Positions 1 to 64,000 of a DNA stretch of 64,000 bases are shown here, one piece after another. Source of the DNA: Candidatus Hermodarchaeota archaeon (lineage in GTDB: Archaea > Asgardarchaeota > Lokiarchaeia > Sigyniarchaeales > SOKP01); the NCBI GenBank assembly GCA_048885925.1, contig JBHLLG010000004.1:32001-96000 (forward strand), in the 5' to 3' direction. Numbering within the stretch: the first letter of the stretch is position 1; the number at the start of each line of letters is the position of its first letter. The notes under the pieces are model-generated. The model had not been told where the DNA came from. It did not search any database and saw only the letters and a program-made list of their open reading frames with translations. The position numbers and the translations under genes were made by a program.

Positions 1-50
1 TTAAAAAATAAAAATTAGAAATAAAAAATTAATATTTTTAAGATTTTCTT

Positions 51-1229
51 TTAATTTCTCTTTTTCCCAAGAAAAGGCATAGCATGCTCATACTGTTTCA
101 TAACAAATCGTGAGATAACAATTCTTTGAATCTCACTTGTTCCTTCATAAATTTGATAGAGTTTTGCATCTCTAAATAATTTCTCGACAGGATATGTCCT
201 TAAGTAACCATAACCCCCAAATATTTGAACTGCTTCCGTTGTTACGTTCATAGCGACATCCGAAGCGAAAGCTTTAGCTATTGAGGAACTCAAATTATTA
301 TCCATACCTTGATCAGCTTCCCATGCTGCTTTATAAGTCAATAACCGAGCAGCTTCAATATCTTTATACATGTTAGCTATTTTTTCTTGAATAACTTGAT
401 AATTTCCAATTGGTCTTCCAAAAGCTTCTCTCTTTTGAGCATAATCGAGAGAATATTCCATCGCGGAACGAGCACAACCACATGCAAACGCACCTATTGC
501 AGGGCGAGTATGAGCAAATGTTTGCATAGCCAAAACAAATCCTCTTCCTGGTTTAGCTAGAATATTTTCTTTTGGGATCCTTACATCTTTTAAACCAACT
601 GATACCGTGTTTGACGATCTTTGACCTAATTTAGGGATATGTTTACCTAATCTTACTCCTTCGCTTTTCGTATCTACAATAAAAGCTGCGATCCCTTTAT
701 GTTTTTTTTCAGGATCTACAGTCGCAAACACGGTAATATAATCAGCAAATCCTCCGTTAGTAATCCAAAACTTATTTCCATTTAATATAAATTCATCTCC
801 ATCTTTTTCTGCTAGACATTTCATTCCAGCAACATCAGAACCCATCGTTGGTTCAGATGTAGCAAAAGCAATCAATTTAAACTCATTAACTAATTCACTT
901 AAAATCCTTTTTTTTTGCTCTTCATTCCCTCCTATAACAATAGGTTCAGCACCTAGGTTATTATCAAAGATTGAAGTTGCAATTCCAGGACATGCCGAAG
1001 ATATTTCCTCAACAACAAGACAGGAGCTTAATAAACCAAGGCCAGGACCACCATACTCTTTGGGTATTCCTAAATTTAATAATTTTTCCTCCCAAGCTTT
1101 TTTAATAACTGGTAATGGAAATTCTTCAGATTCATCATATTTTTGCGCTACTGGTAAAACTTCGCGAATTGCAAACTCTCTTGCTTTTTTTTGTAATGCT
1201 TTTTGCTCCTCATTTAGCATGAAATCCAT
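51..1229 (-). CDS. Acyl-CoA dehydrogenase
   Basis: Motifs FATSEPTMGSD, NGNKFWITNGG and QIFGGYGY...YEGTSEIQR. Confidence 0.95.
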   Translation of the reverse strand: MDFMLNEEQKALQKKAREFAIREVLPVAQKYDESEEFPLPVIKKAWEEKLLNLGIPKEYGGPGLGLLSSCLVVEEISSACPGIATSIFDNNLGAEPIVIGGNEEQKKRILSELVNEFKLIAFATSEPTMGSDVAGMKCLAEKDGDEFILNGNKFWITNGGFADYITVFATVDPEKKHKGIAAFIVDTKSEGVRLGKHIPKLGQRSSNTVSVGLKDVRIPKENILAKPGRGFVLAMQTFAHTRPAIGAFACGCARSAMEYSLDYAQKREAFGRPIGNYQVIQEKIANMYKDIEAARLLTYKAAWEADQGMDNNLSSSIAKAFASDVAMNVTTEAVQIFGGYGYLRTYPVEKLFRDAKLYQIYEGTSEIQRIVISRFVMKQYEHAMPFLGKKRN

Positions 1230-1245
1230 TATTATTTCTCTCCTT

Positions 1246-2451
1246 TTACCCCATTTTCTTTATTAATTTATCCACAATATTCTTAAAGTCCAAATCTTCT
1301 GGTCTTGGAACAAATTTTATTTCGATTATTTCTTCCATCACATCAATTTTAGCAGCTTTCATTAATTCAACAATTTCTTTTACTGCTCCTCCACCCCAAC
1401 CATATGAACCAAAAGCCAACCCAACTTTATTCATTGGCTTTAAACCTTTTTGATAAGATAAGTATTCTGCAACAGTTGGATATAATCCGTTATTTAGGGT
1501 AGGACTTCCAACTAAGATAGCTTTAGCTTTCATAGCCTCCGTAATTACATCTGAATAGTCAGCATTAGTTAATCTATACCTTTTTACTGGAATTCCTCGA
1601 AGTTTAATTTCATTTGTTAATGCTTTAGCTATTTTTGCAGTACTTTCCCACATTGAATCGTATACAATGAGGACGCTTTTTACATCAATTTCTCCCTTAC
1701 TCCATTTTGTATATCTCTCCAATATCTCTGGAATATGACTTCTCCAACAAATCCCGTGAGATGTACAAATAACTTCAATTGGTAAGGATCCAACTTTAGG
1801 TAAAGCTTTTGCTATTAACCCAGAAAGATGTTGTAATATATTGGCATAATATTTCTCTGCTTCTTGAAACACTTCACTAAGATCATTTTCATCATCCCAA
1901 CGTTTTGATGTTGCATAATGTTGTCCAAATGCATCATTTGAAAACAATACATTTTTACCATGCTCATCACTCATAAAAGAGACCATAGAGTCAGGCCAGT
2001 GTATCATAGGAATAGGTACAAATGTAAATTTCTTACCATTTCCAATGTCTAAAGTATCTCCTTCCTCAACAGCTCTAATTCTTTTAAATAATTCATCATC
2101 TACTTCGTCATGATAATGAGCTTTTAATATATCAACCCCTCGCTTCGAAGCAATTAGCTCGGCATTAGGAAGATACTTAATAATTAATGGAAATGACCCA
2201 GAATGATCCATCTCAACGTGATTTGTTATAAAATAATCAATCTCAGAAGGATCACATATTTCTTTAATATTATGTAAAAAATATTCAAAGTAAGGACGCT
2301 TAATAGTATCAATCAATACTGTTTTTTTTCCTTTTACAATATATGCATTATAAGAACTAGCTCGATGTGTAGAATATCCATGGAAATTTCTCACTTCCCA
2401 ATCTACATAACCAACATAATAGATATCTTTCATCATTTCTAAATGTTCCAT
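1246..2451 (-). CDS. fprA: Flavodiiron protein (FprA-type O2/NO reductase)
   Basis: Metallo-beta-lactamase diiron motifs HVEMDHSG, HWPDSM, SNDAFGQH plus flavodoxin domain GSPTLN...FGSYGWGGG. Confidence 0.95.
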   Translation of the reverse strand: MEHLEMMKDIYYVGYVDWEVRNFHGYSTHRASSYNAYIVKGKKTVLIDTIKRPYFEYFLHNIKEICDPSEIDYFITNHVEMDHSGSFPLIIKYLPNAELIASKRGVDILKAHYHDEVDDELFKRIRAVEEGDTLDIGNGKKFTFVPIPMIHWPDSMVSFMSDEHGKNVLFSNDAFGQHYATSKRWDDENDLSEVFQEAEKYYANILQHLSGLIAKALPKVGSLPIEVICTSHGICWRSHIPEILERYTKWSKGEIDVKSVLIVYDSMWESTAKIAKALTNEIKLRGIPVKRYRLTNADYSDVITEAMKAKAILVGSPTLNNGLYPTVAEYLSYQKGLKPMNKVGLAFGSYGWGGGAVKEIVELMKAAKIDVMEEIIEIKFVPRPEDLDFKNIVDKLIKKMG

Positions 2452-2599
2452 TTCAATTTCACCTTTTTATAATAGGATTTGATAATTATTTCGTAATAGT
2501 AATTCAAATCAAATTAAAAACTTATATTCTATTTATTATAAAATTTTTTTAGAAATTTTGCAATGAAAAAAAAATTAAAAAGAAGTAAGATTTTATAGA

Positions 2600-2737
2600 T
2601 TATTCGATTTTCTCAAACAGATCCTTTCCCACACCACAAACAGGACAAGTCCAGTCATCTGGTAAATCTTCAAACTTGGTTCCCTCAGCTTCTTCATCAT
2701 ACACATATCCGCAAGCTTGACATTCCCATTTTCCCAT
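2600..2737 (-). CDS. Rubredoxin, 45 aa (not in ORF track)
   Basis: Manual translation [45 protein letters not shown]; canonical CxxCGY...[14 protein letters not shown]. Confidence 0.95.
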
Positions 2738-2996
2738 CAATATCACTTTCACTTAATTTTAAGTTGTACTATATAATTTTATGGATTGTAATTGAATGTA
2801 TATAAAAAATATTAATTTAATATTTTATAAATATAAAACTATTCTTTTAGTGTTTCTAATTTAGGTTTTTTATTGATATTCGGGGTATAATCTATTGTTC
2901 TTCCTTAGAAAATCACAAAATTTTATGATTAAATTAATTAAATTAGATAAGAATTAGATTTATCTATTTTTATAAATAATGTTTTTTTTCATTTTA

Positions 2997-3146
2997 CTAT
3001 TTTGGTAATTCTTTTTTAAGGAAGAAATTTTTTGATGATCTGCATTTTGGGCAACTATAATCATCGCTTACCTGTTCAAATGGAACTTCCCTTTCTTCAT
3101 CAATATAAAGGTAATTACATCTTCTACAACGGTATATAGGAATCAA
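2997..3146 (-). CDS. Second rubredoxin-like protein, 49 aa, TTG start (not in ORF track)
   Basis: Manual translation MIPIYRCRRCNYLYIDEEREVPFEQVSDDYSCPKCRSSKNFFLKKELPK; two CxxC with rubredoxin spacing; begins 11 nt after the upstream stop. Confidence 0.8.
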   Translation of the reverse strand: MIPIYRCRRCNYLYIDEEREVPFEQVSDDYSCPKCRSSKNFFLKKELPK

Positions 3147-3157
3147 TAATCATCTCT

Positions 3158-4501
3158 TTATTCTTTTCTTTTATACCTACTTTTAGAAGCACCACATTCA
3201 CATTTAAAATCGTCTGGGAGATCCTTAAAAAGAACGTCCATTTTAATTTCATCGTATTCTTTGCCACAATTTTCACATTTATAAACATATAATTCTAATA
3301 ATTTTCTCAATTCATCTCTATCTACATCTTGTTCCATCTTTTTATTAACATATGAATTAGCTTTAGTTTCTCCAAATAAAATTGCTCCTTTAAGTTTATT
3401 ATCTTTTAAAATTATTTTTTGGTAGCAACAGTCTTTTTTATCTGCTTTTTTTAATATTTCCCATCCTCCACCATGTTCTTTTGAAGGATCGATTACCCCA
3501 ATTGAAGTTAAATCAAGACCTACAATTTTCAAAGTGTTCTTAGGAGTGGTTCCTTCATACTTTACTTTTTTTGCTCCAAGTACAGATGCTGCTACTATTT
3601 TTGATTGCTCCATACATGCTGGAATAATACCCCATATCTGATTTTTATATTCTATGCAATCTCCAACAGCGAATATATCTTTTATATTAGTCTCTAAGAA
3701 TTCATTTACAATAATACCTCTGTTTGTTTCAATATTTGCATCTTTAGCGATATCTATTGTTGGGGTAATTCCGGCTTGTATTAAAACAAGATCTGCTTCT
3801 AATTTCTTTCCACCTTTTAACTTTATTCCAGAAACTTTCCCATCTCCGAGGATTTCCTCTGTTACCGCATCTAAAACCACCATTATTCCTCTATTTTCAA
3901 TTTCTTCTTTTAACATAGTACCACATTCAGCATCTAATTGCCTGGGAAGCAATTGAGGAAAAAATTCAACTACAGTTGTATCTAACTTACAAAATTTTAT
4001 TTGGTTTGCCAATTCTAAACCAAGTAATCCGCCTCCAATTATAATAGCCTTCTTAACTTCATTTTTTTTAATATGATTTTTTATTTCAAGCGCATCATCA
4101 ATATTTCGTAGTGTAAATACTCCTTTTTTGTTAATATTCATTTCAATTGCATTTTTAATTGGAGGTATATTTGGAGTACTACCTAAAGCTAAAATTAACT
4201 TATCATATCCAATAGAATTATTTTCTCCATTGAGATATATTTCTTTAACCTTAGGATCAATGCTATTAACTTTTTTATTTAAATATAAATTCAATTCTTT
4301 ATTTTTATACCAATCTTCTTTGAAAACAATTAAATCTTCAATCTTTACATTATCGGAGATTAATTCGGGTAATTTAACTCGAGTATAATATGGATAGCTC
4401 TCTTGAGTATAAATTTCAATTTCAACATGATTATTAAGATAACGGATATTTTGAGCGGTAAAGGTACCCGCTACATTATTCCCTATTATAATAACTTTCA
4501 T
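3158..4501 (-). CDS. NAD(P)H:rubredoxin oxidoreductase-like flavoprotein with C-terminal rubredoxin-like domain
   Basis: FAD/NAD motifs IIIGNNVAG, IIGGGLLGLE, IFAVGDC; C-terminal YKCENCG...FKDLPDDFKCECG. Confidence 0.85.
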   Translation of the reverse strand: MKVIIIGNNVAGTFTAQNIRYLNNHVEIEIYTQESYPYYTRVKLPELISDNVKIEDLIVFKEDWYKNKELNLYLNKKVNSIDPKVKEIYLNGENNSIGYDKLILALGSTPNIPPIKNAIEMNINKKGVFTLRNIDDALEIKNHIKKNEVKKAIIIGGGLLGLELANQIKFCKLDTTVVEFFPQLLPRQLDAECGTMLKEEIENRGIMVVLDAVTEEILGDGKVSGIKLKGGKKLEADLVLIQAGITPTIDIAKDANIETNRGIIVNEFLETNIKDIFAVGDCIEYKNQIWGIIPACMEQSKIVAASVLGAKKVKYEGTTPKNTLKIVGLDLTSIGVIDPSKEHGGGWEILKKADKKDCCYQKIILKDNKLKGAILFGETKANSYVNKKMEQDVDRDELRKLLELYVYKCENCGKEYDEIKMDVLFKDLPDDFKCECGASKSRYKRKE

Positions 4502-4572
4502 AGAATAATTAGTTTATACATCTTATTTTAAAGTTTTCTTTATATATTGTAATCTCAAATTATATTCTTTAT

Positions 4573-4582
4573 GAACAAGTTC
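4573..4582. promoter_or_regulatory. Candidate palindromic operator GAACAAGTTC in the divergent oxidoreductase/cooS intergenic region
   Basis: Near-identical to GAACATGTTC at 8898-8907; function inferred. Confidence 0.3.
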
Positions 4583-4658
4583 TAAATCAAATTTAAATCA
4601 AAATGAATTATAATTTAAATTAATTAATTTTAAAAAAACTGTAAAAAAGTGGTAATTT

Positions 4659-6595
4659 ATGAAAAACGATAGAATTTCTTATCATAAGTCTGTTCAAAAA
4701 GCTTATGAAAGACTTAAAAAAGATGGCATGAATAACATTTGGGATCGCTTTGAAGCACAAGGATTTGGAGGTGTCCCTGATAAGCGATGTCCATTTTGCT
4801 TAAAAGGAGCTCGCTGTGATTTATGCTCTAATGGTCCATGTAGAGCAGATTCCTCAATTGATAAACATGGTGTATGTGGTATTACTGCAGATGGGATGGC
4901 TATGCGGATGATGCTCCTTAGAAATGTTATGGGTGCATCTACTTACCATTATCATACTGAAACGACTTTGAAGACCTTAAAGGCAACGGTAGAAGGTCAA
5001 ACTCCATTTAAAATTGCTGAACCTGATAAATTGAAAAGTTTTACCGAACGATTAGGGTTGGATACATCTGGTTCAGAGAAAGAAATTGCATTAAGCCTAT
5101 ATAACTTTGTAAAGGAAGATTTCAATAGATCCTATGATGAACCAAGTAAAATTGTAGAGAAATTAGCACCACTTGAAAGACAAGAAGTATGGAAAAAATT
5201 AGGAATTTTTCCAGGTGGACTATATGGCGAAATGATGTTCTCAACAAGCTCTTGCCTTACAAATGTAGATGGATATTATGCAAGTTTAGCTCTCAAAGCA
5301 ATGAGACTTGGGATTGCGATGGCTTACCAAAGCCAAATTGTCAATGAATTCACTCAGGATATTTTATTTAATATTCCCAGACCTCATATTATGAGAGTGA
5401 ATCTTGGGGTATTAGACCCAGATTATGTAAATGTACTCCCTAATGGCCATGAACCATTCTTAGGGTTTGCAATGGTTCAACTTGCACGTAAATCTGAATG
5501 GCAAGAAAAAGCAAAAGCCGTTGGTGCAAGAGGTCTAAGAATAATCGCAAATATTGAAACTGGGCAGGAAATGATACAAAGATGGGAAATGGATGATGTA
5601 TTTTATGGATTTACGGGAAATTGGATCATGCAAGAAGCAATTTTGGCAAGTGGTTGTATTGATGCTTTTGTTTGTGATATGAATTGCTGTATGCCAATTG
5701 ATCCTATATATGCAAAAAAATATAAATTCAAATTAGTCCCAGTCTCTGAAGTTGTAGCCTTTGAGGGCATAACTGAAAGAGTAGATTATAAACCCGATAA
5801 AGGTGAAGAACAAGCTGCAATGTTACTACAAATGGCAATAGATAATTTTAAGGAGCGCAGAGCAAACATAGAACCTATTACTGGTTTAGATATGAATGAA
5901 GCAGTAGTTGGTTTTTCAAGTGAAAGTATTGTTGCAGCTCTCGGAGGTACACTTGGACCATTACTCGATCTAATAAAGAATGGAACTATACGAGGAGTTG
6001 CTGGATTAATATCATGCACAACGCTTAGGGATTATGGACAAGATGTACATACAATTGACGTGGCTAAAGAATTAATTAAACGAGACATTTTGGTATTATC
6101 AATGGGGTGCGGTAATGGTGCATTACAAGTTGGAGGATTATGTTTACCAGAAGCTAAAGACTTGGCAGGTCCCGGTCTTAAAGCAGTTTGTGAAAAACTT
6201 GGAATTCCTCCAGTTCTTAGCTATGGAACATGTACAGATACAGGGAGAGTTGCTGATTTATTAGGCTCAATTTCCGCTGCACTTGGCGGAGTCCCAATTC
6301 CAGATTTACCCGTTGTAGCTGCAGCTCCAGAATATATTACTAATATTTTCTAGATTAGTAAGTTCCAATGGAGCAAAAAGCGTCGATAGATGCTCTCTTC
6401 GCACTGGCTTTCGGATTATATACCTACGTAAATCCTGTTCTCACAATCACGGGCGGTGCAGATTTAATGAAGTTATTAACTGAAGACTTGAAGCATCTCA
6501 CAGGTGGAGTATTACATATGGAACTTGACACAAAAGAAGCGATAGAGAATATGTTAAAGCATATTGAAGCAAATAGGAAGAAGTTAGGTATTTAA
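4659..6595 (+). CDS. cooS: Ni-CODH family protein CooS; exon 1 4659-6335, exon 2 6368-6595; 634 aa if spliced
   Basis: RCPFC...CDLCSNGPC, GVCG, NGHEP, DMNC, GLISC, MGCG, YGTCTD; the conserved APEYMEQKA motif is split by a 32-nt insert. Confidence 0.9.
6336..6367 (+). other. Candidate 32-nt bulge-helix-bulge intron in cooS mRNA
   Basis: GCUCCA/UGGAGC exon helix, GAAU/GUUC 4-bp central helix, 3-nt bulges AUA and CAA, UUACUAAU/AUUAGUAA intron stem; canonical cuts restore the frame. Confidence 0.85.
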
Positions 6596-7085
6596 AATCA
6601 AATTTCTAAATAATTAATTTTTTTTTTTCATTTTCTTTTTTCTTTAATTTTGGTTTTTGCGGTAATTATTTACAAAATCATCAACTTATTGCTGCGAATC
6701 ACCATAGAATTTATAGATGACTTTATCTTTAGAATATTCTTTTTCAACTCGAAGACTTAACTCTCTAGCTTCGAACTCAAGCATTTCTTTACTCTATTCG
6801 GTAATATAAGTGGAAAAATTCCTTCCTTTTGAAATAACACATAAATAGTGAGGGTGTATAAGAAGTTCATCTCCATCAATATTTCGATAGCGGCATCACT
6901 ACCCTTCAGACGGTGATGGAGATGGAGAAGTTGCCATCAATGGATATAATGTAATGCTAATGTTCAGTATTATAACTGGGATTAGTTTCCTTTTAATTAA
7001 GAAATTAAAGCACAAATAAATTTCTAAAATTTTTTTTCCTATTTTCTTAAGAAGATGTTATTTATACTAAATTTTTAAACTTCCC

Positions 7086-8567
7086 CTAATTATATTTAAA
7101 TTTCTTGCTTTCTTGATATCCTGTTCCAATTATTTTACCAATTTTATAATAACGATTATCTAATGCGTAGATAATTGGATCTAATTTTGTCATATCTGCA
7201 ATTGTCTGGTCTTCTTCGCTTTTAATCACAAAATCTTTACTAACATAAGATTGTACAACATCTCCAATAAAAATCTGTCTATGCTGAATTGAGAATTCCT
7301 TGATAACTTTGCATTCTAAATTCACAGGGCATTCCCGAATCATGGGTGCTGTATTTAGGTCACCATAGAAAATTTTAAATAGTTGTGACTTATCCACCTC
7401 TTTTCCAGATACTACACCGCAATAATCAGTTTTTACCAGAAGCTGAGTTGTTGGAAAATTAATACTAAAGGTTCTTTGTTCGAGAATTCCTTGATTTGTA
7501 TAATGATCTTGACCTGATGAAATGTAAACAAGAGGAGGTTTAATACCCATTATTCCGACGTCTCCCAATGTCTCAAAATTAGGTTGATTATTAACAAGTG
7601 CTCCAGCAAGAATGATCGGGACAGGATAAACTAAAGGAACTTTTCCAAATTTAACTTTTTCAGCAGAGGATAATGTTTTTATGATGAAATTATCCATTTG
7701 ATTTATTAGCCAACTTTTCAAAGGATCTTGAATGGGAACCTTTTTAAGATCTTCTGGATCCTCATAACGAGCTGTAATCAATTTATTAACATTTTTAGCT
7801 CGATAAACAAATGGGCAATTGTAATATAGATTTAATGGATAATTGTAATCAAAAGGGAGTTCATAAAGTTCAATTCTTTCCATGGTCGAGAGAATCACAC
7901 CTGATAAGATTGCTTGATGGATGAAAATAGCATAAATGTAGTTCTTATTGTAATAATCGTTAAAACATTGTTCATTATATAATTCTCTATAAGAATTCCA
8001 CCATGATTGAAGTAGTCCTTTCTCTGGTCTAACAATCAAACAACCCGCATTAAAATAAGGTCGAATCTTGTTATGGTCAACATGTGTTTTCATTGGAAAA
8101 ATCTGTTCTTTAGAGATATTACATTTTTGATACACTTGTTCCCAAAATGGATCCATTGGTTCATCATAGAATGACCCAATATTGACGTGATGAACTGGTC
8201 GATAACCTAAATTCTTATCATCATCTAAAATGAAGTGTTTTGGCTCATTAAAAATAATTGTATTTGAACCAAGCCATGCAAGAAGTCTTGCTTTTTTTTT
8301 TGCTAATGATTCAGCCTTTGCAGCAGCAAAAACATAGTTAATAAAGGGAAATTTTGGCTCATCCTCAGTTGCAAAAGGAATAAGATCAACATTCAGTGAT
8401 AAAAATAAATTTTTTAGCTCTTTATTGATATTCTCTTCCAATTCTGGGATTAACACCCAAATTGGATAATCTGATAAAGATTCTCCAAATTTACGAATAC
8501 TTGCTGCAAGGATTAGATCTTTTGGGTCTGAACAATCAGAGATATAAGCAAAAATTAATTTTTCCAT
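7086..8567 (-). CDS. Fusion of a glycosyltransferase-8-like N-terminal domain and a flavin reductase-like C-terminal domain
   Basis: YFNAGCLIVRP and LPFDYNYPL in the N-terminal part; YPVP...FSINFP...DYCGVVSG...APMIRECPVNLECKV...IFIGDV in the C-terminal part. Confidence 0.7.
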   Translation of the reverse strand: MEKLIFAYISDCSDPKDLILAASIRKFGESLSDYPIWVLIPELEENINKELKNLFLSLNVDLIPFATEDEPKFPFINYVFAAAKAESLAKKKARLLAWLGSNTIIFNEPKHFILDDDKNLGYRPVHHVNIGSFYDEPMDPFWEQVYQKCNISKEQIFPMKTHVDHNKIRPYFNAGCLIVRPEKGLLQSWWNSYRELYNEQCFNDYYNKNYIYAIFIHQAILSGVILSTMERIELYELPFDYNYPLNLYYNCPFVYRAKNVNKLITARYEDPEDLKKVPIQDPLKSWLINQMDNFIIKTLSSAEKVKFGKVPLVYPVPIILAGALVNNQPNFETLGDVGIMGIKPPLVYISSGQDHYTNQGILEQRTFSINFPTTQLLVKTDYCGVVSGKEVDKSQLFKIFYGDLNTAPMIRECPVNLECKVIKEFSIQHRQIFIGDVVQSYVSKDFVIKSEEDQTIADMTKLDPIIYALDNRYYKIGKIIGTGYQESKKFKYN

Positions 8568-8699
8568 TTAAAAACCAAGCTCATATTATTTCATTTTAAA
8601 ATGAATATTAAAACACTAATTAGTAATTAAATTATTCTGATGAATTAAATTCATTAATGAATATCATAAAAAAAGAAAATAATGAACTTATTCTTCTAG

Positions 8700-8816
8700 T
8701 TAAATCTTTTTAATCTTATCAATTAAAGCTGGAATGGGTTCTTGTAGATCTCCAAATATCCCATAATAAGCCCAATTAAAGATAGATATTTTTAGATTAT
8801 TTATCCGAGATATAGA
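8700..8816 (-). pseudogene. Remnant of the electron transfer flavoprotein alpha subunit C-terminus
   Basis: Reads RINNLKISIFNWAYYGIFGDLQEPIPALIDKIKKI*, resembling EtfA AINKDxxAPIFxxADYGIVGDLxxxxPAL; in-frame stop upstream and no start. Confidence 0.55.
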
Positions 8817-8894
8817 TTACCAATTATAGAAGATTTGAATCTCTTGAAATTCATTTTTTATATAATATGTATTTTAAATTCATTTCAATTTCTA

Positions 8895-8910
8895 TTTGAA
8901 CATGTTCGAA
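8895..8910. promoter_or_regulatory. Near-perfect palindrome TTTGAACATGTTCGAA upstream of the Fe-S protein gene
   Basis: Inverted repeat with one mismatched pair, about 40 nt before the ATG at 8947. Confidence 0.4.
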
Positions 8911-8946
8911 ATTAAAAATATATAATGACTGCCTTTTCATTTAATC

Positions 8947-9732
8947 ATGACTGAAGCAAAACAATATAAAATAGTAAAAAGAAAAATAATTAAGATCGAT
9001 GAAGATCTGTGTACAGGATGCGGAAATTGTGTAGTTGATTGTGCAGAAGGAGCTTTAAAAGTAATTGATGGAAAAGCTAGGGTTATAAATGAAATATTCT
9101 GCGATGGTCTTGGTGCATGCATTTCTGGGTGTCCTGAGGGTGCACTTGAAATAATCGAAAGAGAGGCTTTAGAGTTTGATGAGGAAGCTGTGGAAAAACA
9201 TTTAGAATCCATGAAAGATAACAAATCTGCTGAAACTGAACAAATAAAGCAAATTGTTTCTGAACATGCCCACCAATGTGGTTGTCCTTCTGCTCAAACA
9301 ATGGTTTTTGACGAACCTGAGGTACAATCTGAAGTTGCAGGAAAGATACCTTCAGCTCTACGACAGTGGCCTGTTCAAATGCACTTAATCAATCCACGAG
9401 CTCCATATTATCAAGGTGCAGATGTTCTTCTTTCAGCTGACTGTGTAGGATTTTCATATGGAGATTTTCATAGAGACTTCTTGAAGCATAAATCCATTGC
9501 TATTGCATGTCCTAAGCTTGATCAAGGAAAAGAAGTCTACATTGAAAAAATTAAATCTTTAATAGATGATGCTAAAATTAACACACTTACAGTTACCATT
9601 ATGGAAGTGCCCTGCTGTGGAGGACTATTAGCCTTAGCTCAAGAAGGCGCTAAGAGAGCAACCCGAAAAGTTCCTATAAAATATATGGTTGTAGGGATTC
9701 AAGGAAATATAATAAAAGAAGAATGGATCTAA
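8947..9732 (+). CDS. 4Fe-4S dicluster protein with Cys-rich C-terminal domain (type often found near hcp/cooS genes)
   Basis: CTGCGNCVVDC, CDGLGACISGCP, CGCP, QWPVQ, ADC, ACPKLD, MEVPCC. Confidence 0.85.
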   Translation: MTEAKQYKIVKRKIIKIDEDLCTGCGNCVVDCAEGALKVIDGKARVINEIFCDGLGACISGCPEGALEIIEREALEFDEEAVEKHLESMKDNKSAETEQIKQIVSEHAHQCGCPSAQTMVFDEPEVQSEVAGKIPSALRQWPVQMHLINPRAPYYQGADVLLSADCVGFSYGDFHRDFLKHKSIAIACPKLDQGKEVYIEKIKSLIDDAKINTLTVTIMEVPCCGGLLALAQEGAKRATRKVPIKYMVVGIQGNIIKEEWI

Positions 9733-9749
9733 TTTTTTTTTAATAATTT

Positions 9750-10403
9750 TTATTTTTTAAGCAAAACTTTTTTCTTAATGATTTTTCTTAACATTACTGA
9801 TAAAGCTGCCTTAGATTTCCCTATTTGGTTAGCTAATTCTTCTAATGAAATCTTTCGAGGAACTTCGAAAAATCCTGAAGTGATGGCTTTATCGAGAATA
9901 CTCAATTCATCATAAGTCAATTTGTTTTTATCATTTTCAAGGATGTATGGGGAAACACCAATCCTTAATAATTCAAAATCAATTCTTTTTTGTTCAAAAA
10001 GAGTTAATAGCTGATCTATCCGTTCTCTACTTGCTATCAACCTCCAATAAGCAAATCCCTCTTCAACTCTTACGGGAAAGTCTACAAGAACACCACACTT
10101 TATTATGGCATACAACAAATAAGGATCCTTTGTTTTAACATTGAATTTAACTCGACTTTCTTCCTTTTCTATGATATTCAGTTCAAAAACTGAGGGATGA
10201 TTTCTAACTTGTTCAAGAATAGAATCAATATTATAATGCAGAATTTCAATTACACTGTTACCAATAGATTTTTCAAGATCATAAGGAAGAAAATGTGAAA
10301 TCTCCATCTTGATATCAGGAAAATTTTTGAAAATTTCAGAAATCCATATTTGTTCTGGAAACTTAATCTTTATTCTTGCTAAGCTTGGTTTTTCCGTAGC
10401 CAT
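9750..10403 (-). CDS. Transcription regulator with C-terminal bacterio-opsin activator-type HTH
   Basis: LT...AITSGFFEVPRKISLEELANQIGKSKAALSVMLRK. Confidence 0.85.
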   Translation of the reverse strand: MATEKPSLARIKIKFPEQIWISEIFKNFPDIKMEISHFLPYDLEKSIGNSVIEILHYNIDSILEQVRNHPSVFELNIIEKEESRVKFNVKTKDPYLLYAIIKCGVLVDFPVRVEEGFAYWRLIASRERIDQLLTLFEQKRIDFELLRIGVSPYILENDKNKLTYDELSILDKAITSGFFEVPRKISLEELANQIGKSKAALSVMLRKIIKKKVLLKK

Positions 10404-10489
10404 CTTGAAATATTAATGTTTAAGATTTTAAAACTTTATTTTTATACATAATGATTAATTATTAATAAAAACAATTTAAATGCATTATT

Positions 10490-11089
10490 ATGGTAGAAAA
10501 GAAGAATTTATTACTTGGAATATCTGGTAGCCCAAGAAAACAGGGGACTGAATATGCTATCCAATATGCTTTAAATTATGCTGCTGAAAAGTTTGGATTT
10601 GAAACGGAATTTTGGACTGTCAGAAATAAGGATATTAAGTTTTGTCTACATTGTGATTATTGCATTCGAGAAAAAAAGGGGTGTGTAAATAAAGATGATA
10701 TGGAGGAACTCTATACTAAATTAGAACAAGCTAATTTTTTTCTGTTTGGAACTCCTGTTTTCCAAGGAAACTTATCAGGACAAATTAAAACCGTTTTAGA
10801 TCGATGTCGTGCAATGGTCGCTAAAACTCCCAACGTATTCAAGAATAAAATTGGAGCAGCACTAGCTGTTGGGGGAGATCGAAGTGGAGGACAAGAAATT
10901 GCAATTAGAGGTATTTTAGATTTTTTTCAACAAAATCATATAATAAGTGCTTCTGGTGGTGCTTTTGGGGCTAATTTAGGTGCTAGTCTGTGGAGTAGAG
11001 ATATGGGAAAAGAAGGGATTGAAAAAGATGAAGAAGGTTTACGCACCATCCGAAAGGTAATAAAAAGATTAGTAGAATTTAAAAAATAA
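10490..11089 (+). CDS. Iron-sulfur flavoprotein (Isf) / NADPH-dependent FMN reductase family
   Basis: GSPRK, CLHCDYC...C, GTPVF, DR motif, GGQE. Confidence 0.9.
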   Translation: MVEKKNLLLGISGSPRKQGTEYAIQYALNYAAEKFGFETEFWTVRNKDIKFCLHCDYCIREKKGCVNKDDMEELYTKLEQANFFLFGTPVFQGNLSGQIKTVLDRCRAMVAKTPNVFKNKIGAALAVGGDRSGGQEIAIRGILDFFQQNHIISASGGAFGANLGASLWSRDMGKEGIEKDEEGLRTIRKVIKRLVEFKK

Positions 11090-11139
11090 TATTGAATTTT
11101 CCTAATTTATATTTAAATTAGAATTTTTGTATTCAAATA

Positions 11140-11610
11140 ATGGAGAATGTGAAAGAAAAACAAAAAAAAAAGAAGTATCAGATAAAGATTCTTTTGTTAA
11201 TAGAATCAATTTTATTGATTATAGGGATATCATTTACAATGATCTCTAATATCTTGGACAATGAGTCAATTTTTCATAAATTATGTGGAGTTACATCCGG
11301 ATTAATTCTTTTTATATTTATAACCACTTGTGTTTTTTATATAGACATTAGATCACCAGAAGAAGTGAAAGTACCAATTGATAAGAAGAAAAATTTAACA
11401 AAAAATATTATTGTTGCAACTCTAGTCTTTAGCGGATTTGGACTAATGATAATAACAGTATATTTAAATATTTTTATCGAAGATCATCCAACTATTGCTC
11501 AATTTTGTTCTTATGGAGGGGAACTGGGTTTTATTATTATGATTTCTGGATATGTTTTAGCGATAATTCTTTTTATAGAAAAACCAAAAAAAGAAAAACC
11601 AAAAGAATAA
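11140..11610 (+). CDS. Hypothetical membrane protein (about 4 TM)
   Basis: Four hydrophobic segments in the ORF. Confidence 0.65.
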   Translation: MENVKEKQKKKKYQIKILLLIESILLIIGISFTMISNILDNESIFHKLCGVTSGLILFIFITTCVFYIDIRSPEEVKVPIDKKKNLTKNIIVATLVFSGFGLMIITVYLNIFIEDHPTIAQFCSYGGELGFIIMISGYVLAIILFIEKPKKEKPKE

Positions 11611-11651
11611 ATAAAGAATTAGATAAAAAATTTCAATGTATTTAAAAAAAT

Positions 11652-11945
11652 CTATTTCACTCCGAATAATTTTTTTGCTTCTTTTTCTCTAAGACCAGAA
11701 ACACCCCAGAGTTCTTTAAACCAATATTTTCCTTTATGTATTACCACTGGTGTGTTCACAATACATCCATCAACATCACAGAAGGTTTTTAGAAAGTTGT
11801 CATCATGTAATAGCTCATGTACAAATTCCTCATCATTTATGTCTCGTTCAATATATCTAACTTCATTCTTATTTAACCAGTCCTTTAGATCATGACAAAG
11901 GTGACAGTCCTCTTTTGTTATTACGATAGGTGTTTTAGCTTCCAT
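11652..11945 (-). CDS. Glutaredoxin-like protein
   Basis: CHLC near the N-terminus, TPVV cis-Pro motif, extra CDVDGC pair. Confidence 0.8.
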   Translation of the reverse strand: MEAKTPIVITKEDCHLCHDLKDWLNKNEVRYIERDINDEEFVHELLHDDNFLKTFCDVDGCIVNTPVVIHKGKYWFKELWGVSGLREKEAKKLFGVK

Positions 11946-12158
11946 ATTAAAAAGATAACTAAAAATAATAAAAAAGCTTTTTCTTCTGAATTATAAATTG
12001 TATAAGGTAAAATTGATTAGTTAAAAAATTTTAAAATAAATCTTATTGAAATTAAAAATAAACCATGAATTTTTACTTTTTTTTTACTTCATTTTCGAAT
12101 AAATTTAATAAATTATTATAATTAGATTCTTATTTCTTATTCTTATTTTTATCTTAAG

Positions 12159-12608
12159 ATGGATCAAAAAACTCGGAATGAAGTATTTAATAGTCATATA
12201 AAAATACTATTTCATAGTACTGATTGGAAAGAAAGAGCATTCGCAGCGCAAAATCTTGGTCAATTAGGAGAAGCTAGGGCGACTAATATGTTAACAAGAG
12301 CTTTAAAGTCTGAAAAAGATGCTGGTGTCATTAATCAAATTATTAAAGCGATGGGTGAGATTGGTGATTCAAAAGCTACTATGATAATAATAGATTATTT
12401 GAAAAAAGAATTGGAAAAACCCGAAAAAGAACAAGATAAAACGAGGCTATTTATTATCTTAGAGAGTCTTATGAAAATTGGAGATAAGCGAGCGCTTGAA
12501 CATTTAGGAATACTATTAGATTCTTGTCATAGTGATATTAGAAAACTCACAGAAGAGGCTTTTGATTGTATCGATCCAAAATGGAAACTTAATATTAAAT
12601 CCATTTAA
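12159..12608 (+). CDS. HEAT-repeat (PBS-lyase-like) protein
   Basis: Repeats AAQNLGQLGEARA, AMGEIGDSKA, SLMKIGDKRA. Confidence 0.8.
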   Translation: MDQKTRNEVFNSHIKILFHSTDWKERAFAAQNLGQLGEARATNMLTRALKSEKDAGVINQIIKAMGEIGDSKATMIIIDYLKKELEKPEKEQDKTRLFIILESLMKIGDKRALEHLGILLDSCHSDIRKLTEEAFDCIDPKWKLNIKSI

Positions 12609-12646
12609 TTCAAAAATTTTTTAAAAAATGAGGAGAAAATAAAAGT

Positions 12647-12958
12647 ATGTCTGAAATTATTAATAAATTAGCACAAACCGTTGATGGTTCCAAGAAAAGT
12701 AGAGATATTACTATTTTAACATTATCTACTTGTATGTGGTGTAAGAAATGCAAGGCGTGGTTAAATGAGCGTGATGTTAAATATAGATATGTTGATGTTG
12801 ATAAAATAAATTTTGATGATAAATCAAAAATAATGGATTACTTAATAAATAAATACAATTCTCGTGTGTCTTATCCATTTATGATCTGTGATGGTGAGAT
12901 TGTAGTAGGCTATAATCCAAATAAATACGAAGAATTATTAAAAGCTGGAGGAAATTAA
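12647..12958 (+). CDS. Glutaredoxin (NrdH-like)
   Basis: LSTCMWCKK, SYP, IVVGYN; coupled to the downstream FTR gene. Confidence 0.85.
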   Translation: MSEIINKLAQTVDGSKKSRDITILTLSTCMWCKKCKAWLNERDVKYRYVDVDKINFDDKSKIMDYLINKYNSRVSYPFMICDGEIVVGYNPNKYEELLKAGGN

Positions 12959-12959
12959 G

Positions 12960-13325
12960 ATGGATATGAAAACTAAGGAAGGAATGAAAGAGTATTGTAA
13001 TAAGGTATGTAAAACCAATAATTGGATATTAAATAAAGATCAAGAAACACTCAATAATTTAATCGATGGTTTAGTAGATAATAAGAACAATATTGGTTAC
13101 CAATCCTGTCCTTGTCGTCTTGCCTCAGGTAATCGAGATTTAGACAGGGATTTAATATGTCCTTGTGATTATGCTCCATTAGATATAAAGGAATATGGCG
13201 CATGCTACTGCAATTTATATCTGCGTTCAGATTTCTATGATACAATAGGAAAAAAGTATATCGTTGTTCCTGAAAGAAGACCTTTAGAGAAAGAAAAAGC
13301 TGTTTTAAATTATTTTAAAAAATAA
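12960..13325 (+). CDS. Ferredoxin:thioredoxin (glutaredoxin) reductase catalytic subunit
   Basis: CPCR, ICPC and CYC motifs. Confidence 0.92.
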   Translation: MDMKTKEGMKEYCNKVCKTNNWILNKDQETLNNLIDGLVDNKNNIGYQSCPCRLASGNRDLDRDLICPCDYAPLDIKEYGACYCNLYLRSDFYDTIGKKYIVVPERRPLEKEKAVLNYFKK

Positions 13326-13434
13326 ATCTCAATAATATTTCCCTTTTTTTCGGTTAATGTGATATAACTAATTTTAAATTCACTTTTTTTCTATAAATAA
13401 AATCCTTAAATATTACATTTTCTCTTTGTTAATT

Positions 13435-13593
13435 ATGCCAGATAAAGAAATTACTGATGATGAATTAGAAAAGGAACTCGATAAAGCATTTAAAGAAAGC
13501 GAAAGATTAAGAGATCATTGTGGAACCCCTTTACCAAGTAATAAAGAGGTGGGTGTTCAAAGAACAGATGTAAAATTGAAAAAGGATAAGTAA
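13435..13593 (+). CDS. Small hypothetical protein, 52 aa (not in ORF track)
   Basis: MPDKEITDDELEKELDKAFKESERLRDHCGTPLPSNKEVGVQRTDVKLKKDK; coding-like composition, upstream TATA-like element and downstream T-tract. Confidence 0.6.
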   Translation: MPDKEITDDELEKELDKAFKESERLRDHCGTPLPSNKEVGVQRTDVKLKKDK

Positions 13594-13686
13594 ATATTAA
13601 TATAATTTAATTTTTGTTTATTTTTTTATCTTGTCTATCTTGATTCGACATTTGAATTTTAAAAAAAAGAATTTAATAAAAAAGCT

Positions 13687-14736
13687 TCAATCTATCTTTT
13701 CAACAATTTTTAATTTAGTAATAGCACCAATCTCATTAAATTCACTAGGACTTAGTTCAATATTTTTTCCTGTTAAAGTATTTGCTATTGTAGCTGCTAA
13801 TATTCCCCATGGACATATAGAGTTAATTAATTCTTCAGGTTTCATATAAGATCTAACAACTGATGTAGAACAGTTTATTGATTCGACAGTAAATTCATGT
13901 TCAGAGATCCATTTTATTTTTAATTTCTCAGCCATACCGATTTTTTCAAATTTAGTCATTGCGATTTCCATAGCTTCATTTAAATTATGGCTTTTTAATT
14001 CCTCTAGATTTAATCCAATTTTTTCAGCATATCTTTCCAAAAATTCATAAGTTTTTGGAAAAACATATTTATATAGTACTGGAGTTCCAACTAACTCCTT
14101 AGCACTCCCTTCATAGCCAAATGTAATTCCGTGCAAAATCATAGAAACACCATGTAAATTTCTCATTTTTTCAGGTCTTCCAAATATTGTTCTTCTAAAT
14201 AAAGATATAAGGAATAGACAAGTTCCGCCTAAAAATGGAATGAGAGCTGTCCATAGAAATGAATCAGGGACTAAGCCTAATGTAATTGGATAGATATAAA
14301 TTTTTGCATCATAATAATTATAAATACTTGTCCAATAGGACATACTCCATCCAATTACACCTAATGGTCCAATAATATGCCCATATTTGTAGATCTCATC
14401 TTTTTTAAATTTAGCGATAATTATTTTTATGGTAATTAATACTAACGCACCAAAACCCCCGATCCAAGTGTGTGCCCATAGTCCAGAAGGTGTAAATAAA
14501 TATGGATTATTAGATTTTATATAAGAATCTAACATAATTAAACATAATATCATTGCTACGTAAAAGATAATAATTTCGATTCGCCCATACCATTTATGAA
14601 ATTTTATTAAGGGAATATCTCCCTTCATATTGTTTAAATCTCTGATATTCGAGAGTCCAATTAAAGAATTTGCAATAACAAAACAATAGCCTATTAATGA
14701 CATGAAAACCATAAATTCTATTAAAACTTCTGACAT
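13687..14736 (-). CDS. Membrane protein with His-containing TM region and C-terminal V4R-like domain
   Basis: About 5 TM with HKWYG, HTWIG, HIIG; C-terminal FTVESINC...ICPWG resembles V4R/HNOX-like folds (inference). Confidence 0.55.
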   Translation of the reverse strand: MSEVLIEFMVFMSLIGYCFVIANSLIGLSNIRDLNNMKGDIPLIKFHKWYGRIEIIIFYVAMILCLIMLDSYIKSNNPYLFTPSGLWAHTWIGGFGALVLITIKIIIAKFKKDEIYKYGHIIGPLGVIGWSMSYWTSIYNYYDAKIYIYPITLGLVPDSFLWTALIPFLGGTCLFLISLFRRTIFGRPEKMRNLHGVSMILHGITFGYEGSAKELVGTPVLYKYVFPKTYEFLERYAEKIGLNLEELKSHNLNEAMEIAMTKFEKIGMAEKLKIKWISEHEFTVESINCSTSVVRSYMKPEELINSICPWGILAATIANTLTGKNIELSPSEFNEIGAITKLKIVEKID

Positions 14737-14869
14737 TTTCCATCTCTCAAGTACATTTTAGATTTTTTAAAATTTAATCAAATAATTTTTAATTAATAAC
14801 TATGTTTTACGACAATATTAAGGTTATATCTATAATTTATGTAGTTAAAATAAAAATCAAGAGAATGTT

Positions 14870-15973
14870 CTAAAACTGTTTAAAAATAGAAAAACATAAG
14901 TTTTGAATTACTTCAAAATTGTTATAATCTTCAACATTTCCTATCAATATCAACGCATAATTATTTAAGTTCAAACAAATCGTAGTAATCCTTTCTCCTC
15001 CTATAGAAGCATTATATAATGTTCTATTATATATTTCTTCACTAGTTTTTTTTGAGGCGGTTAAAAAACTGATAGTTTCAGGAATAAAATTAGAACAATC
15101 ATATGTAGAATCAAAAATTCTAGAAAATAATATTTTCCCTAATAAATCAACTAAAAAAACTTGCTTAATTTTAGTATCCCATTTAACACTCTCGAATTTT
15201 TCTTCTAATTTCTTTGGTTTTTTAATGTATTTTTCCTTAGCTCTAAAAAAATCCAAAGATAAATATTGATTTTCATAATTTTCTAACAATTGATATTGTC
15301 TAATGATTAAAATTGCATCTCGTTTCTCAACAAGTAGATTCTCATTTCGAACAGTATTAAGTAAGATCCATTTTAACTTCTCATTTAGATTATTATAATA
15401 TAATAAGTTTGCAGAATTTATAATAAGAGGAATAAGAAAACTTAATCTATCTTTATTAATATATTGTTTAGCATATATATAGTAAATGATTCCACTTTTA
15501 TGTTCAAGAAAAATAATTGATTTTAAAATTCCAAGTTTTTGGATCTTTTTTATAGAGTCTTCTAAAACATCAATTCCATGTGAGTATAAAATATCTTCTA
15601 CATTTTTATCAAATTTTTGAAATTCAGAAATTTCACCATCAAATTCTCGATTTAGTATTGAACTAAATTCTATTGTAAAATCATCCATAATTTTATGGAT
15701 TAAAGAATGTAATAGTTCAATAAATTCTTCATTTTTAGTTGTTACTACAAAGGTCAGTTTTTGGTGATATTTTTCAAATTTCTCAAAAATTATTTGAGTT
15801 TCTTTTAATTTTAAAGATTTGATATCTTCTCCTCTTTCAAAGACTGCAAATGTATTTATTGCGGTTAAAAAACCGCTAAATAAATCATCATCAGTAGAAG
15901 TTCCTTTTCCTGAAGGATGCCAATTATATAATAATGTTCCCGCTTCATTGAAAATTAATAAATCTTCAATCAT
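14870..15973 (-). CDS. Longin-domain protein, possibly three tandem longin/roadblock-like domains
   Basis: N-terminal LLIFNEAGTLLY...DLFSGFLTAINTFA longin signature; similar hairpins IIFLEHKSGIIYY and VFLVDLLGKILFS at roughly 120-140 aa spacing. Confidence 0.65.
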   Translation of the reverse strand: MIEDLLIFNEAGTLLYNWHPSGKGTSTDDDLFSGFLTAINTFAVFERGEDIKSLKLKETQIIFEKFEKYHQKLTFVVTTKNEEFIELLHSLIHKIMDDFTIEFSSILNREFDGEISEFQKFDKNVEDILYSHGIDVLEDSIKKIQKLGILKSIIFLEHKSGIIYYIYAKQYINKDRLSFLIPLIINSANLLYYNNLNEKLKWILLNTVRNENLLVEKRDAILIIRQYQLLENYENQYLSLDFFRAKEKYIKKPKKLEEKFESVKWDTKIKQVFLVDLLGKILFSRIFDSTYDCSNFIPETISFLTASKKTSEEIYNRTLYNASIGGERITTICLNLNNYALILIGNVEDYNNFEVIQNLCFSIFKQF

Positions 15974-16144
15974 TTCATTTGGTATATATGATTTTTCTAT
16001 TAAAAATTATCCTTAATTTTGGATAAAATTTTAATTTAATAATTAATAACAATGATCTTTTTAAATCAATAATTAAAGCTTTTCTTAATAAACTTTTAAG
16101 TTTTAAAAATAAGTATTCTAAGGATTAATAATTGTTAATTAATT

Positions 16145-17134
16145 GTGATATTCATGGAAGAGAGAATAAAAGGAAGAAAGAATTATCCTACTGATGAAAT
16201 AGATCCGAAAAACTTTCTAAGTGATGAGCTTGTAAAGGATATGATTAATAAGAAAGATAATATTCATTTTAATTCAAATGATTTTTATAAACTCTACAAT
16301 TGTGTCCATTGTGGAGAATGTGAAACTGAAATGGAGCGAATTTCATTAAAAGAAAAATATATCGAAGAAGGAAATATATTTGAAGGAGTTGATGAGATGA
16401 GAGATTATTTTAACGAATTTAGATCACCATATCCTAGTAATAAGATGCGAATTAAAAGACTAAAGGGAATTTCTAGAGATTCTGATACTCTCTTTTTCAT
16501 GGGTTGTCTCTCCACGATAAGGATTCCTCAATATACTCAACATGCACTTCAATATTTAATACAACAAGAGGTAGATTTCACTATTTTAAATACCGAAATT
16601 TGCTGTGGATGGCATCTTAAGATTAGTGGATTAAAAAAGGAATTTGAAACATGTATAAATGAAAATATAAATATTTTTAATTCAAAAAAATTCAAAGAGA
16701 TAATTTGTTTATGTCCTGCGTGTTTTTATCTATTTAAAAATGAAATGGATGGTTTAAACGCAGAAGTAAAATATATTTCTGATTATATAAAACCTTCAAA
16801 TCTACATAAATCAGGTAGAGTAGGAGTGCAACATTTGTGTCAATTAATGAACAGAGATAAAGAAGGAATAGATAAATTTATAGTTGACATACTTAAAAGT
16901 GCAGGTTACAAAGTTGTAGATATCCCCCATTGGTGCTGTGGTGGAGGATCTGGTTGGATGGGACGAACAGATGTAATAGAAAAGATTGCTCAAAAAAGAA
17001 TGTCTGATTTTGATCGAGAAGATCTTGACTACGTTACAAGTTATTGTCCTTCTTGCTGGTGGATATTAAGGAGATTTAGTAAACAATGTAAAATTCACCC
17101 TAAAGCTATCGATCTTTTTGAATTATTACTCTGA
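16145..17134 (+). CDS. Fe-S oxidoreductase with two CCG domains (HdrD/GlpC-like)
   Basis: CVHCGEC, FMGC, EICCG, CPAC, HLC, CCGGGSG, CPSC. Confidence 0.85.
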   Translation: MIFMEERIKGRKNYPTDEIDPKNFLSDELVKDMINKKDNIHFNSNDFYKLYNCVHCGECETEMERISLKEKYIEEGNIFEGVDEMRDYFNEFRSPYPSNKMRIKRLKGISRDSDTLFFMGCLSTIRIPQYTQHALQYLIQQEVDFTILNTEICCGWHLKISGLKKEFETCINENINIFNSKKFKEIICLCPACFYLFKNEMDGLNAEVKYISDYIKPSNLHKSGRVGVQHLCQLMNRDKEGIDKFIVDILKSAGYKVVDIPHWCCGGGSGWMGRTDVIEKIAQKRMSDFDREDLDYVTSYCPSCWWILRRFSKQCKIHPKAIDLFELLL

Positions 17135-17176
17135 AACCAAAAAAATACGGTATTATATATTAATATAAGAAAATTT

Positions 17177-17415
17177 CTATTTATATACCTCAGGAATTAC
17201 AATAATAAAATAAATACCTTGTCTATAATTATTTTCAATACGATTTTTAACCCAAATTTTACCATGATAACTTTCTATTATCTTCTTTACTAAGGTTAGT
17301 CCAATTCCCATTCCTCTTACACTATTTTCTTTCTTATATCCTTTTTGAAAGATTAACTCTTTTTTTTATCTGTAATCCCAATTCCATAATCCTTAATTTC
17401 TAATTTGATTTTCAT
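17177..17415 (-). pseudogene. Frameshifted fragment of a histidine kinase HATPase_c domain
   Basis: KIKLEIKDYGIGITD, frameshift in an A-run, then ELIFQKGY...GMGIGLTLVKKIIESYHGKIWV...FIIVIP*; no upstream domains. Confidence 0.75.
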
Positions 17416-17721
17416 CAAAGAGGAATAAAGAAACACAGTCTGCTTTGGTTAGATTACCTATGTCTTCAAAGGAGAAATTGATAGCTTTATCAAGATTTAT
17501 TCTAACTACAAATCGAGAAGAAATTATAGATATGACTTTTTCAAATTTTAATCGACTTTTAAGCGACACTTTAGTACATCTTGATGAAGAGATTTAAAAA
17601 TAAATCTGATATTATTAATAGTCTATAGATAAAGCTTAATCTGAAAATATGATATAGTAAATATTTTTAAATTTGTTGAGAGGTAAAAATGGTTTTTTAA
17701 AAAGGAGAATCTCTCAATAGA

Positions 17722-18939
17722 TTGTTAGTATTAGAAATTAATTTAAGAAATTTAATAAATTTAGGAAATTTTTTAAATTTGATTGGTGTGGAAACTAATA
17801 ATAATATTATAGAAAAAACTGTTGAAAAAAAGTCGAAAAAGTTTACTTTAAGAGAATTTGGTGGTGCATTTGGAGATTGGGGTACTTTAATTCCATTTGT
17901 GATTGGTTATATTTCAATAGTAGGATTAAGCCCCGCTGGAATATTCTTGACATTAGGTTTAACCAATATCGTAATGGGGATAAAATTTGACCTTCCTCTT
18001 CCAGTACAACCGCAAAAAACAATTGGGACTGTTGCTATATCAAAAAAATGGGATCCAAATATAGTCATCTCAACAGGATTTGGTACTGGAGTAGTATGGT
18101 TTATTCTGGGATTTTCAAAAAAACTCAATCAAATTGTGAGTAAAGTTCCAATTATTGCGGTGAGAGGTATACAACTAGGATTAGCATTGATATTAGGATG
18201 GACGGGAATTAAATTATTCTCAGATAATCTAATACTTGGGTTTATCTCAATTCTAATAATATTAATTTTAATTAAAAATAAACCTATTCCATCTGCCATT
18301 ATTCTTACCTTTGGAGGAATATTATTAATGTTCTTTTCTGGTGTTGTTAATTTTTCAGAATTAGAATTTGGGGTCCCATTGTTAACTTTTCAGATCCCTT
18401 TATGGAATAATCTTTTAATTGGGATGTTATATGCAGGAATTGCGCAAATATTTCTAACTCTGACAAATGTTATGGTTGCAACGGTTGTATTAATTAAAGA
18501 ACTCTTTCCAGAGAAAGAGTTTGTTGATGCAAATACTTTAGCTTTTAATATGGGTGCTATGAATTTGATAAATCCCTTTTTAGCGGGAATGCCTTTATGT
18601 CATGGATCAGGCGGATTAATGGCACAATACGCTTTTGGAGCTAGAACTGGTGGTTCTATGATATTGGAAGGAATAATGGAAATTATTCTAGGATTATTTT
18701 TTTCTGAAACGTTACTTTTACTTTTTATAAAGTTTCCAATGGCAATTTTAGGAGCTATGTTAATTTATACCGCTATTTTATTAGGAAAAATAGCATTTAA
18801 GGATTTTAATATAAAATCATTCCCTATTGTATTAATCTCTGCTTTAATATGTCATTTCTTAAATATTGCTTTAGGTTTTTTAATTGGACTGATATTGTTC
18901 TACATTTTTAAAAACAAAATTGAATCTCCAAAAAATTGA
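17722..18939 (+). CDS. MOT1-family molybdate/sulfate transporter (true start probably GTG at 17788)
   Basis: EFGGAFGDWGTLIP, PLPVQP, RGIQLGL, MPLCHGSGGLMAQYAFGARTGG. Confidence 0.9.
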   Translation: MLVLEINLRNLINLGNFLNLIGVETNNNIIEKTVEKKSKKFTLREFGGAFGDWGTLIPFVIGYISIVGLSPAGIFLTLGLTNIVMGIKFDLPLPVQPQKTIGTVAISKKWDPNIVISTGFGTGVVWFILGFSKKLNQIVSKVPIIAVRGIQLGLALILGWTGIKLFSDNLILGFISILIILILIKNKPIPSAIILTFGGILLMFFSGVVNFSELEFGVPLLTFQIPLWNNLLIGMLYAGIAQIFLTLTNVMVATVVLIKELFPEKEFVDANTLAFNMGAMNLINPFLAGMPLCHGSGGLMAQYAFGARTGGSMILEGIMEIILGLFFSETLLLLFIKFPMAILGAMLIYTAILLGKIAFKDFNIKSFPIVLISALICHFLNIALGFLIGLILFYIFKNKIESPKN

Positions 18940-19078
18940 TTATTAAAATTGATCTTTTAAAATATTAATGTGATTTTATCTCATTTTATTCAATAATAAA
19001 TTAGAAATATGTTTTTTTATAATTTAAACGAAAAATTCTTTTAAGTATGAAAGCAAATATTCATAATAGAATGAATTA

Positions 19079-19783
19079 ATGGGTGATTTTATGTTATTTT
19101 CTGAAAATGAGATAGGTAATATTAAAAGAGAAATGGGTAAATTAAAGGATAAAGTTATTTTAAAATTGTTTACTGATTTCAAAATCCAAGAGGATGGAAA
19201 AAAAGTAAGAAAATGTATGGCTTGTGAAGGAGCATATGAGTTATTGAAAACTTTAGAAGATCTATCTGATGGTAAATTAAAAATAGAGGAAATATCCACG
19301 GAAGAAAATGAGGAAGAAGCAAAAAAGTATAATGTAACCAGAATTCCTGCTATATTATTTGTTGATGAAAATGATAAAGAAATAATTCGATACTCCGCTT
19401 ATCCGACTGGATCAGAATTTGTTCCTTTTCTTAACAGCATTCAATACTTCTCAGGTGTTAGACCTTATTATGCAGATCAAATCATTACACATCTAAAAAA
19501 GATAGATAATTCGAAAATGAAGATTTTTATTACTCCAACTTGCCCGTATTGTCCCGCAACAGTACCAGTTCTTACATTATTTGCGATAATTAGTAAAGGA
19601 AAGGTTTCAGCCGAAGTAATTGATGTTGACTTAAATCCTGATATTGCTATGAAATATCAAGTTCAAGGAGTTCCGCACACAGTTATAAATGAGAAGGATC
19701 ATATTTATGGAATGTTTACCCCTCAAGATCTTTTAGATAAACTTACAAAAGGTCAGAGAGATTTTGGAGGGATGTATGCTTAG
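19079..19783 (+). CDS. Protein disulfide oxidoreductase (PDO/AhpF-NTD-like), copy 1
   Basis: Two thioredoxin folds, CMAC and CPYC, GVP. Confidence 0.9.
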   Translation: MGDFMLFSENEIGNIKREMGKLKDKVILKLFTDFKIQEDGKKVRKCMACEGAYELLKTLEDLSDGKLKIEEISTEENEEEAKKYNVTRIPAILFVDENDKEIIRYSAYPTGSEFVPFLNSIQYFSGVRPYYADQIITHLKKIDNSKMKIFITPTCPYCPATVPVLTLFAIISKGKVSAEVIDVDLNPDIAMKYQVQGVPHTVINEKDHIYGMFTPQDLLDKLTKGQRDFGGMYA

Positions 19784-19802
19784 GAAAGGTGATTCATAAA
19801 AA

Positions 19803-20486
19803 ATGCTTTCAGATGAGAAATATAAAGAAATAATTAGAAGAGAGATTGCTAAACTAAAAAAGCCTGTAAGATTAAAAGCTTTCACCTGTAAAAGAAGACC
19901 CCCCAATGGAAGTCCAATTAGAGAATGCATGGATTGTGGTCAAATTATGTCCTTGTTAAAGATCTATGAGGAAAATTCAAATGGGATGCTTAAAATCGAA
20001 GAAATGTGTATAGATGACAATCCTGAGTTTTCCAAAATGTATGACATTCAAAGAGTTCCAACAATTCTCTTCATTGATGAGAATGGGAAAGAAATAATCC
20101 GTTATTTGGCAGCACCTCAAGGGGGAGAGATTCAACCTTTTGTTCAAGCCATTTTTGCTTTTGCTGGAGGGAACAATTATTATGAAGCAACAATTAAGCA
20201 AAATTTAGATCGAATCCAACCAAGTACCATTAAGATTATGCTCACAATGTCTTGTCCTTATTGTCCACAAGTTGCATCTATAGCTAATTTATTTGCGATT
20301 GCCTCAAGAGGAAAGATAAGATCTGTCATTGTAGATATAATGGCTAACCCGGATATTGGTCAATATTATGACGCGGCAGGTGTTCCATATATAATTATTA
20401 ATGATCAAAAAACTTTAGTTGGAATGGTTGGACCAAATGAAATATTAAGAGCTCTGATTGGAGGTAATATACGTGTTCAATATTGA
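19803..20486 (+). CDS. Protein disulfide oxidoreductase, copy 2
   Basis: CMDC and CPYC, GVP; paralog of the preceding gene. Confidence 0.9.
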   Translation: MLSDEKYKEIIRREIAKLKKPVRLKAFTCKRRPPNGSPIRECMDCGQIMSLLKIYEENSNGMLKIEEMCIDDNPEFSKMYDIQRVPTILFIDENGKEIIRYLAAPQGGEIQPFVQAIFAFAGGNNYYEATIKQNLDRIQPSTIKIMLTMSCPYCPQVASIANLFAIASRGKIRSVIVDIMANPDIGQYYDAAGVPYIIINDQKTLVGMVGPNEILRALIGGNIRVQY

Positions 20487-20487
20487 T

Positions 20488-21417
20488 ATGGATAGTATCG
20501 ATTTAGATAAAATTTATGATCTTATCGTTATAGGAGGAGGACCTTCTGCAATTGGCTGTGCAATCTATGCAGCACGATTTGCTATGGAAGTATTAATTGT
20601 TGGAAAAATATTTGGAGGATTAATTGCTACAACTCATATTGTTGAGAATTATCCTGCGATTACATCAATAAGTGGTCAGGGATTAATGGATATGTTTAAA
20701 GAGCACATGGATTCTTTAAATATCCCATATATATCAGATGAAATAAGGAGTATCAACAAAATTGATGATCATTTCGAACTTTATTCTTTCTTTCAAAAAT
20801 TTAAAGCCTATTCTATTTGTATAGCAACAGGTTCAGAGAGGAAAAAACTTGGAATTCCTGGAGAAGAAGAATTTGCGGGACGAGGAGTGTCATATTGTGC
20901 AACATGTGACGGTCTTTTTTACAAAGATAAAATAGTATGTGTAATAGGAGGAAGTGATTCTGCTGCCAAAGAAGCATTATATTTAGCTCAAAACACGAAA
21001 AAAGTATATATTATTTATAGAGGAGAAGATATTAGAGCTGAACCAATAAATAAAAAACGTGTTCTTGAAAATGAAAAAATAGAGATTATTTACAAAACTA
21101 ATGTTACTGAAATAAAGGGGGAAGGGATTGTAAAATCTATAGTTTTTAATAATGGAAAAGAACTCAAGGTTGATGGTGTATTTATTGAGATTGGATCAAT
21201 TCCTAAATCTGATTTAGCTAAAAGAATAGGAGTAGTAATAAATGAAAAGGGAGAAATTAAAATCAATCGTAAATCAGAAACAAATGTTAAAGGTATTTTT
21301 GCTGCTGGAGATGTTGCTGATGCACCTTTCAAACAAGCCATAACGGGTGTAGCTGAAGGAGTTATAGCTGCTTATTCTGCTTTTGATTATGTTAAAGAAA
21401 TGAATATCGAATATTGA
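20488..21417 (+). CDS. trxB: Thioredoxin reductase
   Basis: IGGGP, VENYP, GRGVSYCATCDG, GIFAAGD; ATG at 20488 follows the PDO stop. Confidence 0.95.
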   Translation: MDSIDLDKIYDLIVIGGGPSAIGCAIYAARFAMEVLIVGKIFGGLIATTHIVENYPAITSISGQGLMDMFKEHMDSLNIPYISDEIRSINKIDDHFELYSFFQKFKAYSICIATGSERKKLGIPGEEEFAGRGVSYCATCDGLFYKDKIVCVIGGSDSAAKEALYLAQNTKKVYIIYRGEDIRAEPINKKRVLENEKIEIIYKTNVTEIKGEGIVKSIVFNNGKELKVDGVFIEIGSIPKSDLAKRIGVVINEKGEIKINRKSETNVKGIFAAGDVADAPFKQAITGVAEGVIAAYSAFDYVKEMNIEY

Positions 21418-21469
21418 TGATATTTGAATATTTTACTTAAATTTAAAATAGAAAAAAGAAAAAATGAAT

Positions 21470-21793
21470 TTACTCAACTTTTATCTCTACACTGTGAAAC
21501 TCGGGCTCTTTAAAGGGAACTTCAACTTTTAATAAGCCATTTTTATAAGTTGCTTTTGCTTCTTCTGGGTTTATAGGACAACAAAGACCATAGGAACCTA
21601 TATATATAGTATCTTCAGTTTCTCCTTTTATGAAAAAACTATCATCATGCATCTTAAGTTTAATTGATTCTTTCTCTACTCCAGGTAATTGTATTTCAAT
21701 TTTGTAAATATTTTTTTCATCATCAGCCCAAGAACATACCTCTGGAGATGTTAAAAATTTTTCCGTTTCTTTTACTTCAGACAAATTTTTCAC
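21470..21793 (-). CDS. Small heat shock protein (Hsp20)
   Basis: IQLPGVEKESI and AKATYKNGLLKVEVP. Confidence 0.9.
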   Translation of the reverse strand: MKNLSEVKETEKFLTSPEVCSWADDEKNIYKIEIQLPGVEKESIKLKMHDDSFFIKGETEDTIYIGSYGLCCPINPEEAKATYKNGLLKVEVPFKEPEFHSVEIKVE

Positions 21794-21967
21794 CTTAAAA
21801 GTATAATTTGGAATATATTTATTAATTAATGCAACTAAAATAGCGAATTTAAAAGTTCTTTCTATAGATTATTATGAGATGGACTTTTTCTCACTTATTT
21901 TTTAGACTAAAAGGAAAATTTGTTTTTATTTTATAATATTTTTAAGTTGTTTTTAAGAAGAAACTTT

Positions 21968-22891
21968 TTAATTATGGAGTAAAACTGAGTTTGTAGATAA
22001 TAGATCAGATAATTTTTCCCAGTATTCTCTTATTTCCCAATTTTGTCGATCTTTAATTTTTTCAGAGATTTCTTTTAAAATTTCCCTAATTTTAAGAGAA
22101 TAAAAATAAGTTAAATTTGAAGAGATTACAGATAACATATATTGCTTTTCTCCATATCTTTCTTTGTTATCAGGAAAAGAATCAAAGAATAAATATCCTT
22201 TATTTTGAATATTTTCAATATTAAGTAATATACTTTGAGCTTTTGTAATTCGATCATGTCCATAAATTGAAGTGGCAGCATGAAATAATTGCTTACCTAT
22301 GGTGTTAATTGAATAAGGGAGATCTTTATCAGGAGGGTAAACTTTTTTTACAATGGGACCTGTAATATCGTCCCAATAGACCAATATTAAACATAAGAGA
22401 GGTTGATCTTTTTTATTAATAGCTGATGTTATTTTAATATTTAATGATGAAAGTAACTTTTTTATCTCTTTGTCAATAAGATTAGATTTTTTAATTCGTT
22501 TTATTTTTCCAGAAATTGATGCTAGTAAATCTTCTTTATTAAAGGGTTTAGTTATATAATCATCAACTCCTAACATTTTGCCCCATCGAATATCTTCAGG
22601 AGTAGATTTTGCAGTTAGAAATAAGAATGGAATACGATTCCAATGAGGATTATTAGAAACAACACTAAAAAAATCATAACCATCCATTTCTGCCATCATT
22701 ATATCACTAATAATTAGATCGGGATTTCGTTTTAAGTCCGATAAAAGTTTTAAAGCATCTTTGCCATTTACCGCAGTTTTGACTTCATAATTATTATCTT
22801 CTAATAAGAGTCTTAAATGAAATAGGATATCTTCGTTATCATCAACTACAAGTATTAATGAGTGGGATATATCTTGCATATTGATTTGCAT
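21968..22891 (-). CDS. Response regulator receiver fused to a C-terminal longin/uDENN-like domain
   Basis: VVDD, DIMM, LTAK, KPF receiver motifs; C-terminal LILVYWDDITGPIVKKVYP. Confidence 0.8.
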   Translation of the reverse strand: MQINMQDISHSLILVVDDNEDILFHLRLLLEDNNYEVKTAVNGKDALKLLSDLKRNPDLIISDIMMAEMDGYDFFSVVSNNPHWNRIPFLFLTAKSTPEDIRWGKMLGVDDYITKPFNKEDLLASISGKIKRIKKSNLIDKEIKKLLSSLNIKITSAINKKDQPLLCLILVYWDDITGPIVKKVYPPDKDLPYSINTIGKQLFHAATSIYGHDRITKAQSILLNIENIQNKGYLFFDSFPDNKERYGEKQYMLSVISSNLTYFYSLKIREILKEISEKIKDRQNWEIREYWEKLSDLLSTNSVLLHN

Positions 22892-22940
22892 AGCACTCTT
22901 ATAGTGAAACTATCAATTAAAATTATATTTAAATTTTACT

Positions 22941-25118
22941 TTATAGATTATCTATTCTTGGAAAAAAAATTGAAAAGGTTGTTTCATTTCCTAAATTGCT
23001 TTCAACAAAAATTTCTCCGTGGTGAAGTTCTATTATATCCTTTGCTATTGATAAACCTAATCCAGTTCCAGAAGTATCTCTAGCATTAGAAGCTCTATAA
23101 AATCTTTCAAAAATATGAGGGAGTTCTTCTTCACTAATTCCTATACCACGATTTTTAAATTGAAATAAAGTCCCATTTTTTCCTTTAGGATTAAATCTTC
23201 CTTTGTAATTTTCAATCACATTTATCTTGATAATTGTATTTTCATGTGAATATTTTATCGCATTATCAAGAAGAATTCGAAAAACTTGATCAATCCTTTT
23301 AATGTCCCCTTTCATATTGATATCTTCATTAATATCAATTTGAAAAGAAATGTTTTTTTCTTGAGCAAAAGGAGAAAAGAATAATTCTATATCTTGTAAT
23401 AATTTTAAGGGATTATAGTTTTCTAAATTAAGCTCTATTTTTTTTTCATCAATTTGAGAGAGCATGAGAATATCTTCTGATAAATCTTTTAGAATTGAAA
23501 TATTCTTTTCTTCTATCTCAATAATGTAGTTTTGTAGTTCAGGGGTTAGTGAATCTTGTTTTTGCTTGAATAAATCTAAGGACATCATTAGAACAGTTAT
23601 AGGTGTTCTCAATTCATGAGAAACTGTCGATACTAAATTCTTAATTCTTCTTTCTGCTAAAATTCTTTCTGTGATATTAAGACCATAAATATTAAGATAT
23701 TTTTTTTCAGTTATAGGGGTTATAGTAAACGAGTAAAATTGATTATTTAGTTCAAGCTCAACCTGTTGAATTATTTGAGTATGAAAGACTTCCTCGACTA
23801 CATTATTTAAACTAAGAGGTAATTTATTCCCAATCTCAATATTAAACAATTTTTGACCAGCATCATTTATATATAGGACAATATCATTACCAACTCTTAA
23901 TATTGGATTTGGATTCTCCGAAGGAAACTTTGCTATACTCTTAATTTCTTCTTCTGCTTTTTTGCGTTCAGTAATATTTCGACCAACTGCAACTATATAA
24001 TTAATATCTCCTTGATCATTCATAATAATTGATCCTAAATATTCAAAGGGTATTTTTTTCCCATCCTTCGTAATTAACTCCATTTGAACCGTAGTATTGC
24101 CAGTTTCAATGGCATTACGTATAGCCTCTTCAGCTTTTATTAAATCTTCTTGACTGTAATAAGAATCAGGTGCTTTCATAGATAATATCTCCTCATCAGT
24201 ATACCCACTAATCTCATTAAAAGCTTTATTCCAGCTTATCGCTTTACCGTTCTTTGGATTAAATACAAAAAAAGTATCCATTTGAGCATTTAATGCAGTT
24301 GCCGTAAATTGCTCACTCTGTTTTAATCTTGTGAATAATGTATTTAAGGGATCTTCAAGTCCCTTTTGGACAATTGCTAAATAAATGAGATAGAAAGAGG
24401 TTATCTTAAAGAGATGGCCTATTAAATTAGATAGGTCATATACACCAACATAAAAAGTAAAAGCTAACTCTGCTACTATAGTTGATAAAATAGAAAACAT
24501 TTTCAGATGAAACGTTGTTAAATTAAGCCCTTTTCTATTTTTATATAATATTATTATAGATACTGCTAAAATTCCAATAATTATATATTCGCTGATTATC
24601 TTAAACTCGGTGAGACCAATCCCTTCAATATAACAAACTGGAAAAACCCTAGCGAAAATTAATATCAGCAAAAGTGTAGTAACAACTGTATATCCAATTA
24701 ACAGATGATTTGGATTAACTTTTTTATGCATTAAAAGAAATGCCATGAGAAATGATCCTGCTTGAAGATATCTAGCAGCGATCCATAATTGAGTAGGTAA
24801 ATTTGCGTTATATCCTTCAATTATATTCATCCCCCTATATGCTAATGTATGGATTAGATCAATTGAGCCTATATATAATAAGCTAACCCCCAGAACTAAA
24901 AATATTGAGCTCTCTATATTTTTTCGAGTATTCCATCCAATGACAAAAATTCCAAAGGCTATAACTACACTAAATAATTCAGCTATAGTATGAAATAGAA
25001 GAAAACTATAGAAGTTTGTTAGATAAATAAAAAATAATATTAAAGTAAAAACAATTATAGATGATTTACTTTGGTATCGCCTTGGAATTTCTTTTTTTGC
25101 TTCTTGCGACACAAACAC
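22941..25118 (-). CDS. Sensor histidine kinase (MASE3-like membrane domain, PAS, HisKA, HATPase)
   Basis: LLFHTIAELFS...NLPTQLWIAARY, SHELRTP, DNAIKY, GTGLGL. Confidence 0.92.
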   Translation of the reverse strand: MFVSQEAKKEIPRRYQSKSSIIVFTLILFFIYLTNFYSFLLFHTIAELFSVVIAFGIFVIGWNTRKNIESSIFLVLGVSLLYIGSIDLIHTLAYRGMNIIEGYNANLPTQLWIAARYLQAGSFLMAFLLMHKKVNPNHLLIGYTVVTTLLLILIFARVFPVCYIEGIGLTEFKIISEYIIIGILAVSIIILYKNRKGLNLTTFHLKMFSILSTIVAELAFTFYVGVYDLSNLIGHLFKITSFYLIYLAIVQKGLEDPLNTLFTRLKQSEQFTATALNAQMDTFFVFNPKNGKAISWNKAFNEISGYTDEEILSMKAPDSYYSQEDLIKAEEAIRNAIETGNTTVQMELITKDGKKIPFEYLGSIIMNDQGDINYIVAVGRNITERKKAEEEIKSIAKFPSENPNPILRVGNDIVLYINDAGQKLFNIEIGNKLPLSLNNVVEEVFHTQIIQQVELELNNQFYSFTITPITEKKYLNIYGLNITERILAERRIKNLVSTVSHELRTPITVLMMSLDLFKQKQDSLTPELQNYIIEIEEKNISILKDLSEDILMLSQIDEKKIELNLENYNPLKLLQDIELFFSPFAQEKNISFQIDINEDINMKGDIKRIDQVFRILLDNAIKYSHENTIIKINVIENYKGRFNPKGKNGTLFQFKNRGIGISEEELPHIFERFYRASNARDTSGTGLGLSIAKDIIELHHGEIFVESNLGNETTFSIFFPRIDNL

Positions 25119-25230
25119 CTTTTTTGAATCTGAAATTTTATTATTCTTAGATCATATTTAATATTTTTTTCTATAATATTAAAAAATTCTTACATATTAA
25201 AAAAAGCTGAAATTAATTACTGAAAATGAT

Positions 25231-25779
25231 TCAACTAATTGTAGATTTTTCAAACATAGCGTATATTGTTGTCTTATGAATCGAATAAATAAACTCTGGA
25301 GGAATAGTCTCTTTTAACTTTTTTATAAAATCGTTAATAACTTTTTCATTAAACTTATCATCATATGCCAAATCAGGGTCAAATTTGTGCAGAAAAATAG
25401 AAAAATCGAAGCTACCAATTTCATTAACTGAATTAATCACCTTTTTCAAATAATCAAGTGCAATATTATAACGCTTGACGTCTTGAATATCAATAACATA
25501 TATAATTTTATTAGCGCCCTTTACATATTTACTAAAATTATTAAAATAATCATCAAAGTAGGCCTTCTGACCTCCAAGATCCCAAATTGCATAATTTGAA
25601 TTTAAAGCTTCAAATTCTTGTACATTAAGACCTTTTGTAGGCATCGGAGAATTAAAAGCAGATATACGTTTAATACCCTTTAAACAATTTAAAATTGATG
25701 TTTTCCCACTATTATCTAATCCTATTAAAACAATTTTTATAGAACCTTCAGCAAAATCGTTATTTTTTAATCTCTTCAT
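25231..25779 (-). CDS. Small GTPase, Rag/Arf-like
   Basis: G1 GLDNSGKTS, G2 PTKG, G3 DLGGQ, G4 HKFD, G5 TTIY. Confidence 0.9.
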   Translation of the reverse strand: MKRLKNNDFAEGSIKIVLIGLDNSGKTSILNCLKGIKRISAFNSPMPTKGLNVQEFEALNSNYAIWDLGGQKAYFDDYFNNFSKYVKGANKIIYVIDIQDVKRYNIALDYLKKVINSVNEIGSFDFSIFLHKFDPDLAYDDKFNEKVINDFIKKLKETIPPEFIYSIHKTTIYAMFEKSTIS

Positions 25780-25820
25780 CCTTTTTAAAAAAGATTTTCA
25801 AACTTTATATTTTCAATGAG

Positions 25821-26156
25821 TTAAGTTAAAGTATCAATAACATCGACATCTCTTATATCTTTGAATTTTTCTTTGTAAAGAGTTCCTACTATTGAATTTA
25901 TGCTCGATAGAAGAGTAAAAACATCCAAATTCTTTATCTTATAATATTTTACATTATCCTTCTTCTCAAAATCTATAATATTGTTTTCTGAGAGCATATT
26001 AAGATGTTTAGAAATAGTTGATTGAGATCTTCTTAATTCTTTTTGAATTTCTGATGAATTTTTATTATTTTTTCTTAATATGTCTAAAATTTTTAATCTT
26101 GTTGGATGGGCTAACAGCTTCAAAAATTCAATAGTATATTTTCTTAATTCACTCAT
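25821..26156 (-). CDS. ArsR/SmtB-family regulator
   Basis: LAHPTRLKIL...SQSTISKHL. Confidence 0.9.
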   Translation of the reverse strand: MSELRKYTIEFLKLLAHPTRLKILDILRKNNKNSSEIQKELRRSQSTISKHLNMLSENNIIDFEKKDNVKYYKIKNLDVFTLLSSINSIVGTLYKEKFKDIRDVDVIDTLT

Positions 26157-26348
26157 CGATTTATTATAAGATTTTTTTTACTAGTTTTTAAAGCTTATTT
26201 TAATGGTTTATTAATGTTGCTTTATTAATAGGAGAAACACAAAGATTTAAATATGATGAAATCGTAATATTCTTATATCGTGGTATCGCGATTTATGAAT
26301 ACCTTATCTTCAATATTAAATGAAGAAAAAAAACTATTTTGAGAGAAA

Positions 26349-26876
26349 ATGATAAGCGAGAAAATAGGAATTGATGATATTGATTGCAAAATTATGGATT
26401 TAATTCAGAGAGCGCCAAATCTTACTCACACAGAAATAGCAGAACATGTGAATCGTAGTCAACCAACTGTAGGTATGAGAATTAAGAAGCTTGAAAAATT
26501 AGGTGTTTTAAAATATCAAGCGGGTATAAACATAAAAGAAGCAGATCTCTGTTTTGCAAGGATTGAACTTCAAACAAAGAATCCAGATAATGCTATTGAA
26601 AAAATAAAGAAATGTCCTTTTCTTTTAAATGCATTTCGATTATCCGGAGACTCAAATATTAGTATTTTAACTATAGGCTTAAATGTTAAAGATCTTGATA
26701 GAATTGTAAATCAAAATTTTAGAAATGACCCTGATGTTATTGATGTCCATATTGATGTAATTTCTGATATTGTAAATGATTTTGTCTTGCCAATGGACCT
26801 ACAGCTTGAATATGGAGAATTAGTATTACATAAGAATTGCTGTGGTAAATGTAATTGTAAAAGCAGAATTTGTTAA
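26349..26876 (+). CDS. Lrp/AsnC-family regulator with Cys-rich tail
   Basis: IDDIDCKI HTH, SQPTVGMRIKKL, CPF...LSGD, tail CCGKCNCKSRIC. Confidence 0.9.
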   Translation: MISEKIGIDDIDCKIMDLIQRAPNLTHTEIAEHVNRSQPTVGMRIKKLEKLGVLKYQAGINIKEADLCFARIELQTKNPDNAIEKIKKCPFLLNAFRLSGDSNISILTIGLNVKDLDRIVNQNFRNDPDVIDVHIDVISDIVNDFVLPMDLQLEYGELVLHKNCCGKCNCKSRIC

Positions 26877-26929
26877 AAGAATTCAATAAATTTAATCTAT
26901 TTTTAAATCTTTAAATTTATATAACGTAT

Positions 26930-27006
26930 TACAGATGTGATATTTTTCAGATCCATCCTTAAGATTTTCAACTATAATAGATTTGGGTGTAGAATCTTTA
27001 TCAATA
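26930..27006 (-). pseudogene. Decayed copy of the ferredoxin gene at 29019-29258
   Basis: Ungapped manual alignment to 29057-29133 gives 63/77 identical nt; three Cys codons are mutated. Confidence 0.75.
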
Positions 27007-27080
27007 TATCTTGGTTGTCTAATTTACTCATTAAGATTATTCAAATAAAAGATTTTAACAATAAACAACAAATCTGACTG

Positions 27081-28178
27081 TTAGAAGAAGTTACATCCAT
27101 AACATCTCTCATTACTATATGCTTCACATCTTAAGCAATTTCTACCACATGGAGTATCTCGATTATCAATGTCAAATAAATTAATCGGGAAAAATTCTGG
27201 TTTAGATAAATCAGATGCAAATATAATTTCTGTTGAATTAATTTGGTTTTTATCAACTAATAGACAATAATTAATAAAACTATTCAAATCATCAATATTT
27301 CTCCCAATTATTCCAAATTTTAGATGAAATCGTCCTGTTATTCTTGATATTAGAAACACTCTGGGACATTTTGTAAATATGCTAACGAACTTTTCAATAT
27401 AGTCATAATTTTTTAATTCAATATTAACATAAGCTGCTCTAATACCAAGCGAATTAAAATTAATATTTCCTTGAATTTTCAATGTATTAGATTCTGTTAA
27501 CTTTTTAATTCGGTTTTGTATGCCTGTATGACTCATTTCTAAATTTTTTGCCATTAAAGGTTTGCTTTCTCTTCCATCTAAATGTAATTGAAGGAGAATA
27601 TGTTTATCAATATTATCTAATTTTATCACTTTATCTTCCCAATCTCTTTTTTTTTTAAGTTTTTTCAGTTCTTCTAATTGCTTTTTTCCCTCTAATCTGG
27701 CATATAAAATAGGAGAAATATATTCTGCAATTTTCTCTAATCCTTTAACATCTTCTTTTGTATAATTTGATTTCTTATTAGCTACACTAATCATTCCAAT
27801 AACTCTCTTTTGATATAATAAAGGTACTGCTATCGCCCGATTCATAGGAATATGGCCTTCAGGTGGATTCAAAGGTTGATTGGATTGAAATGTTTTTCCC
27901 TGTACTATAGATCTAGCCCAAAGTCCGTTACTATTAGCCCAATCTCCACGAGGAAAAGCAATGTCTTTACTAGGAATTTCGCATCTTTCCCATACTTCCT
28001 TAGTAAATGAAGGTAAAACCAAATCACCATCTTCCTTTATATAACCAAAAATACCATAATCGCTCTCAATTACAGAAAGTATAATGGTTAAAACTTTAGA
28101 ATAAACTCGATCATCCTCAAATCTAGTAAATGTTTCAATAATTTTATCTCTGATTTTTATTCCTAATTTTGGACTCAT
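27081..28178 (-). CDS. GAF domain fused to an Lrp/AsnC regulator with Cys-rich tail
   Basis: GAF SNQP...PEGHIPMNRAIAVPL...GMISVAN; LDNIDKHIL HTH; CPRV; PCGRNCLRCEAYSNERCYGC. Confidence 0.85.
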   Translation of the reverse strand: MSPKLGIKIRDKIIETFTRFEDDRVYSKVLTIILSVIESDYGIFGYIKEDGDLVLPSFTKEVWERCEIPSKDIAFPRGDWANSNGLWARSIVQGKTFQSNQPLNPPEGHIPMNRAIAVPLLYQKRVIGMISVANKKSNYTKEDVKGLEKIAEYISPILYARLEGKKQLEELKKLKKKRDWEDKVIKLDNIDKHILLQLHLDGRESKPLMAKNLEMSHTGIQNRIKKLTESNTLKIQGNINFNSLGIRAAYVNIELKNYDYIEKFVSIFTKCPRVFLISRITGRFHLKFGIIGRNIDDLNSFINYCLLVDKNQINSTEIIFASDLSKPEFFPINLFDIDNRDTPCGRNCLRCEAYSNERCYGCNFF

Positions 28179-28480
28179 TTATTGAAATTGCTCTTTTATC
28201 ACTTTTATAAAATATAGACAAGAGTGTTACTTTTCATCATTTAAAAAAGATTTATGTTAATATAAATAAGTAAAGTAATTATATAAAGACATTAATTTAG
28301 ACAATCTTACCGACATTTTTGAGTTAATAATTTTTGACAAAAAGTTCAACTTAGGCATAATGAAGCTTTTTCTTTTTTTTTAGTTTCATTTTGAAAGTAA
28401 AAAATGAATAAAGCTTTATAAATGAAAGCGATCTATATTTTAAATAATAAGTCAAAGTTTTTACTCACAAAATTAAGTGA

Positions 28481-29008
28481 TTGTTGATGATAGCTGAAAA
28501 AATGGGCGTAGATGATATCGATTGCAGAATAATCGATTTACTACAGAAAGAACCAAATCTTACACATTATCAAATTGCAGAATATGTAAATCGTAGTCAA
28601 CCTACGGTAGGAACACGAATAAAAAGGCTTGAAAAAATTGGAGTATTAAAATATCAAGCTGGAATAAATTTGAAAGAAGCAGATCTCTGTTTTGCTCGAA
28701 TTGAGCTTCAATCAAAAAAGCCAGAAAGAACAATTGAAATCGTGAAAAATTGCCCATTTTTACTGAATGCTATAAGGTTGAGTGGTGATATAAATATTAG
28801 TATTATAAGCGTAGGATTAAATTATCTAGATATCGACCATATTGTTAATTGCCATTTTCGAAATGACCCAGATGTGGTTAGCGTCCACATCGATATAATC
28901 GCTGATGTTCTTCATGACCTTGTTTTACCAATAGACTTAAATCTTGAATATGGAGAATTAGATTTACGAAATATGTGTAATGAAAGATGTAGGTACTATT
29001 CTTTATAA
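28481..29008 (+). CDS. Lrp/AsnC-family regulator, close paralog of 26349-26876
   Basis: Shares YQAGINxKEADLCFARIELQ, CPFLLNA and FRNDPDV. Confidence 0.9.
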   Translation: MLMIAEKMGVDDIDCRIIDLLQKEPNLTHYQIAEYVNRSQPTVGTRIKRLEKIGVLKYQAGINLKEADLCFARIELQSKKPERTIEIVKNCPFLLNAIRLSGDINISIISVGLNYLDIDHIVNCHFRNDPDVVSVHIDIIADVLHDLVLPIDLNLEYGELDLRNMCNERCRYYSL

Positions 29009-29018
29009 TAATAGGAAT

Positions 29019-29258
29019 TCAATCTATTCTTAACGCCTTCAATTTACATGCTGTAGTACAGATGTGACATTTTACACATCTATCTTCGCGATCTTCAACT
29101 ACAACACATTTAGGTGTAGAATCTTTATTAATAACCTCATAGATTCCTCTAAAACATGCTTCTTCGCAAGAAAAATCTTTGCATTGTTCACATTTGGAGG
29201 TATCTATATGATGGAATTTATAACTTTCAATAGTGACTGGATCGTCTGCTTCACTCAT
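29019..29258 (-). CDS. Ferredoxin (two 4Fe-4S-type motifs)
   Basis: CEQCKDFSCEEAC and CVKCHICTTAC. Confidence 0.85.
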   Translation of the reverse strand: MSEADDPVTIESYKFHHIDTSKCEQCKDFSCEEACFRGIYEVINKDSTPKCVVVEDREDRCVKCHICTTACKLKALRID

Positions 29259-29379
29259 TATGATTATTCAAATAAATAACTCTTTTTATCTATTAAGGTT
29301 ATATTCAATAACAAAGTCTCTTAATTTAAGAATAAGTTTAACCTTAATATTATTGATTACAGATTTTAAAACAAGATTC

Positions 29380-30048
29380 ATGGAATATTGTAAAAAAGTT
29401 CTTTTTGAAATACCAAACCTTATGAAAGGTAAATTTGTATCAAGACCAAATAGATTTATAGGAGAAATTATGTACAACGGACAGATTGAAACTGCTCATA
29501 TACATGATCCTGGCAGATTGAAGGAATTACTTATTAAAGGAGTGGAAGTGTTATTTACACATTCACAGGGTAAATTGAAATATTATATTAAAGCTGTTCA
29601 TACCAACAACGAATGGGTCCTTATTGATACCGCATTACATTCCAAGATTGCAATGAAAGTATTTGAGTATTTACCCGAAATTTCAAATGTGAAAGAAATT
29701 AAAAAAGAAGTAAAAATAGGTAATAGTAGATTAGATTTTTTACTTGACCACACACCATTAGAAGTAAAAGGTGTAACATTAGTAAAGGATGATATAGCCC
29801 TTTTTCCTGATGCTCCTACTGAGCGTGGAGCAAGACATGTAAAAGAAATTATAGAGCATAATGGAATTATATTATTTTTAATTCTACGTAAAGCTAAAAA
29901 ATTCAAACCATATCTAAAGATGGATCCTAAATTTTCAAAAATTTTAAGCCAAGCAAGAAAAAAACGTATTAAAATTTTTGCCGTTCGAGTCAGTTTTGAT
30001 GGAAAAACTATCTATTACAATGGGAGAATACCCTTAGATGATTTTTAA
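29380..30048 (+). CDS. sfsA: SfsA DNA/RNA nuclease (start moved to ATG 29380)
   Basis: RPNRF, HIHDPGRL, SRLDFLL, EVKGVTL, FPDAPTERGARH; the longer ORF overlaps the ferredoxin. Confidence 0.92.
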   Translation: MEYCKKVLFEIPNLMKGKFVSRPNRFIGEIMYNGQIETAHIHDPGRLKELLIKGVEVLFTHSQGKLKYYIKAVHTNNEWVLIDTALHSKIAMKVFEYLPEISNVKEIKKEVKIGNSRLDFLLDHTPLEVKGVTLVKDDIALFPDAPTERGARHVKEIIEHNGIILFLILRKAKKFKPYLKMDPKFSKILSQARKKRIKIFAVRVSFDGKTIYYNGRIPLDDF

Positions 30049-30102
30049 TCAGCTTGTAAAAAAAATTGTTCATTTATTTGTGATTAGAACTTAAAATAAT
30101 AA

Positions 30103-30143
30103 ATACTAATTTTTTATAAATTTATACTAATATTTTATAAATT
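30103..30143. repeat. Tandem 20-nt direct repeat, 21-nt period, upstream of an Lrp gene
   Basis: ATACTAATTTTTTATAAATT and ATACTAATATTTTATAAATT, one mismatch. Confidence 0.5.
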
Positions 30144-30186
30144 GTAACCATTATAAATTATTAGAAAAGAAAGAAAATTATCTTTC

Positions 30187-30744
30187 GTGATTTTTATGAT
30201 TTCAGAAAAATTAAAGCTTGATGATATAGATAGGCAAATTATTTCTCTTGTTCAAGAGGATCCAAACCTGACACACACAGAGATAGCTACTAAAATAAAT
30301 AGATCGCAACCAACTGTCGGTATGCGTATAAAGAAGCTGGAAAAAAACGGAATATTGCAATTCCAGCCGGGAATCAATTTTAAGAAAGTTGATTTAAATC
30401 TCGCCACAGTTGAGATAAATTCTAATAATCCTGAAGAAATTATGGATATGGCTAAACACTGTCCTTTTATGCTCAATGCATTTAAACTCACTGGTGATCA
30501 TAATGTTTGTATTTTACTTGCTAGTTCAAAGCTTCAAAAGCTTGATAATATTGTAAATTACCATTTTCGGAATAATCCTGATATAAGCAGTGTTTCTATG
30601 GAAATTGTCCTTGATTTTGCAAAGGATTTCGTTTTACCAATTGATTTTGATTCGGAAGAACATGATCCAACCTTGGAAAATGGTTGTGGGGAAGCATGTA
30701 AATATAAAATTGCCAAAGCAAAAGGTTTGGTAAAAAATTCTTAA
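30187..30744 (+). CDS. Lrp/AsnC-family regulator
   Basis: LDDIDRQII HTH, SQPTVGMRIKKL, CPF, tail CGEAC. Confidence 0.9.
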   Translation: MIFMISEKLKLDDIDRQIISLVQEDPNLTHTEIATKINRSQPTVGMRIKKLEKNGILQFQPGINFKKVDLNLATVEINSNNPEEIMDMAKHCPFMLNAFKLTGDHNVCILLASSKLQKLDNIVNYHFRNNPDISSVSMEIVLDFAKDFVLPIDFDSEEHDPTLENGCGEACKYKIAKAKGLVKNS

Positions 30745-30818
30745 GAGTTAATATGTTTTATTAACTTTTTATGATTTTATTTAATTTCCATAATAAAGTA
30801 AATTAGAATAAAAAATAG

Positions 30819-31394
30819 TTAATCTACTTCTTCCTTATCTTCTTGAGTAAATTTAAATTTTGGAAGATCAGCTTTCATCGAGCAATCTGGCCCACAATAT
30901 CTTCCATCGAAATTCTCAATTTGAAAATCTATAGGGACAACAAAATCATGAATTGCTTCAATCAAGATGTTTGTTTTTACATTAATCACATTTTTATCTC
31001 TTCGAAAACATAAATCTACAAGTTTTTCAATAGTTTGTAAGTCTGAAGCAGCGATAAAGCATAGTAGGTTAAACTCCCCAGAAATTTTAAATGCGTGATT
31101 GATAAATGGGCAGTTTTCAATCTTTTTAACGATATTGTCAACATCTTTAGTAGATATGTAAACAATCGCAACTTTTATATCAACTTTCCTTATATTGAAA
31201 CCTACTTGTTTAGTAAGCAAATTCTTTCTCTCTAATTTAATAATCCGAGCACCTACAGCTGGTTGAGATTTATCTATTTCTTTAGCAATATCACTATGAG
31301 TTATATCTGGATTTTTTTCAATCATTTCGATGATTTTCTTATCGTCATTGTCTATGCTTAGTAACTCATTAAAATTTTTTTTCTTCATATCCAT
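30819..31394 (-). CDS. Lrp/AsnC-family regulator
   Basis: IDNDDKKII HTH, SQPAVGARIIKL, CPF, tail CGPDC. Confidence 0.9.
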   Translation of the reverse strand: MDMKKKNFNELLSIDNDDKKIIEMIEKNPDITHSDIAKEIDKSQPAVGARIIKLERKNLLTKQVGFNIRKVDIKVAIVYISTKDVDNIVKKIENCPFINHAFKISGEFNLLCFIAASDLQTIEKLVDLCFRRDKNVINVKTNILIEAIHDFVVPIDFQIENFDGRYCGPDCSMKADLPKFKFTQEDKEEVD

Positions 31395-31552
31395 TATATT
31401 TCATAACCTCAAATTAATTTAAACTTAGTTTTAATAAATATAAATCTTTATAAAGAGTCCAATTTAAGTAAATAAGAAAACTCATACTATTTATTTTGTT
31501 TTATAAATTTCAGATTTTTACACGACTTTAAGATTAAAACTATTGTATTTAA

Positions 31553-32515
31553 TTACAAAACATTTGTAAAGATGTTAATAATAATTATTATTGTAGAAAA
31601 TCCAATTAATCCAATTAAGAATTTCATTGGATTTCCCTTCTCTTTTTCAGGGATGACTTCCCTTACAATAACATATAAAATTACCCCAGAGATGAAAGAA
31701 TAGAATATAAACAGAAGTTCTAAATTAACGGGTATAAATGAATTTATTATTAATCCAATTAAAATACCGGTTAGCGCGGAACCACAGGATATGTACATAA
31801 GAATCGGTTTTTTCTCAAGTCTTTTTTCTTCATAGATTTCCAAATCGGTAAATATAAGATGTGCTTCAGATCTTTTTGTAACAACAGTTCTAAAAAAGGC
31901 ATAGATAAAGAAAAGTATGCCTCCAACAAGCTCAATGATTAATAATCCTATTAAAATAATACCAACAAGAAAGTGGTAAATATAGTCTGTTATAAATCTA
32001 AATCTCGTTAAATCTTCATTAACATGGTTTTGAATTTTTATTTTGTAATTGTTTATTTCTATTTTCATTCCTTCTTCTTGTTCATTTAATTCAGATAATG
32101 TTCGAGCTATTTCTTTTAATGCGGGTTCGTCTAAATTTTCGCGTGTTAATTCTTGAGTTAGAATTTTTTCCATATTTCGCTCAACACTTTCTAATACTTT
32201 TTCTTTTGCGAGCAATTTCCTCATTTTTTTTTGAGTATGTATTTCAACTTTCTGTAGAATAAGCTTTTCACTTAGATGAATAAAAGAAAACCCAATTAGT
32301 ACAAAGAGATATTCGAATAATTTTAATTCGAAAGGAAAAACTGGTAATCTTTCGGCAATTTCAGGAAGGACTATAAGGAAAAAATACGACACTGATATTC
32401 CGGCAATTAAAGACGCATGTGCTTGAATAAGTTTTTGCTCAAAATAATCTGCGATAAAAAAAAAAATACCAAATACTATAGCAAGAATTGTAACTATTAT
32501 TAAATTAACACTCAT
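31553..32515 (-). CDS. ZIP-transporter-like membrane protein with coiled-coil insertion
   Basis: AGISVSYFFLIVLPE and SGVILYVIVREVIPE resemble ZIP TM motifs; charged helical insert in the middle. Confidence 0.6.
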   Translation of the reverse strand: MSVNLIIVTILAIVFGIFFFIADYFEQKLIQAHASLIAGISVSYFFLIVLPEIAERLPVFPFELKLFEYLFVLIGFSFIHLSEKLILQKVEIHTQKKMRKLLAKEKVLESVERNMEKILTQELTRENLDEPALKEIARTLSELNEQEEGMKIEINNYKIKIQNHVNEDLTRFRFITDYIYHFLVGIILIGLLIIELVGGILFFIYAFFRTVVTKRSEAHLIFTDLEIYEEKRLEKKPILMYISCGSALTGILIGLIINSFIPVNLELLFIFYSFISGVILYVIVREVIPEKEKGNPMKFLIGLIGFSTIIIIINIFTNVL

Positions 32516-32628
32516 TAATATTGAAAATAGATTTAAAATTTTATAAATGTGTAGTAATAAATTAAATTATAATATTTGTTCTGATTTTAATAAAAATATA
32601 GGAAATAAAGTTTCACAGGTGTAATTTC

Positions 32629-33504
32629 ATAGAGTTCCTAATAATCACTTCAGCTGAAGATAAAGCGTCAATGAATATACGAAAAAATTTTTTAAACTCT
32701 AAATTCTACAATTTCGAAGATATGAATTTTACCTGGCATAACAATCCAGTCTTTAAATTGAAAACTGATGTTCCTGAAAATAAAATATTTCTTGGGCTTA
32801 CAGATGATTCTTTGATATTTTTAAATTCTCTAAAGTTAGATGATTCCGAGTTAAATCCAGATTTACTTATTTTTGCTAGTCGCCACACCTCAGAAACAGG
32901 TCGACCAGCATTTTTAGTACATACAACGGGGAATTGGAGCACAGAAGCGGATTTTGGAGGAGATCCTCGTGAATTATCAAAAACAAGCGCATTATTACAG
33001 AAAGCGGCAGTTTTTTCATTTGCTGAACAAGAATTTCCAACACAATTAAAAAATTTCTCTCTTGATATTGAAGTCACACATCATGGACCTACAAATTTGG
33101 AGAAACCATTGATATTTATGGAATTGGGAAGCAGTGAAGTTGAATGGATTATGAATAACGCCGGAGAGTTAATTACAAAATCAATCATTACTACCATATT
33201 CAAATATTTAGAATGTAGGGAAAGAAGGATTGGAAATATCGGATTAGGATTCGGTGGAACTCATTATGCTCCAAATTTTCATCGATTGATTAAAAATAAA
33301 GACGTAGCAATGTCATTTATTTGTCCTAAATATTATATACAACAATTGGATGAAGAATTAATAAATAAAATGATTAATAATACTCTTGAAAAGGTTGATT
33401 ATTTCATAATAGATTGGAAAGGTACTAATTCTGATGATAAGAAATATCTAATACCTCTTTTGGAAAATTTCAAAATCCCGATAAGGAAGACAAAAGAGTT
33501 CTAA
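32629..33504 (+). CDS. dtdA: Archaeal D-aminoacyl-tRNA deacylase; start extended to ATA 32629 (ORF track start 32671)
   Basis: FASRHTS, VHTTGN, EVTHHGPT, FMELGS, GFGGTHYAP; the N-terminal LIITSAEDKASMNI lies upstream of the ATG. Confidence 0.88.
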   Translation: MEFLIITSAEDKASMNIRKNFLNSKFYNFEDMNFTWHNNPVFKLKTDVPENKIFLGLTDDSLIFLNSLKLDDSELNPDLLIFASRHTSETGRPAFLVHTTGNWSTEADFGGDPRELSKTSALLQKAAVFSFAEQEFPTQLKNFSLDIEVTHHGPTNLEKPLIFMELGSSEVEWIMNNAGELITKSIITTIFKYLECRERRIGNIGLGFGGTHYAPNFHRLIKNKDVAMSFICPKYYIQQLDEELINKMINNTLEKVDYFIIDWKGTNSDDKKYLIPLLENFKIPIRKTKEF

Positions 33505-33547
33505 ATGTTTAGAATTAATAAAATTTACCTAGGATTATTTTCTTCTT

Positions 33548-34426
33548 CTACTTCTTTTTCTCTTGTTCTTCCTTAATTTTTTCAAAATATTTTACTAAAT
33601 TTTTAAAAACATAATTAGTTGCTGAAAAACCTTGAGTGGCCGTTCTTAGTAGAATTTTCTGAAGAAAATCATAATATGGCACATCCTGATCTAGAGTAAC
33701 ATTTAATTCTCTAATATTGAAAAAACTCCTATAAAATAACGTTGGCCAGTCCACTAATGGTTGAAGTACTTGACTATAATGTTTTTTTCCTTCTTTACTT
33801 AGCTCTAATTCTTTTTTTAACTGATAATGATATTCATTTCCTTTTTTATTAATAAATATTATGCCATCAGATTCAATTTCTTTCATAAGATTATTAAAAT
33901 CAGTTAATTTTATATCTGAAATGTTCAATTTTTTTAAATTCTCTAGTATTTCGTTGTTTGTCATACCAATTGACTTAATCATTTGATAATGTCTAGCTAT
34001 TATATTGTATTTCAATGGGACGGATTCATGATCTAATTTATTATATTGTATTAGATTGCCTAGGATTTCTTTTGATATTAGATATTTTAAAATAAGTTGA
34101 TCTTCTTCCGAAAAATCCTTTTTGAATAAATCAGAATTAAGATATATACCATATAAAGTTTGTAATAATGTCTTAACTGCATAAAATCCATCAAGTGTTG
34201 CTTGTTCAACGATTTTTAAAACATTAATTCTGTATTCTATATCATTTAAGAATTTATCTTTATCAAGCGGTATTTGACGGACAATATGAGGTTTTTCATT
34301 TAAAGGCTGTAAATATTCTTCCCATTTTTTTTTTAAACGAGGAGATTGGGTTTTTACGATGGTAGAGAGTTTATATACAACATCTAAAAGTTTATTTAGA
34401 AATTCCATTTCAGAAACCTGAGTCAT
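33548..34426 (-). CDS. Hypothetical protein, possible winged-helix segment
   Basis: 292-aa ORF, no motif recognised with confidence. Confidence 0.7.
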   Translation of the reverse strand: MTQVSEMEFLNKLLDVVYKLSTIVKTQSPRLKKKWEEYLQPLNEKPHIVRQIPLDKDKFLNDIEYRINVLKIVEQATLDGFYAVKTLLQTLYGIYLNSDLFKKDFSEEDQLILKYLISKEILGNLIQYNKLDHESVPLKYNIIARHYQMIKSIGMTNNEILENLKKLNISDIKLTDFNNLMKEIESDGIIFINKKGNEYHYQLKKELELSKEGKKHYSQVLQPLVDWPTLFYRSFFNIRELNVTLDQDVPYYDFLQKILLRTATQGFSATNYVFKNLVKYFEKIKEEQEKKK

Positions 34427-34772
34427 CCTCTAAATACCTTAACCATATTTCTATTTTTTTAAATTACTAAGAATATTATCATTTATATGTTTTATAAATT
34501 TTCAATAAAAACTATAATTAATATTAATTTGAATAAACAATTATATTATTGTAGTTATTATAGAAATATTACATAATTTAAACGCCTTTTCCTTAGAAAT
34601 CTTGATCAATTTTTCGCAAAATTTTATTATATATTCAATTTACAATATTTACTTTTAATTTTAAAAAATGATATAAATTATATACTAAGATCTTAAATAA
34701 ATCAATATCTGATTTTTGTCTTTATATAAATTAGGAAAAAATGAAAATTATATTAGATAAGGATTAGTTAGT

Positions 34773-35171
34773 ATGAATGAAAAAACTTTAGAACATATAG
34801 CTATTGCTTCAAATAACGAATTTGAATCTGATAAGTTTTTTATTGAATTATTAGGTTTTGAAAAAATTAGAACTTTCACAGTCTCAGCTGAGTTGATAGA
34901 AAAATTTTTTGGTATAAGTAAAGAACATAAAATTTTAAGATATGAAAAAGGATCTCTTAGTTTTGAAGTCTTTATAACTAATGATAAAAGTAGATCAAAT
35001 GACATTTTTACACATTCTTGTTTATTAATAGAAAATCGAGATGAGTTTGTTATTAAAGCAAAATCAATGGGATTTGAGGCTATTAAAGTTCCGAGAAAAG
35101 ATAGCGATAACTATTATCTTTTTATTAAAGATAACTTTCATAATCTTTATGAAATAAAGGAAAAGGTATAA
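34773..35171 (+). CDS. VOC/glyoxalase-family protein
   Basis: EHIAIA...FFIELLGF, THSCL, FIKDNFHNLYEI. Confidence 0.85.
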   Translation: MNEKTLEHIAIASNNEFESDKFFIELLGFEKIRTFTVSAELIEKFFGISKEHKILRYEKGSLSFEVFITNDKSRSNDIFTHSCLLIENRDEFVIKAKSMGFEAIKVPRKDSDNYYLFIKDNFHNLYEIKEKV

Positions 35172-35182
35172 TTGGATTAATT

Positions 35183-35602
35183 CTATTTATTTAAAATTCC
35201 TGAGGTTTTAATTATTTCCATATGATCAAAAGCTAGTTTCAAAGAAGCAATATTTGATATGGAAATAATTTCTAGAGCAGCAGCATCGTCTTTAGCTTTT
35301 GGCTTTTCATTTTTTGTCAATGGTTCACATAGAAAAGCAATAGTTATGGTGTGACCCCTTGGATCACGTTTAGGGTCTGAAAAAACACCTATAAGTTTAA
35401 CGATTTTAACATTTATATTAGTTTCTTCTTCTACTTCACGGATACAGGCATCTTCTACTGTTTCTCCAATATCTACAAATCCACCGGGTAAAGCATATTC
35501 TCCTTGGAAAGGAGGATACTTTCTACGTATTAAAATAATATTATTTTTCTCATATAAAATTACAGCATCAACAGTTAACAAAGGTGTCTTAGGGGGAGGC
35601 AT
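35183..35602 (-). CDS. NUDIX hydrolase
   Basis: Nudix box GGFVDIGETVEDACIREVEEET, RDPRGH, LAFDH. Confidence 0.95.
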   Translation of the reverse strand: MPPPKTPLLTVDAVILYEKNNIILIRRKYPPFQGEYALPGGFVDIGETVEDACIREVEEETNINVKIVKLIGVFSDPKRDPRGHTITIAFLCEPLTKNEKPKAKDDAAALEIISISNIASLKLAFDHMEIIKTSGILNK

Positions 35603-35644
35603 ATTATATCCTTTAGTTAAATAACCTCTTATTACTTTTTAATA

Positions 35645-36466
35645 TTATTCATCCCAGACCTTAGATGCGAGTAAATGTTCAATTCTAGCTTTCCTTGGTC
35701 TTATGAATTCTGTATGATGTTCTTTACGTTCTAATAATAAACTCTTCTCTAGATTAACAGAATTAACCATATAAACTTCCAAGTCTCCTTCATTCAGATA
35801 AATATGATTAAAACTTGGTGTATCATCTGCGCGAACCTTATTTGATGTAGAAGTGCCACAATAAAGAAAGGTGGTATTGAATGAATTTTTCCAATTTATT
35901 ACATACGCATGAGGAACATGACGATGTCCCATTAATACTAAATCTATTCCAAATACTTGAGTAAATTCTATAATTTCTCCAGCATCACGAACAGTCGTGA
36001 ATTTTTGGCCAGACATTGGAATTGGGATTAAATGATGATGTAGTGCCAGAATTCTATTTTCTAAATTCTTATTAAAACATCTTCCAGCCCAATCCAATTG
36101 CTCGTCACCAATCATTCCCTCACTCATATCATCTCGAGAAGAATTCAGTCCTACTATAATCGTATCTTTATCATCAAGAAGTAATCGTGAACGTCTTGGG
36201 CCAATAAATTTTTCAAAAAAGATTAATCCTGAATTTTTAGAATCATGATTTCCTGGTATTGCTAAAAAGTTAGTAATTTCTTTAATTTTGTCAAGATATG
36301 GACGAGCTGCTTGAAATTGAACAACTCTACCCTTGTGAACTATATCTCCAGTACAGACAACAACATCAGGTCGAGTTTGTTTAACATATTGAATTACATT
36401 CTCAATATACTGTACTACAAAATCACTTCCAAAATGTAAATCTGAGATTTGTATTATTTCAATCAA
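35645..36466 (-). CDS. Calcineurin-like metallophosphoesterase (CpdA-like)
   Basis: SDLH, TGD, PGNHD, LHHH, GHRH. Confidence 0.92.
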   Translation of the reverse strand: MIEIIQISDLHFGSDFVVQYIENVIQYVKQTRPDVVVCTGDIVHKGRVVQFQAARPYLDKIKEITNFLAIPGNHDSKNSGLIFFEKFIGPRRSRLLLDDKDTIIVGLNSSRDDMSEGMIGDEQLDWAGRCFNKNLENRILALHHHLIPIPMSGQKFTTVRDAGEIIEFTQVFGIDLVLMGHRHVPHAYVINWKNSFNTTFLYCGTSTSNKVRADDTPSFNHIYLNEGDLEVYMVNSVNLEKSLLLERKEHHTEFIRPRKARIEHLLASKVWDE

Positions 36467-36628
36467 TTTCTTACACCCTCTTCATTTAAATTCATAGTCA
36501 AAATGAAAGTTTCTATTATTTATAAACTAAATTTAATAATAACTATTAAATTTAAAATCTTTTTAGTGCTGAATTTAAAATTAATTAAAACTGAAAAATA
36601 AGAATAGATAAATCCAAATAAAAAAATA

Positions 36629-36775
36629 TTAAGAAGTTTGTAGTAAATTTTTACGTTCATATATTATTTGTTCAAGGTCATTTTTGGTTCGACAACTAGA
36701 ACAAATACCCTCAACGTAAATAAAACGATTTGTTCTACATTGAGGACAATAAAACTCTTCATAAATTGCTTTCAT
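36629..36775 (-). CDS. Small zinc-ribbon protein, 48 aa (not in ORF track)
   Basis: MKAIYEEFYCPQCRTNRFIYVEGICSSCRTKNDLEQIIYERKNLLQTS; two CxxC. Confidence 0.65.
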   Translation of the reverse strand: MKAIYEEFYCPQCRTNRFIYVEGICSSCRTKNDLEQIIYERKNLLQTS

Positions 36776-36904
36776 ACTTAATTAGATCAAGAGAGTAAAA
36801 AAATTTAAGCTCTTTCGATATAATATATAAAGAATATATAATCTATATAGAGAAAATTAAAGAATTTTTTAGAAAATTCAAAAAACTTTACGAATGAATA
36901 TAGA

Positions 36905-39892
36905 TTATCTTTTTCCTGTTTCCTTTTCCTTTTCAAAAAATCTTTTATAAAAATGATTTATAATATCATTAGTTGGGCCATTTTCCTTATCAATAAATCC
37001 TTGACCATAATCGTATTTTCCCCCTCCTTTTCCCTTAAAATGAGCAGTCTCTTCCTTAATAAAGTCACCCATATTAAAATTAGTAAGTTTTGCAGCTGTT
37101 CGATCAACCATTCCTGTTACGGCTGTACCTTTATTACTTTCATTAAAGAATAGAGTTATTGTATTATCTGAATATTTCATTACATTGGAGCTAATATTTT
37201 GAATATCCTTTTGATCTAAATTAGTAAAAGTTGCAGTTATTAATTTCGAATTCTTGAAAACTTTACTATCTTTAATTAATTTATCTGCATAGTCTTTACT
37301 TAAATATTCTTCAACTTTTCTTAATTTGTTAATTGCTTCATTCCATTCAGAATAAAATTTTCGTACTTTATTTGGAATACTTTCTTTTTTTGTATTTAAA
37401 AATTGAGAAACTTCTGACAACACATCACCTTCAAATGTTTCTGAAGAAGTTAAAAGTAAATCTTGCTCATCTACTTTGCCAGATTTAAGTGCTTTATTGA
37501 CATTTTTCCACTTTTCAAGTAACTCTTTTACACGTCCTACAAGTTGTTTACGATCAACTTTTAATATACCTTTTAGTTCCTCAAGAATCCTTTTATGTTT
37601 TTCTTTTAGCTTATCAGTGGCGCTCCCTGCGACAAATGTTAACCTAACAATACCATCTTGAATCTTTTGTGATTTTGTAATATGAATATAGCCTGTTTCT
37701 GAAGTATTATTTAAATGAGTACCTCCACATGCTTCAACATCTACTCCTGGAATATCAACGATTCTTAAGTTCTTACCTGGTACTGCACCACCTTGATATA
37801 TAGTCATGCCATATTTTTTTTCTGCTTCTGAACGTGGAATAAAACTTAGATTAAGATCTAATTTTTGTTCTACTATTTTGTTTGCTTTTTTTTCAATTTC
37901 AAGAATTTTTTCTTTTGGAATCTGTTCATAGTGAGTTATATCTAAATGTGAGTTTTTTAAAGTCTTTCGAGCACCTGCTTGATTAACGTGACTACCTAAA
38001 ACTTCACGAGCGGCAGCATTAACGATATGTGTGGCAGTGTGATGTTGAGATAGTTGTTGACGCCATTTTTTATCTACCTCTAACTTTACTATATCACCAA
38101 CTTTAAATGTAGGTTTGTTATTTAAGACATGTACAACATAATTACCTTGCTTGAACACATCATTGAATTTTTGATTATTTATTTTTCCTACATCATGTAA
38201 CTGACCACCAGAAGTAGGATATGCTACAGATTGATCTAAAATAACCATATTATCAAATATTTTCAATACTTTTGCTTCATTAGTAGTTTCGGTATAATCA
38301 TAATAGTATAGCGATCTTGTTTCAGGAATATCTTTCAAGTCAAGTTCAATTTCCTTTCCTGTGGCATGAATTTGTTCTAACTTTTCATGTTTTTCAACAA
38401 CTAAATTATAGAAATTCTCAGGGATTTTGACTTTTACTCCATATTTTCTAGCTGTTATCTTGACCATATCAGGACTTATACCGTTAGAATCATATAATTC
38501 TATCAAAAGATCATTAGAAATTTCCCCTTTCTCCAATACTTTTTCTAAAATTTTTCCTGCTTTTTCTTTTGTAGCATAAAATTTATCTTTTTCCACATTT
38601 AAGATCTCTCTTATTTCACTTAAATGTTCTGATACTTCAGGAAATAAGTCTTTTAATTCTTCGGCGTGCCATACACATACATCAGCCATATCAATATTCC
38701 ATTTGAATTTGTCAATGTAACTGATTGCTCGCCTAAAAATAACTCTTAAATTATATCCACCTCCTACGTTCGAAGGTAATTTTCCATCATTTATTCCGAA
38801 GAGTAAAGTTCTAGCATGTTCTGCAATAGAATAAACTGCTGTCATTGGCATAATCTTACTTTTAAGATCTTTTACACCTAGATTTAGTTCAACAGCCACG
38901 CGATTCCATGCTTCATCCATGTCCTCGACTTCATCAACATTCAAATAAGCAGAATATTTAGAGAATTTATTATATAATTCTAAATCTAATTCTATATTTG
39001 TAATCTCTCTTAACTTTGATAATACAAATGGAAAAATAGCTTCATACATATTTGGAGTTCCTTGAGAAAACCATGCAACACGTTCTTGACCTAAACCCAT
39101 ATCAAGAACTTTGAGTTTCAATTCTCTTGGTCCATCTGGAGTTTGTTCAAACATTGTATAAACTTGATTAAATAATTCTACACCCCTACTAAAGAATTCA
39201 AGACTACAACCGAAAGATCCTCCACCTGCCCATGAATCTTCATGGATGGTAATCTCTTCTTTAGCAAGTCCTACTCCTTTATGTATGAAATCGTGTATAT
39301 CCATGAAAAGTTCACTTTGATTCCATTCTTCAGGTGTTACAAATGTGTGTTGCCCAATCATTACGAAACCAGTGTTATGGGCCCCTGTTATCCCAACATT
39401 TTCGATATCATTAAATCTCAAACAAAATTGAGGTATTATTAACTTTTTAGCTGGGGGTTCTACTTCACCAGTTATGACATAAGGTTGAAAGGCTGAAATT
39501 GATGCAATAGTGAATTCCGACGTAGGGTTCCATCTAGCTACACAGGGATACCTTTTAATAGGAACGTAACCCCGAGGTTCTAAAATCTCAACAATTTTCT
39601 CCCAAACTCCAATAAAGGAGAGTTTTACCTCAGAGGGATTATCTATAACGACATTAAAACCTCCTGAACAAGTGGGATCTCCACATACCTTTCGTAGCTT
39701 AAGAGTTGTCCAAAAGAATTTCCCACAGCATTCACAGTTCTTTCTCATATATCCTAGCTCTCGAAGTTCCTTTGTAGGAAAATAAGCGTCAGGATTTTTT
39801 GAAGCAATCTTTTTAAAAATTTGCTTTAACTCTTTATCAGTATGAGCGTTCTTTAGTTCTAACTTTTCTTTTTCTGAGAGCACTTTAATCAA
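36905..39892 (-). CDS. alaS: Alanyl-tRNA synthetase, archaeal type
   Basis: N-terminal Zn ribbon CECCGKFFWT...CGDPTC, QFCLRFNDIENVG, DMGLGQER, editing HTATH and CGGTH, C-Ala GKGGG. Confidence 0.97.
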   Translation of the reverse strand: MIKVLSEKEKLELKNAHTDKELKQIFKKIASKNPDAYFPTKELRELGYMRKNCECCGKFFWTTLKLRKVCGDPTCSGGFNVVIDNPSEVKLSFIGVWEKIVEILEPRGYVPIKRYPCVARWNPTSEFTIASISAFQPYVITGEVEPPAKKLIIPQFCLRFNDIENVGITGAHNTGFVMIGQHTFVTPEEWNQSELFMDIHDFIHKGVGLAKEEITIHEDSWAGGGSFGCSLEFFSRGVELFNQVYTMFEQTPDGPRELKLKVLDMGLGQERVAWFSQGTPNMYEAIFPFVLSKLREITNIELDLELYNKFSKYSAYLNVDEVEDMDEAWNRVAVELNLGVKDLKSKIMPMTAVYSIAEHARTLLFGINDGKLPSNVGGGYNLRVIFRRAISYIDKFKWNIDMADVCVWHAEELKDLFPEVSEHLSEIREILNVEKDKFYATKEKAGKILEKVLEKGEISNDLLIELYDSNGISPDMVKITARKYGVKVKIPENFYNLVVEKHEKLEQIHATGKEIELDLKDIPETRSLYYYDYTETTNEAKVLKIFDNMVILDQSVAYPTSGGQLHDVGKINNQKFNDVFKQGNYVVHVLNNKPTFKVGDIVKLEVDKKWRQQLSQHHTATHIVNAAAREVLGSHVNQAGARKTLKNSHLDITHYEQIPKEKILEIEKKANKIVEQKLDLNLSFIPRSEAEKKYGMTIYQGGAVPGKNLRIVDIPGVDVEACGGTHLNNTSETGYIHITKSQKIQDGIVRLTFVAGSATDKLKEKHKRILEELKGILKVDRKQLVGRVKELLEKWKNVNKALKSGKVDEQDLLLTSSETFEGDVLSEVSQFLNTKKESIPNKVRKFYSEWNEAINKLRKVEEYLSKDYADKLIKDSKVFKNSKLITATFTNLDQKDIQNISSNVMKYSDNTITLFFNESNKGTAVTGMVDRTAAKLTNFNMGDFIKEETAHFKGKGGGKYDYGQGFIDKENGPTNDIINHFYKRFFEKEKETGKR

Positions 39893-40126
39893 ATTATGAT
39901 AATCAATACTACATTATAAAATAATTAAGAAAATTATAATTCTCGTATAATAATTTCAATAAAAATTTCATTTCTTAACAATTTTACTATAAATTATCTT
40001 AATAAAGCCTCTAATAAAAAAATGAACCGTTATCTATATTACTCTACTGATAAAGCTTTTAAACTATTGAATTAATGTTTACATACAAAATATCTAATTT
40101 TGAATTATAAATAAGGTAGAAATCAA

Positions 40127-40429
40127 ATGGCTCATATGTTAGTTACAGCTTGGTATCCACCAAATAAGGCGCAAGAATTACTGAAGGTCTATATGTCTAA
40201 AGATAAACCAAAATACCCTGATTTCGTAAAGAAAATTCATCACTGGACTGTAGTCGCATCAGATGGGCATTATAAAACGTATGCTGTTTATGAATACCCA
40301 GATGATAAAATGAAGGAAACATTTAAGGCAATTGGAAAGAGATACACTTTATATGCAACAGTGGAAGGTTACAGATACTATCCTGAATTACTAATGGATG
40401 CTGAAGAAATGATTAAGATTTTTCTTTAA
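40127..40429 (+). CDS. Small hypothetical protein
   Basis: 100-aa ORF with AAGGT RBS-like element and downstream T-tract. Confidence 0.7.
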   Translation: MAHMLVTAWYPPNKAQELLKVYMSKDKPKYPDFVKKIHHWTVVASDGHYKTYAVYEYPDDKMKETFKAIGKRYTLYATVEGYRYYPELLMDAEEMIKIFL

Positions 40430-40496
40430 AATTAATAAATTATTCTTTAATTAAACATTAAATTTTTTTTTATGTTTTAAGTAAAATCGGATATCT

Positions 40497-41039
40497 TCAG
40501 AAAATACTCGATTTAAATTTATTATCAATATTATTTAGATTTATATTTTCGATAAAGTCAATCTCACCAGAATTCTTTAATGTTAGCACTGTGTTTGGTT
40601 TAATTACATATTTCGAAATCTCAATACTCGTAAATAAATTTGGTAAAATATCTATAATTTTATTCCCATAAATCATATTCCATTCATAAAATCTCAAAAA
40701 TATTATATTGGTTAGAAATTTTAATCCTTTTTCTCTTGATTCGATTGGTTTTTCTCGGTCTAAAAAATAGAATTTATAATCTGAGGATGGAAATATGTAA
40801 ATTCCATGTACTCTCTTATCTATTTTATAAGTTTCTTTTGCTTTAAATACCTGTAATGAAATAATTACATTCTTATTCCTTTCGTCAAAGAGCTTTCCAT
40901 CTTCTTCTACAAATATAATACAATCATTTTTAAGGGCAATATAATGCTTTCGAGAGGTATCATCAGTAATTTTTTGAACGAGGAGATCATAATATGAACT
41001 ATATATTTTATTATTATAGACAATTTCAATATCATTCAT
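40497..41039 (-). CDS. Hypothetical protein
   Basis: 180-aa ORF, no recognised motif. Confidence 0.6.
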   Translation of the reverse strand: MNDIEIVYNNKIYSSYYDLLVQKITDDTSRKHYIALKNDCIIFVEEDGKLFDERNKNVIISLQVFKAKETYKIDKRVHGIYIFPSSDYKFYFLDREKPIESREKGLKFLTNIIFLRFYEWNMIYGNKIIDILPNLFTSIEISKYVIKPNTVLTLKNSGEIDFIENINLNNIDNKFKSSIF

Positions 41040-41169
41040 TACTTTTAAGACTCCATTATCTTTTGACTACTTTATAATAATTAAAAAAAGGATTAAGATA
41101 AAGTTAATTAAATATAGAAAAAAATATGTTATTTAGGTTAAAGTTTATGCTAGAAAAACTTGTGAAGAT

Positions 41170-41316
41170 TTAAAAGTCATCATCTTCAAAATCCATTTCT
41201 TCGTCTAATAAGGATTTTTTTGGACTAGAAATAGGTTTTTTTGCCTCTTTCTTTTGTTGAGGCTTCTGTGGTTCTTTTTTAATTTGTTTTTTCTTATCGT
41301 CAAATTTTTTTGACAT
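41170..41316 (-). CDS. Small charged protein, 48 aa (not in ORF track)
   Basis: MSKKFDDKKKQIKKEPQKPQQKKEAKKPISSPKKSLLDEEMDFEDDDF; GGGTGA RBS-like element upstream. Confidence 0.65.
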   Translation of the reverse strand: MSKKFDDKKKQIKKEPQKPQQKKEAKKPISSPKKSLLDEEMDFEDDDF

Positions 41317-41749
41317 ATTTTTCACCCTATTTTTATTTAATAGAGTTATAATAAAATAATTTAACCTGCTATTTAAAGATTTTCCTCAACTATTTCTTCA
41401 TTTAGGTTAATCTCTGGGCGAATAGTTTGCCCTTCCTAAATCTAATTTACTCTACTCTAGTTTATATTTCAGAGAGTTTTGTTCATTCGTAGAATGTTTA
41501 TTAAGGCTAACTTTAGATATAAAATAAACATTTCTTAAATTTTATTTAAATTCTGAACAAACTTAGAAAAATATTAATCTCTTTTAGCCTAAAGAATTCA
41601 ATTTTCAAAGAATTTTTGTTTCTAAGATATTATATTTTCAATTATCTACAATAAAGCAAATTGATGATCAAAATCCTATAATAGAAAATATAAAGATTAT
41701 AAATTTATAAAAAAAATTAATAATATTAACCAATTTTTTCAATTTTTTA

Positions 41750-42196
41750 TTATAATTCTAGAGATTGAAGTCGTGCATATCCTTTCTTAAGAAAATCATA
41801 ATCAAGTAATTCTATTTTCTCTGGAATAATTTTTAGTATTAATTTTCTCTTTCCCCTAACAATTTTTTGAGCGGTTTCGAATTCTTTATCTCCTTCTCTT
41901 AAAAAAATTAATCTATCTTTACCAGAAGCAGTGATTTGCATGCCTTGAACTTTACCTTCGGATAATGGTGTATATATACCAATACTAATATTTGGATTTT
42001 CTTCTATATTTTTTACTTTTCTTCCAGGAGTAGGAGCTATATAAATGTTAAAGTTATCTTCTTCTATATAAAAGTCCATGGGAGTTGCTCGAGGGATATT
42101 ATTGCTACAAGTGCAAAGAACTAGTTCTTTCCTTTTGTTTAAAAATTTACTTATTTCTTTTTTTAGGTCTTCCTTTGGCATTTTCTGCTGGCTCAT
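41750..42196 (-). CDS. Pyridoxamine 5'-phosphate oxidase-like split-barrel protein
   Basis: LCTCSNNIPRATPM and KVKNIEENPNISI. Confidence 0.8.
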   Translation of the reverse strand: MSQQKMPKEDLKKEISKFLNKRKELVLCTCSNNIPRATPMDFYIEEDNFNIYIAPTPGRKVKNIEENPNISIGIYTPLSEGKVQGMQITASGKDRLIFLREGDKEFETAQKIVRGKRKLILKIIPEKIELLDYDFLKKGYARLQSLEL

Positions 42197-42293
42197 TTAG
42201 AGATCACTGACTTTTTCAATTTTATTAATAATTAAAAGTAAAGAATTGAAAATAAATCTTTAAAGAATAAGAAGAAAATAGTTACTCTTGGGT

Positions 42294-43445
42294 TTAAAAT
42301 CCAACTATATTAATGGGTGTAGAATCATTATTTGAATCTACAGCAGCTCTAACATACGGAGAAACGGGACCATTAGCAAGAACCATTATTTTTATTTTTG
42401 AGCCCATATCAGGTTTATTTTGAACTCCAAACTTTAATTGGGCTTGTTCAGGGATTTGATGCGAAATAGTAGAAACTACTTTATCAACTTTTGATAAAGT
42501 TAATGTGTGATCACCAGTAACAGATACTAAGCATCTATTTACCTGGTTTGGATCTGGCTTAAGAAGGGGATTATTTAATGCTAATTTTGCTTTATCGATT
42601 AAATCTGGTTCTTCACCTAAGGATTCGGCAATACCAACTAACCCCGAAGGATATTTTCCATGCGGATTTTCCAGCAATGTTTTTTTCACATCTGCAAAAT
42701 CTATATTTACCAAACCGCAATTATTAATTAAATTGACAACTTCTCCTATATTTCTTATTAATATTTCATCCATAATTTTGAATCCGGTTATCATAGGAAT
42801 CTTACCAACAATTTCTAGTAAATTGTCATTTGGAATTGGAATTAGAAAGTCAGAGTATTTAGCGAGGTTTTTTAGACCCAGATTCGCTCTTACTGATCGT
42901 TGTTTGCCCTCAGAGTTAAATGGAAGTGAGCAAAAAGTAACAACTATTGCATTATTTTGCTTTGCTTCTTCCGCAATAATAGGAGCCGCTCCAGTACCAG
43001 TACCACCACCTAAACCACAAGTCAAAAAGATGATATCTCCATTTAATGCTTGATTTATCCTTTTTCGGTCTTCTTCTGCTGCTTCAGCACCGATAATAGG
43101 ATCATTTCCAGAACCCAATCCATTACATCGTTCCTTTCCTATTAATATTTTATATTTTGAATTTGAGTAATATAAATCATGAGCATCAGTATTGATATTT
43201 ATAGTTTCGGCATTTTCTATACCCATATCTTCTAATCGTGAAACTGTATTATTTCCCGCACCTCCAACACCAACCACTAATGTTTTAATTTTTAAAACTT
43301 TTAATAAATCTGCTAAATACTTATCATCATCACAATTTGGATTTGAATTAGGATTTTGATTGTATTGAGCTATTTGGTTAAATCGATCTCTTACTGATGC
43401 TCGGGATTTTGCCAATTCAACTAAATCAAATATATCATCTGTCAT
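42294..43445 (-). CDS. ftsZ: FtsZ-family GTPase
   Basis: GVGGAGNN, INTD, GLGGGTGTGAAP, PFNSEG, NDNL, T7 loop NIDFADV. Confidence 0.93.
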   Translation of the reverse strand: MTDDIFDLVELAKSRASVRDRFNQIAQYNQNPNSNPNCDDDKYLADLLKVLKIKTLVVGVGGAGNNTVSRLEDMGIENAETININTDAHDLYYSNSKYKILIGKERCNGLGSGNDPIIGAEAAEEDRKRINQALNGDIIFLTCGLGGGTGTGAAPIIAEEAKQNNAIVVTFCSLPFNSEGKQRSVRANLGLKNLAKYSDFLIPIPNDNLLEIVGKIPMITGFKIMDEILIRNIGEVVNLINNCGLVNIDFADVKKTLLENPHGKYPSGLVGIAESLGEEPDLIDKAKLALNNPLLKPDPNQVNRCLVSVTGDHTLTLSKVDKVVSTISHQIPEQAQLKFGVQNKPDMGSKIKIMVLANGPVSPYVRAAVDSNNDSTPINIVGF

Positions 43446-43649
43446 AAGACATAATCACAAAAAATAAGTTTTATACCTTATAATACGAGAAAGATATCAG
43501 AATAATATAATTGAGAAATATCTAGATAATATGAAGGGAATACCTTAGCTACAAAAAAGCATAAGGTTTTAAATACCATTCTTAATATTTACTTACAACA
43601 ATAAATTTCATTTAAGAAATTCAATACTAAAACAATCAAATTGATTTAA

Positions 43650-44204
43650 ATGAAAGCTAAATGGGAAATTTTACTGATTTTAATTTTTTTCGTAATTTTA
43701 TTATTAATCGTAGTTCTAATATCGGTGTTGATTGATTGGCCTCTTATAACAGAAAATTCTACTTATCTTTCAGAAGCTACATTTGATTTTTGGAGTTTAG
43801 GACATTTTCTAGCGGGATTGGGAATGTTTATGCTTGTCTTTACATTATATTTTATAATAAAAAATGTAATAGATAAACCTGGAGAACCTCCTGGTTTAGA
43901 AATTCCATCATCAAAAAATATTCGCATTACATGGTTGATTACACTAGTTGCATCAATATTATGGGAGATTATAGAAAATACTTTACTTTTTGCTTTAGGT
44001 ATTAAAGCTAAATTTGATAGTATTATTAATGCAACTACAGATATTCTTATATGGGGTATTGGAGGTCTTATCGCATGGTATCTTACCCATTTGATGTTTG
44101 TTAGTCATGATGACGTACACGCATACTACTTATTTACTTTCATAAATTTAGCTGCCTTCTTCATAGTTTTCATTCTTTTTGGGTATCTGACATTCAATAT
44201 TTAA
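43650..44204 (+). CDS. Hypothetical membrane protein
   Basis: Several TM segments with DFWSLGH, WEIIE and DSIINATTD motifs. Confidence 0.7.
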   Translation: MKAKWEILLILIFFVILLLIVVLISVLIDWPLITENSTYLSEATFDFWSLGHFLAGLGMFMLVFTLYFIIKNVIDKPGEPPGLEIPSSKNIRITWLITLVASILWEIIENTLLFALGIKAKFDSIINATTDILIWGIGGLIAWYLTHLMFVSHDDVHAYYLFTFINLAAFFIVFILFGYLTFNI

Positions 44205-44343
44205 ATCTTTATTTTTATTCTTTTTTTTTATTAAATTGAGAACAATAGAGTAATTTTTATATTACCTGATCTATTAAATCTTTTTTTTGTTTGAAAAATA
44301 AGACAAATCCTTGTAGAGATTAAATTTATAAACTATTATTTTC

Positions 44344-44610
44344 ATGACTATCATGCTTGGGGTTAAAAATATGGAAATTGATAATACAAAAAATAGTAGC
44401 GATAAATCTATAACCGCTTCTGAAAGCGATGATTTAATTAAAGTAAGAGCTACAATTACGTGTCCAAATGGCGATTACAAAAAGAAGTTTAGAAATCAAT
44501 TTCTAAGGAAAGAGATTGATCTATTAATCCCTTGTCTAAAAATATTCGATTGGTTAACATGTAATAAATGTGGTGAACTCTTAAGATTAGATTTAGAGTT
44601 CAATATTTAA
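44344..44610 (+). CDS. Small Cys-containing, probably zinc-binding protein
   Basis: TCPNG and TCNKCGE. Confidence 0.6.
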   Translation: MTIMLGVKNMEIDNTKNSSDKSITASESDDLIKVRATITCPNGDYKKKFRNQFLRKEIDLLIPCLKIFDWLTCNKCGELLRLDLEFNI

Positions 44611-44682
44611 AATCTCAAAAATCTGGACTAATTTTTTTATCATTACTTATTTTAGGTTAAGATTTTAACTTTTAGTTCTTCT

Positions 44683-45993
44683 TTATATTTTAATATTAAT
44701 ATGACCATAAGTGCCACCACCTCCAGGAGTATATTCAATTTCATTATTTCTGAGAGCTTTTACGACTAAAGCTATATTAACGTCAAGTTTTTCAATTTTA
44801 CTTATTGGAATATCTATTAAAATTTCAAATTCAGTTCCTAGTTCTCTGATAATTTTATTATATTCGTTTAAAACCGTCTTACTTGTTAAGCTTTTAATGT
44901 TTTTAATAGAACGGATAATATCTATTAATGGAACTGCATTAATATATGGAGGTCTATGATCGGGATGTCTAGGCTCTTTATATGTAGAAATTTTTTCAAT
45001 CCTTTCACTAACTCCTAATTTAATTTTAAATGATTTATTTAATTGTTCTTTACAAGCTGAACAGATCATCTTACTATTTGAAACTTTTTCTAAATAATCT
45101 AATCTTGAAGCTATAGGATCTACTGAGTAGTAAGTAATAAAATTATCATTAATTGAATATTGATTAAAAATCAAATCCGTTTGTTTTTTTGTTTTCTTAA
45201 ACATTATCCTTCTCCTACATTTACTACAGAACATAACATAATATTTCCCTAGTTTAGGATTTAAACCAACATTTAATATTATTTTTCTTCCATTTTTTCT
45301 CTCTATTGCTTGTACAACTTCAACAAATGATGGATTATCAATATCAAACCTATTAAATTCTCTTCCCAAAGATCGTGGATCTTGTGAATGTGCATCACTA
45401 TTACTTAGAAATGTGACATTTTTTAGACATTCTAATCTGTCTGCAAGTTCAGTATTGGCAGAAAGTCCTAACTCAATAAATTTAATTTTCTGAGCAGCAT
45501 TAGAATAACAATCCTCAAGAGTTTTGAATTTATTTTGTCGAAAGATTGCTTTAAAAGGTGTGAAAGCATGAGCAGGACCAATCAACCCCCCCTCATCCGA
45601 AATAATATCAGTTAATTCTGCTGGAGATAGATTTACTCTTGGTCGCCCACCCCACTCACCTAAAATATTACTTGAATAAGGTTCTAATTTTTTTTGAATA
45701 GCCTCTACCATATTGAAATCTTCGAAAAATATTACTTCATGAACATTTTCTTTATCCTCTATTTCAGTTTGAAGAATAAAATAAATATCCTTATAATAAT
45801 AAGCTCCATCTCTATTTTTTTCCAAATTACTTTTTAAGTGTTTAAGCCAATTTGGTTGTAAGACATCACCCGTACCTAGAATATGCAAACCTTTTTTTTT
45901 ACAAGTATCGAACATTGTATCTAGATTTAATGATTTCGACACTCCTATTGAATGTGGAGAATGTATATGTAAATCTGCGTTAAAAAAATCCAT
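44683..45993 (-). CDS. PHP-domain endonuclease Q-like protein
   Basis: ADLHIHS, GTGD, PAHAFTP, ELGLSA, SNSDAHS, LGREFN, LGKYY...CSKC, CSAC...GVSERI, PGGGGTYG. Confidence 0.88.
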   Translation of the reverse strand: MDFFNADLHIHSPHSIGVSKSLNLDTMFDTCKKKGLHILGTGDVLQPNWLKHLKSNLEKNRDGAYYYKDIYFILQTEIEDKENVHEVIFFEDFNMVEAIQKKLEPYSSNILGEWGGRPRVNLSPAELTDIISDEGGLIGPAHAFTPFKAIFRQNKFKTLEDCYSNAAQKIKFIELGLSANTELADRLECLKNVTFLSNSDAHSQDPRSLGREFNRFDIDNPSFVEVVQAIERKNGRKIILNVGLNPKLGKYYVMFCSKCRRRIMFKKTKKQTDLIFNQYSINDNFITYYSVDPIASRLDYLEKVSNSKMICSACKEQLNKSFKIKLGVSERIEKISTYKEPRHPDHRPPYINAVPLIDIIRSIKNIKSLTSKTVLNEYNKIIRELGTEFEILIDIPISKIEKLDVNIALVVKALRNNEIEYTPGGGGTYGHINIKI

Positions 45994-46061
45994 TTAATTC
46001 ATGAACTATTAATTTTATTTATATTTTTATTTTAATATAATTAAGATTCTTTTATTTACGT

Positions 46062-47108
46062 TTAAATAATGATCATTTTATCATAGATAGGATCAGTTAA
46101 TAGAATTCTAAAATAAGATAATGTATTTTTATAATTTATTTGTTCTAACTTACCTTCAACTAATACATCCTCACCTTTTTTTGCATGTTCGCAAAAACGA
46201 CCCCTGAATGATATAATTTCAATTATATCTTTTTCACGTATTTGATTTAATTTAAATTTGGTTTCGAGCATTTTTTTAGTATTTATTTTATATGAGCAAG
46301 GTGTAAAAAGAGAGTCTGTTGAATCTAAGATATTCGCTTTGAGTTTCACATGTCCATAATTTTTAAACTGATAATCATAAAAATTTCCTTTCCAGTCTCT
46401 AGGGTTTTTTATATATCTAATAAAAAAATTACGATCCATAAATTTACCTTGATGTTGCTTCCTTTGTTCAATTTTCAGAAAATTTTCAAATGAAATACTG
46501 GATCCACCAGCTCTCCATTGATAATGAGATTTATATTCATCTAAATTATACTTCCGAAAATTACCTGATTTTTTAAATAATTCTGTCAATTTATCTTGAA
46601 AGTTCAAACTGGTTTCAGTACCATATATGATTACATCTATATCTGAATTGTTAGTATCTAACCCAACCATTGTTGACCCAGTAATTCCTATTGAATTCTG
46701 AGAAAGGTTCCCTTCATTAATAAAAAACTCGCATAAATCTTTAGAAATTTTTTGAATTATAGATAAATTTTTTTCATTTAATAATTTTTTAAAGAAGCTG
46801 CTTGGAGTATAAATTTTTTTGATATCTTTTATTTTAACTCCTTGGACCTCCATATCGAGTTCTTTAGAAAAAAAAAGATATTTTGGATATTTCTCTCTTA
46901 AAAAATCATATCTTTCGTATAAGTTGTAAATTTTTTGAAACTTTATACCATCTTTCTCTCTATCTCCATCTGGATGAGGATAAAATCTTAAAAAGCAAAT
47001 CTTACGTTCTTTTGGATGAAGTAAACCTTTTACATCAAAAAATAAGTTATCTTTTTTTGTTTCTATATAATCCCCTTCAATACCTTTGATAATTTTCATT
47101 AATTTCAC
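46062..47108 (-). CDS. Archaeal predicted nucleotidyltransferase
   Basis: GITGS...SDIDVIIYG pol-beta-type motif; C-terminal GEDVLVEGKLE. Confidence 0.8.
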   Translation of the reverse strand: MKLMKIIKGIEGDYIETKKDNLFFDVKGLLHPKERKICFLRFYPHPDGDREKDGIKFQKIYNLYERYDFLREKYPKYLFFSKELDMEVQGVKIKDIKKIYTPSSFFKKLLNEKNLSIIQKISKDLCEFFINEGNLSQNSIGITGSTMVGLDTNNSDIDVIIYGTETSLNFQDKLTELFKKSGNFRKYNLDEYKSHYQWRAGGSSISFENFLKIEQRKQHQGKFMDRNFFIRYIKNPRDWKGNFYDYQFKNYGHVKLKANILDSTDSLFTPCSYKINTKKMLETKFKLNQIREKDIIEIISFRGRFCEHAKKGEDVLVEGKLEQINYKNTLSYFRILLTDPIYDKMIII

Positions 47109-47119
47109 AATAAATCTGA

Positions 47120-48256
47120 TTAATATTTTGAAGGAGTTTTCGATTTAATTTTATGCTTTGGTATAGTTTTAGTTTTCTTTATTTCCCTTTCAAAGTTTCT
47201 TTTTTCATTTAGAAATCTTTGCTTATCCTGTTCTAATTTTTCTCTTTCACGTCTGATGATACTTTTCTCATTTTCTAAGTATGACTTTTCTTTTTCTAAT
47301 TGTCTATAATCATTATTTAATTTACTAAATTTTTCTTCTAATTTTGGGATTTTAGAGTTTAAGGAGTGATAAGTACTTTCTGCTCGAGGTAGCTTTTTCT
47401 CTAATTCATTTAATCTTGCTTCATGTTGCTTTCTTCTTTTTTCTAAATCTTTTACATCTTTTTCCATCTTTTCTTTAGCTTTTCGGAGATCTGCATTCTT
47501 TTTATCAATTTCACGAGCTTTTAGATCTAAATCTTGTTTTCTATAACGAGTTTTTTCTCTTTCTTCTTTCAATTTTTTTTTCTCGTCAGAGATTCGATTT
47601 TTTTCATCATTAATTTCCCTTTTTAAATTACTAATTTCTCTATCTAAATTATCTCTCTCTTTAGTTAAGTGTTTAATTTCATTTCTCAAATCCATTAACT
47701 TATCTTCTAAATTATTTATAGTTCTATTTAAAGCATCCTCTCTTCTTTCCATTCCGGGAAGTTTTGTTTTAATTTCTTTAATGCGATTTTCTGTGTTTTC
47801 TTTTTCTTTCTCTAATAAATTCTTTTCTTTTCCTATTTGTTCTCGAACTTTATTTAATTTTTCTTGGAATGTTTCTAATTCAGCTTTTTTTTGATTTAAC
47901 TCTTCATTTCTTCTTCTGAATTTTTCTTTAAATTGTCTTTCTTTATTAGTTAAATCATCATTTTGCTGTTGAATTTTACTCTTTAGATAATTTAATTCTT
48001 TTTCTAGCTTATCGCGTTTTTCAAGAAGATCTTTGATTTCTAATTCTCGATTTTTTCTTTTTTTTTCAAGATCTTGGACATTATCTTTATAATCTTGAAT
48101 TTGTCTAACAACTTTTTCCCATTCGGTTTTTTCTTTATCTAATTTAACTCTTTCTTTTTTTATTTTTTTAAGTAGTTTTTTATCGGAAATTACTTCAATT
48201 TCCTCTTCGGGTGTTTTTTCTCGAATTTGATATTTAGGAATAGTTTCGTCATTCAT
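47120..48256 (-). CDS. Long coiled-coil protein
   Basis: Near-continuous K/E/R/L heptad pattern over more than 300 aa. Confidence 0.8.
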   Translation of the reverse strand: MNDETIPKYQIREKTPEEEIEVISDKKLLKKIKKERVKLDKEKTEWEKVVRQIQDYKDNVQDLEKKRKNRELEIKDLLEKRDKLEKELNYLKSKIQQQNDDLTNKERQFKEKFRRRNEELNQKKAELETFQEKLNKVREQIGKEKNLLEKEKENTENRIKEIKTKLPGMERREDALNRTINNLEDKLMDLRNEIKHLTKERDNLDREISNLKREINDEKNRISDEKKKLKEEREKTRYRKQDLDLKAREIDKKNADLRKAKEKMEKDVKDLEKRRKQHEARLNELEKKLPRAESTYHSLNSKIPKLEEKFSKLNNDYRQLEKEKSYLENEKSIIRREREKLEQDKQRFLNEKRNFEREIKKTKTIPKHKIKSKTPSKY

Positions 48257-48466
48257 AATAATTTTATACTATTCTTACTTTTTTAATAAAATTATATAAT
48301 TACTAACTCTAAAGTGTTTGCAATCTAAAATCTTAATATTTATTTTTTCTGCTCTATGGAATCTATTTATATATTATAATTTCTATTATCCTCACAACAG
48401 AAAATAGAAAAAAAACCATAAAAATAATATCTAAAATTATTAATTCTAAAACTTGGTGTTGAATAT

Positions 48467-48868
48467 ATGGGTTTTGATGATGATTTTGATGAAGATTTTG
48501 ATGAAGAGCTAGACGAAGATTTGGATGAGGATTTGGATGAAAAAATAGAAGAACCTGCTTCAAAAGCTCCTACAGAAGTAGTTGAATCAAAAACTCCTGC
48601 AACTAAAGTTATTGTTGAGGGAAAAAAGATATCATTATATTTTATGTCGACAATAGGACCTGGAGAAAAAAAGCAAAAATTACTCGTAAATACTGGAAAT
48701 AATGTTGGAGATGTTAAAGAAACTGTAGCAAACTTATTTGGATTAGATCCTGCTGATTTTCATTTATCATCTGGTGGAGTTACAATGGATGAGAATTCAT
48801 ATTTAAAAGATTATAATATAAGTGATGGTGACGATATACTTTTAATTCCAGCGAGTACAGCTGGTTAA
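48467..48868 (+). CDS. Ubiquitin-like protein 1 with acidic N-terminal tail, ends STAG
   Basis: Beta-grasp pattern VGDVKETV...FHLSSGGVTMDENSYLKDYNISDGDDILLI; C-terminal Gly. Confidence 0.88.
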   Translation: MGFDDDFDEDFDEELDEDLDEDLDEKIEEPASKAPTEVVESKTPATKVIVEGKKISLYFMSTIGPGEKKQKLLVNTGNNVGDVKETVANLFGLDPADFHLSSGGVTMDENSYLKDYNISDGDDILLIPASTAG

Positions 48869-48913
48869 ATATTTAAGTTAAAATCAGTATATTTAAAATA
48901 AAAAATCTTTTTT

Positions 48914-49708
48914 TTAACTCTTTTCTTTTCTTGAGGGAATTAGAGCAATTTCATCATCTTCGCTTATATCATAATCTTTTATTTGTAAGGTTTCATTCAA
49001 TAATATTCCTCCAGAAGAAAGAAGAAAAGATTCTAGATCATAATCAAACAGTTTACCAATTCTCTCCTTAATTAAACTTAGTAATTCCATTCTCTCAATG
49101 ATAATTATTTTTGTTTTTTCTCCAGGTTCAAGTAAAGACCTTACATAAACGCGGGTTTGATCTTCAAGGTCAATAGGATTTATAGGTGGTGTATATACAA
49201 TATCTTCATCAACTCTATCTCTATTCTTTAGCATATTTTCAATCAATACTTTTCTTTCATGTGAATTAAAATAAATCATTTCTCTAATAAACAAAATCTT
49301 ATCCATTTTTGATAATCCGAGAAGATTTATCTTATCCAATTCTTCTTGGCTAAAAATTGAAAAAATATATTTATCAATTATCGGCTTATCCTTATATGAT
49401 TCATTCGATTCAATATATTCTTCTATTGAAGGCATAGCTTCAATATAATCATCAAAAATGCTAGTAGGTATCCTTTTAATTGATTTTTTTTCTGCAATAA
49501 ACTTTTTTTTTCGTACCTTGTCACCCCAATTATCTTGAGATTGAATAATAGTATAAATGGTACTTGTAGATAATATTGCTACACTCCCAATTGTGAGAGA
49601 AAAAAATAATGGAATACTGTCTATACGATAAAAGAAAAAAGCTACATAAGCTAAAATAAAAAAAATATAAAGTGCAAAAACACTAAAAATTCTATATTTT
49701 TTCCTCAT
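48914..49708 (-). CDS. Membrane-anchored protein with C-terminal Ubl domain lacking the terminal Gly
   Basis: Two N-terminal TM; C-terminal PGEKTK...FLLSSGGILL...IKDYDISEDDEIALIP matches the neighbouring Ubls; ends SRKEKS. Confidence 0.8.
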   Translation of the reverse strand: MRKKYRIFSVFALYIFFILAYVAFFFYRIDSIPLFFSLTIGSVAILSTSTIYTIIQSQDNWGDKVRKKKFIAEKKSIKRIPTSIFDDYIEAMPSIEEYIESNESYKDKPIIDKYIFSIFSQEELDKINLLGLSKMDKILFIREMIYFNSHERKVLIENMLKNRDRVDEDIVYTPPINPIDLEDQTRVYVRSLLEPGEKTKIIIIERMELLSLIKERIGKLFDYDLESFLLSSGGILLNETLQIKDYDISEDDEIALIPSRKEKS

Positions 49709-49793
49709 AATTTTTTAAATAGATTTTGTTCTGAATTCTAAATATTTAATTTGACATATAAATTCCATTGGAATAAATTTGAAGTTTTAATAT

Positions 49794-50465
49794 TCATACT
49801 CCTTGAATTGATTTTTTAACTTGAGAATATTTTTCTCTATCTAACCTAAATAACTTTCTTTTTCCATCTTCTTCGATTCTTATCAATTTCAGATCTTTTA
49901 GAATATCTAAATATTTTTTTATAATATTATGATTTTTTTTCAAATTGACAGATATTTCTGTAATTTTCAGTTCTTTATTTGCTTCTTCCATAAAATTAAT
50001 TATTTTTTGAACGATTTTCTTCTTCAAATAATAATATAATTCATCAAATTCAGGATTTGAATCAAATTTAAAGAAAATTCTGTGATTATTGATTTTTTTT
50101 GATCTAACAAAATTAAATTTTTCTAAGCAGGATAAATGCCATAAAACTTGGTTGCTTCCGATATTTAAAACTTTCATTATTTTGTTAATATTAGATGGAT
50201 TCTTTTTAATATAATTTAGGATCTCATTTCTAGTAGGATTTTCAACTATATTATTTTTCATTAGTCTAGTTCCAGGGATAATAATACGTCTTTTTAGTAA
50301 CTTCTTTAAAATTAACTCTATACTATTTTCGTTAATATTAGGATTATATTTTACCCTATTATTTATATAGGATATAATGTCTCTTATCGAAAAAAAGCTC
50401 TTTTTTGTTAAATACTCCTCTACTAATTCAAGAACAATAGGTTCAATATTATTAAGAGAAGTCAT
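49794..50465 (-). CDS. Multi winged-helix transcription regulator
   Basis: NPTRNEILNYIKKNP...WHLSCLEK and a second HTH ITEISVNL...KKYLDIL. Confidence 0.8.
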   Translation of the reverse strand: MTSLNNIEPIVLELVEEYLTKKSFFSIRDIISYINNRVKYNPNINENSIELILKKLLKRRIIIPGTRLMKNNIVENPTRNEILNYIKKNPSNINKIMKVLNIGSNQVLWHLSCLEKFNFVRSKKINNHRIFFKFDSNPEFDELYYYLKKKIVQKIINFMEEANKELKITEISVNLKKNHNIIKKYLDILKDLKLIRIEEDGKRKLFRLDREKYSQVKKSIQGV

Positions 50466-50734
50466 AATCCTATATTATTAATATGTTGAAATTTAATGGG
50501 TTTTATAATTAAATATTCTCTCTAATACAACATTTTATATTTTATATATATTAATAGGCATTCATACAATTTATAATATAATTTATTGAAATTCATAATT
50601 TCTCCATTTTATTCGGGATAAAGATCTGAAAAAACTTCAAAATCATTCCAAAGGGTTTTATAATATTTTTTTAACGCTATTTTATTAAATTTAACAAAAT
50701 TAAAAAATCAAATAATTAAAAAAAAGTGATATGA

Positions 50735-51067
50735 ATGAGTTTTGATGAATTTGATGAGGATTTAGGGATGGAGGAACCAGTAAAATCTAAAACTCCCGCT
50801 ACTAAAATTCCTTCCGCAGGAAAGAAATTGACTTTATATTTCATGTCTACCATCGGACCTGGTGAAAAAAAGGAAAAATTAACTGTTAACGATAACAATC
50901 GTATAAGAGATATTAAAAATACATTAGGAAATTTATATGGACTTGATCCTAATGATTTTCATTTATCTTCGGGTGGAGTTACAATGGATGAAAATAGTAC
51001 ATTAAAAGACTATAATCTTAATAATGGTGATGATATTCTTTTAATTCCTGCTAGCACAGCTGGATAA
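50735..51067 (+). CDS. Ubiquitin-like protein 2, ends STAG; first gene of the E1-E2-JAB-RING cluster
   Basis: IRDIKNTL...FHLSSGGVTMDENSTLKDYNLNNGDDILLIPASTAG. Confidence 0.9.
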   Translation: MSFDEFDEDLGMEEPVKSKTPATKIPSAGKKLTLYFMSTIGPGEKKEKLTVNDNNRIRDIKNTLGNLYGLDPNDFHLSSGGVTMDENSTLKDYNLNNGDDILLIPASTAG

Positions 51068-51098
51068 ACTTATATAATTTTTTTCATAAACTATAATG

Positions 51099-51130
51099 TA
51101 AGGGCTTTAAGCCCTTAAATTTTTTTTATT
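51099..51130 (+). terminator. Inverted repeat plus T-tract between Ubl2 and E1
   Basis: TAAGGGCTT-T-AAGCCCTTA at 51099-51117 followed by a long T-run. Confidence 0.45.
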
Positions 51131-51145
51131 TTATAATGATTATTA

Positions 51146-52381
51146 TTGGTGTTTATATTGAAAAATAGGTCAGATTTTTTTAGTAAAGAGCTAACAACGG
51201 AAGAGAAAAAATTATACGACCGCCAATTTAGGCTTGAAGGATGGTCGCAAAAATTAGTAAAGAATTCTCGCGTTTTAATGATAGGTGTAGGAGGATTAGG
51301 GTGCGAAATTGCAAAGAATCTAGCAATGCTAGGAGTAGGGCATTTAGATTTAGTAGATCTTGATATCATTGAACATTCAAATCTAAATCGCCAAATCTTA
51401 TTTGCTGGAGCAAAAGTAGGAGAATCAAAAGCACTTGTTGCAGCAAGAAAATTAACTGAAATTAACCCTAATACTATAATAAAAGGTTATCAAACTTCCC
51501 TAGAACGATTAGATCCAAGAATATATCGCGCTGCAGATGTTGTTATTGGTGGGCTTGATTCCATGAATGCTCGGTTGAATTTAAATGCTCAATGTATAAG
51601 ATTTAGAAAACCATTAGTCGATGGAGGTGTATCTGGCTATCATGGTCATGTTTATACAATTTTTCCATTTAAAAATGCATGTTATGAATGCAATCCACTT
51701 CCGGTTGGAGAAAGTGACGAAATGGCAGCGTGCACAGTAGTAGGCGTTCCTAGAAAGAGAATCCATTGCGTTTTTAAAGGAGACATGGCGTTTAAAGAAA
51801 ATTTTGATAGAGATCCTAATCCAAAAAATATCAATGATATCAAATTTATACAAAAAGTTGCTAATGAATTAGTAAATAAACATAATTTTCTTCCGGAGTA
51901 TACCGAAGATGATATTGTAAAGATAATTGATCGACATGATCCAGGAATAATTACCATAAATGCTGTCATTTCTGCGTTACAATCACATGAAGTTGTAAAA
52001 ATCCTTCATTGGAAGAAAGGTCATACAGGTTTAGGTGAGCCTATTACTGATTATGTTATTTTCAATGCAATGACAATGATGTTTTATCATATTGAGAAAA
52101 AAAAAAATCCAGAATGTTCCCAATGCGGAAAAAATGTCCGGAGATTTTTAGTTAAATTAAGAAAAACTTCCCCTTGTATTAATATAATAAAAACTTTAGA
52201 GAAGCGTGGTTTTAAGCTAGATTCTGATCTAGAACCAGTATTAACATTAGTGGATTTTAATGATGTTAAGATGATAGATTTAGACCAGAATCCAATTGAA
52301 AATTGCTTAAGAGATTATGAATTTATGACGGCTGCTGGATTTAAGGAAGGAGAAATTTTTGTAACTTTAAAATTGAAATAA
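51146..52381 (+). CDS. Ubiquitin-like activating enzyme E1 (ThiF/UBA family)
   Basis: YDRQ, GVGGLGCE, SNLNRQ, GLDS...AR, CYEC, putative catalytic ACT...PR...HC, CSQC. Confidence 0.93.
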   Translation: MVFILKNRSDFFSKELTTEEKKLYDRQFRLEGWSQKLVKNSRVLMIGVGGLGCEIAKNLAMLGVGHLDLVDLDIIEHSNLNRQILFAGAKVGESKALVAARKLTEINPNTIIKGYQTSLERLDPRIYRAADVVIGGLDSMNARLNLNAQCIRFRKPLVDGGVSGYHGHVYTIFPFKNACYECNPLPVGESDEMAACTVVGVPRKRIHCVFKGDMAFKENFDRDPNPKNINDIKFIQKVANELVNKHNFLPEYTEDDIVKIIDRHDPGIITINAVISALQSHEVVKILHWKKGHTGLGEPITDYVIFNAMTMMFYHIEKKKNPECSQCGKNVRRFLVKLRKTSPCINIIKTLEKRGFKLDSDLEPVLTLVDFNDVKMIDLDQNPIENCLRDYEFMTAAGFKEGEIFVTLKLK

Positions 52382-52491
52382 AAATTCTGTTTGAAAAGGT
52401 TTTATATGAAAATTTTATGAAATAAAAAGAAATATAACTATAAATTTAGATATTTAAAATAAACGATAGAAAAATAAAAAGGGTTGAGAAT

Positions 52492-53019
52492 ATGAGTATA
52501 AGAAGTAGTCGAATATCTCAAGATTTTGCGGGATTAAAAAAGTTATATAAAGATGGAACTATTGTCCAGTTAAAACCATTTAATCCCAATAGAAAGAGTA
52601 TTGATCATTTAGCTATCACTATTAAAGGTCCTAAAGGTACTGCCTATTCAGGAGGTCTTTTTAAATTAGAAATGAGATTCCCTGCACAGTATCCCAAACA
52701 GCCACCTTTTGTTAGATTGCACACTCCAATCTGGCATCCGAATTTTTGGGCAAAACCTAGTGAATATAAAGGCCAGAGGAATATTTGCTTAGCATTAGTA
52801 GATCCCTCATTAGTAGGCAAAAAAGGAGGATGGAGCCCATCAAAAACAGCTGTGACAGTTGTTCAGGCTATAATTGCTATGCTGAACACAAGGGGTAAAT
52901 ATGTAAATCCCACTGATGTTTTTAATAAAAAAGCAGCGATAGAGATGATGAAAAATCAAAAATTGTTCGAGAAAAAAGTAAAAAACTTAGTTAAAAAGTA
53001 TGCAAATAAAAAGTGGTGA
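52492..53019 (+). CDS. Ubiquitin-conjugating enzyme E2
   Basis: GPKGTAYSGGLF, FPAQYPKQPP, WHPN, NICL, WSP. Confidence 0.95.
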   Translation: MSIRSSRISQDFAGLKKLYKDGTIVQLKPFNPNRKSIDHLAITIKGPKGTAYSGGLFKLEMRFPAQYPKQPPFVRLHTPIWHPNFWAKPSEYKGQRNICLALVDPSLVGKKGGWSPSKTAVTVVQAIIAMLNTRGKYVNPTDVFNKKAAIEMMKNQKLFEKKVKNLVKKYANKKW

Positions 53020-53843
53020 AATTTAAGATGGGAGAGGATAATTCACATTTAGACTCTATTAAAGAAACAATAAAGAAGAAAATTAAAGATGTAATTAAGA
53101 AGGAATTGTTAGAAGAAATCTATGAAGAATTAAAAATGGAAGAGAAAGAGTTAGTAGATGAAATTAGTTCAATGATCTCTAAAAAAGATCCTGAAACCCA
53201 AACGATAAAGCATTCAACTACTCCAGCCAATTCACAATCAATAAAGGAAGAACAAAAAATTATTTTTGAAGATAAAATAGAAAAAGAAGTATATATTTCA
53301 GTCAAGGCAATATTAAAAGTAGCTAGTCATGCTCTTAAATACGCTAATTCTAAAATTCCAAAAAAAAGTTGGGTGGAAGTAATAGGATTACTAGCAGGTA
53401 AATTAGATAATAAAAATGGTATTTTACACATTGAGGATTATTATCCAATGGGTCATGGAACAGCTGTTTATGCTGAAATAAAAGATTATCGAAACTATGC
53501 TAGGGCATTCCGAGATATTAAAAAACAACAGTTATTTATCTGTGGTTGGGCACACAGCCATCCTTCTTATGGTTGTTTTATGTCTAATGAAGATATTGGT
53601 ACTCAAGCAAGATATCAAAAGCTCTGGGATAAAGCTGTTGCCCTAGTTATCGATCCGTATCTTATTGATGGAACTTCAGCTGGTTTTGAAATTTATCGTG
53701 CTGATTTAGCTTCAAAAACGTGGTATCCTTTAGTATATGGTATTAAAGGTTCATTAGATATTCGGATGTTACCAGAAATACTTAATTTTATGAATCCAAT
53801 AATTGAAGGCAAACCCGTATATCTCGAATATGATGAAAATTGA
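53013..53843 (+). CDS. JAB/MPN+ metallo-isopeptidase, Rpn11/CSN5-like (start GTG 53013 or ATG 53028)
   Basis: EVIGLL, GWAHSHPSYGCFMSNEDIGTQ (JAMM motif), ALVIDP. Confidence 0.93.
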   Translation: MVKFKMGEDNSHLDSIKETIKKKIKDVIKKELLEEIYEELKMEEKELVDEISSMISKKDPETQTIKHSTTPANSQSIKEEQKIIFEDKIEKEVYISVKAILKVASHALKYANSKIPKKSWVEVIGLLAGKLDNKNGILHIEDYYPMGHGTAVYAEIKDYRNYARAFRDIKKQQLFICGWAHSHPSYGCFMSNEDIGTQARYQKLWDKAVALVIDPYLIDGTSAGFEIYRADLASKTWYPLVYGIKGSLDIRMLPEILNFMNPIIEGKPVYLEYDEN

Positions 53844-53871
53844 AACAGATAATTTTGGTGATGAATAAACT

Positions 53872-55029
53872 GTGGCTAAAGTTAAATCTGTTGCAATTGT
53901 TCTAGGGATATTTTCATTAATAGGCATAATACATGGTGTTATTTCAAATTCTTTTAACATATTTATAACTTGGGTATTAATTGGAATCTGGTTGATTTAT
54001 TCTTTTAAAGTATTTAAAAATATTAAGCAGTATCGCGAATTTAATTCTCCTCATAATACTGCTTTCTTTATTATAAGTCCTATTTTTGTTGGAATTTTTT
54101 ATTCAATTTGGAGTAATTTTACTGGTATATTGGGAGAGAATCTTTTAGAAGGTTCAGATTTATATTTAAGTTGGTGGAGTATATTATTTGGTTTTCCGTA
54201 TGTGTTATATGGTTCAATATCATTATATCGTTGTTTTAAAAAATACCATGTAATTTATTTTGGTACAAAATCAATAAAAGCCCGTACTTTTGGATATATC
54301 TTAGGTCTATCAACTATAATTTTTATAATTATCTATTGGATAAGTTTTTATTCTGTTGTTGACTTTAGTGAATCTTTACTAACACCTCTCCATTTTCTAA
54401 TAGATCTCAATCTTCTCATATTCCTTATTAGTACTATTTTAATATTAATTGTCCCCGGATTAATTGGAGGTCAAACCCGTCTACCACAATTAAGTAGAGA
54501 CTATATTTCACAACGAACACGTAGATTAAGCCGATTAACTTCACCTAGAATAACCTCAACTCCTCGTAGGCAGAGAGAAAGTTCTCGTAGTTCATCTAGA
54601 TCTTCTCCCTCTCCTTCAATTAGTACAAGTACTCGCACATCGAGATCAGTAACTCATTCAGTAAGATCCACACCAAAAGCAAACAGAACAACTGTAAGTT
54701 CAAGAGCTAAAGCATCCACTCGAACTGTACATAGAAAAAATTTAGATCTATACAAACCTAAAGCCGCAAGTTTATCACCGGAAGACTTTAAATGCATTTT
54801 TTGTTTTAAATTACCGGAATTACCTAAAGATAATGGTAGAGGCATAGTACTATGTCCAAAATGTAGGTATCCTGCCCATGCAGATGAATTCAAAGATTGG
54901 CTTTCAAACTCTAACCTTTGCTCTCGATGTAATGCACCTATTTCAGGAGGTTTTAGAAGAAATCCTAGAATTATTAGTGTAAAAAATTATTTAATAATTT
55001 ATAGAGATTTTCTAAGGAGAGGAAGATAG
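53872..55029 (+). CDS. Polytopic membrane protein with C-terminal RING-variant domain (putative E3)
   Basis: About 6 TM, Ser/Thr/Arg linker, CIFC...CPKC...HADEFKDWL...CSRC. Confidence 0.8.
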   Translation: MAKVKSVAIVLGIFSLIGIIHGVISNSFNIFITWVLIGIWLIYSFKVFKNIKQYREFNSPHNTAFFIISPIFVGIFYSIWSNFTGILGENLLEGSDLYLSWWSILFGFPYVLYGSISLYRCFKKYHVIYFGTKSIKARTFGYILGLSTIIFIIIYWISFYSVVDFSESLLTPLHFLIDLNLLIFLISTILILIVPGLIGGQTRLPQLSRDYISQRTRRLSRLTSPRITSTPRRQRESSRSSSRSSPSPSISTSTRTSRSVTHSVRSTPKANRTTVSSRAKASTRTVHRKNLDLYKPKAASLSPEDFKCIFCFKLPELPKDNGRGIVLCPKCRYPAHADEFKDWLSNSNLCSRCNAPISGGFRRNPRIISVKNYLIIYRDFLRRGR

Positions 55030-55061
55030 CTTATCATAATATTTTTGAGCTTATTGGAGAA

Positions 55062-56006
55062 TTAAATTTTCATTTTCAATTGTTTTTTTAACTCCCCTAT
55101 AGTGGTTTTTAGCTCCGCATAAACATTATGAGGATGGATAGACTCAAGACTTTCAATTTTAAATTTAACTTTAAAATTATCTTCGAGATTTGGAAAATTT
55201 CTCGAAATGAAATTTTTTGCCATTTCTCTAACAACATCTTCAGAAAATAGAGGTTTCAAGTGAGCAGTTCTTACTAATTCGGCTTCTTCAGGTCTTTTTA
55301 AAACAGATTGAATTTTACCACTCATTGATTCCTCTATAACATCAATAATGTCCAAAACATCTATCTTATGATTATTTAAATCTTTTATTTGAACTATAAT
55401 TGTTCCAATAGATCTTTGATTATGTGAGGAAAAGGGAAGGATATTTAAAAGTTTATTAAGATCGTCTTCTGTAACTTTGATATCTTTTCTAGATTTAACA
55501 ACTTCTTGGGCGTATTCTAATGAGAGTTCTTTTGCACATGGACAAACTGTCATTCCAACTGCGCTTGCCCCTATGAAGTAATTATAATCGATATGATAAT
55601 GACTATCTCGGTTTGCTTTTACAAAGGAACTAATATCATAGGATTTTTGAATAATCCTTTCATCATTTTCTCGTACTTGAACGATAATTTTTCCTTCCAA
55701 TTTGACTTCTGCTTTTGAGGTATATGGATGGCGTTCCATTAATTTTTTCACTATTCTATCTCCAACGAGTTCAATAGTAGGAGTAGGTTTGAAAATTACT
55801 TCATTAATTACTTCTTCTATTGTTTCTGAAGTACGAGACATATGAATCCCTCGTTGTTCAGCGGGTAGATTAATTAATGCTGATATTCTTGGGTAGAAAG
55901 AATATTTCTTATTCTCTTGTACAATCTCAACTTTTTTTTCTAATTCTACAATACCGACTTTATCAATTGGTATATCTATTGCTGAACCAGAATCCTGTAA
56001 ATCCAT
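55062..56006 (-). CDS. mptA: GTP cyclohydrolase MptA/FolE2
   Basis: DLQD, RGIHMSR, GMTVCPC, HNQRS, LKRPEE, ESIHPHN. Confidence 0.93.
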   Translation of the reverse strand: MDLQDSGSAIDIPIDKVGIVELEKKVEIVQENKKYSFYPRISALINLPAEQRGIHMSRTSETIEEVINEVIFKPTPTIELVGDRIVKKLMERHPYTSKAEVKLEGKIIVQVRENDERIIQKSYDISSFVKANRDSHYHIDYNYFIGASAVGMTVCPCAKELSLEYAQEVVKSRKDIKVTEDDLNKLLNILPFSSHNQRSIGTIIVQIKDLNNHKIDVLDIIDVIEESMSGKIQSVLKRPEEAELVRTAHLKPLFSEDVVREMAKNFISRNFPNLEDNFKVKFKIESLESIHPHNVYAELKTTIGELKKQLKMKI

Positions 56007-56116
56007 TTTAAACTTATGAATTTTGACTCACCAGAATCAAAAAATAATTTTATTTTGTTCTATTCATAAAAAAGATTAGATAAAATATAAAATAATTTGA
56101 ATTTTTTAAGAGTAAA

Positions 56117-57289
56117 ATGCCTCATAAAAGTATTTTTAGCAATTTTGCATTAATAGGGGAAGATTTAGCATTAAAGCAAGATGTGTTTTTAGAAATTGAT
56201 GAAGATGGAAAAATTTTAGAAATAATATATGATGATTTAGATACATCTAATATAACTACTGATAGTAGTCAAAATTACTTACTTTTACCTGGGTTTATCA
56301 ATTCACATACTCATATAGGGGATAATTTCGCTAAAGAATTAGGCTTTAACAAAGAATTAGTAGATATAGTTGCCCCAATGTTTGGTCTGAAACATAAACT
56401 ATTAAGACAGACGCCGGACACGGTTAAAATTAAAGGAATTCAAAATGCTGTCTTAGAAATGCTTTCAAATGGAATTACATTTTTTATTGATTTTAGAGAA
56501 GAAGGAGTTGAAGGTTTGAATCTTCTAAAAAAAGCACTTATGGAAAGTCCAATGAATTATATGCTTTTAGGTCGGTTTATGGATGAGAGTGAAATAGAAT
56601 CTATTTTTGAATTAGCAGATGGAATGGGATTATCTAGTTATAAACAAATTACTTCAATAAATAAAAAATTAATTATAGAAGCTAAACAAAAATTCAATAA
56701 AATTATTGCTTGTCATTGTGCTGAAAATACCCGTAATATTAATCTAATAAATGATATGTTTAATGATGATTTTATTGATGTAATTATCCATGCGACAAAA
56801 TTTATCAAAGATGATTTAGAAGAAGTAATTTCAAAGAGTAAATCAGTTGTTTTATGTCCTCGTAGTAATGGGTATTTTGGAGTCGGTTTTCCCCCCATTA
56901 ACGAAATTATAAAACTAAAGATTCCAATATCTTTAGGTACCGATAATACAATGGTAAATAATACCGATTTATTTGAAGAGATTCGTTATTTGTATAGAAT
57001 TTCTAGGATTTTATGCAATTATAATAAAGAACTTCAATTAACATCTAAAGATTTATTAAAAATGGTTACTATAAATGCGGCTAAGAATTTTCATCTTGAA
57101 AATAAGTTGGGTACAATTTCTAAGGGAAAATTTGCTGATATTTTTCTAATTGACCTAAGCCACTCAAATCTTTTTTCTACCAATTTAGATTCTAATAATA
57201 TATATGATTTAATTACTCAAAGAACAAAATCAGAAAATATTATTAAGACATATATTAAAGGGGAGGTAGTATTTGAAAGAAGAGAATAA
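56117..57289 (+). CDS. Amidohydrolase (cytosine/adenosine deaminase superfamily)
   Basis: PGFINSHTH, HCAE, IHAT, CPRSN, LGTDN, TINAA, GKFAD. Confidence 0.9.
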   Translation: MPHKSIFSNFALIGEDLALKQDVFLEIDEDGKILEIIYDDLDTSNITTDSSQNYLLLPGFINSHTHIGDNFAKELGFNKELVDIVAPMFGLKHKLLRQTPDTVKIKGIQNAVLEMLSNGITFFIDFREEGVEGLNLLKKALMESPMNYMLLGRFMDESEIESIFELADGMGLSSYKQITSINKKLIIEAKQKFNKIIACHCAENTRNINLINDMFNDDFIDVIIHATKFIKDDLEEVISKSKSVVLCPRSNGYFGVGFPPINEIIKLKIPISLGTDNTMVNNTDLFEEIRYLYRISRILCNYNKELQLTSKDLLKMVTINAAKNFHLENKLGTISKGKFADIFLIDLSHSNLFSTNLDSNNIYDLITQRTKSENIIKTYIKGEVVFERRE

Positions 57290-57938
57290 GCCTTATATCA
57301 TTTTAAGCGCTGCAATGACAATAGATGGAAAAATTGCTACTAAAAAGGGTGATTCAGAATTATCGGATAAAATTGATTGGAAAGAAGTCCATAAACTCCG
57401 AACCGAAGTTGATGCTATAATGGTTGGAAAGGGAACGATTTTAAAAGATAATCCAAAATTGCATATTAAATATTATCATCATAAAGGATATTATAGAATT
57501 GTTTTAGATAGCAATTTAACCATTCCTTTAGAATCCAATATTATCTCTTTTCAACAAGAAATCTATCCCACTATTATTTGTACAACTGAAAATGTTCCAA
57601 TAACTAAAGTAAAAATGTATGAAGAAAAAAGTGTTAAAATAATTAAAGCTGGGGATGGAGAGCGTGTGAATTTGATTAAACTTTTACCAATCTTAAAAGA
57701 TTTCGGAATAAATTATATTTTACTTGAAGGTGGTGGTAATTTAAATTGGAGTTTTATTGAAAATGATTTGATTAACGAAATAAGGCTGACTATAGCTCCT
57801 TGTATTGTAGGTGGAAAGGAAGCAACAAGCTTAGTAGAAGGAATAGGATTTGAAGAAATAGCTAAAGCTCCTAAATTTGAGCTTTTTGATGCTAAAGTTA
57901 GAAATGATTACATTACATTAAGATATAAAAGGAAGTAG
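57273..57938 (+). CDS. arfC: 2,5-diamino-6-ribosylamino-4(3H)-pyrimidinone 5'-phosphate reductase (RibD C-terminal family)
   Basis: AMTIDGKIAT, VHKLR, DAIMVG, DNPKL, LLEGGG. Confidence 0.88.
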   Translation: MKEENKPYIILSAAMTIDGKIATKKGDSELSDKIDWKEVHKLRTEVDAIMVGKGTILKDNPKLHIKYYHHKGYYRIVLDSNLTIPLESNIISFQQEIYPTIICTTENVPITKVKMYEEKSVKIIKAGDGERVNLIKLLPILKDFGINYILLEGGGNLNWSFIENDLINEIRLTIAPCIVGGKEATSLVEGIGFEEIAKAPKFELFDAKVRNDYITLRYKRK

Positions 57939-57940
57939 TA

Positions 57941-59047
57941 ATGAGTGAATATAATATCAAGCAATTAATAGGTTTAACCAATAAACACCTAAGAGAAAAA
58001 GTTAAGGAGATAAAAGCACCATTATCTCATAGAAAACGCAACACAATTACTTATTCGAAAAATTTTACACTCTCTCTTTCGAACTTTTGTATTAATCAAT
58101 GTGGATATTGTTTTTATAATTATAAAATCCCGAAGTTAAGTGGTGAAGATAATGTAATATTGAAAGCAAAAGAGCAAATCGAGACAATAATTCAAAAAGC
58201 TATTCAATATGATTGTAAGGAAGCCCTTGTTATGTCTGGAGAACTTCCTGGTAATTTCATTGAAGTTAAAAAAGAATTAGAAAAAAGAGGCTATTCAGAT
58301 TTTATACTATATGTGACAGAAATATGTAAATATTTACTTGAATTTAATGTTCTTCCTCATACAAATTTAGGATTTTTGACTTATGATGAAATGAAAAAGT
58401 TAAAGGAAATTAATGCAAGCATGGGATTGATGCTTGAGAGCACCAGTATGAGACTTTTTGAAAAAGGAAAGGTGCATGAACATTCTCCTGGAAAATTACC
58501 AGCAAAAAGAATAGAACACATAAGCAATGCTGGAAAATTAAAAATTCCATTTACTACAGGTTTATTAATAGGAATTGGGGAAACAATTGAAGATATAATA
58601 AAAGATTTACATCTAATCAAAAAGATCCATAATAAATATGGACATATACAAGAAGTGATAATCCAAAATTTTGTAAATAAACAAGGGATTCCCTATCAAC
58701 CTAAAAAACCTATTTCCATTGAAAAGATGCTCAAAATAACAGGAATTGCTCGTATCATTTTTGAAAATGAAATTGCCATTCAAGTTCCACCAAACTTAAT
58801 AAAAGGTTTTGAAAAAAATTTTATCGATATAGGTATCGATGATTTTGGTGGAATTTCCCCCATTACGTTAGATTATATAAATCCTGAAAAAAGGTGGCCC
58901 CAAATTGATGATTTGAAAAAAATTTGTATTGATAAAGGTTATTTTCTTAAAGAAAGGCTCCCAATATATGATAAATTTATAAATAAAGAAGGATTTTGTT
59001 CAGAAAATATTAAAAAAATAATTGATAATATAAATTTAAATGCTTAG
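57941..59047 (+). CDS. cofG: FO synthase subunit CofG (radical SAM)
   Basis: ITYSKN, CINQCGYC, LPHTNLG, SMGLMLES, IPFTTG, QVPPNL, DDFGGISP. Confidence 0.93.
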   Translation: MSEYNIKQLIGLTNKHLREKVKEIKAPLSHRKRNTITYSKNFTLSLSNFCINQCGYCFYNYKIPKLSGEDNVILKAKEQIETIIQKAIQYDCKEALVMSGELPGNFIEVKKELEKRGYSDFILYVTEICKYLLEFNVLPHTNLGFLTYDEMKKLKEINASMGLMLESTSMRLFEKGKVHEHSPGKLPAKRIEHISNAGKLKIPFTTGLLIGIGETIEDIIKDLHLIKKIHNKYGHIQEVIIQNFVNKQGIPYQPKKPISIEKMLKITGIARIIFENEIAIQVPPNLIKGFEKNFIDIGIDDFGGISPITLDYINPEKRWPQIDDLKKICIDKGYFLKERLPIYDKFINKEGFCSENIKKIIDNINLNA

Positions 59048-60173
59048 TTCTCAGTTTTTCGAGCATATCGACCAACGTGTTAATAAAATTTTACAGAAAG
59101 TTTTAGATTCAAAAGAATTGAGTTCAGAGGAAGCATTAGAATTATTAAAAGTAAATGGAAAAGAATTTTTTGCTTTACAATATATAGCTGATCAGGTCTG
59201 TTTAGAAAAAAAGCATAATATTGTAACTTTTGTCGTTAATAGAAATATAAATTTCACTAATGTGTGTTATCAACGTTGTAAGTTCTGTTCTTTCAGTTTA
59301 CCTGCTACAGATAATGATGCTTTTTTGCTTACTATTGATCAAGTTAGAGAAAAAGTAATTAAGGCAAAAAATGCTGGTTGTAGTGAAGTTTGTATTCAAG
59401 GAGGTATAAATCCCGATTTGACATTTGAATTTTATATAGATATTCTTAAATCTGTCAAAAAAATTGACCGAAATATACATATTCATGCTTTCTCTCCACA
59501 AGAAATATTTTATATATCCAAATTGTATGATAATTCAATAGAAGATACTTTGAAAGAATTAAAAAATGCTGGTTTAGATTCCATTCCGGGAACAGCTGCA
59601 GAGATATTAGTAGATGACGTGCGAAAAATTATTTGTCCTAATAAAATTACAACGTCCCAATGGATAAATATTATAACCATGGCTCATAAATTAGGAATTC
59701 CAACAACATCTACCATAATGTATGGTCATATCGAAAGTTTAAATGATAGAGTTAAACATTTACACATTATAAGAGAAATTCAAAAAGAAACTAAAGGTTT
59801 TACAGAATTCGTACTTTTGCCATTTATAAAGGATAAACCGATTTTGTCAAGACTGGAAAATTTCCCATTGAATCCTAGTTATGGAATGGATGATTTAAGA
59901 CTATTTTGTGTTGCTAGATTATTTTTAAATAACTATATTGATAATATTCAATGTAGTTGGGTGAAATTAGGACCCAAGTTTGCTCAAGTTTCTTTGAGTT
60001 ATGGCGTTAATGACTTTTCTGGAACTCTAATGGAGGAAAATATATCTAAAAGTGCTGGAGCGGAATTTGGAGAGTATTTATCTCCAGAAGAAATTGTGGA
60101 AATTATAAAAGAAGCAGGAAAAAAACCTGCCCAAAGAGATACTCTTTATAATATTATCAAATATTATAGATAA
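59040..60173 (+). CDS. cofH: FO synthase subunit CofH (radical SAM)
   Basis: NRNINFTNVCYQRCKFC, HAFSPQE, PGTAAEIL, TIMYGH, SWVKLG, GTLMEENIS. Confidence 0.93.
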   Translation: MLSSQFFEHIDQRVNKILQKVLDSKELSSEEALELLKVNGKEFFALQYIADQVCLEKKHNIVTFVVNRNINFTNVCYQRCKFCSFSLPATDNDAFLLTIDQVREKVIKAKNAGCSEVCIQGGINPDLTFEFYIDILKSVKKIDRNIHIHAFSPQEIFYISKLYDNSIEDTLKELKNAGLDSIPGTAAEILVDDVRKIICPNKITTSQWINIITMAHKLGIPTTSTIMYGHIESLNDRVKHLHIIREIQKETKGFTEFVLLPFIKDKPILSRLENFPLNPSYGMDDLRLFCVARLFLNNYIDNIQCSWVKLGPKFAQVSLSYGVNDFSGTLMEENISKSAGAEFGEYLSPEEIVEIIKEAGKKPAQRDTLYNIIKYYR

Positions 60174-60205
60174 AATTAATATAATATCCGTTATTTTAAT
60201 TTACC

Positions 60206-62071
60206 TTAATGGATTTCATGTGTCTCTAAGGTTTGTAATATATAACTTTTTGCTATTAAATCAGTACTAACCATTCCTAATACATTTCCATCTTTTACAA
60301 CGGGCATTGCAGAAATCTGATACTGTTCTAATTCTCGAACAATATCAAGAACTGTAAAATCTGGAGAAGCAGAAATAACATCTTTAGTCATTACTTTTTC
60401 AATTGTAACCTCACAAACTCCTTCAGCGGTAGCTTTAGTAATATCCCAATCAGTTACTACTCCAACAAGCTTACTTTTTGAGAGAACAGCAACAATACCG
60501 CTATTCTTTTCAATCATTAATGCTGCGCCTTCTTGTATACTTCTATTTTCATCAATTGTCGGTATTTGAATCATGATATCTTTTGCCGTTCGTTCACTTT
60601 CTTTAGATTTAAGTCTTTGTAAACTGATATGCTCTGCTGCTGAACAAGGAAGCATATCTTGGTTTGCTGATAATAAATCAATCAATTCTATCATGTTGTG
60701 ATGGATAACATCTTCTCGATATTCCTCTCCAGCTTCTAGACGTTGTTTCGAAAGTAAAGAAAATTCCTTAGCATGATCATTTAACCATTGTTCTACTGCT
60801 TTTCTATTACCTAACATTTCTTTGGGAATTAACAAATGATCAGGAGTTTTTACTATATGTTCTTGAGCAGCAAATATAACTCCTCCTGAATTTACCAAAT
60901 AATCATTCGCAATCATTACTCCTTTTTCACGATAAACAATCTGCTCCATACGAGTCCTTGATGCTTTTCTATTTGGATCTGGAGAGTATGTATTAGCTCC
61001 TTCAATAATTAGAGTCCAATTCCCCATTCGATCAACAGTTACAGATGGATTTTCAGATGCTCTTACTCCTAAATAGTTAAAAATTGGCGCAGCAGGTATT
61101 AAACAAAATGCATTTTCAAGAAGTAGATTATTTGGATTAGTTGAAAATTTAGTTGGGTGTTTATACCACTCTGAACTTATTTTTTCTTTGAAATAGTTAT
61201 TAGTAACTAAACGTTTTTTTTGCCATATTTCAAAAAGTTCTTCGATTGGTAAACCGGATTCATTGTATAAATATCCTTCTAAATCACTTATACCGATTAT
61301 TTTTACTTCTGGAATTCTTTGTTTTAATATACGAGCTGCATGAGCCCCAACCGCTCCAAAACCTTGAATTAGCAATCTTAATTCATCAGTTTTGGGAATT
61401 TCTAAATTTATGAATTGTGGAAGAACTCTTAATCGAGGTAATATTTTTAGTAATGTTTGAAATGCAATTATTACGCCTCCAGCAGCAGCACCCAGTTCAT
61501 CAATTCTATTTCCTCCCATATCAGCCGGTTTAGATAAAACACTATCCAACCCATTTTCGATCGCAATAGTCTTCATATCAGCATCATTAGTACCAACATC
61601 AGGTCCTGGTAAATAAATATCTCTATATCGTCTGATTAATTGTGCATAACCTCGAATTACTTCATTACGATCTTCAATAGCGAGATTTCTTTCAGAAACA
61701 ATTCCAGATTTTCCGCCACCATAAGGGAGGTTCGCAGCTGCATTTTTTAATGTCATGCCTCTAGCTAAATTATGGATATCTGAAGGTGTAATATCTGGTA
61801 ACATTCTTATACCACCCATACTAGGTTTTCCCATACTTAGATTATCAACAACTAAATATCCACCAATTTCATGAGGCGATTCTTCATCCCAGATACATGC
61901 AACTAGATGAGGACCAAGTTTATCGGTAACAATTCCAATTCGAGATAATAGATGTTCATCTACATTACTAAATTCTAAATAACATTTCCCTTGATCTTTT
62001 TTAAGGCGAGTTTTAAGAGTAGTTTCGGGAAGATGTTCATGAAGAAACGAATCCATTTTTTTCGGTATCAT
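60206..62071 (-). CDS. Glu/Leu/Phe/Val dehydrogenase fused to a CBS pair
   Basis: GGIRM, MTLKN, GGGKSGI, GPDVGT, QGFGAVG, EGAN, NSGGVI; two C-terminal CBS repeats. Confidence 0.88.
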   Translation of the reverse strand: MIPKKMDSFLHEHLPETTLKTRLKKDQGKCYLEFSNVDEHLLSRIGIVTDKLGPHLVACIWDEESPHEIGGYLVVDNLSMGKPSMGGIRMLPDITPSDIHNLARGMTLKNAAANLPYGGGKSGIVSERNLAIEDRNEVIRGYAQLIRRYRDIYLPGPDVGTNDADMKTIAIENGLDSVLSKPADMGGNRIDELGAAAGGVIIAFQTLLKILPRLRVLPQFINLEIPKTDELRLLIQGFGAVGAHAARILKQRIPEVKIIGISDLEGYLYNESGLPIEELFEIWQKKRLVTNNYFKEKISSEWYKHPTKFSTNPNNLLLENAFCLIPAAPIFNYLGVRASENPSVTVDRMGNWTLIIEGANTYSPDPNRKASRTRMEQIVYREKGVMIANDYLVNSGGVIFAAQEHIVKTPDHLLIPKEMLGNRKAVEQWLNDHAKEFSLLSKQRLEAGEEYREDVIHHNMIELIDLLSANQDMLPCSAAEHISLQRLKSKESERTAKDIMIQIPTIDENRSIQEGAALMIEKNSGIVAVLSKSKLVGVVTDWDITKATAEGVCEVTIEKVMTKDVISASPDFTVLDIVRELEQYQISAMPVVKDGNVLGMVSTDLIAKSYILQTLETHEIH

Positions 62072-62180
62072 AATATCTACCCTTTTAAGAGAATTTTAGT
62101 GATAGAAACATATTAGATAAGTATAATAATTATATAAATTTCAACCAATTTTATAAAATAATTTTTAGTTTCTTTAATTT

Positions 62181-63752
62181 TTATTCATCCTGTATATAAG
62201 GTTTACCTAACTTTAAATAAATTTCTGCCTTTTTCAACTCTCTTCCAAGATAATTTAAATGATATATCTCTTTAGTTAATTCATTTTGAATTATTTTTTT
62301 ACTTAAAGCTTCAGCATTGTCTCCAATAAAAGTTTGAAGTAATTTTTCATCATTAGAATAAAAAAGAATGTAAATTTTTTTAGAGTAATGATTAACATAA
62401 ATTCTAAAATAACCAATATCATCAGGAACGTAATCAGGTATTAAATCTTTTACAAATAATGCATTTTTTTCATTAATATAAGGAATCTCTTGATTAATTT
62501 TTCCTTTTGCTTTAAAAAGAGAGATTCCTTGATTTATTGGAGGAGTTTTTTTACTTTTCGCGACATAATTCAATTTTATACTTTCCTTTAATTCTTTTAC
62601 TCCTCCTATTAATTTTGTACTATGTTCAACAGTAAAAAGAATTCCAACATCTAATTCAATTGCGATACTTGCTAATAATCCATTAATTCCAACTGAATCG
62701 ATGTCAATAAGTTCAACCACATTTGAAATACCGAAAAATAATGGAAGTTCTAAATGTTTATATTTCTCTTCTGTAACTTTTTTTTTATATAAAAAATAAG
62801 TTTCTAAGGAATTACAAATTCCAGGATTTATAGGCGTTTCTAATAGTGGATCAGCAATTAGTTTTTTAAACCCATTCTTTTGTAATTCTTCTATTAATTG
62901 AAATAAGTTATTAATACGTGTTTCAGGATCCTTCGGAAAGTAAGCTTTATTAACATTCGTAGGAAGTATGACAATAGGAATGTTTTTTGGAAGACTTAAA
63001 AGTTCTTGGTAATTGCCTAAATCCAAACTAAGGATGAGATCGATTCCCTCATCAACAGCAGCATTTATTTCTTGTGGATCCATAGAATCAATGCTGATTA
63101 ATATGTCAAAATTAGATCCAATTAATTTAATTATTTCACGAATTCTATCCGGATATGGTTTATTTGAAACGCAACCAATATCTATAATATCTGCTCCACT
63201 TTCTATATAATGGTTTACTTTTTTTAATATCTTATCATTACTTTTTTCAGTACAATTCACAATTTCAGCAATAATTGGGGGTGGCAAATTCCTTCCAATT
63301 ATAATATTAGATTTTTTTTCATTAATGTAGAAAGTATGAGTATCTAACTTATTCTTTGCGAGGTCTATTTGATTTTTTATTATTTTAGAAAATTCATTTA
63401 CTCCTGAAAATTCTAATAATCGGTTTGCTGGAATTGAATTGGATAAATCTAAATCTTCTATTTTTTTTAAAGTATTAGGTAAATCAGATGCAAATTCTGG
63501 TCCCTTTCTAATTTTGATTGAATATTTATCTTCTATATTCTTAGAATCCCATTGTACAAAACCTGGTAATAAAATTACATCATAATTAGAGATTTCTAAT
63601 GTTTCCAAAATTTCAATTGTCAGAGATTCTGTTAGAAAAGCAGAAATTGATATCGGGGCTTTTATTATAAATATTTCGTGATTTTCTATAGACTTGGTTA
63701 TCTTTTTTATTATATTATAACTCTGTTGACCTGTAATTATAAGAATTCTAAT
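62181..63752 (-). CDS. Archaeal dihydropteroate synthase-like protein; start extended to ATT 63752 (ORF track start 63608)
   Basis: N-terminal RILIITG, IIAEI, GADIIDIG, ISIDS, NVVELIDIDSVGIN, HLNYLGRELKKAE...YIQD. Confidence 0.85.
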   Translation of the reverse strand: MRILIITGQQSYNIIKKITKSIENHEIFIIKAPISISAFLTESLTIEILETLEISNYDVILLPGFVQWDSKNIEDKYSIKIRKGPEFASDLPNTLKKIEDLDLSNSIPANRLLEFSGVNEFSKIIKNQIDLAKNKLDTHTFYINEKKSNIIIGRNLPPPIIAEIVNCTEKSNDKILKKVNHYIESGADIIDIGCVSNKPYPDRIREIIKLIGSNFDILISIDSMDPQEINAAVDEGIDLILSLDLGNYQELLSLPKNIPIVILPTNVNKAYFPKDPETRINNLFQLIEELQKNGFKKLIADPLLETPINPGICNSLETYFLYKKKVTEEKYKHLELPLFFGISNVVELIDIDSVGINGLLASIAIELDVGILFTVEHSTKLIGGVKELKESIKLNYVAKSKKTPPINQGISLFKAKGKINQEIPYINEKNALFVKDLIPDYVPDDIGYFRIYVNHYSKKIYILFYSNDEKLLQTFIGDNAEALSKKIIQNELTKEIYHLNYLGRELKKAEIYLKLGKPYIQDE

Positions 63753-63999
63753 CTAAATCACTTATTAGCTTTTCTTTTTCAAATGGAATGAATATATCAT
63801 CTAATATTGAACCTGCAGCCTCTTTTATTTTTAAGTTGTTAATTATAGATTCAAATTCTCCTCCTAGAATCCCATTAGCAATAAAAGCAGCTCCTTGTGC
63901 TGCACGCTTAGCTATTTGACTATATGAATTCATTAATCTTACAGGAGCGACATCTTCTAAACCGTGAATCATCTTCTCTCGAAAATAAACTAAACTTGC
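63748..63999 (-). CDS. 3' end of a DUF1464-like (ASKHA-type) protein, truncated by the window edge
   Basis: AAQGAAFIANGILGG; the frame stays open to the window end. Confidence 0.65.
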   Translation of the reverse strand, partial: ASLVYFREKMIHGLEDVAPVRLMNSYSQIAKRAAQGAAFIANGILGGEFESIINNLKIKEAAGSILDDIFIPFEKEKLISDLD

Positions 64000-64000
64000 T

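What the first reader, a model, noticed from the sequence alone, without database searches (positions are those of the whole stretch)
6324..6374. Canonical bulge-helix-bulge intron inside a protein-coding gene (cooS) of a probable Asgard archaeon
Seen: cooS is split into 564-aa and 75-aa ORFs in different frames at the conserved PEY-MEQKA motif. The junction reads GCUCCA GAAU AUA UUACUAAU AUUUUCUAG AUUAGUAA GUUC CAA UGGAGC. Pairings: 6324-6329 with 6369-6374 (6 bp exon helix), 6330-6333 with 6362-6365 (4 bp, one U-G), 3-nt bulges AUA (6334-6336) and CAA (6366-6368) on opposite strands, and 6337-6344 with 6354-6361 (8 bp intron stem). Established: the archaeal tRNA-splicing endonuclease EndA cuts BHB motifs after the second bulge nucleotide and RtcB ligates; mRNA BHB introns are known mainly from crenarchaeal cbf5. 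Applying that rule removes exactly 6336-6367 (32 nt, with an in-frame UAG) and gives GAA UAU AUG GAG CAA AAA = EYMEQK, a 634-aa full-length CooS. Inference: real mRNA splicing of a metabolic gene, possibly a post-transcriptional switch, since unspliced RNA gives a protein lacking the conserved Lys and C-terminal 75 aa. It would be mis-annotated as a pseudogene. I cannot verify whether it has been reported.
Basis: partly seen in the sequence, partly recalled or inferred. Interest (0 to 1): 0.95.

Follow-up and report, generated by a model that had tools for sequence, protein, structure and literature searches.

The report
Spliced mini-intron inside Asgard cooS gene
A 32-base insert that splits the carbon-monoxide dehydrogenase gene of an Asgard archaeon looks like an intron cut out of the messenger RNA by the tRNA-splicing enzymes, an interruption documented in archaea for essentially one other gene.

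Summary
Window 6324-6374 is a strict helix-bulge-helix-bulge-helix motif. Cutting after the 2nd nucleotide of each bulge removes 6336-6367 (32 nt) and joins a 564-aa and a 75-aa ORF into a 634-aa CooS, the length and APEY|MEQKA junction of intact homologs.

Comparative evidence makes chance or decay unlikely. Five distinct 32-nt inserts sit at this same codon boundary in other Asgard genomes and metagenome contigs. Three intron-stem pairs change on both sides, and 97.8% of cells stay paired (slid controls 20-46%). Exon 2 is always 75 codons and as constrained as exon 1 (dN/dS 0.03-0.10). The exon-helix codon GAG is in 5 of 5 insert alleles against 7 of 26 intron-less ones. EndA and RtcB are encoded, and DNA contigs of other runs hold the insert.

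The case is not unique. A second 32-nt BHB insert splits a 4Fe-4S ferredoxin-like gene of the same genome. Relatives have inserts at that site, 1 nt beside it, and at a third site (34 nt).

Presence/absence varies between near-identical alleles, which argues for a dispensable, gained-and-lost element rather than a switch. No RNA data exist, so splicing is inferred. This is a new member of the cbf5-type archaeal pre-mRNA intron kind.

The parts
4659..6335 (+). cooS exon 1 (559 codons, ending with the Tyr codon of APEY)
   Evidence: ORF. Pfam Prismane profile positions 3-458, E 8.5e-118. 83-95% identical to the 634-aa Asgard CooS proteins.
6336..6367 (+). 32-nt BHB intron (third nucleotide of bulge 1 through second nucleotide of bulge 2), with an in-frame TAG at 6351-6353
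   Evidence: Boundaries follow the cut rule quoted. The same 32 nt are absent from intron-less alleles. At DNA level the placement can slide by +1 or +2 nt with the same product. Single copy in the genome.
6368..6595 (+). cooS exon 2 (75 codons plus stop, starting at the Met of MEQKA)
   Evidence: ORF. Prismane profile positions 458-512. Aligns end to end with residues 555-629 of a solved 629-aa CODH. dN/dS 0.03-0.10 among insert-bearing alleles.
6324..6329 (+). 5' strand of the exon helix (pairs with 6369-6374)
   Evidence: Present in the minimum-energy fold. 29 of 30 cells paired across 5 variants.
6330..6333 (+). 5' strand of the central 4-bp helix (pairs with 6362-6365)
   Evidence: 19 of 20 cells paired across 5 variants, with one-sided changes G-C/G-U and U-G/U-A.
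6334..6336 (+). bulge 1 (3 nt), predicted 5' cut between 6335 and 6336
   Evidence: Invariant in all 5 variants.
6337..6361 (+). intron hairpin: 8-bp stem (6337-6344 with 6354-6361) and 9-nt loop (6345-6353)
   Evidence: 40 of 40 cells paired, and 3 pairs change on both sides. Loops differ freely between variants.
6362..6365 (+). 3' strand of the central 4-bp helix
6366..6368 (+). bulge 2 (3 nt), predicted 3' cut between 6367 and 6368
6369..6374 (+). 3' strand of the exon helix. It needs the Glu codon GAG.
   Evidence: GAG in 5 of 5 insert-bearing alleles against 7 of 26 intron-less alleles.
3158..4501 (-). divergent neighbour: FAD/NAD(P) oxidoreductase with a rubredoxin-reductase C-domain (context only)
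   Evidence: Pfam Pyr_redox_2 at 1.9e-55 and Rubredoxin_C at 4.4e-15.

Best explanation
[quoted passage not shown] The gene is transcribed with the insert. In the RNA, the two exon edges pair with each other and the insert forms a hairpin. This presents two 3-nt bulges on opposite strands, 4 bp apart. The archaeal splicing endonuclease EndA cuts after the second nucleotide of each bulge, and RtcB joins the exons and probably circularises the 32-nt intron. The mature mRNA then encodes a full-length 634-aa CO dehydrogenase catalytic subunit.

Shown here: the motif, the exact frame restoration, conservation of the structure with compensatory changes, selection on both exons, presence of the enzymes, and reality of the insert in DNA.

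Inferred: that cleavage and ligation happen in the cell.

The insert is most likely a dispensable, occasionally gained or lost element, not a regulatory device.
For: (1) The geometry is exact, and the cut rule (between the 2nd and 3rd bulge residues, passage read) restores APEY|MEQKA and 634 aa. Pfam coordinates abut at profile position 458.

(2) Five distinct 32-nt inserts lie at the same boundary: window, L032/L051, L033/L052, L039/L045 and L040. In addition, 8 of the 120 listed homologous proteins stop 3 to 10 residues after APEY.

(3) On those 5 sequences, 97.8% of 90 cells pair, against 20-46% when the partner is slid. Three pairs change on both sides. The covariation score is 0.322 against 0.213 shuffled, reached by 1 of 500 shuffles.

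(4) Each variant folded alone gives the exon helix and the intron stem, z from -2.2 to -4.9.

(5) Exon 2 is 225 nt in all 5 variants. Where synonymous distance was computable, exon 2 has dN/dS 0.03-0.10 and the last 600 nt of exon 1 has 0.05-0.11.

(6) The exon-helix codons are fixed in insert alleles: GAG 5 of 5 and TAT 5 of 5. Intron-less alleles have GAG in 7 of 26.

(7) EndA (198 aa, N and C domains) and RtcB are encoded. ARAGORN calls introns in 19 of 31 tRNA genes.

(8) A DNA contig in run X1 bridges 6125-6602 with 0 differences. A contig in X2, from another study, covers 6332-6447 with 1 difference.

(9) The same rule restores a CxxCxxCxxxC motif at a second 32-nt insert in this genome (G000:C31:18957-18988). 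It also does so at a 34-nt insert in G165, whose unbiased minimum-energy fold is a textbook BHB (65% of the ensemble, z -4.5).

(10) The inserts are single copy in the genome.
Against: No RNA evidence exists: no listed holder of the gene is an RNA run, and the one metatranscriptome laid gave 0 contigs.

The energy model does not form the A/U-rich 4-bp central helix of cooS. It leaves a 7x7 loop in all 5 variants.

One variant has an A-C mismatch in that helix (L052), and one has a mismatch in the exon helix (L039).

Only one EndA subunit was found. A paper reports the two-subunit type for Asgard archaea, so the enzyme's specificity here is unknown.

My positive control on tRNA introns was inconclusive.

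The low dN/dS may partly date from intron-less ancestors.

Five sequences from about three lineages are few for covariation statistics.

The frame-restoration scans of the genome show no excess over shifted-cut controls. The case therefore rests on homology, not on scan statistics.
Confidence: 0.85

Rival explanations
1. Inactivating insertion. A small hairpin-forming DNA element landed in cooS and the gene is a pseudogene. The BHB resemblance has no consequence.
For: The insert is polymorphic among near-identical alleles (1 residue apart in about 560), as a recent insertion would be. No RNA shows splicing. Only 3 of the 95 phylum genomes whose match reaches residue 560 carry it.
Against: Five diverged variants keep both exons open. 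Exon 2, which would be untranslated, has dN/dS 0.03-0.10. The stems keep pairing through compensatory changes. Length is fixed at 32 nt. The exon codons needed for the helix are fixed. The element is single copy, so it is not a dispersed repeat. The same exact restoration recurs in another gene at three cut positions.
Confidence: 0.07
2. Split gene. Two polypeptides (564 aa and 75 aa, the latter starting at the conserved Met) are made separately and assemble into an active enzyme.
For: Exon 2 begins with ATG exactly at the junction. The stop of ORF 1 lies 14 nt upstream, so coupled translation is conceivable.
Against: The ATG is simply the conserved Met of the motif in intact proteins. This model does not explain the conserved BHB geometry and the covariation. 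In the ferredoxin-like gene, exon 2 starts in mid-codon without a start codon, and the break falls inside one Cys motif. The read-through tails differ freely between variants.
Confidence: 0.04
3. Translational bypass. Ribosomes hop over the 32 nt, as in phage T4 gene 60 or the mitochondrial byp elements (mechanisms recalled, not from a call).
For: A stop codon and a hairpin lie shortly after the take-off region.
Against: No matching take-off and landing codons: TAT before the insert, CCA before the ATG. In the second gene the junction lies inside a codon. The two 3-nt bulges spaced by 4 bp are unexplained by this model.
Confidence: 0.02
4. Regulatory switch. Splicing efficiency is controlled and sets the amount of active CooS.
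For: Unspliced RNA would give a protein lacking the last 75 residues. There is an analogy with XBP1/HAC1 splicing (recalled, not from a call).
Against: The insert is absent from most close relatives and polymorphic within a near-identical clade. Loops and much of the stem are free to vary. Nothing conserved was seen beyond what the BHB motif itself needs.
Confidence: 0.1

Closest known systems
cbf5 pre-mRNA intron of Crenarchaeota (PMC2738675: passages read; the 2002 and 2006 papers seen only as references)
   Same: A short BHB-type intron inside a protein-coding gene, cut by EndA between the 2nd and 3rd bulge residues. It is patchily distributed, with gains and losses, and the gene is otherwise mis-predicted as frameshifted.
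   Different: The host lineage is Asgard, not Desulfurococcales or Sulfolobales. The genes are metabolic (cooS and a ferredoxin-like protein next to an AOR gene), not an RNA-modification enzyme. The motif here is the strict form, while that paper calls most cbf5 motifs unconventional. cbf5 itself is uninterrupted in this genome. cbf5 splicing was confirmed by cDNA; this case was not.
Archaeal tRNA and rRNA BHB introns
   Same: Same motif and, presumably, the same enzymes (EndA, RtcB). The genome is rich in tRNA introns. A 2026 preprint describes repeated gains of tRNA introns in Asgard archaea (passages read).
   Different: The host is an mRNA, so the cut must also preserve a reading frame. 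That preprint holds no mention of mRNA introns by term search.
Haloferax volcanii mRNA substrate of EndA (PMC7714728: passages read)
   Same: An mRNA cleaved by the splicing endonuclease.
   Different: I saw only that one additional mRNA (gene HVO_1309) is cleaved. I did not see that an interrupted reading frame is restored there.
IRE1/RtcB splicing of XBP1 and HAC1 mRNA in eukaryotes (recalled; named in the review read)
   Same: A protein endonuclease plus an RtcB-type ligation removes a very short intron from an mRNA and shifts the reading frame.
   Different: The nuclease (IRE1) and the RNA motif differ, and that splicing is regulated by stress. No sign of regulation was found here.

Membership tests
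Archaeal BHB intron (EndA substrate) | Two 3-nt bulges on opposite strands separated by a 4-bp helix | tested here: met
   Read directly from the sequence. It holds in the 5 variants, with 19 of 20 central-helix cells paired. The minimum-energy fold does not itself form the central helix in cooS. It does form it in the ferredoxin variants of G000 and G165.
Archaeal BHB intron (EndA substrate) | Flanking helices on both sides (strict hBHBh' form) | tested here: met
   A 6-bp exon helix and an 8-bp intron stem appear in every single-sequence fold.
Archaeal BHB intron (EndA substrate) | Cuts after the 2nd bulge nucleotide give a functional product | tested here: met
   The rule is quoted. The product is 634 aa with the junction seen in intact homologs, and Pfam coordinates are contiguous.
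Archaeal BHB intron (EndA substrate) | Structure maintained in evolution (covariation) | tested here: met
   Three pairs change on both sides. 97.8% of cells pair, against 20-46% in slid controls. Only 5 sequences were available.
Archaeal BHB intron (EndA substrate) | Host encodes EndA and an RtcB-type ligase | tested here: met
   PF01974 at 7.1e-29, PF02778 at 7.8e-8 and PF01139 at 4.8e-171 in G000. A second EndA subunit was not found with these models.
Archaeal BHB intron (EndA substrate) | Spliced RNA and excised (circular) intron exist in the cell | not testable with these tools
   No RNA run holds the gene. The metatranscriptome laid gave 0 contigs.
cbf5 intron family | Located in cbf5, at the codon of the catalytic Asp | tested here: not met
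   The host genes are cooS and a 4Fe-4S protein. cbf5 (TruB_N) in G000 is one open frame of 342 aa without stops.
Translational bypass element | Matching take-off and landing codons flanking the gap | tested here: not met
   TAT before the insert and CCA before the ATG. In the second gene the junction lies inside a codon.
Dispersed palindromic repeat or MITE | Multiple similar copies in the genome | tested here: not met
   In the part of the blastn-short output that I printed (the hits of the cooS insert), only the full-length self-match and words of at most 16 nt appear. The rows for the ferredoxin insert were cut from view.

The most novel reading that the evidence does not exclude
Asgard archaea of this family may harbour a population of BHB mini-introns that still move into and out of protein-coding genes. 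They would spread by reverse splicing plus reverse transcription, or by gene conversion between alleles. mRNA splicing by the tRNA-splicing enzymes would then be a recurrent feature of the closest archaeal relatives of eukaryotes, not a one-gene curiosity.

The hints are these. There are four cut positions in two genes. The same length (32 nt) recurs in 8 of 9 distinct variants, even where the stem and loop proportions differ. Cuts 1 nt apart occur in the same motif. Presence/absence varies between alleles 1 residue apart. Intron sequences are far better conserved (24-27 of 32) than the saturated synonymous sites of their host genes.
Probability: 0.3. Interest if true: 0.9.

Novelty: new member of a known kind. 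Interest (0 to 1): 0.8.

Why it matters
Protein-enzyme splicing of archaeal mRNAs has been documented essentially for cbf5 in Crenarchaeota. A 2020 paper still counts the BHB motif in 'one mRNA' and adds one more EndA mRNA substrate. A 2025 paper cites only the cbf5 work.

Here the same mechanism is predicted, on strong comparative grounds, for central metabolic genes of Asgard archaea. It recurs at several sites and is polymorphic in populations.

Three consequences follow.
- Annotation: such genes are called as truncated proteins. The 8 truncated homologs carry no source name, so metabolic reconstructions of Asgard MAGs may wrongly drop CO dehydrogenase and other genes.
- Evolution: it gives a tractable case of intron gain and loss in coding genes in the lineage nearest to eukaryotes.
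- Tools: it defines a test (BHB motif plus frame restoration plus an intact ortholog) that could be run across all archaeal genomes.

Tried and rejected
RNA evidence. The look-up of sequencing runs listed 20 holders of the gene in 9 studies, none on record as RNA. The metatranscriptome X21, from the study of holder X2, laid 0 contigs. So no RNA holder is listed, and this says nothing on expression.

Relaxed genome-wide scan of G000 (192,631 motif hits). 789 restored a frame, against 720-783 in four shifted-cut controls. Ranking by helix quality also left controls with high scores. A scan for the 28-36-nt architecture gave 28 restoring sites against 35-41 in controls. The lists held nothing convincing beyond the cooS and ferredoxin sites. 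I therefore claim no scan-based enrichment, and my scans would miss motifs with a bulged exon helix such as the one in G165.

Joint structure model of the cooS and ferredoxin inserts. MAFFT could not align the two genes' inserts, so I built no covariance model and made no family-wide RNA search.

Positive control on tRNA introns. Strict hits fell inside 2 of the 19 ARAGORN intron-bearing tRNA genes, neither with ARAGORN's boundaries. A looser local search gave a same-length call, offset by 2 nt, in one of the 16 tRNA genes examined (tRNA-Ser GGA); the three others of the 19 were left out. This control is inconclusive, because ARAGORN is not made for these long, multiply interrupted tRNA genes.

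Paralog hits with 'stops inside'. Of the 8 loci fetched, 7 are intact, with the stops lying upstream of the starts. The eighth (L080) gave the third intron site.

Second EndA subunit: not found with PF01974 or PF02778.

Literature. Six searches listed no report of a BHB intron in an Asgard protein-coding gene or in cooS. This covers only the open-access library searched. Supplements were not consulted.

Assembly artefact is rejected. The insert occurs in independent assemblies and in contigs of runs from two studies.
Full report
THE OBSERVATION. There is a 6-bp helix between the two exon edges (6324-6329 with 6369-6374). Next comes a 4-bp helix (6330-6333 with 6362-6365, one U-G). Two 3-nt bulges lie on opposite strands (6334-6336 and 6366-6368). 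The hairpin has an 8-bp stem and a 9-nt loop (6337-6361). The flanking ORFs are 4659-6353 (564 aa) and 6368-6595 (75 aa), in different frames. Pfam places the first on Prismane/CO-dehydrogenase profile positions 3-458 and the second on 458-512, so one domain family is cut at one point. The 63-nt region folds far better than shuffles (z -3.7, 0 of 200 as good). The energy model forms the outer and inner helices but leaves the weak central helix open.

WHOSE GENOME. The window lies on contig C4 of a 3.9-Mb, 181-contig assembly. It encodes an archaeal splicing endonuclease (198 aa, N and C domains) and RtcB. The closest CooS proteins are named by their sources as Promethearchaeota, Hodarchaeota, Thorarchaeota, Odinarchaeota, Heimdallarchaeota or Lokiarchaeota. 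Promethearchaeota belongs to the kingdom Promethearchaeati, which I recall to be the formal name of the Asgard archaea. ARAGORN predicts introns in 19 of 31 tRNA genes.

THE SPLICED PRODUCT. A passage of the cbf5 paper states that cleavage falls between the second and third residues of the bulges. Applied here, the rule removes 6336-6367 (32 nt) and gives a 634-aa protein. Of the 120 best homologs, 110 are 634-637 aa. In one search, 109 of the 119 sequences with a recognisable PEY site continue with MEQK. Exon 2 aligns end to end with residues 555-629 of a solved 629-aa CODH, and with residues 561-633 of the 636-aa CODH-II. By that numbering the Lys of MEQK corresponds to residue 563, whose catalytic role I recall but did not check. 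At DNA level the insert can be placed in three equivalent ways (offset 0, +1 or +2); the BHB rule picks one of them.

COMPARATIVE EVIDENCE. Eight of the 120 homologs stop 3 to 10 residues after APEY, with four different tails. Among 399 genomes of the phylum, 100 have this CooS. Of the 95 whose match reaches residue 560, three have an open frame ending at the junction: G000, G170 and G183. I read the junction in 30 fetched loci: 3 carry an insert and 27 do not. A degenerate pattern anchored on the exon edges and allowing inserts of 17-47 nt found 11 metagenome stretches and 4 genome records. Five of these are cooS, and all have exactly 32 nt. The other ten are unrelated genes with 42-44-nt spans. 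That gives five distinct inserts.

On these five, 97.8% of 90 cells form pairs, against 20-46% when the partner is slid by 1-3 columns. Three intron-stem pairs change on both sides (C-G to U-A, and A-U to G-C twice). The covariation score exceeds 499 of 500 shuffles. There are two blemishes: an A-C in the central helix of one variant and a mismatch in the exon helix of another. Every variant folded alone gives the exon helix and the intron stem.

SELECTION. Exon 2 is 225 nt and open in all five. Synonymous sites are saturated, while dN/dS is 0.03-0.10 in exon 2 and 0.05-0.11 in the last 600 nt of exon 1. The caveat is that part of this divergence may predate the intron. For the pair sharing one intron type (G183 and L040), the counts are 6 synonymous and 2 non-synonymous differences. 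The Glu codon that forms the 3' strand of the exon helix is GAG in 5 of 5 insert alleles and in 7 of 26 intron-less alleles. TAT is used in 5 of 5 insert alleles, and 9 of the 26 intron-less alleles use TAC. Kinship inflates such contrasts.

DISTRIBUTION. On a tree of exon-1 proteins, insert-bearing alleles fall in at least four places. Within one tight clade they are interleaved with intron-less alleles. One insert-bearing allele differs from an intron-less one by 1 residue in about 560. Intron sequences are 24-27 of 32 identical among three lineages whose synonymous sites are saturated, but only 16-17 of 32 identical to the fourth type. So there has been repeated precise loss, gain, or conversion between alleles; I cannot tell which. 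This pattern speaks against an indispensable regulatory role.

REALITY OF THE INSERT. A contig of run X1 covers 6125-6602 with no difference (X1 may be the source sample). A contig of X2, from another study, covers 6332-6447 with one difference. Contigs of relatives run from the exon-1 edge straight into exon 2 (loose ends at 6337), showing intron-less alleles in the same habitats.

NOT A ONE-OFF. A strict BHB scan of G000 gave 2357 hits. Eighteen restore an open frame only when spliced, and two of those are 32 nt with an 8-bp stem and a 9-nt loop: cooS and G000:C31:18957-18988 (minus strand).

The second insert splits a 4Fe-4S dicluster protein encoded directly downstream of an aldehyde:ferredoxin oxidoreductase gene. 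The same cut rule, here inside an Ile codon, restores a CxxCxxCxxxC motif. The result is identical to the CNGCAFCIRAC read in 11 of 11 intact relatives L056-L066, whose open frames are about 185 aa against 105 aa in G000.

G183, which also has the cooS insert, carries a related 32-nt insert at the same place, with a less regular inner stem. G182 and G215 carry an unrelated 32-nt insert whose motif is relaxed (3 bp plus G-A in the central helix) and whose cut lies 1 nt downstream.

G165, of another genus, has a 34-nt insert in the first Cys motif of the same gene (L080 279-312). Its unbiased minimum-energy fold (65% of the ensemble, z -4.5) is a textbook BHB, and the rule restores CTGCE|TCESIC.

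The part of the BLAST output that I printed shows no second copy of the cooS insert in G000; the rows for the ferredoxin insert were cut from view. cbf5 is uninterrupted.

LIMITS. Relaxed scans show no excess over shifted-cut controls, so such introns are few per genome and homology has to decide each case. My tRNA positive control failed to be informative. Only one EndA subunit was found, whereas a 2018 paper reports the two-subunit, broad-specificity type for Asgard archaea. No RNA data exist for this gene.

WHAT IS KNOWN. The cbf5 paper says that no archaeal pre-mRNA splicing had been confirmed for genes other than cbf5, although others were predicted. A 2020 paper lists the BHB motif in 'one mRNA' and adds one Haloferax mRNA as an EndA substrate. 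A 2025 structural paper cites only the cbf5 work. A 2026 review treats the BHB motif only under tRNA splicing. A 2026 preprint on Asgard tRNA introns has no mention of mRNA introns by term search. Six library searches listed nothing on Asgard or cooS mRNA introns.

VERDICT. This is a real, conserved BHB intron in cooS, most likely spliced by EndA and RtcB (confidence 0.85). It is a new member of the cbf5-type kind, found in a new lineage and in new genes, with at least three further cut positions in a second gene of related genomes.

Noticed in passing
G000:C31:18957-18988 (minus strand) = L054 2458-2489: Second 32-nt BHB insert in the same genome. It splits a 4Fe-4S dicluster protein downstream of an AOR-family gene. 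The canonical cuts restore a CxxCxxCxxxC motif identical to that of intact relatives.
   Followed up: yes
L080 279-312 (G165): 34-nt insert in the first Cys motif of the orthologous ferredoxin-like gene in another genus. The minimum-energy fold is a textbook BHB, and the cuts restore CTGCE|TCESIC.
   Followed up: yes
L068 and L069 (G182, G215); L067 (G183): 32-nt inserts in the same ferredoxin motif. G183's is related to G000's but has an irregular inner stem. G182 and G215 have an unrelated sequence, a relaxed motif and a cut 1 nt downstream.
   Followed up: partly
window 6337 (runs X1, X2, X4): Contigs of relatives without the insert co-occur in the same kinds of samples. One X4 contig differs at 3 of 205 bases in exon 1 and then runs directly into exon 2.
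   Followed up: partly
L034 (G164): This cooS is intact at the junction but diverges after MEQKAT into unrelated sequence, with a stop 7 codons later (open frame 579 aa). It may be a rearrangement or a misassembly.
   Followed up: no
G278:C1:2631250-2632923: The cooS match lies in an open frame of 1401 aa, which suggests a fusion with a neighbouring gene.
   Followed up: no
G000:C8:82388-83811: ARAGORN calls a tRNA-Pro with a 1335-nt 'intron'. Many tRNA genes of this genome are over 100 nt long and seem to hold more than one intron.
   Followed up: no
G000:C12:40850-41191 (L081): cbf5 (TruB_N), the classic intron-bearing archaeal gene, is uninterrupted here (open frame 342 aa, no stops).
   Followed up: yes
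window 3158-4501 (-) and 7086-8567 (-): Neighbours of cooS: a divergent FAD/NAD(P) oxidoreductase with a rubredoxin-reductase C-domain, and a 493-aa protein with a C-terminal flavin-reductase-like domain.
   Followed up: partly

Follow-up and report, generated by a model that had tools for sequence, protein, structure and literature searches.

The locus described here very probably encodes a working ubiquitin-like (Ubl) conjugation pathway with a membrane RING protein, a gained gene module and a shared SKTP motif. This reading is built on gene content, catalytic motifs, folds, synteny, a conserved terminus and conserved DNA and peptide motifs, all found in this analysis, from which we infer the enzymatic steps and the topology, as well as what the regulator does at its 17-nt box and what the SKTP motif is for. 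Eight genes of the window (the whole stretch of DNA analysed, 64,000 nucleotides) belong to the locus (Table 1). Two encode free Ubls, a third a Ubl-domain protein anchored in the membrane, and a fourth an ArsR-type regulator with a pair of winged-helix domains. The other four specify an E1 of eukaryote type, an E2 of UBC type, a JAMM/MPN+ protease and a 6-TM protein that has a RING-fold domain at its C-terminus. The ORF list and profile searches returned all eight genes listed in the earlier note with their family assignments intact, and its claim of a complete Ubl, E1, E2, JAB and RING set holds. The proposed membrane association is borne out by two components that are membrane proteins, TM-Ubl and TM-RING; the free Ubls, ending in Ala-Gly, are of the non-Gly-Gly type suspected; and the regulator is indeed encoded divergently from Ubl2, a candidate operator (the 17-nt box) now being added. 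The genes from Ubl2 to TM-RING are co-oriented, with intergenic gaps of 78, 110, -7 and 28 nt, and the outer flanks are housekeeping genes (MptA-type GTP cyclohydrolase, amidohydrolase, FtsZ and AlaRS). Since the genes are conserved across relatives a chance arrangement is excluded, and at the sequence level the locus is confirmed as a genuine gene cluster for ubiquitin-type protein tagging, strongly conserved among Asgard (Lokiarchaeia) archaea.

Table 1. Features of the locus, in positions of the window
Feature	Position	Strand	Description
Coiled-coil neighbour	47120..48256	-	ORF, 378 aa, Lys/Glu-rich; divergent from Ubl1
Ubl1	48467..48868	+	133 aa, free ubiquitin-like modifier
TM-Ubl	48914..49708	-	264 aa, predicted membrane-anchored UBL-domain protein
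Second copy of 17-nt box	49768..49784	-	2 mismatches; directly upstream of TATA-like element of TM-Ubl
wHTH regulator	49794..50465	-	223 aa, ArsR-type, two winged-helix domains; divergent from Ubl2
17-nt box CTTCAAAATCATTCCAA	50635..50651	+	2-4 nt upstream of Ubl2 BRE/TATA-like element GGTTTTATAATA
Ubl2	50735..51067	+	110 aa, free ubiquitin-like modifier; first of enzyme-gene run
Hairpin TAAGGGCTTTAAGCCCTTA and T-run	51099..51127	+	G+C-rich; between Ubl2 and E1
E1	51146..52381	+	411 aa; ThiF 9.1e-59
E2	52492..53019	+	175 aa; UQ_con 3.7e-26
JAB (JAMM/MPN+ metalloprotease)	53013..53843	+	276 aa; Pfam JAB 5.9e-14
TM-RING	53872..55029	+	385 aa; RING ligands at residues 308-353 (nt 54793-54930)

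Both free Ubls consist of an acidic N-terminal tail, a short motif (ESKTPATK in Ubl1, VKSKTPATK in Ubl2), a beta-grasp domain and the end IPASTAG followed by the stop codon. They share 66.7% identity over 117 residues, and a third copy lies elsewhere in the genome. Ubl2 passes the Pfam ubiquitin cut-off of 25.4 bits with 28.2 bits and Ubl1 falls just short of it (24.2 bits, E=2.8e-5); the 894 relatives of Ubl2 are titled 'ubiquitin-like domain-containing protein' or hypothetical. The end IP-x-S-x-AG is invariant in all 141 complete free Ubl ORFs examined. The stop codon comes directly after Ala-Gly in 93 of them and after variable tails of 1-8 residues in the other 48, hence conservation stops exactly at the Gly; the tailed orthologues, about a third, look like pro-forms.

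The E1 combines a GxGGxG-bearing adenylation domain with two CxxC zinc motifs and a catalytic-Cys segment; ~80 additional residues at its C-terminus presumably form the UFD. Its closest solved structures are SUMO E1 subunit 2 (1.6e-38), Uba1 and the NEDD8 E1 UBA3, and in the alignment Cys196 falls on the Cys of 'PGCT' in SAE2, taken here as the catalytic residue. G47, G49, G50, G52, C179, C182, C196, C324 and C327 are invariant among 74 sequences. The E2 has the UBC fold, an HPN motif (His82-Pro83-Asn84) and a predicted catalytic Cys99, the four residues being invariant among 31 sequences; it matches 281 E2 chains of solved structures at E≤0.001 (best 2.6e-15). The JAB protein carries an N-terminal extension of ~90 residues and the motif HSHPSYGCFMSNED at residue 181, with E122, H181, H183, S191 and D194 invariant in 72 sequences, and is the probable tag-maturing and deconjugating enzyme. 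Another E1/E2 pair and a small ubiquitin of the Gly-Gly type are also encoded in the genome, so the pairing of tags with enzymes is a putative one.

Two other pathway assignments were weighed against these enzymes. The cassette could be an archaeal forerunner of the UFM1 pathway, with which it would share a tag whose single Gly is bared by trimming and a membrane as the site of action. UFM1 ends in a small residue and a single Gly under a two-residue cap; the tag here ends in the same manner, with two-residue caps in some orthologues, and a UFL1-like ORF lies elsewhere in the genome. A supplementary table of Koestlbacher 2026 (PMC12962969), as excerpted, also places under 'UFC1' a Lokiarchaeial protein of range 1-175 that may be the orthologue of the E2. 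Nevertheless this origin is very improbable: the Pfam Ufm1 and UFC1 models match no gene of the window, even at E≤1 genome-wide; the tag is scored as a ubiquitin; the E2, which carries the HPN motif, reaches 91.8 bits on UQ_con; the E1 matches SAE2, Uba1 and UBA3 (1e-38 to 1e-34) far better than UBA5 (1.5e-16); and the Ufm1-like protein of PMC12962969, spanning 84 residues in the excerpted part of that source, is a different protein. The parts list Ubl, E1, E2 and JAB is also that of the anti-virus defence systems of the bacterial Bil or CBASS Cap2/Cap3 kind, and PADLOC E1-E2 models match the E1 (best 4.7e-18). A defence role is nonetheless scarcely credible, given that those matches cover the generic adenylation domain only, that the E2 and JAB reach 0.005 and 0.002 and the Ubls and RING give no PADLOC match, that the flanks of the locus hold no defence genes, and that the cassette keeps a fixed place between housekeeping genes and loses identity in step with kinship, unlike patchy defence islands. 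The ubiquitin-type assignment is thus retained.

Hydropathy predicts six TM helices in TM-RING, within about residues 8-200; a linker rich in Ser, Thr and Arg leads from them to the C-terminal domain, which has a RING fold and lies between helices. The TM domain matches no known family. Residues 290-385 were modelled by AF2 with a pLDDT of 89.1, and about 40 of the 50 VIA-align rows listed for the model are titled RING, U-box or named RING/U-box E3, at Z values of 8.2-5.1, of which those under 8 may come from a common arrangement. C308, C311, C328, C331, H336, E339, W343, C350 and C353 are invariant in 28 sequences from several families. The RING is hence of a variant type, C4-H-E-C2, with seven Cys/His ligands and Glu339 at the ligand 6 position, which is His, Cys, Asp or Glu in the eight profile-search relatives examined of 150 listed. 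Pfam zf-RING_2 (cut-off 27.3 bits) recognises several of those relatives, P0332 for example at 44.9 bits, while TM-RING itself passes no Pfam RING family (best E=0.023-0.053; zf-RING_16 E=0.053, 13.6 bits against 27.4); the RING is therefore shown by fold and by a transitive profile link.

The protein might still not be the E3: its zinc domain could be a binding module of RING shape, or the protein itself a substrate or an anchor, while E1 and E2 alone or another ligase carried out conjugation. The lack of a Pfam RING family and the Glu ligand would fit this, as would the Foldseek search, with a best match of 1.7e-3 and none at E≤0.001, and the profile's best solved-structure match, the C-terminal zinc finger of IFT144/WDR19 (E=0.0023), not known as an E3. 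We regard it as unlikely, because fold matches are dominated by RING/U-box E3 domains, because the gene directly follows JAB across several Asgard families, and because the residues that presumably contact the E2 in RING E3s are kept, namely the hydrophobic one two positions after the first Cys and Trp343, located in an H-x2-[ligand]-ψ-x2-W helix. TM-RING is, then, a probable membrane E3.

The genes found only in the closest relatives are TM-Ubl, the regulator and the second Ubl. TM-Ubl, of which 25 orthologues were aligned, starts with two TM helices that form a hairpin, continues with a helical middle domain and closes with a domain of ubiquitin fold. Its AF2 model (pLDDT 69.5) places helices at 4-26 and 32-59 and the beta-grasp at 184-258, with at least 500 ubiquitin-fold matches in Foldseek (best E=2.3e-6); with 22.9 bits (E=7.5e-5) it falls just short of the Pfam ubiquitin cut-off of 25.4. 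It terminates in IPSRKEKS, without the Ala-Gly end, and is therefore predicted to be a non-conjugatable, membrane-anchored UBL-domain protein. The regulator matches Pfam HTH_5 in two stretches (E=1e-10), further wHTH families at residues 150-205 and, below that model's cut-off, an NCBIfam ArsR/SmtB subfamily (3.7e-11).

The 17-nt box adjoins the TATA element at two promoters of this module and is the most conserved block in an intergenic alignment of 55 sequences. The only other exact match in the 3.9-Mb genome lies upstream of a Ubl2-like copy on contig C11, and 20 of 52 loci have a copy with ≤3 mismatches in the 150 nt before TM-Ubl. The box was found in 53/56 loci with the regulator against 5/25 without it, an association confounded by descent because box and regulator apparently go back to a single gain in evolution. 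The box is a candidate binding site of the regulator. Under a strict rule, 44 of 71 loci show the hairpin and T-run that follow Ubl2, and variant stems preserve the pairing; the element appears terminator- or attenuator-like and would allow an excess of tag over enzymes.

A motif ψ-x-S-K-T-P is common to the N-terminal tails of the Ubls and to both ends of the divergent coiled-coil protein, in the latter as ψ-x-[SE]-K-T-P (N-terminal IPKYQIREKTP, C-terminal IPKHKIKSKTPSKY). In Pfam the protein shows sub-threshold coiled-coil families only. Its gene adjoins Ubl syntenically across Lokiarchaeales and in loci L110 and L111, and 51 of 57 complete orthologues carry [STA]-K-T-P or S-R-T-P within their last 30 residues. 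Among the genome's 5841 ORFs K[ST]KTP occurs only three times, always within the system; a less strict version of the motif shows no enrichment across the proteome (70 observed, 50-61 in shuffles). The motif probably marks a shared docking or acceptor site, and the coiled-coil protein is a candidate substrate or adaptor.

The order Ubl-E1-E2-JAB-TM-RING is kept throughout 80 named loci, Lokiarchaeum ossiferum included, and in 11 of 15 loci from other families, three of these 11 (family f9) being rearranged to E2-JAB-TM-RING ... Ubl-E1. The synteny check suggested by the earlier note thus bears out a core conserved in Lokiarchaeales and several other Asgard families. Among 40 related genomes, 31 encode an orthologue of the E2 with ≥72% identity; the remaining nine, two of them single-contig (G031 and G037), have a ~40%-identical paralogue only, or none. 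The RING-domain profile matches 179 of 300 genomes of the phylum and 0/76 in one family. Because of these nine relatives and that family the cassette is not universal.

Taking these data together, we propose the following model. The near-paralogous tags Ubl1 and Ubl2 and the third copy would be synthesised with their C-terminal Ala-Gly either free or under a short cap, and the JAMM protease would trim the capped tags and strip tags from targets. The E1 would adenylate the terminal Gly and then load the tag on Cys196, from which it would be handed to Cys99 of the E2. The RING-fold domain of the six-helix protein, predicted to be cytosolic, would bind the charged E2, steering the tags to proteins located at the cell membrane or close to it. 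The module of second Ubl, TM-Ubl and regulator would be a gain of this genus and its closest relatives, and the regulator probably acts at the box next to the TATA element in the promoters of Ubl2 and TM-Ubl. The ψ-x-S-K-T-P of tag tails and coiled-coil ends would serve as the common docking or acceptor site.

Parts of this scheme resemble eukaryotic systems. Membrane RING E3s such as Hrd1, Doa10/MARCH6, the MARCH family and Pex2/10/12 likewise combine a polytopic membrane protein with a cytosolic RING; the ligand spacing of TM-RING is like the C4HC3 type, and Pex RINGs and the Hrd1 RING are among its fold matches. It differs from them in giving no Pfam RINGv or zf-RING match, in its C-terminal RING and in the Glu as sixth ligand. 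With the SUMO system the likeness lies in the E1, whose best solved relative is SUMO E1 subunit 2, in the E2, to which Ubc9 aligns over residues 4-171, nearly whole, and in the flexible N-terminal tail of the tag with a conserved Lys-containing motif, which in SUMO2/3 serves chain formation. However, the tag scores best as ubiquitin, and the SUMO consensus differs from ψ-x-S-K-T-P.

Among archaea, the operon of Caldiarchaeum subterraneum (Ub, E1-like, E2-like, small RING and an adjacent Rpn11-type JAMM) has been reconstituted (Hennell James et al. 2017, PMC5654768). According to the excerpted text, both systems have the same five functional parts, a partly pro-form tag trimmed by a JAMM, an E1 catalytic Cys and a UBC-type E2 with HPN; the Caldiarchaeum tag, however, ends in Gly-Gly and nine residues instead of Ala-Gly and 0-8, its RING is small and soluble, whereas the RING here, with Glu at the ligand 6 position, forms the C-terminal part of a six-helix membrane protein, and TM-Ubl, the regulator, the second Ubl and the SKTP tails are additions of the Lokiarchaeial locus. 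The same excerpts list Lokiarchaeal E1 homologues in clusters I/II and state in the supplement that small RING finger proteins alone had so far been found in archaea. The Helarchaeial cascade, as outlined in part of bioRxiv 10.1101/2023.07.25.550441, is likewise an Asgard E1-E2-RING with a capped tag and mono-ubiquitylates UEV-Vps23, which Loki- and Thorarchaeia are said there to lack; four residues follow the Gly-Gly of its tag, its soluble RING has an N-terminal loop, and the genes are ESCRT-linked, whereas no ESCRT gene lies within the present locus. In Lokiarchaeota the ubiquitin genes form a region apart from the ESCRT genes (Hatano et al. 2022, PMC9192718), and this 'Ub region' is probably the very cluster described here; in the excerpted text E3s were sought by the UFL1 signature IPR018611 only, and neither a membrane RING nor an Ala-Gly end is mentioned.

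The core cassette is accordingly not unique and, to judge from its sequences, is an enzyme cascade of known kind. The claim of a pathway distinct from Asgard operons has to be given up for the core, which is orthologous to the Lokiarchaeota ubiquitin region as catalogued in those excerpts and is kept from this genome to L. ossiferum and other Asgard families. Orthology to characterised operons, which the earlier note had set against its own reading, extends to the catalogued clusters; the biochemically characterised operons of Caldiarchaeum and Helarchaeia, as far as the excerpted reports describe them, differ in their Gly-Gly tags and small soluble RINGs. Features of which no description was found in the literature searched set the locus apart: the Ala-Gly tag end (IP-x-S-x-Ala-Gly, with variable tails), the six-helix membrane RING of the C4-H-E-C2 variant, the extra module with its 17-nt box, and the ψ-x-S-K-T-P tail motif that the tags have in common with their neighbour.

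An ORF check recovered all eight open reading frames that the earlier note had described for the locus (see table). The source genome, 3.9 Mb in 181 contigs, is 95% complete with about 25-34% G+C, and the window is part of its contig C4. The cassette is flanked by ordinary genes on both sides. On the 5′ side there is a nucleotidyltransferase-like gene and, farther out, those of FtsZ and AlaRS. On the 3′ side a pterin/deazaflavin cofactor cluster begins at once, with an MptA-type GTP cyclohydrolase, an amidohydrolase, a RibD_C reductase, two CofG/CofH-like radical-SAM genes and a pterin-binding enzyme. The window also contains one of the 'eukaryotic signature' genes typical of Asgard archaea, for a small GTPase of Arf/Rag type (Arf 2.4e-21, Gtr1_RagA 2.6e-15); next to it are genes for an ArsR regulator, a MASE3-PAS histidine kinase and the response regulator of that kinase. 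The public runs that contain the stretch comprise 20 DNA runs from 7 studies, and none of RNA is listed among them.

Coordinates of the cassette, its additional module and neighbouring features in the window
Feature	Position	Strand	Length	Remarks
Small GTPase	25234-25779	-		Arf/Rag type
Coiled-coil neighbour	47120-48256	-	378 aa	
Ubl1	48467-48868	+	133 aa	Pfam ubiquitin 24.2 bits, just under the 25.4 cut-off
TM-Ubl	48914-49708	-	264 aa	Pfam ubiquitin 22.9 bits, just under cut-off
wHTH regulator	49794-50465	-	223 aa	ArsR-type HTH_5 1e-10; two winged-helix stretches
Ubl2	50735-51067	+	110 aa	Pfam ubiquitin 28.2 bits, above cut-off
Hairpin and T-run	51099-51127			3′ of Ubl2
E1	51146-52381	+	411 aa	ThiF 9.1e-59
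E2	52492-53019	+	175 aa	UQ_con 3.7e-26
JAB	53013-53843	+	276 aa	Pfam JAB 5.9e-14
TM-RING	53872-55029	+	385 aa	Pfam gives only zf-RING_16 at E=0.053
Cofactor cluster	55062-60170 and 62184-63608			Pterin/deazaflavin

In the compared loci (80 named and those of other families) a Ubl gene is placed directly 5′ of the E1 gene. All 141 complete free Ubl ORFs, taken from the 80 named loci and 15 loci of other families, contain an IP-x-S-x-Ala-Gly end; the tags of other Asgard families end in S-[TR]-A-G. The stop codon follows Ala-Gly directly in 93 of these ORFs, and 48 add one to eight residues that vary among genomes (YF, RLI, K, KINRNI and others). Conservation that ceases exactly at the Gly, with variable caps beyond it, is what one expects if the Gly of Ala-Gly becomes the mature end of a modifier once the caps are trimmed. 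Trimming of a pro-ubiquitin by an Rpn11-type protease has been demonstrated for Caldiarchaeum, according to passages of PMC5654768. The characterised tags of Caldiarchaeum (in the same passages) and of Helarchaeia (in part of bioRxiv 10.1101/2023.07.25.550441) end in Gly-Gly, and this end, expected of a Caldiarchaeum/Asgard-type operon, is not found in the cassette Ubls. The NCBI name for the tag is 'ubiquitin-like domain-containing protein', and no paper describing an Ala-Gly tag was found in the literature searched. A G+C-rich hairpin followed by a T-run lies 3′ of Ubl2; under a strict rule the arrangement follows Ubl2 in 44 of 71 loci, and variant stems still pair. Such an element after Ubl2 suggests that the tag is transcribed in excess over the enzymes.

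From their conserved residues, E1, E2 and JAB look active. The solved structures closest to E1 are the SUMO E1 subunit 2 (1.6e-38), Uba1 and the NEDD8 E1 UBA3 (aligned over residues 35-332), whereas the scores of bacterial MoeB/ThiF and of UBA5 are far lower (1.5e-16 for UBA5, against 1.6e-38 for SAE2). Invariant in 74 E1 orthologues are the nucleotide-loop residues G47, G49, G50 and G52, the CxxC pairs 179/182 and 324/327, and Cys196, which aligns with the catalytic Cys in the SAE2 'PGCT' segment. E2 matched 281 solved E2 sequences at E<=0.001; an alignment of 31 sequences shows no variation in its HPN motif (H82-P83-N84) or at Cys99. The JAB protein carries a complete JAMM signature (JAMM/MPN+ E...HxH...S..D), with E122, H181, H183, S191 and D194 invariant in 72 sequences. 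An adjacent beta-grasp modifier, an E1 with a catalytic Cys, a UBC-fold E2 and a JAMM/MPN+ protease, as in the known operon type, are therefore all present. The C-terminal extension of E1 would contain a UFD, by analogy with a statement on cluster I/II E1s in part of Hennell James et al.

Elsewhere in the source genome (G000) contig C40 carries another E1/E2 pair, the genes lying about 1.3 kb apart. This E1 (13583-15166 (+)) has 527 aa, contains a long insertion and shares 46% identity with the cassette E1 across the adenylation core; the E2 (16498-17019 (-)) has 173 aa, retains HPN and is 39% identical to its cassette counterpart. Contig C34 encodes at about 24210-24448 (+) a small Gly-Gly-type ubiquitin, which ends in ...AGG plus one residue and is 20% identical to Ubl2. 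Given this additional E1/E2 pair and the Gly-Gly ubiquitin, two tag systems seem to coexist in the genome. The paralogous E2 was found in nearly all of 40 relatives.

The last protein of the cassette, TM-RING, is predicted from hydropathy to have six helices within residues ~8-200, followed by a Ser/Thr/Arg-rich linker. An AF2 model of its last 96 residues, folded with 35 orthologues, reached a pLDDT of 89.1. Comparison of this model by VIA-align gave about 40 of 50 listed rows titled RING, U-box or named RING/U-box E3 (Z 8.2-5.1), the RING/U-box matches having an aligned length of 51-81 residues and the remaining rows being chains of large complexes with titles that lack the chain name. Foldseek, weaker here than VIA-align, gave no match to the model at E<=0.001 (best E=1.7e-3). 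The domain is thus predicted to adopt the cross-brace RING/U-box fold. Its residues follow the pattern C-x2-C-x13-16-C-P-x-C-x4-H-x2-E-x3-W-x6-C-x2-C, with the ligand spacing of a C4HC3-type RING and Glu339 at the sixth-ligand position. Invariant in 28 RING sequences from several Asgard families are the seven Cys/His C308, C311, C328, C331, H336, C350 and C353, which are the putative zinc ligands, E339 in the place where ligand 6 would be, and P329, P334, W343 and R352. In the distant relatives read (8 of 150 listed) the Glu339 position is occupied by His, Cys, Asp or Glu, all of them possible metal ligands.

None of 35 family members passed a curated RING profile (best Prok-RING_1 E=0.023, zf-RING_16 E=0.0091), with matches below cut-off to Prok-RING_1 in 34 and to zf-RING_16 in 33. 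The RING-domain profile matched 237 proteins at E<=0.001 among 1.84 billion representatives, so the family is small. Distant members of the profile pass Pfam zf-RING_2 (proteins P0332 with 44.9 bits and P0343 with 31.3 bits; cut-off 27.3), and only indirectly, by way of such relatives, does the TM-RING family appear tied to the curated RINGs. Against solved structures the full-length profile gave only weak matches (IFT144/WDR19 zinc finger 0.0023, RNF24 0.13), none of them to the TM domain. In the ESM Atlas the own cluster of TM-RING scored 0.97, and Prok-RING_1 clusters, mere leads, about 0.8. All 361 TM-RING relatives are unnamed or 'hypothetical', with no precomputed Pfam domain. A complex prediction for E2 and RING scored 0.11 against a mark of 0.32, a value that speaks neither for nor against binding. 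The complete Ubl/E1/E2/JAB/RING locus of the earlier note hence stands in its parts, with a RING recognised by fold and by an indirect profile link and falling short of the curated profiles.

TM-RING is not a small soluble RING finger protein (srfp), the RING fold being the C-terminal part of a 385-aa protein with six predicted TM helices. Soluble RING-domain relatives of ~200 aa do occur (P0347, P0351, P0353 and open frames of ~190-200 aa in genomes of family f9); they begin with a zinc ribbon, continue with a helical part and end in a RING that has His at the Glu339 position, and they probably represent the small RING proteins encoded by these genomes. A statement of 2017, in a section of Hennell James et al. 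(PMC5654768), holds that archaea were then known to have only small RING finger proteins. No description of an Asgard transmembrane RING ligase was found in the literature searched; the membrane protein may have been drawn earlier as a cluster member in figures of Hatano 2022 or Hennell James 2017.

The N-terminal tails of the free Ubls are acidic and then display ψ-x-S-K-T-P (VKSKTPATK in Ubl2, VESKTPATK in Ubl1). [ST]-K-T-P precedes the beta-grasp in 119 of 141 free Ubls; of the other 22, 18 carry a variant (AKTP, SKSP or SKVP, for example) and four show no clear one, one of these four being a truncated ORF. Tags of other Asgard families often have two SKTP copies. The coiled-coil neighbour, transcribed divergently from Ubl1, begins ...IPKYQIREKTP and ends ...IPKHKIKSKTPSKY, and 51 of its 57 complete orthologues contain an SKTP-type motif in the last 30 residues, often as 2-4 repeats. 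Among the 5841 ORFs of at least 60 aa in the genome, K[ST]KTP occurs in three, namely Ubl2, its copy on contig C11 and the coiled-coil neighbour; shuffles give 1-5, and it is the location of the matches that matters, not their number. In family f26, I-[RQ]-[ST]-K-T-P is found in two other cassette neighbours. We infer that SKTP may be a shared docking or acceptor site and that the coiled-coil protein may be part of the system. Over the whole proteome the looser ψ-x-x-K-T-P shows no enrichment and thus does not point to additional targets.

Ubl domains are also found in fusions. In another Asgard family (locus L110, 15075-16814 (-)) a 580-aa protein joins an N-terminal P-loop ATPase (GASGSGKT) to a C-terminal Ubl ending ...SSRAG; the ATPase part looks HerA/FtsK-like and the gene adjoins the coiled-coil neighbour. 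In two Lokiarchaeales loci Ubl-fusion ORFs are located ~2 kb downstream of the cassette (L089, 6432-7268 (+); L088, 12727-13059 (+)). This 279-aa fusion starts with a zinc ribbon, continues as a coiled coil and closes with a Ubl that ends ...SSTAG plus two residues; it is a cargo-fused and apparently conjugatable tag.

In the closest relatives Ubl1 (+), TM-Ubl (-) and the wHTH regulator (-) are inserted between the coiled-coil neighbour and the enzyme-heading Ubl; a single Ubl occupies that place in more distant Lokiarchaeales (loci L086-L091, L093, L095 and L097). TM-Ubl is predicted to consist of two N-terminal helices, a helical middle and a C-terminal ubiquitin-fold domain (Foldseek, at least 500 matches, best E=2.3e-6). 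It ends ...IPSRKEKS, and because this end lacks Ala-Gly the protein would not be conjugatable.

The best-conserved block of the intergenic region between regulator and Ubl2 (55 sequences) is CTTCAAAATCATTCCAA, located 2-4 nt upstream of GGTTTTATAATA. The exact 17-mer has two genome copies only, here and upstream of the Ubl2 copy on contig C11. The latter, a third free Ubl gene (C11:286-618 (-)) 94% identical to Ubl2, adjoins the gene of an EamA-like membrane protein, away from enzyme genes; since it was duplicated together with its promoter, its box is not independent. A copy with two mismatches is found upstream of TM-Ubl at the same position relative to a TATA-like element. When up to three mismatches are allowed, 53 of the 56 loci that have the regulator carry the box ahead of the E1-proximal Ubl, as do 5 of the 25 whose examined stretch shows no regulator, some of these being truncated at a contig end. 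Ahead of TM-Ubl it is found in 20 of 52 loci. The candidate box would fit a regulator acting just upstream of BRE/TATA. Transcriptional regulation of the locus, also put forward in the earlier note, finds support in the divergent wHTH regulator and this box; the two seemingly come from a single gain, so that their association is confounded and is not independent evidence.

The named relatives of the locus all come from Promethearchaeota/Lokiarchaeia assemblies; Candidatus Lokiarchaeum ossiferum is the farthest among the 80 retained. Of 40 related genomes, 31 encode an orthologue of E2 (at least 72% identity), and there is some E2 match at E<=0.001, the ~40%-identical paralogue included, in 39 of the 40. 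In the other-family loci the Ubl, E1, E2, JAB and TM-RING genes occur together in 11 of 15 (the remaining four being partial or cut short in three cases and a weak RING match alone in one), and three of those 11 complete loci, in family f9, have the order E2-JAB-TM-RING ... Ubl-E1. The RING proteins of these families have 3-6 predicted helices. The RING-domain profile found matches in 179 of 300 genomes sampled from the phylum, unevenly spread over the families (f1 57/67, f9 27/28, f26 18/21, f18 9/11, f11 0/76). Synteny across Asgard genomes, suggested earlier as a check, is thus kept as the order Ubl-E1-E2-JAB-TM-RING through the 80 named loci and is not universal, as f11 shows for the RING. 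Judged by these comparisons, the cassette is old within Asgard archaea, mostly vertically inherited and lost in some lines. Two single-contig relatives (G031 and G037) have the paralogous E2 only. G031, where the orthologous E2 is absent, retains 42 residues of the RING domain (C1:594198-594323) within a 69-aa open frame that a stop codon interrupts, which suggests that the cassette decayed in this lineage.

Tagging by consensus recognition is known from SUMO, and eukaryotic cells characteristically use ubiquitin as a signal at their membranes, in ERAD, endosomal sorting and peroxisomal import; as prokaryotic roots of such signalling, only soluble minimal cascades are known to us. Joining the observations on tag, motif and ligase, we put forward a speculative and rather unlikely model of an Asgard-wide membrane-based Ala-Gly tagging distinct from Gly-Gly ubiquitin. 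In the model, the SKTP in the flexible tail of the tag would be its own acceptor or docking site, and the same site would mark the syntenic coiled-coil protein as a built-in substrate or scaffold. Recognition of this consensus at the membrane would then direct both chain formation and modification of the scaffold, and the enzyme responsible would be the most ancient relative so far known of the polytopic RING ligases that serve membrane-protein quality control and sorting in eukaryotes. A conserved Asgard cassette with a polytopic membrane protein as its ligase would offer a concrete candidate for the ancestor of membrane RING ligases, or for an early parallel to them. The cassette is directly testable because the cultured Lokiarchaeum ossiferum carries it; the invariant Ala-Gly end and the shared SKTP motif would provide simple handles for identifying tagged proteins, by way of point mutants and of search rules for branched peptides, and the 17-nt box with its regulator a route to learning when the pathway switches on.

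Several known systems were compared with the locus. Bacterial Ubl defence (Bil, CBASS Cap2/Cap3) is disfavoured, as PADLOC matches the generic E1 domain only, and the locus keeps its place among housekeeping genes with an identity pattern that looks vertical, not patchy or island-borne. A SAMP/Urm1 system relying only on an E1 of the UbaA type is at odds with the presence of E2 and RING and with a NCBIfam SAMP-E1 score of 109 bits against a cut-off of 450, and a sulfur-carrier role with the E2, RING and JAB genes and the catalytic-Cys segment of E1. UFM1 ends in a small residue and one Gly after removal of a two-residue cap, and in this the capped tag end described here is alike. The resemblance goes no further: UFC1-type E2s are not known to have the HPN that is present in this E2, E1 is not UBA5-like (1.5e-16 versus 1.6e-38 for SAE2), Pfam Ufm1 (PF03671) and UFC1 (PF08694) match no window gene at E<=1, and Pfam searches of the genome for Ufm1, UFC1 and UFL1 gave nothing on window genes. 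In a supplement table of Koestlbacher et al. 2026 (PMC12962969) a Lokiarchaeial protein, range 1-175, stands under 'UFC1'; it may be an orthologue of the cassette E2. The Pfam tests lend this label no support. In kind, the cascade belongs with the known eukaryote-like ones of archaea, its genes being catalogued as eukaryotic signature proteins, and the pathway cannot be called distinct as a whole, as the earlier note had inferred. With the Caldiarchaeum/Asgard operon type it shares Ubl, E1, E2 and JAMM, but it differs from that type in its Ala-Gly tag and its membrane RING.
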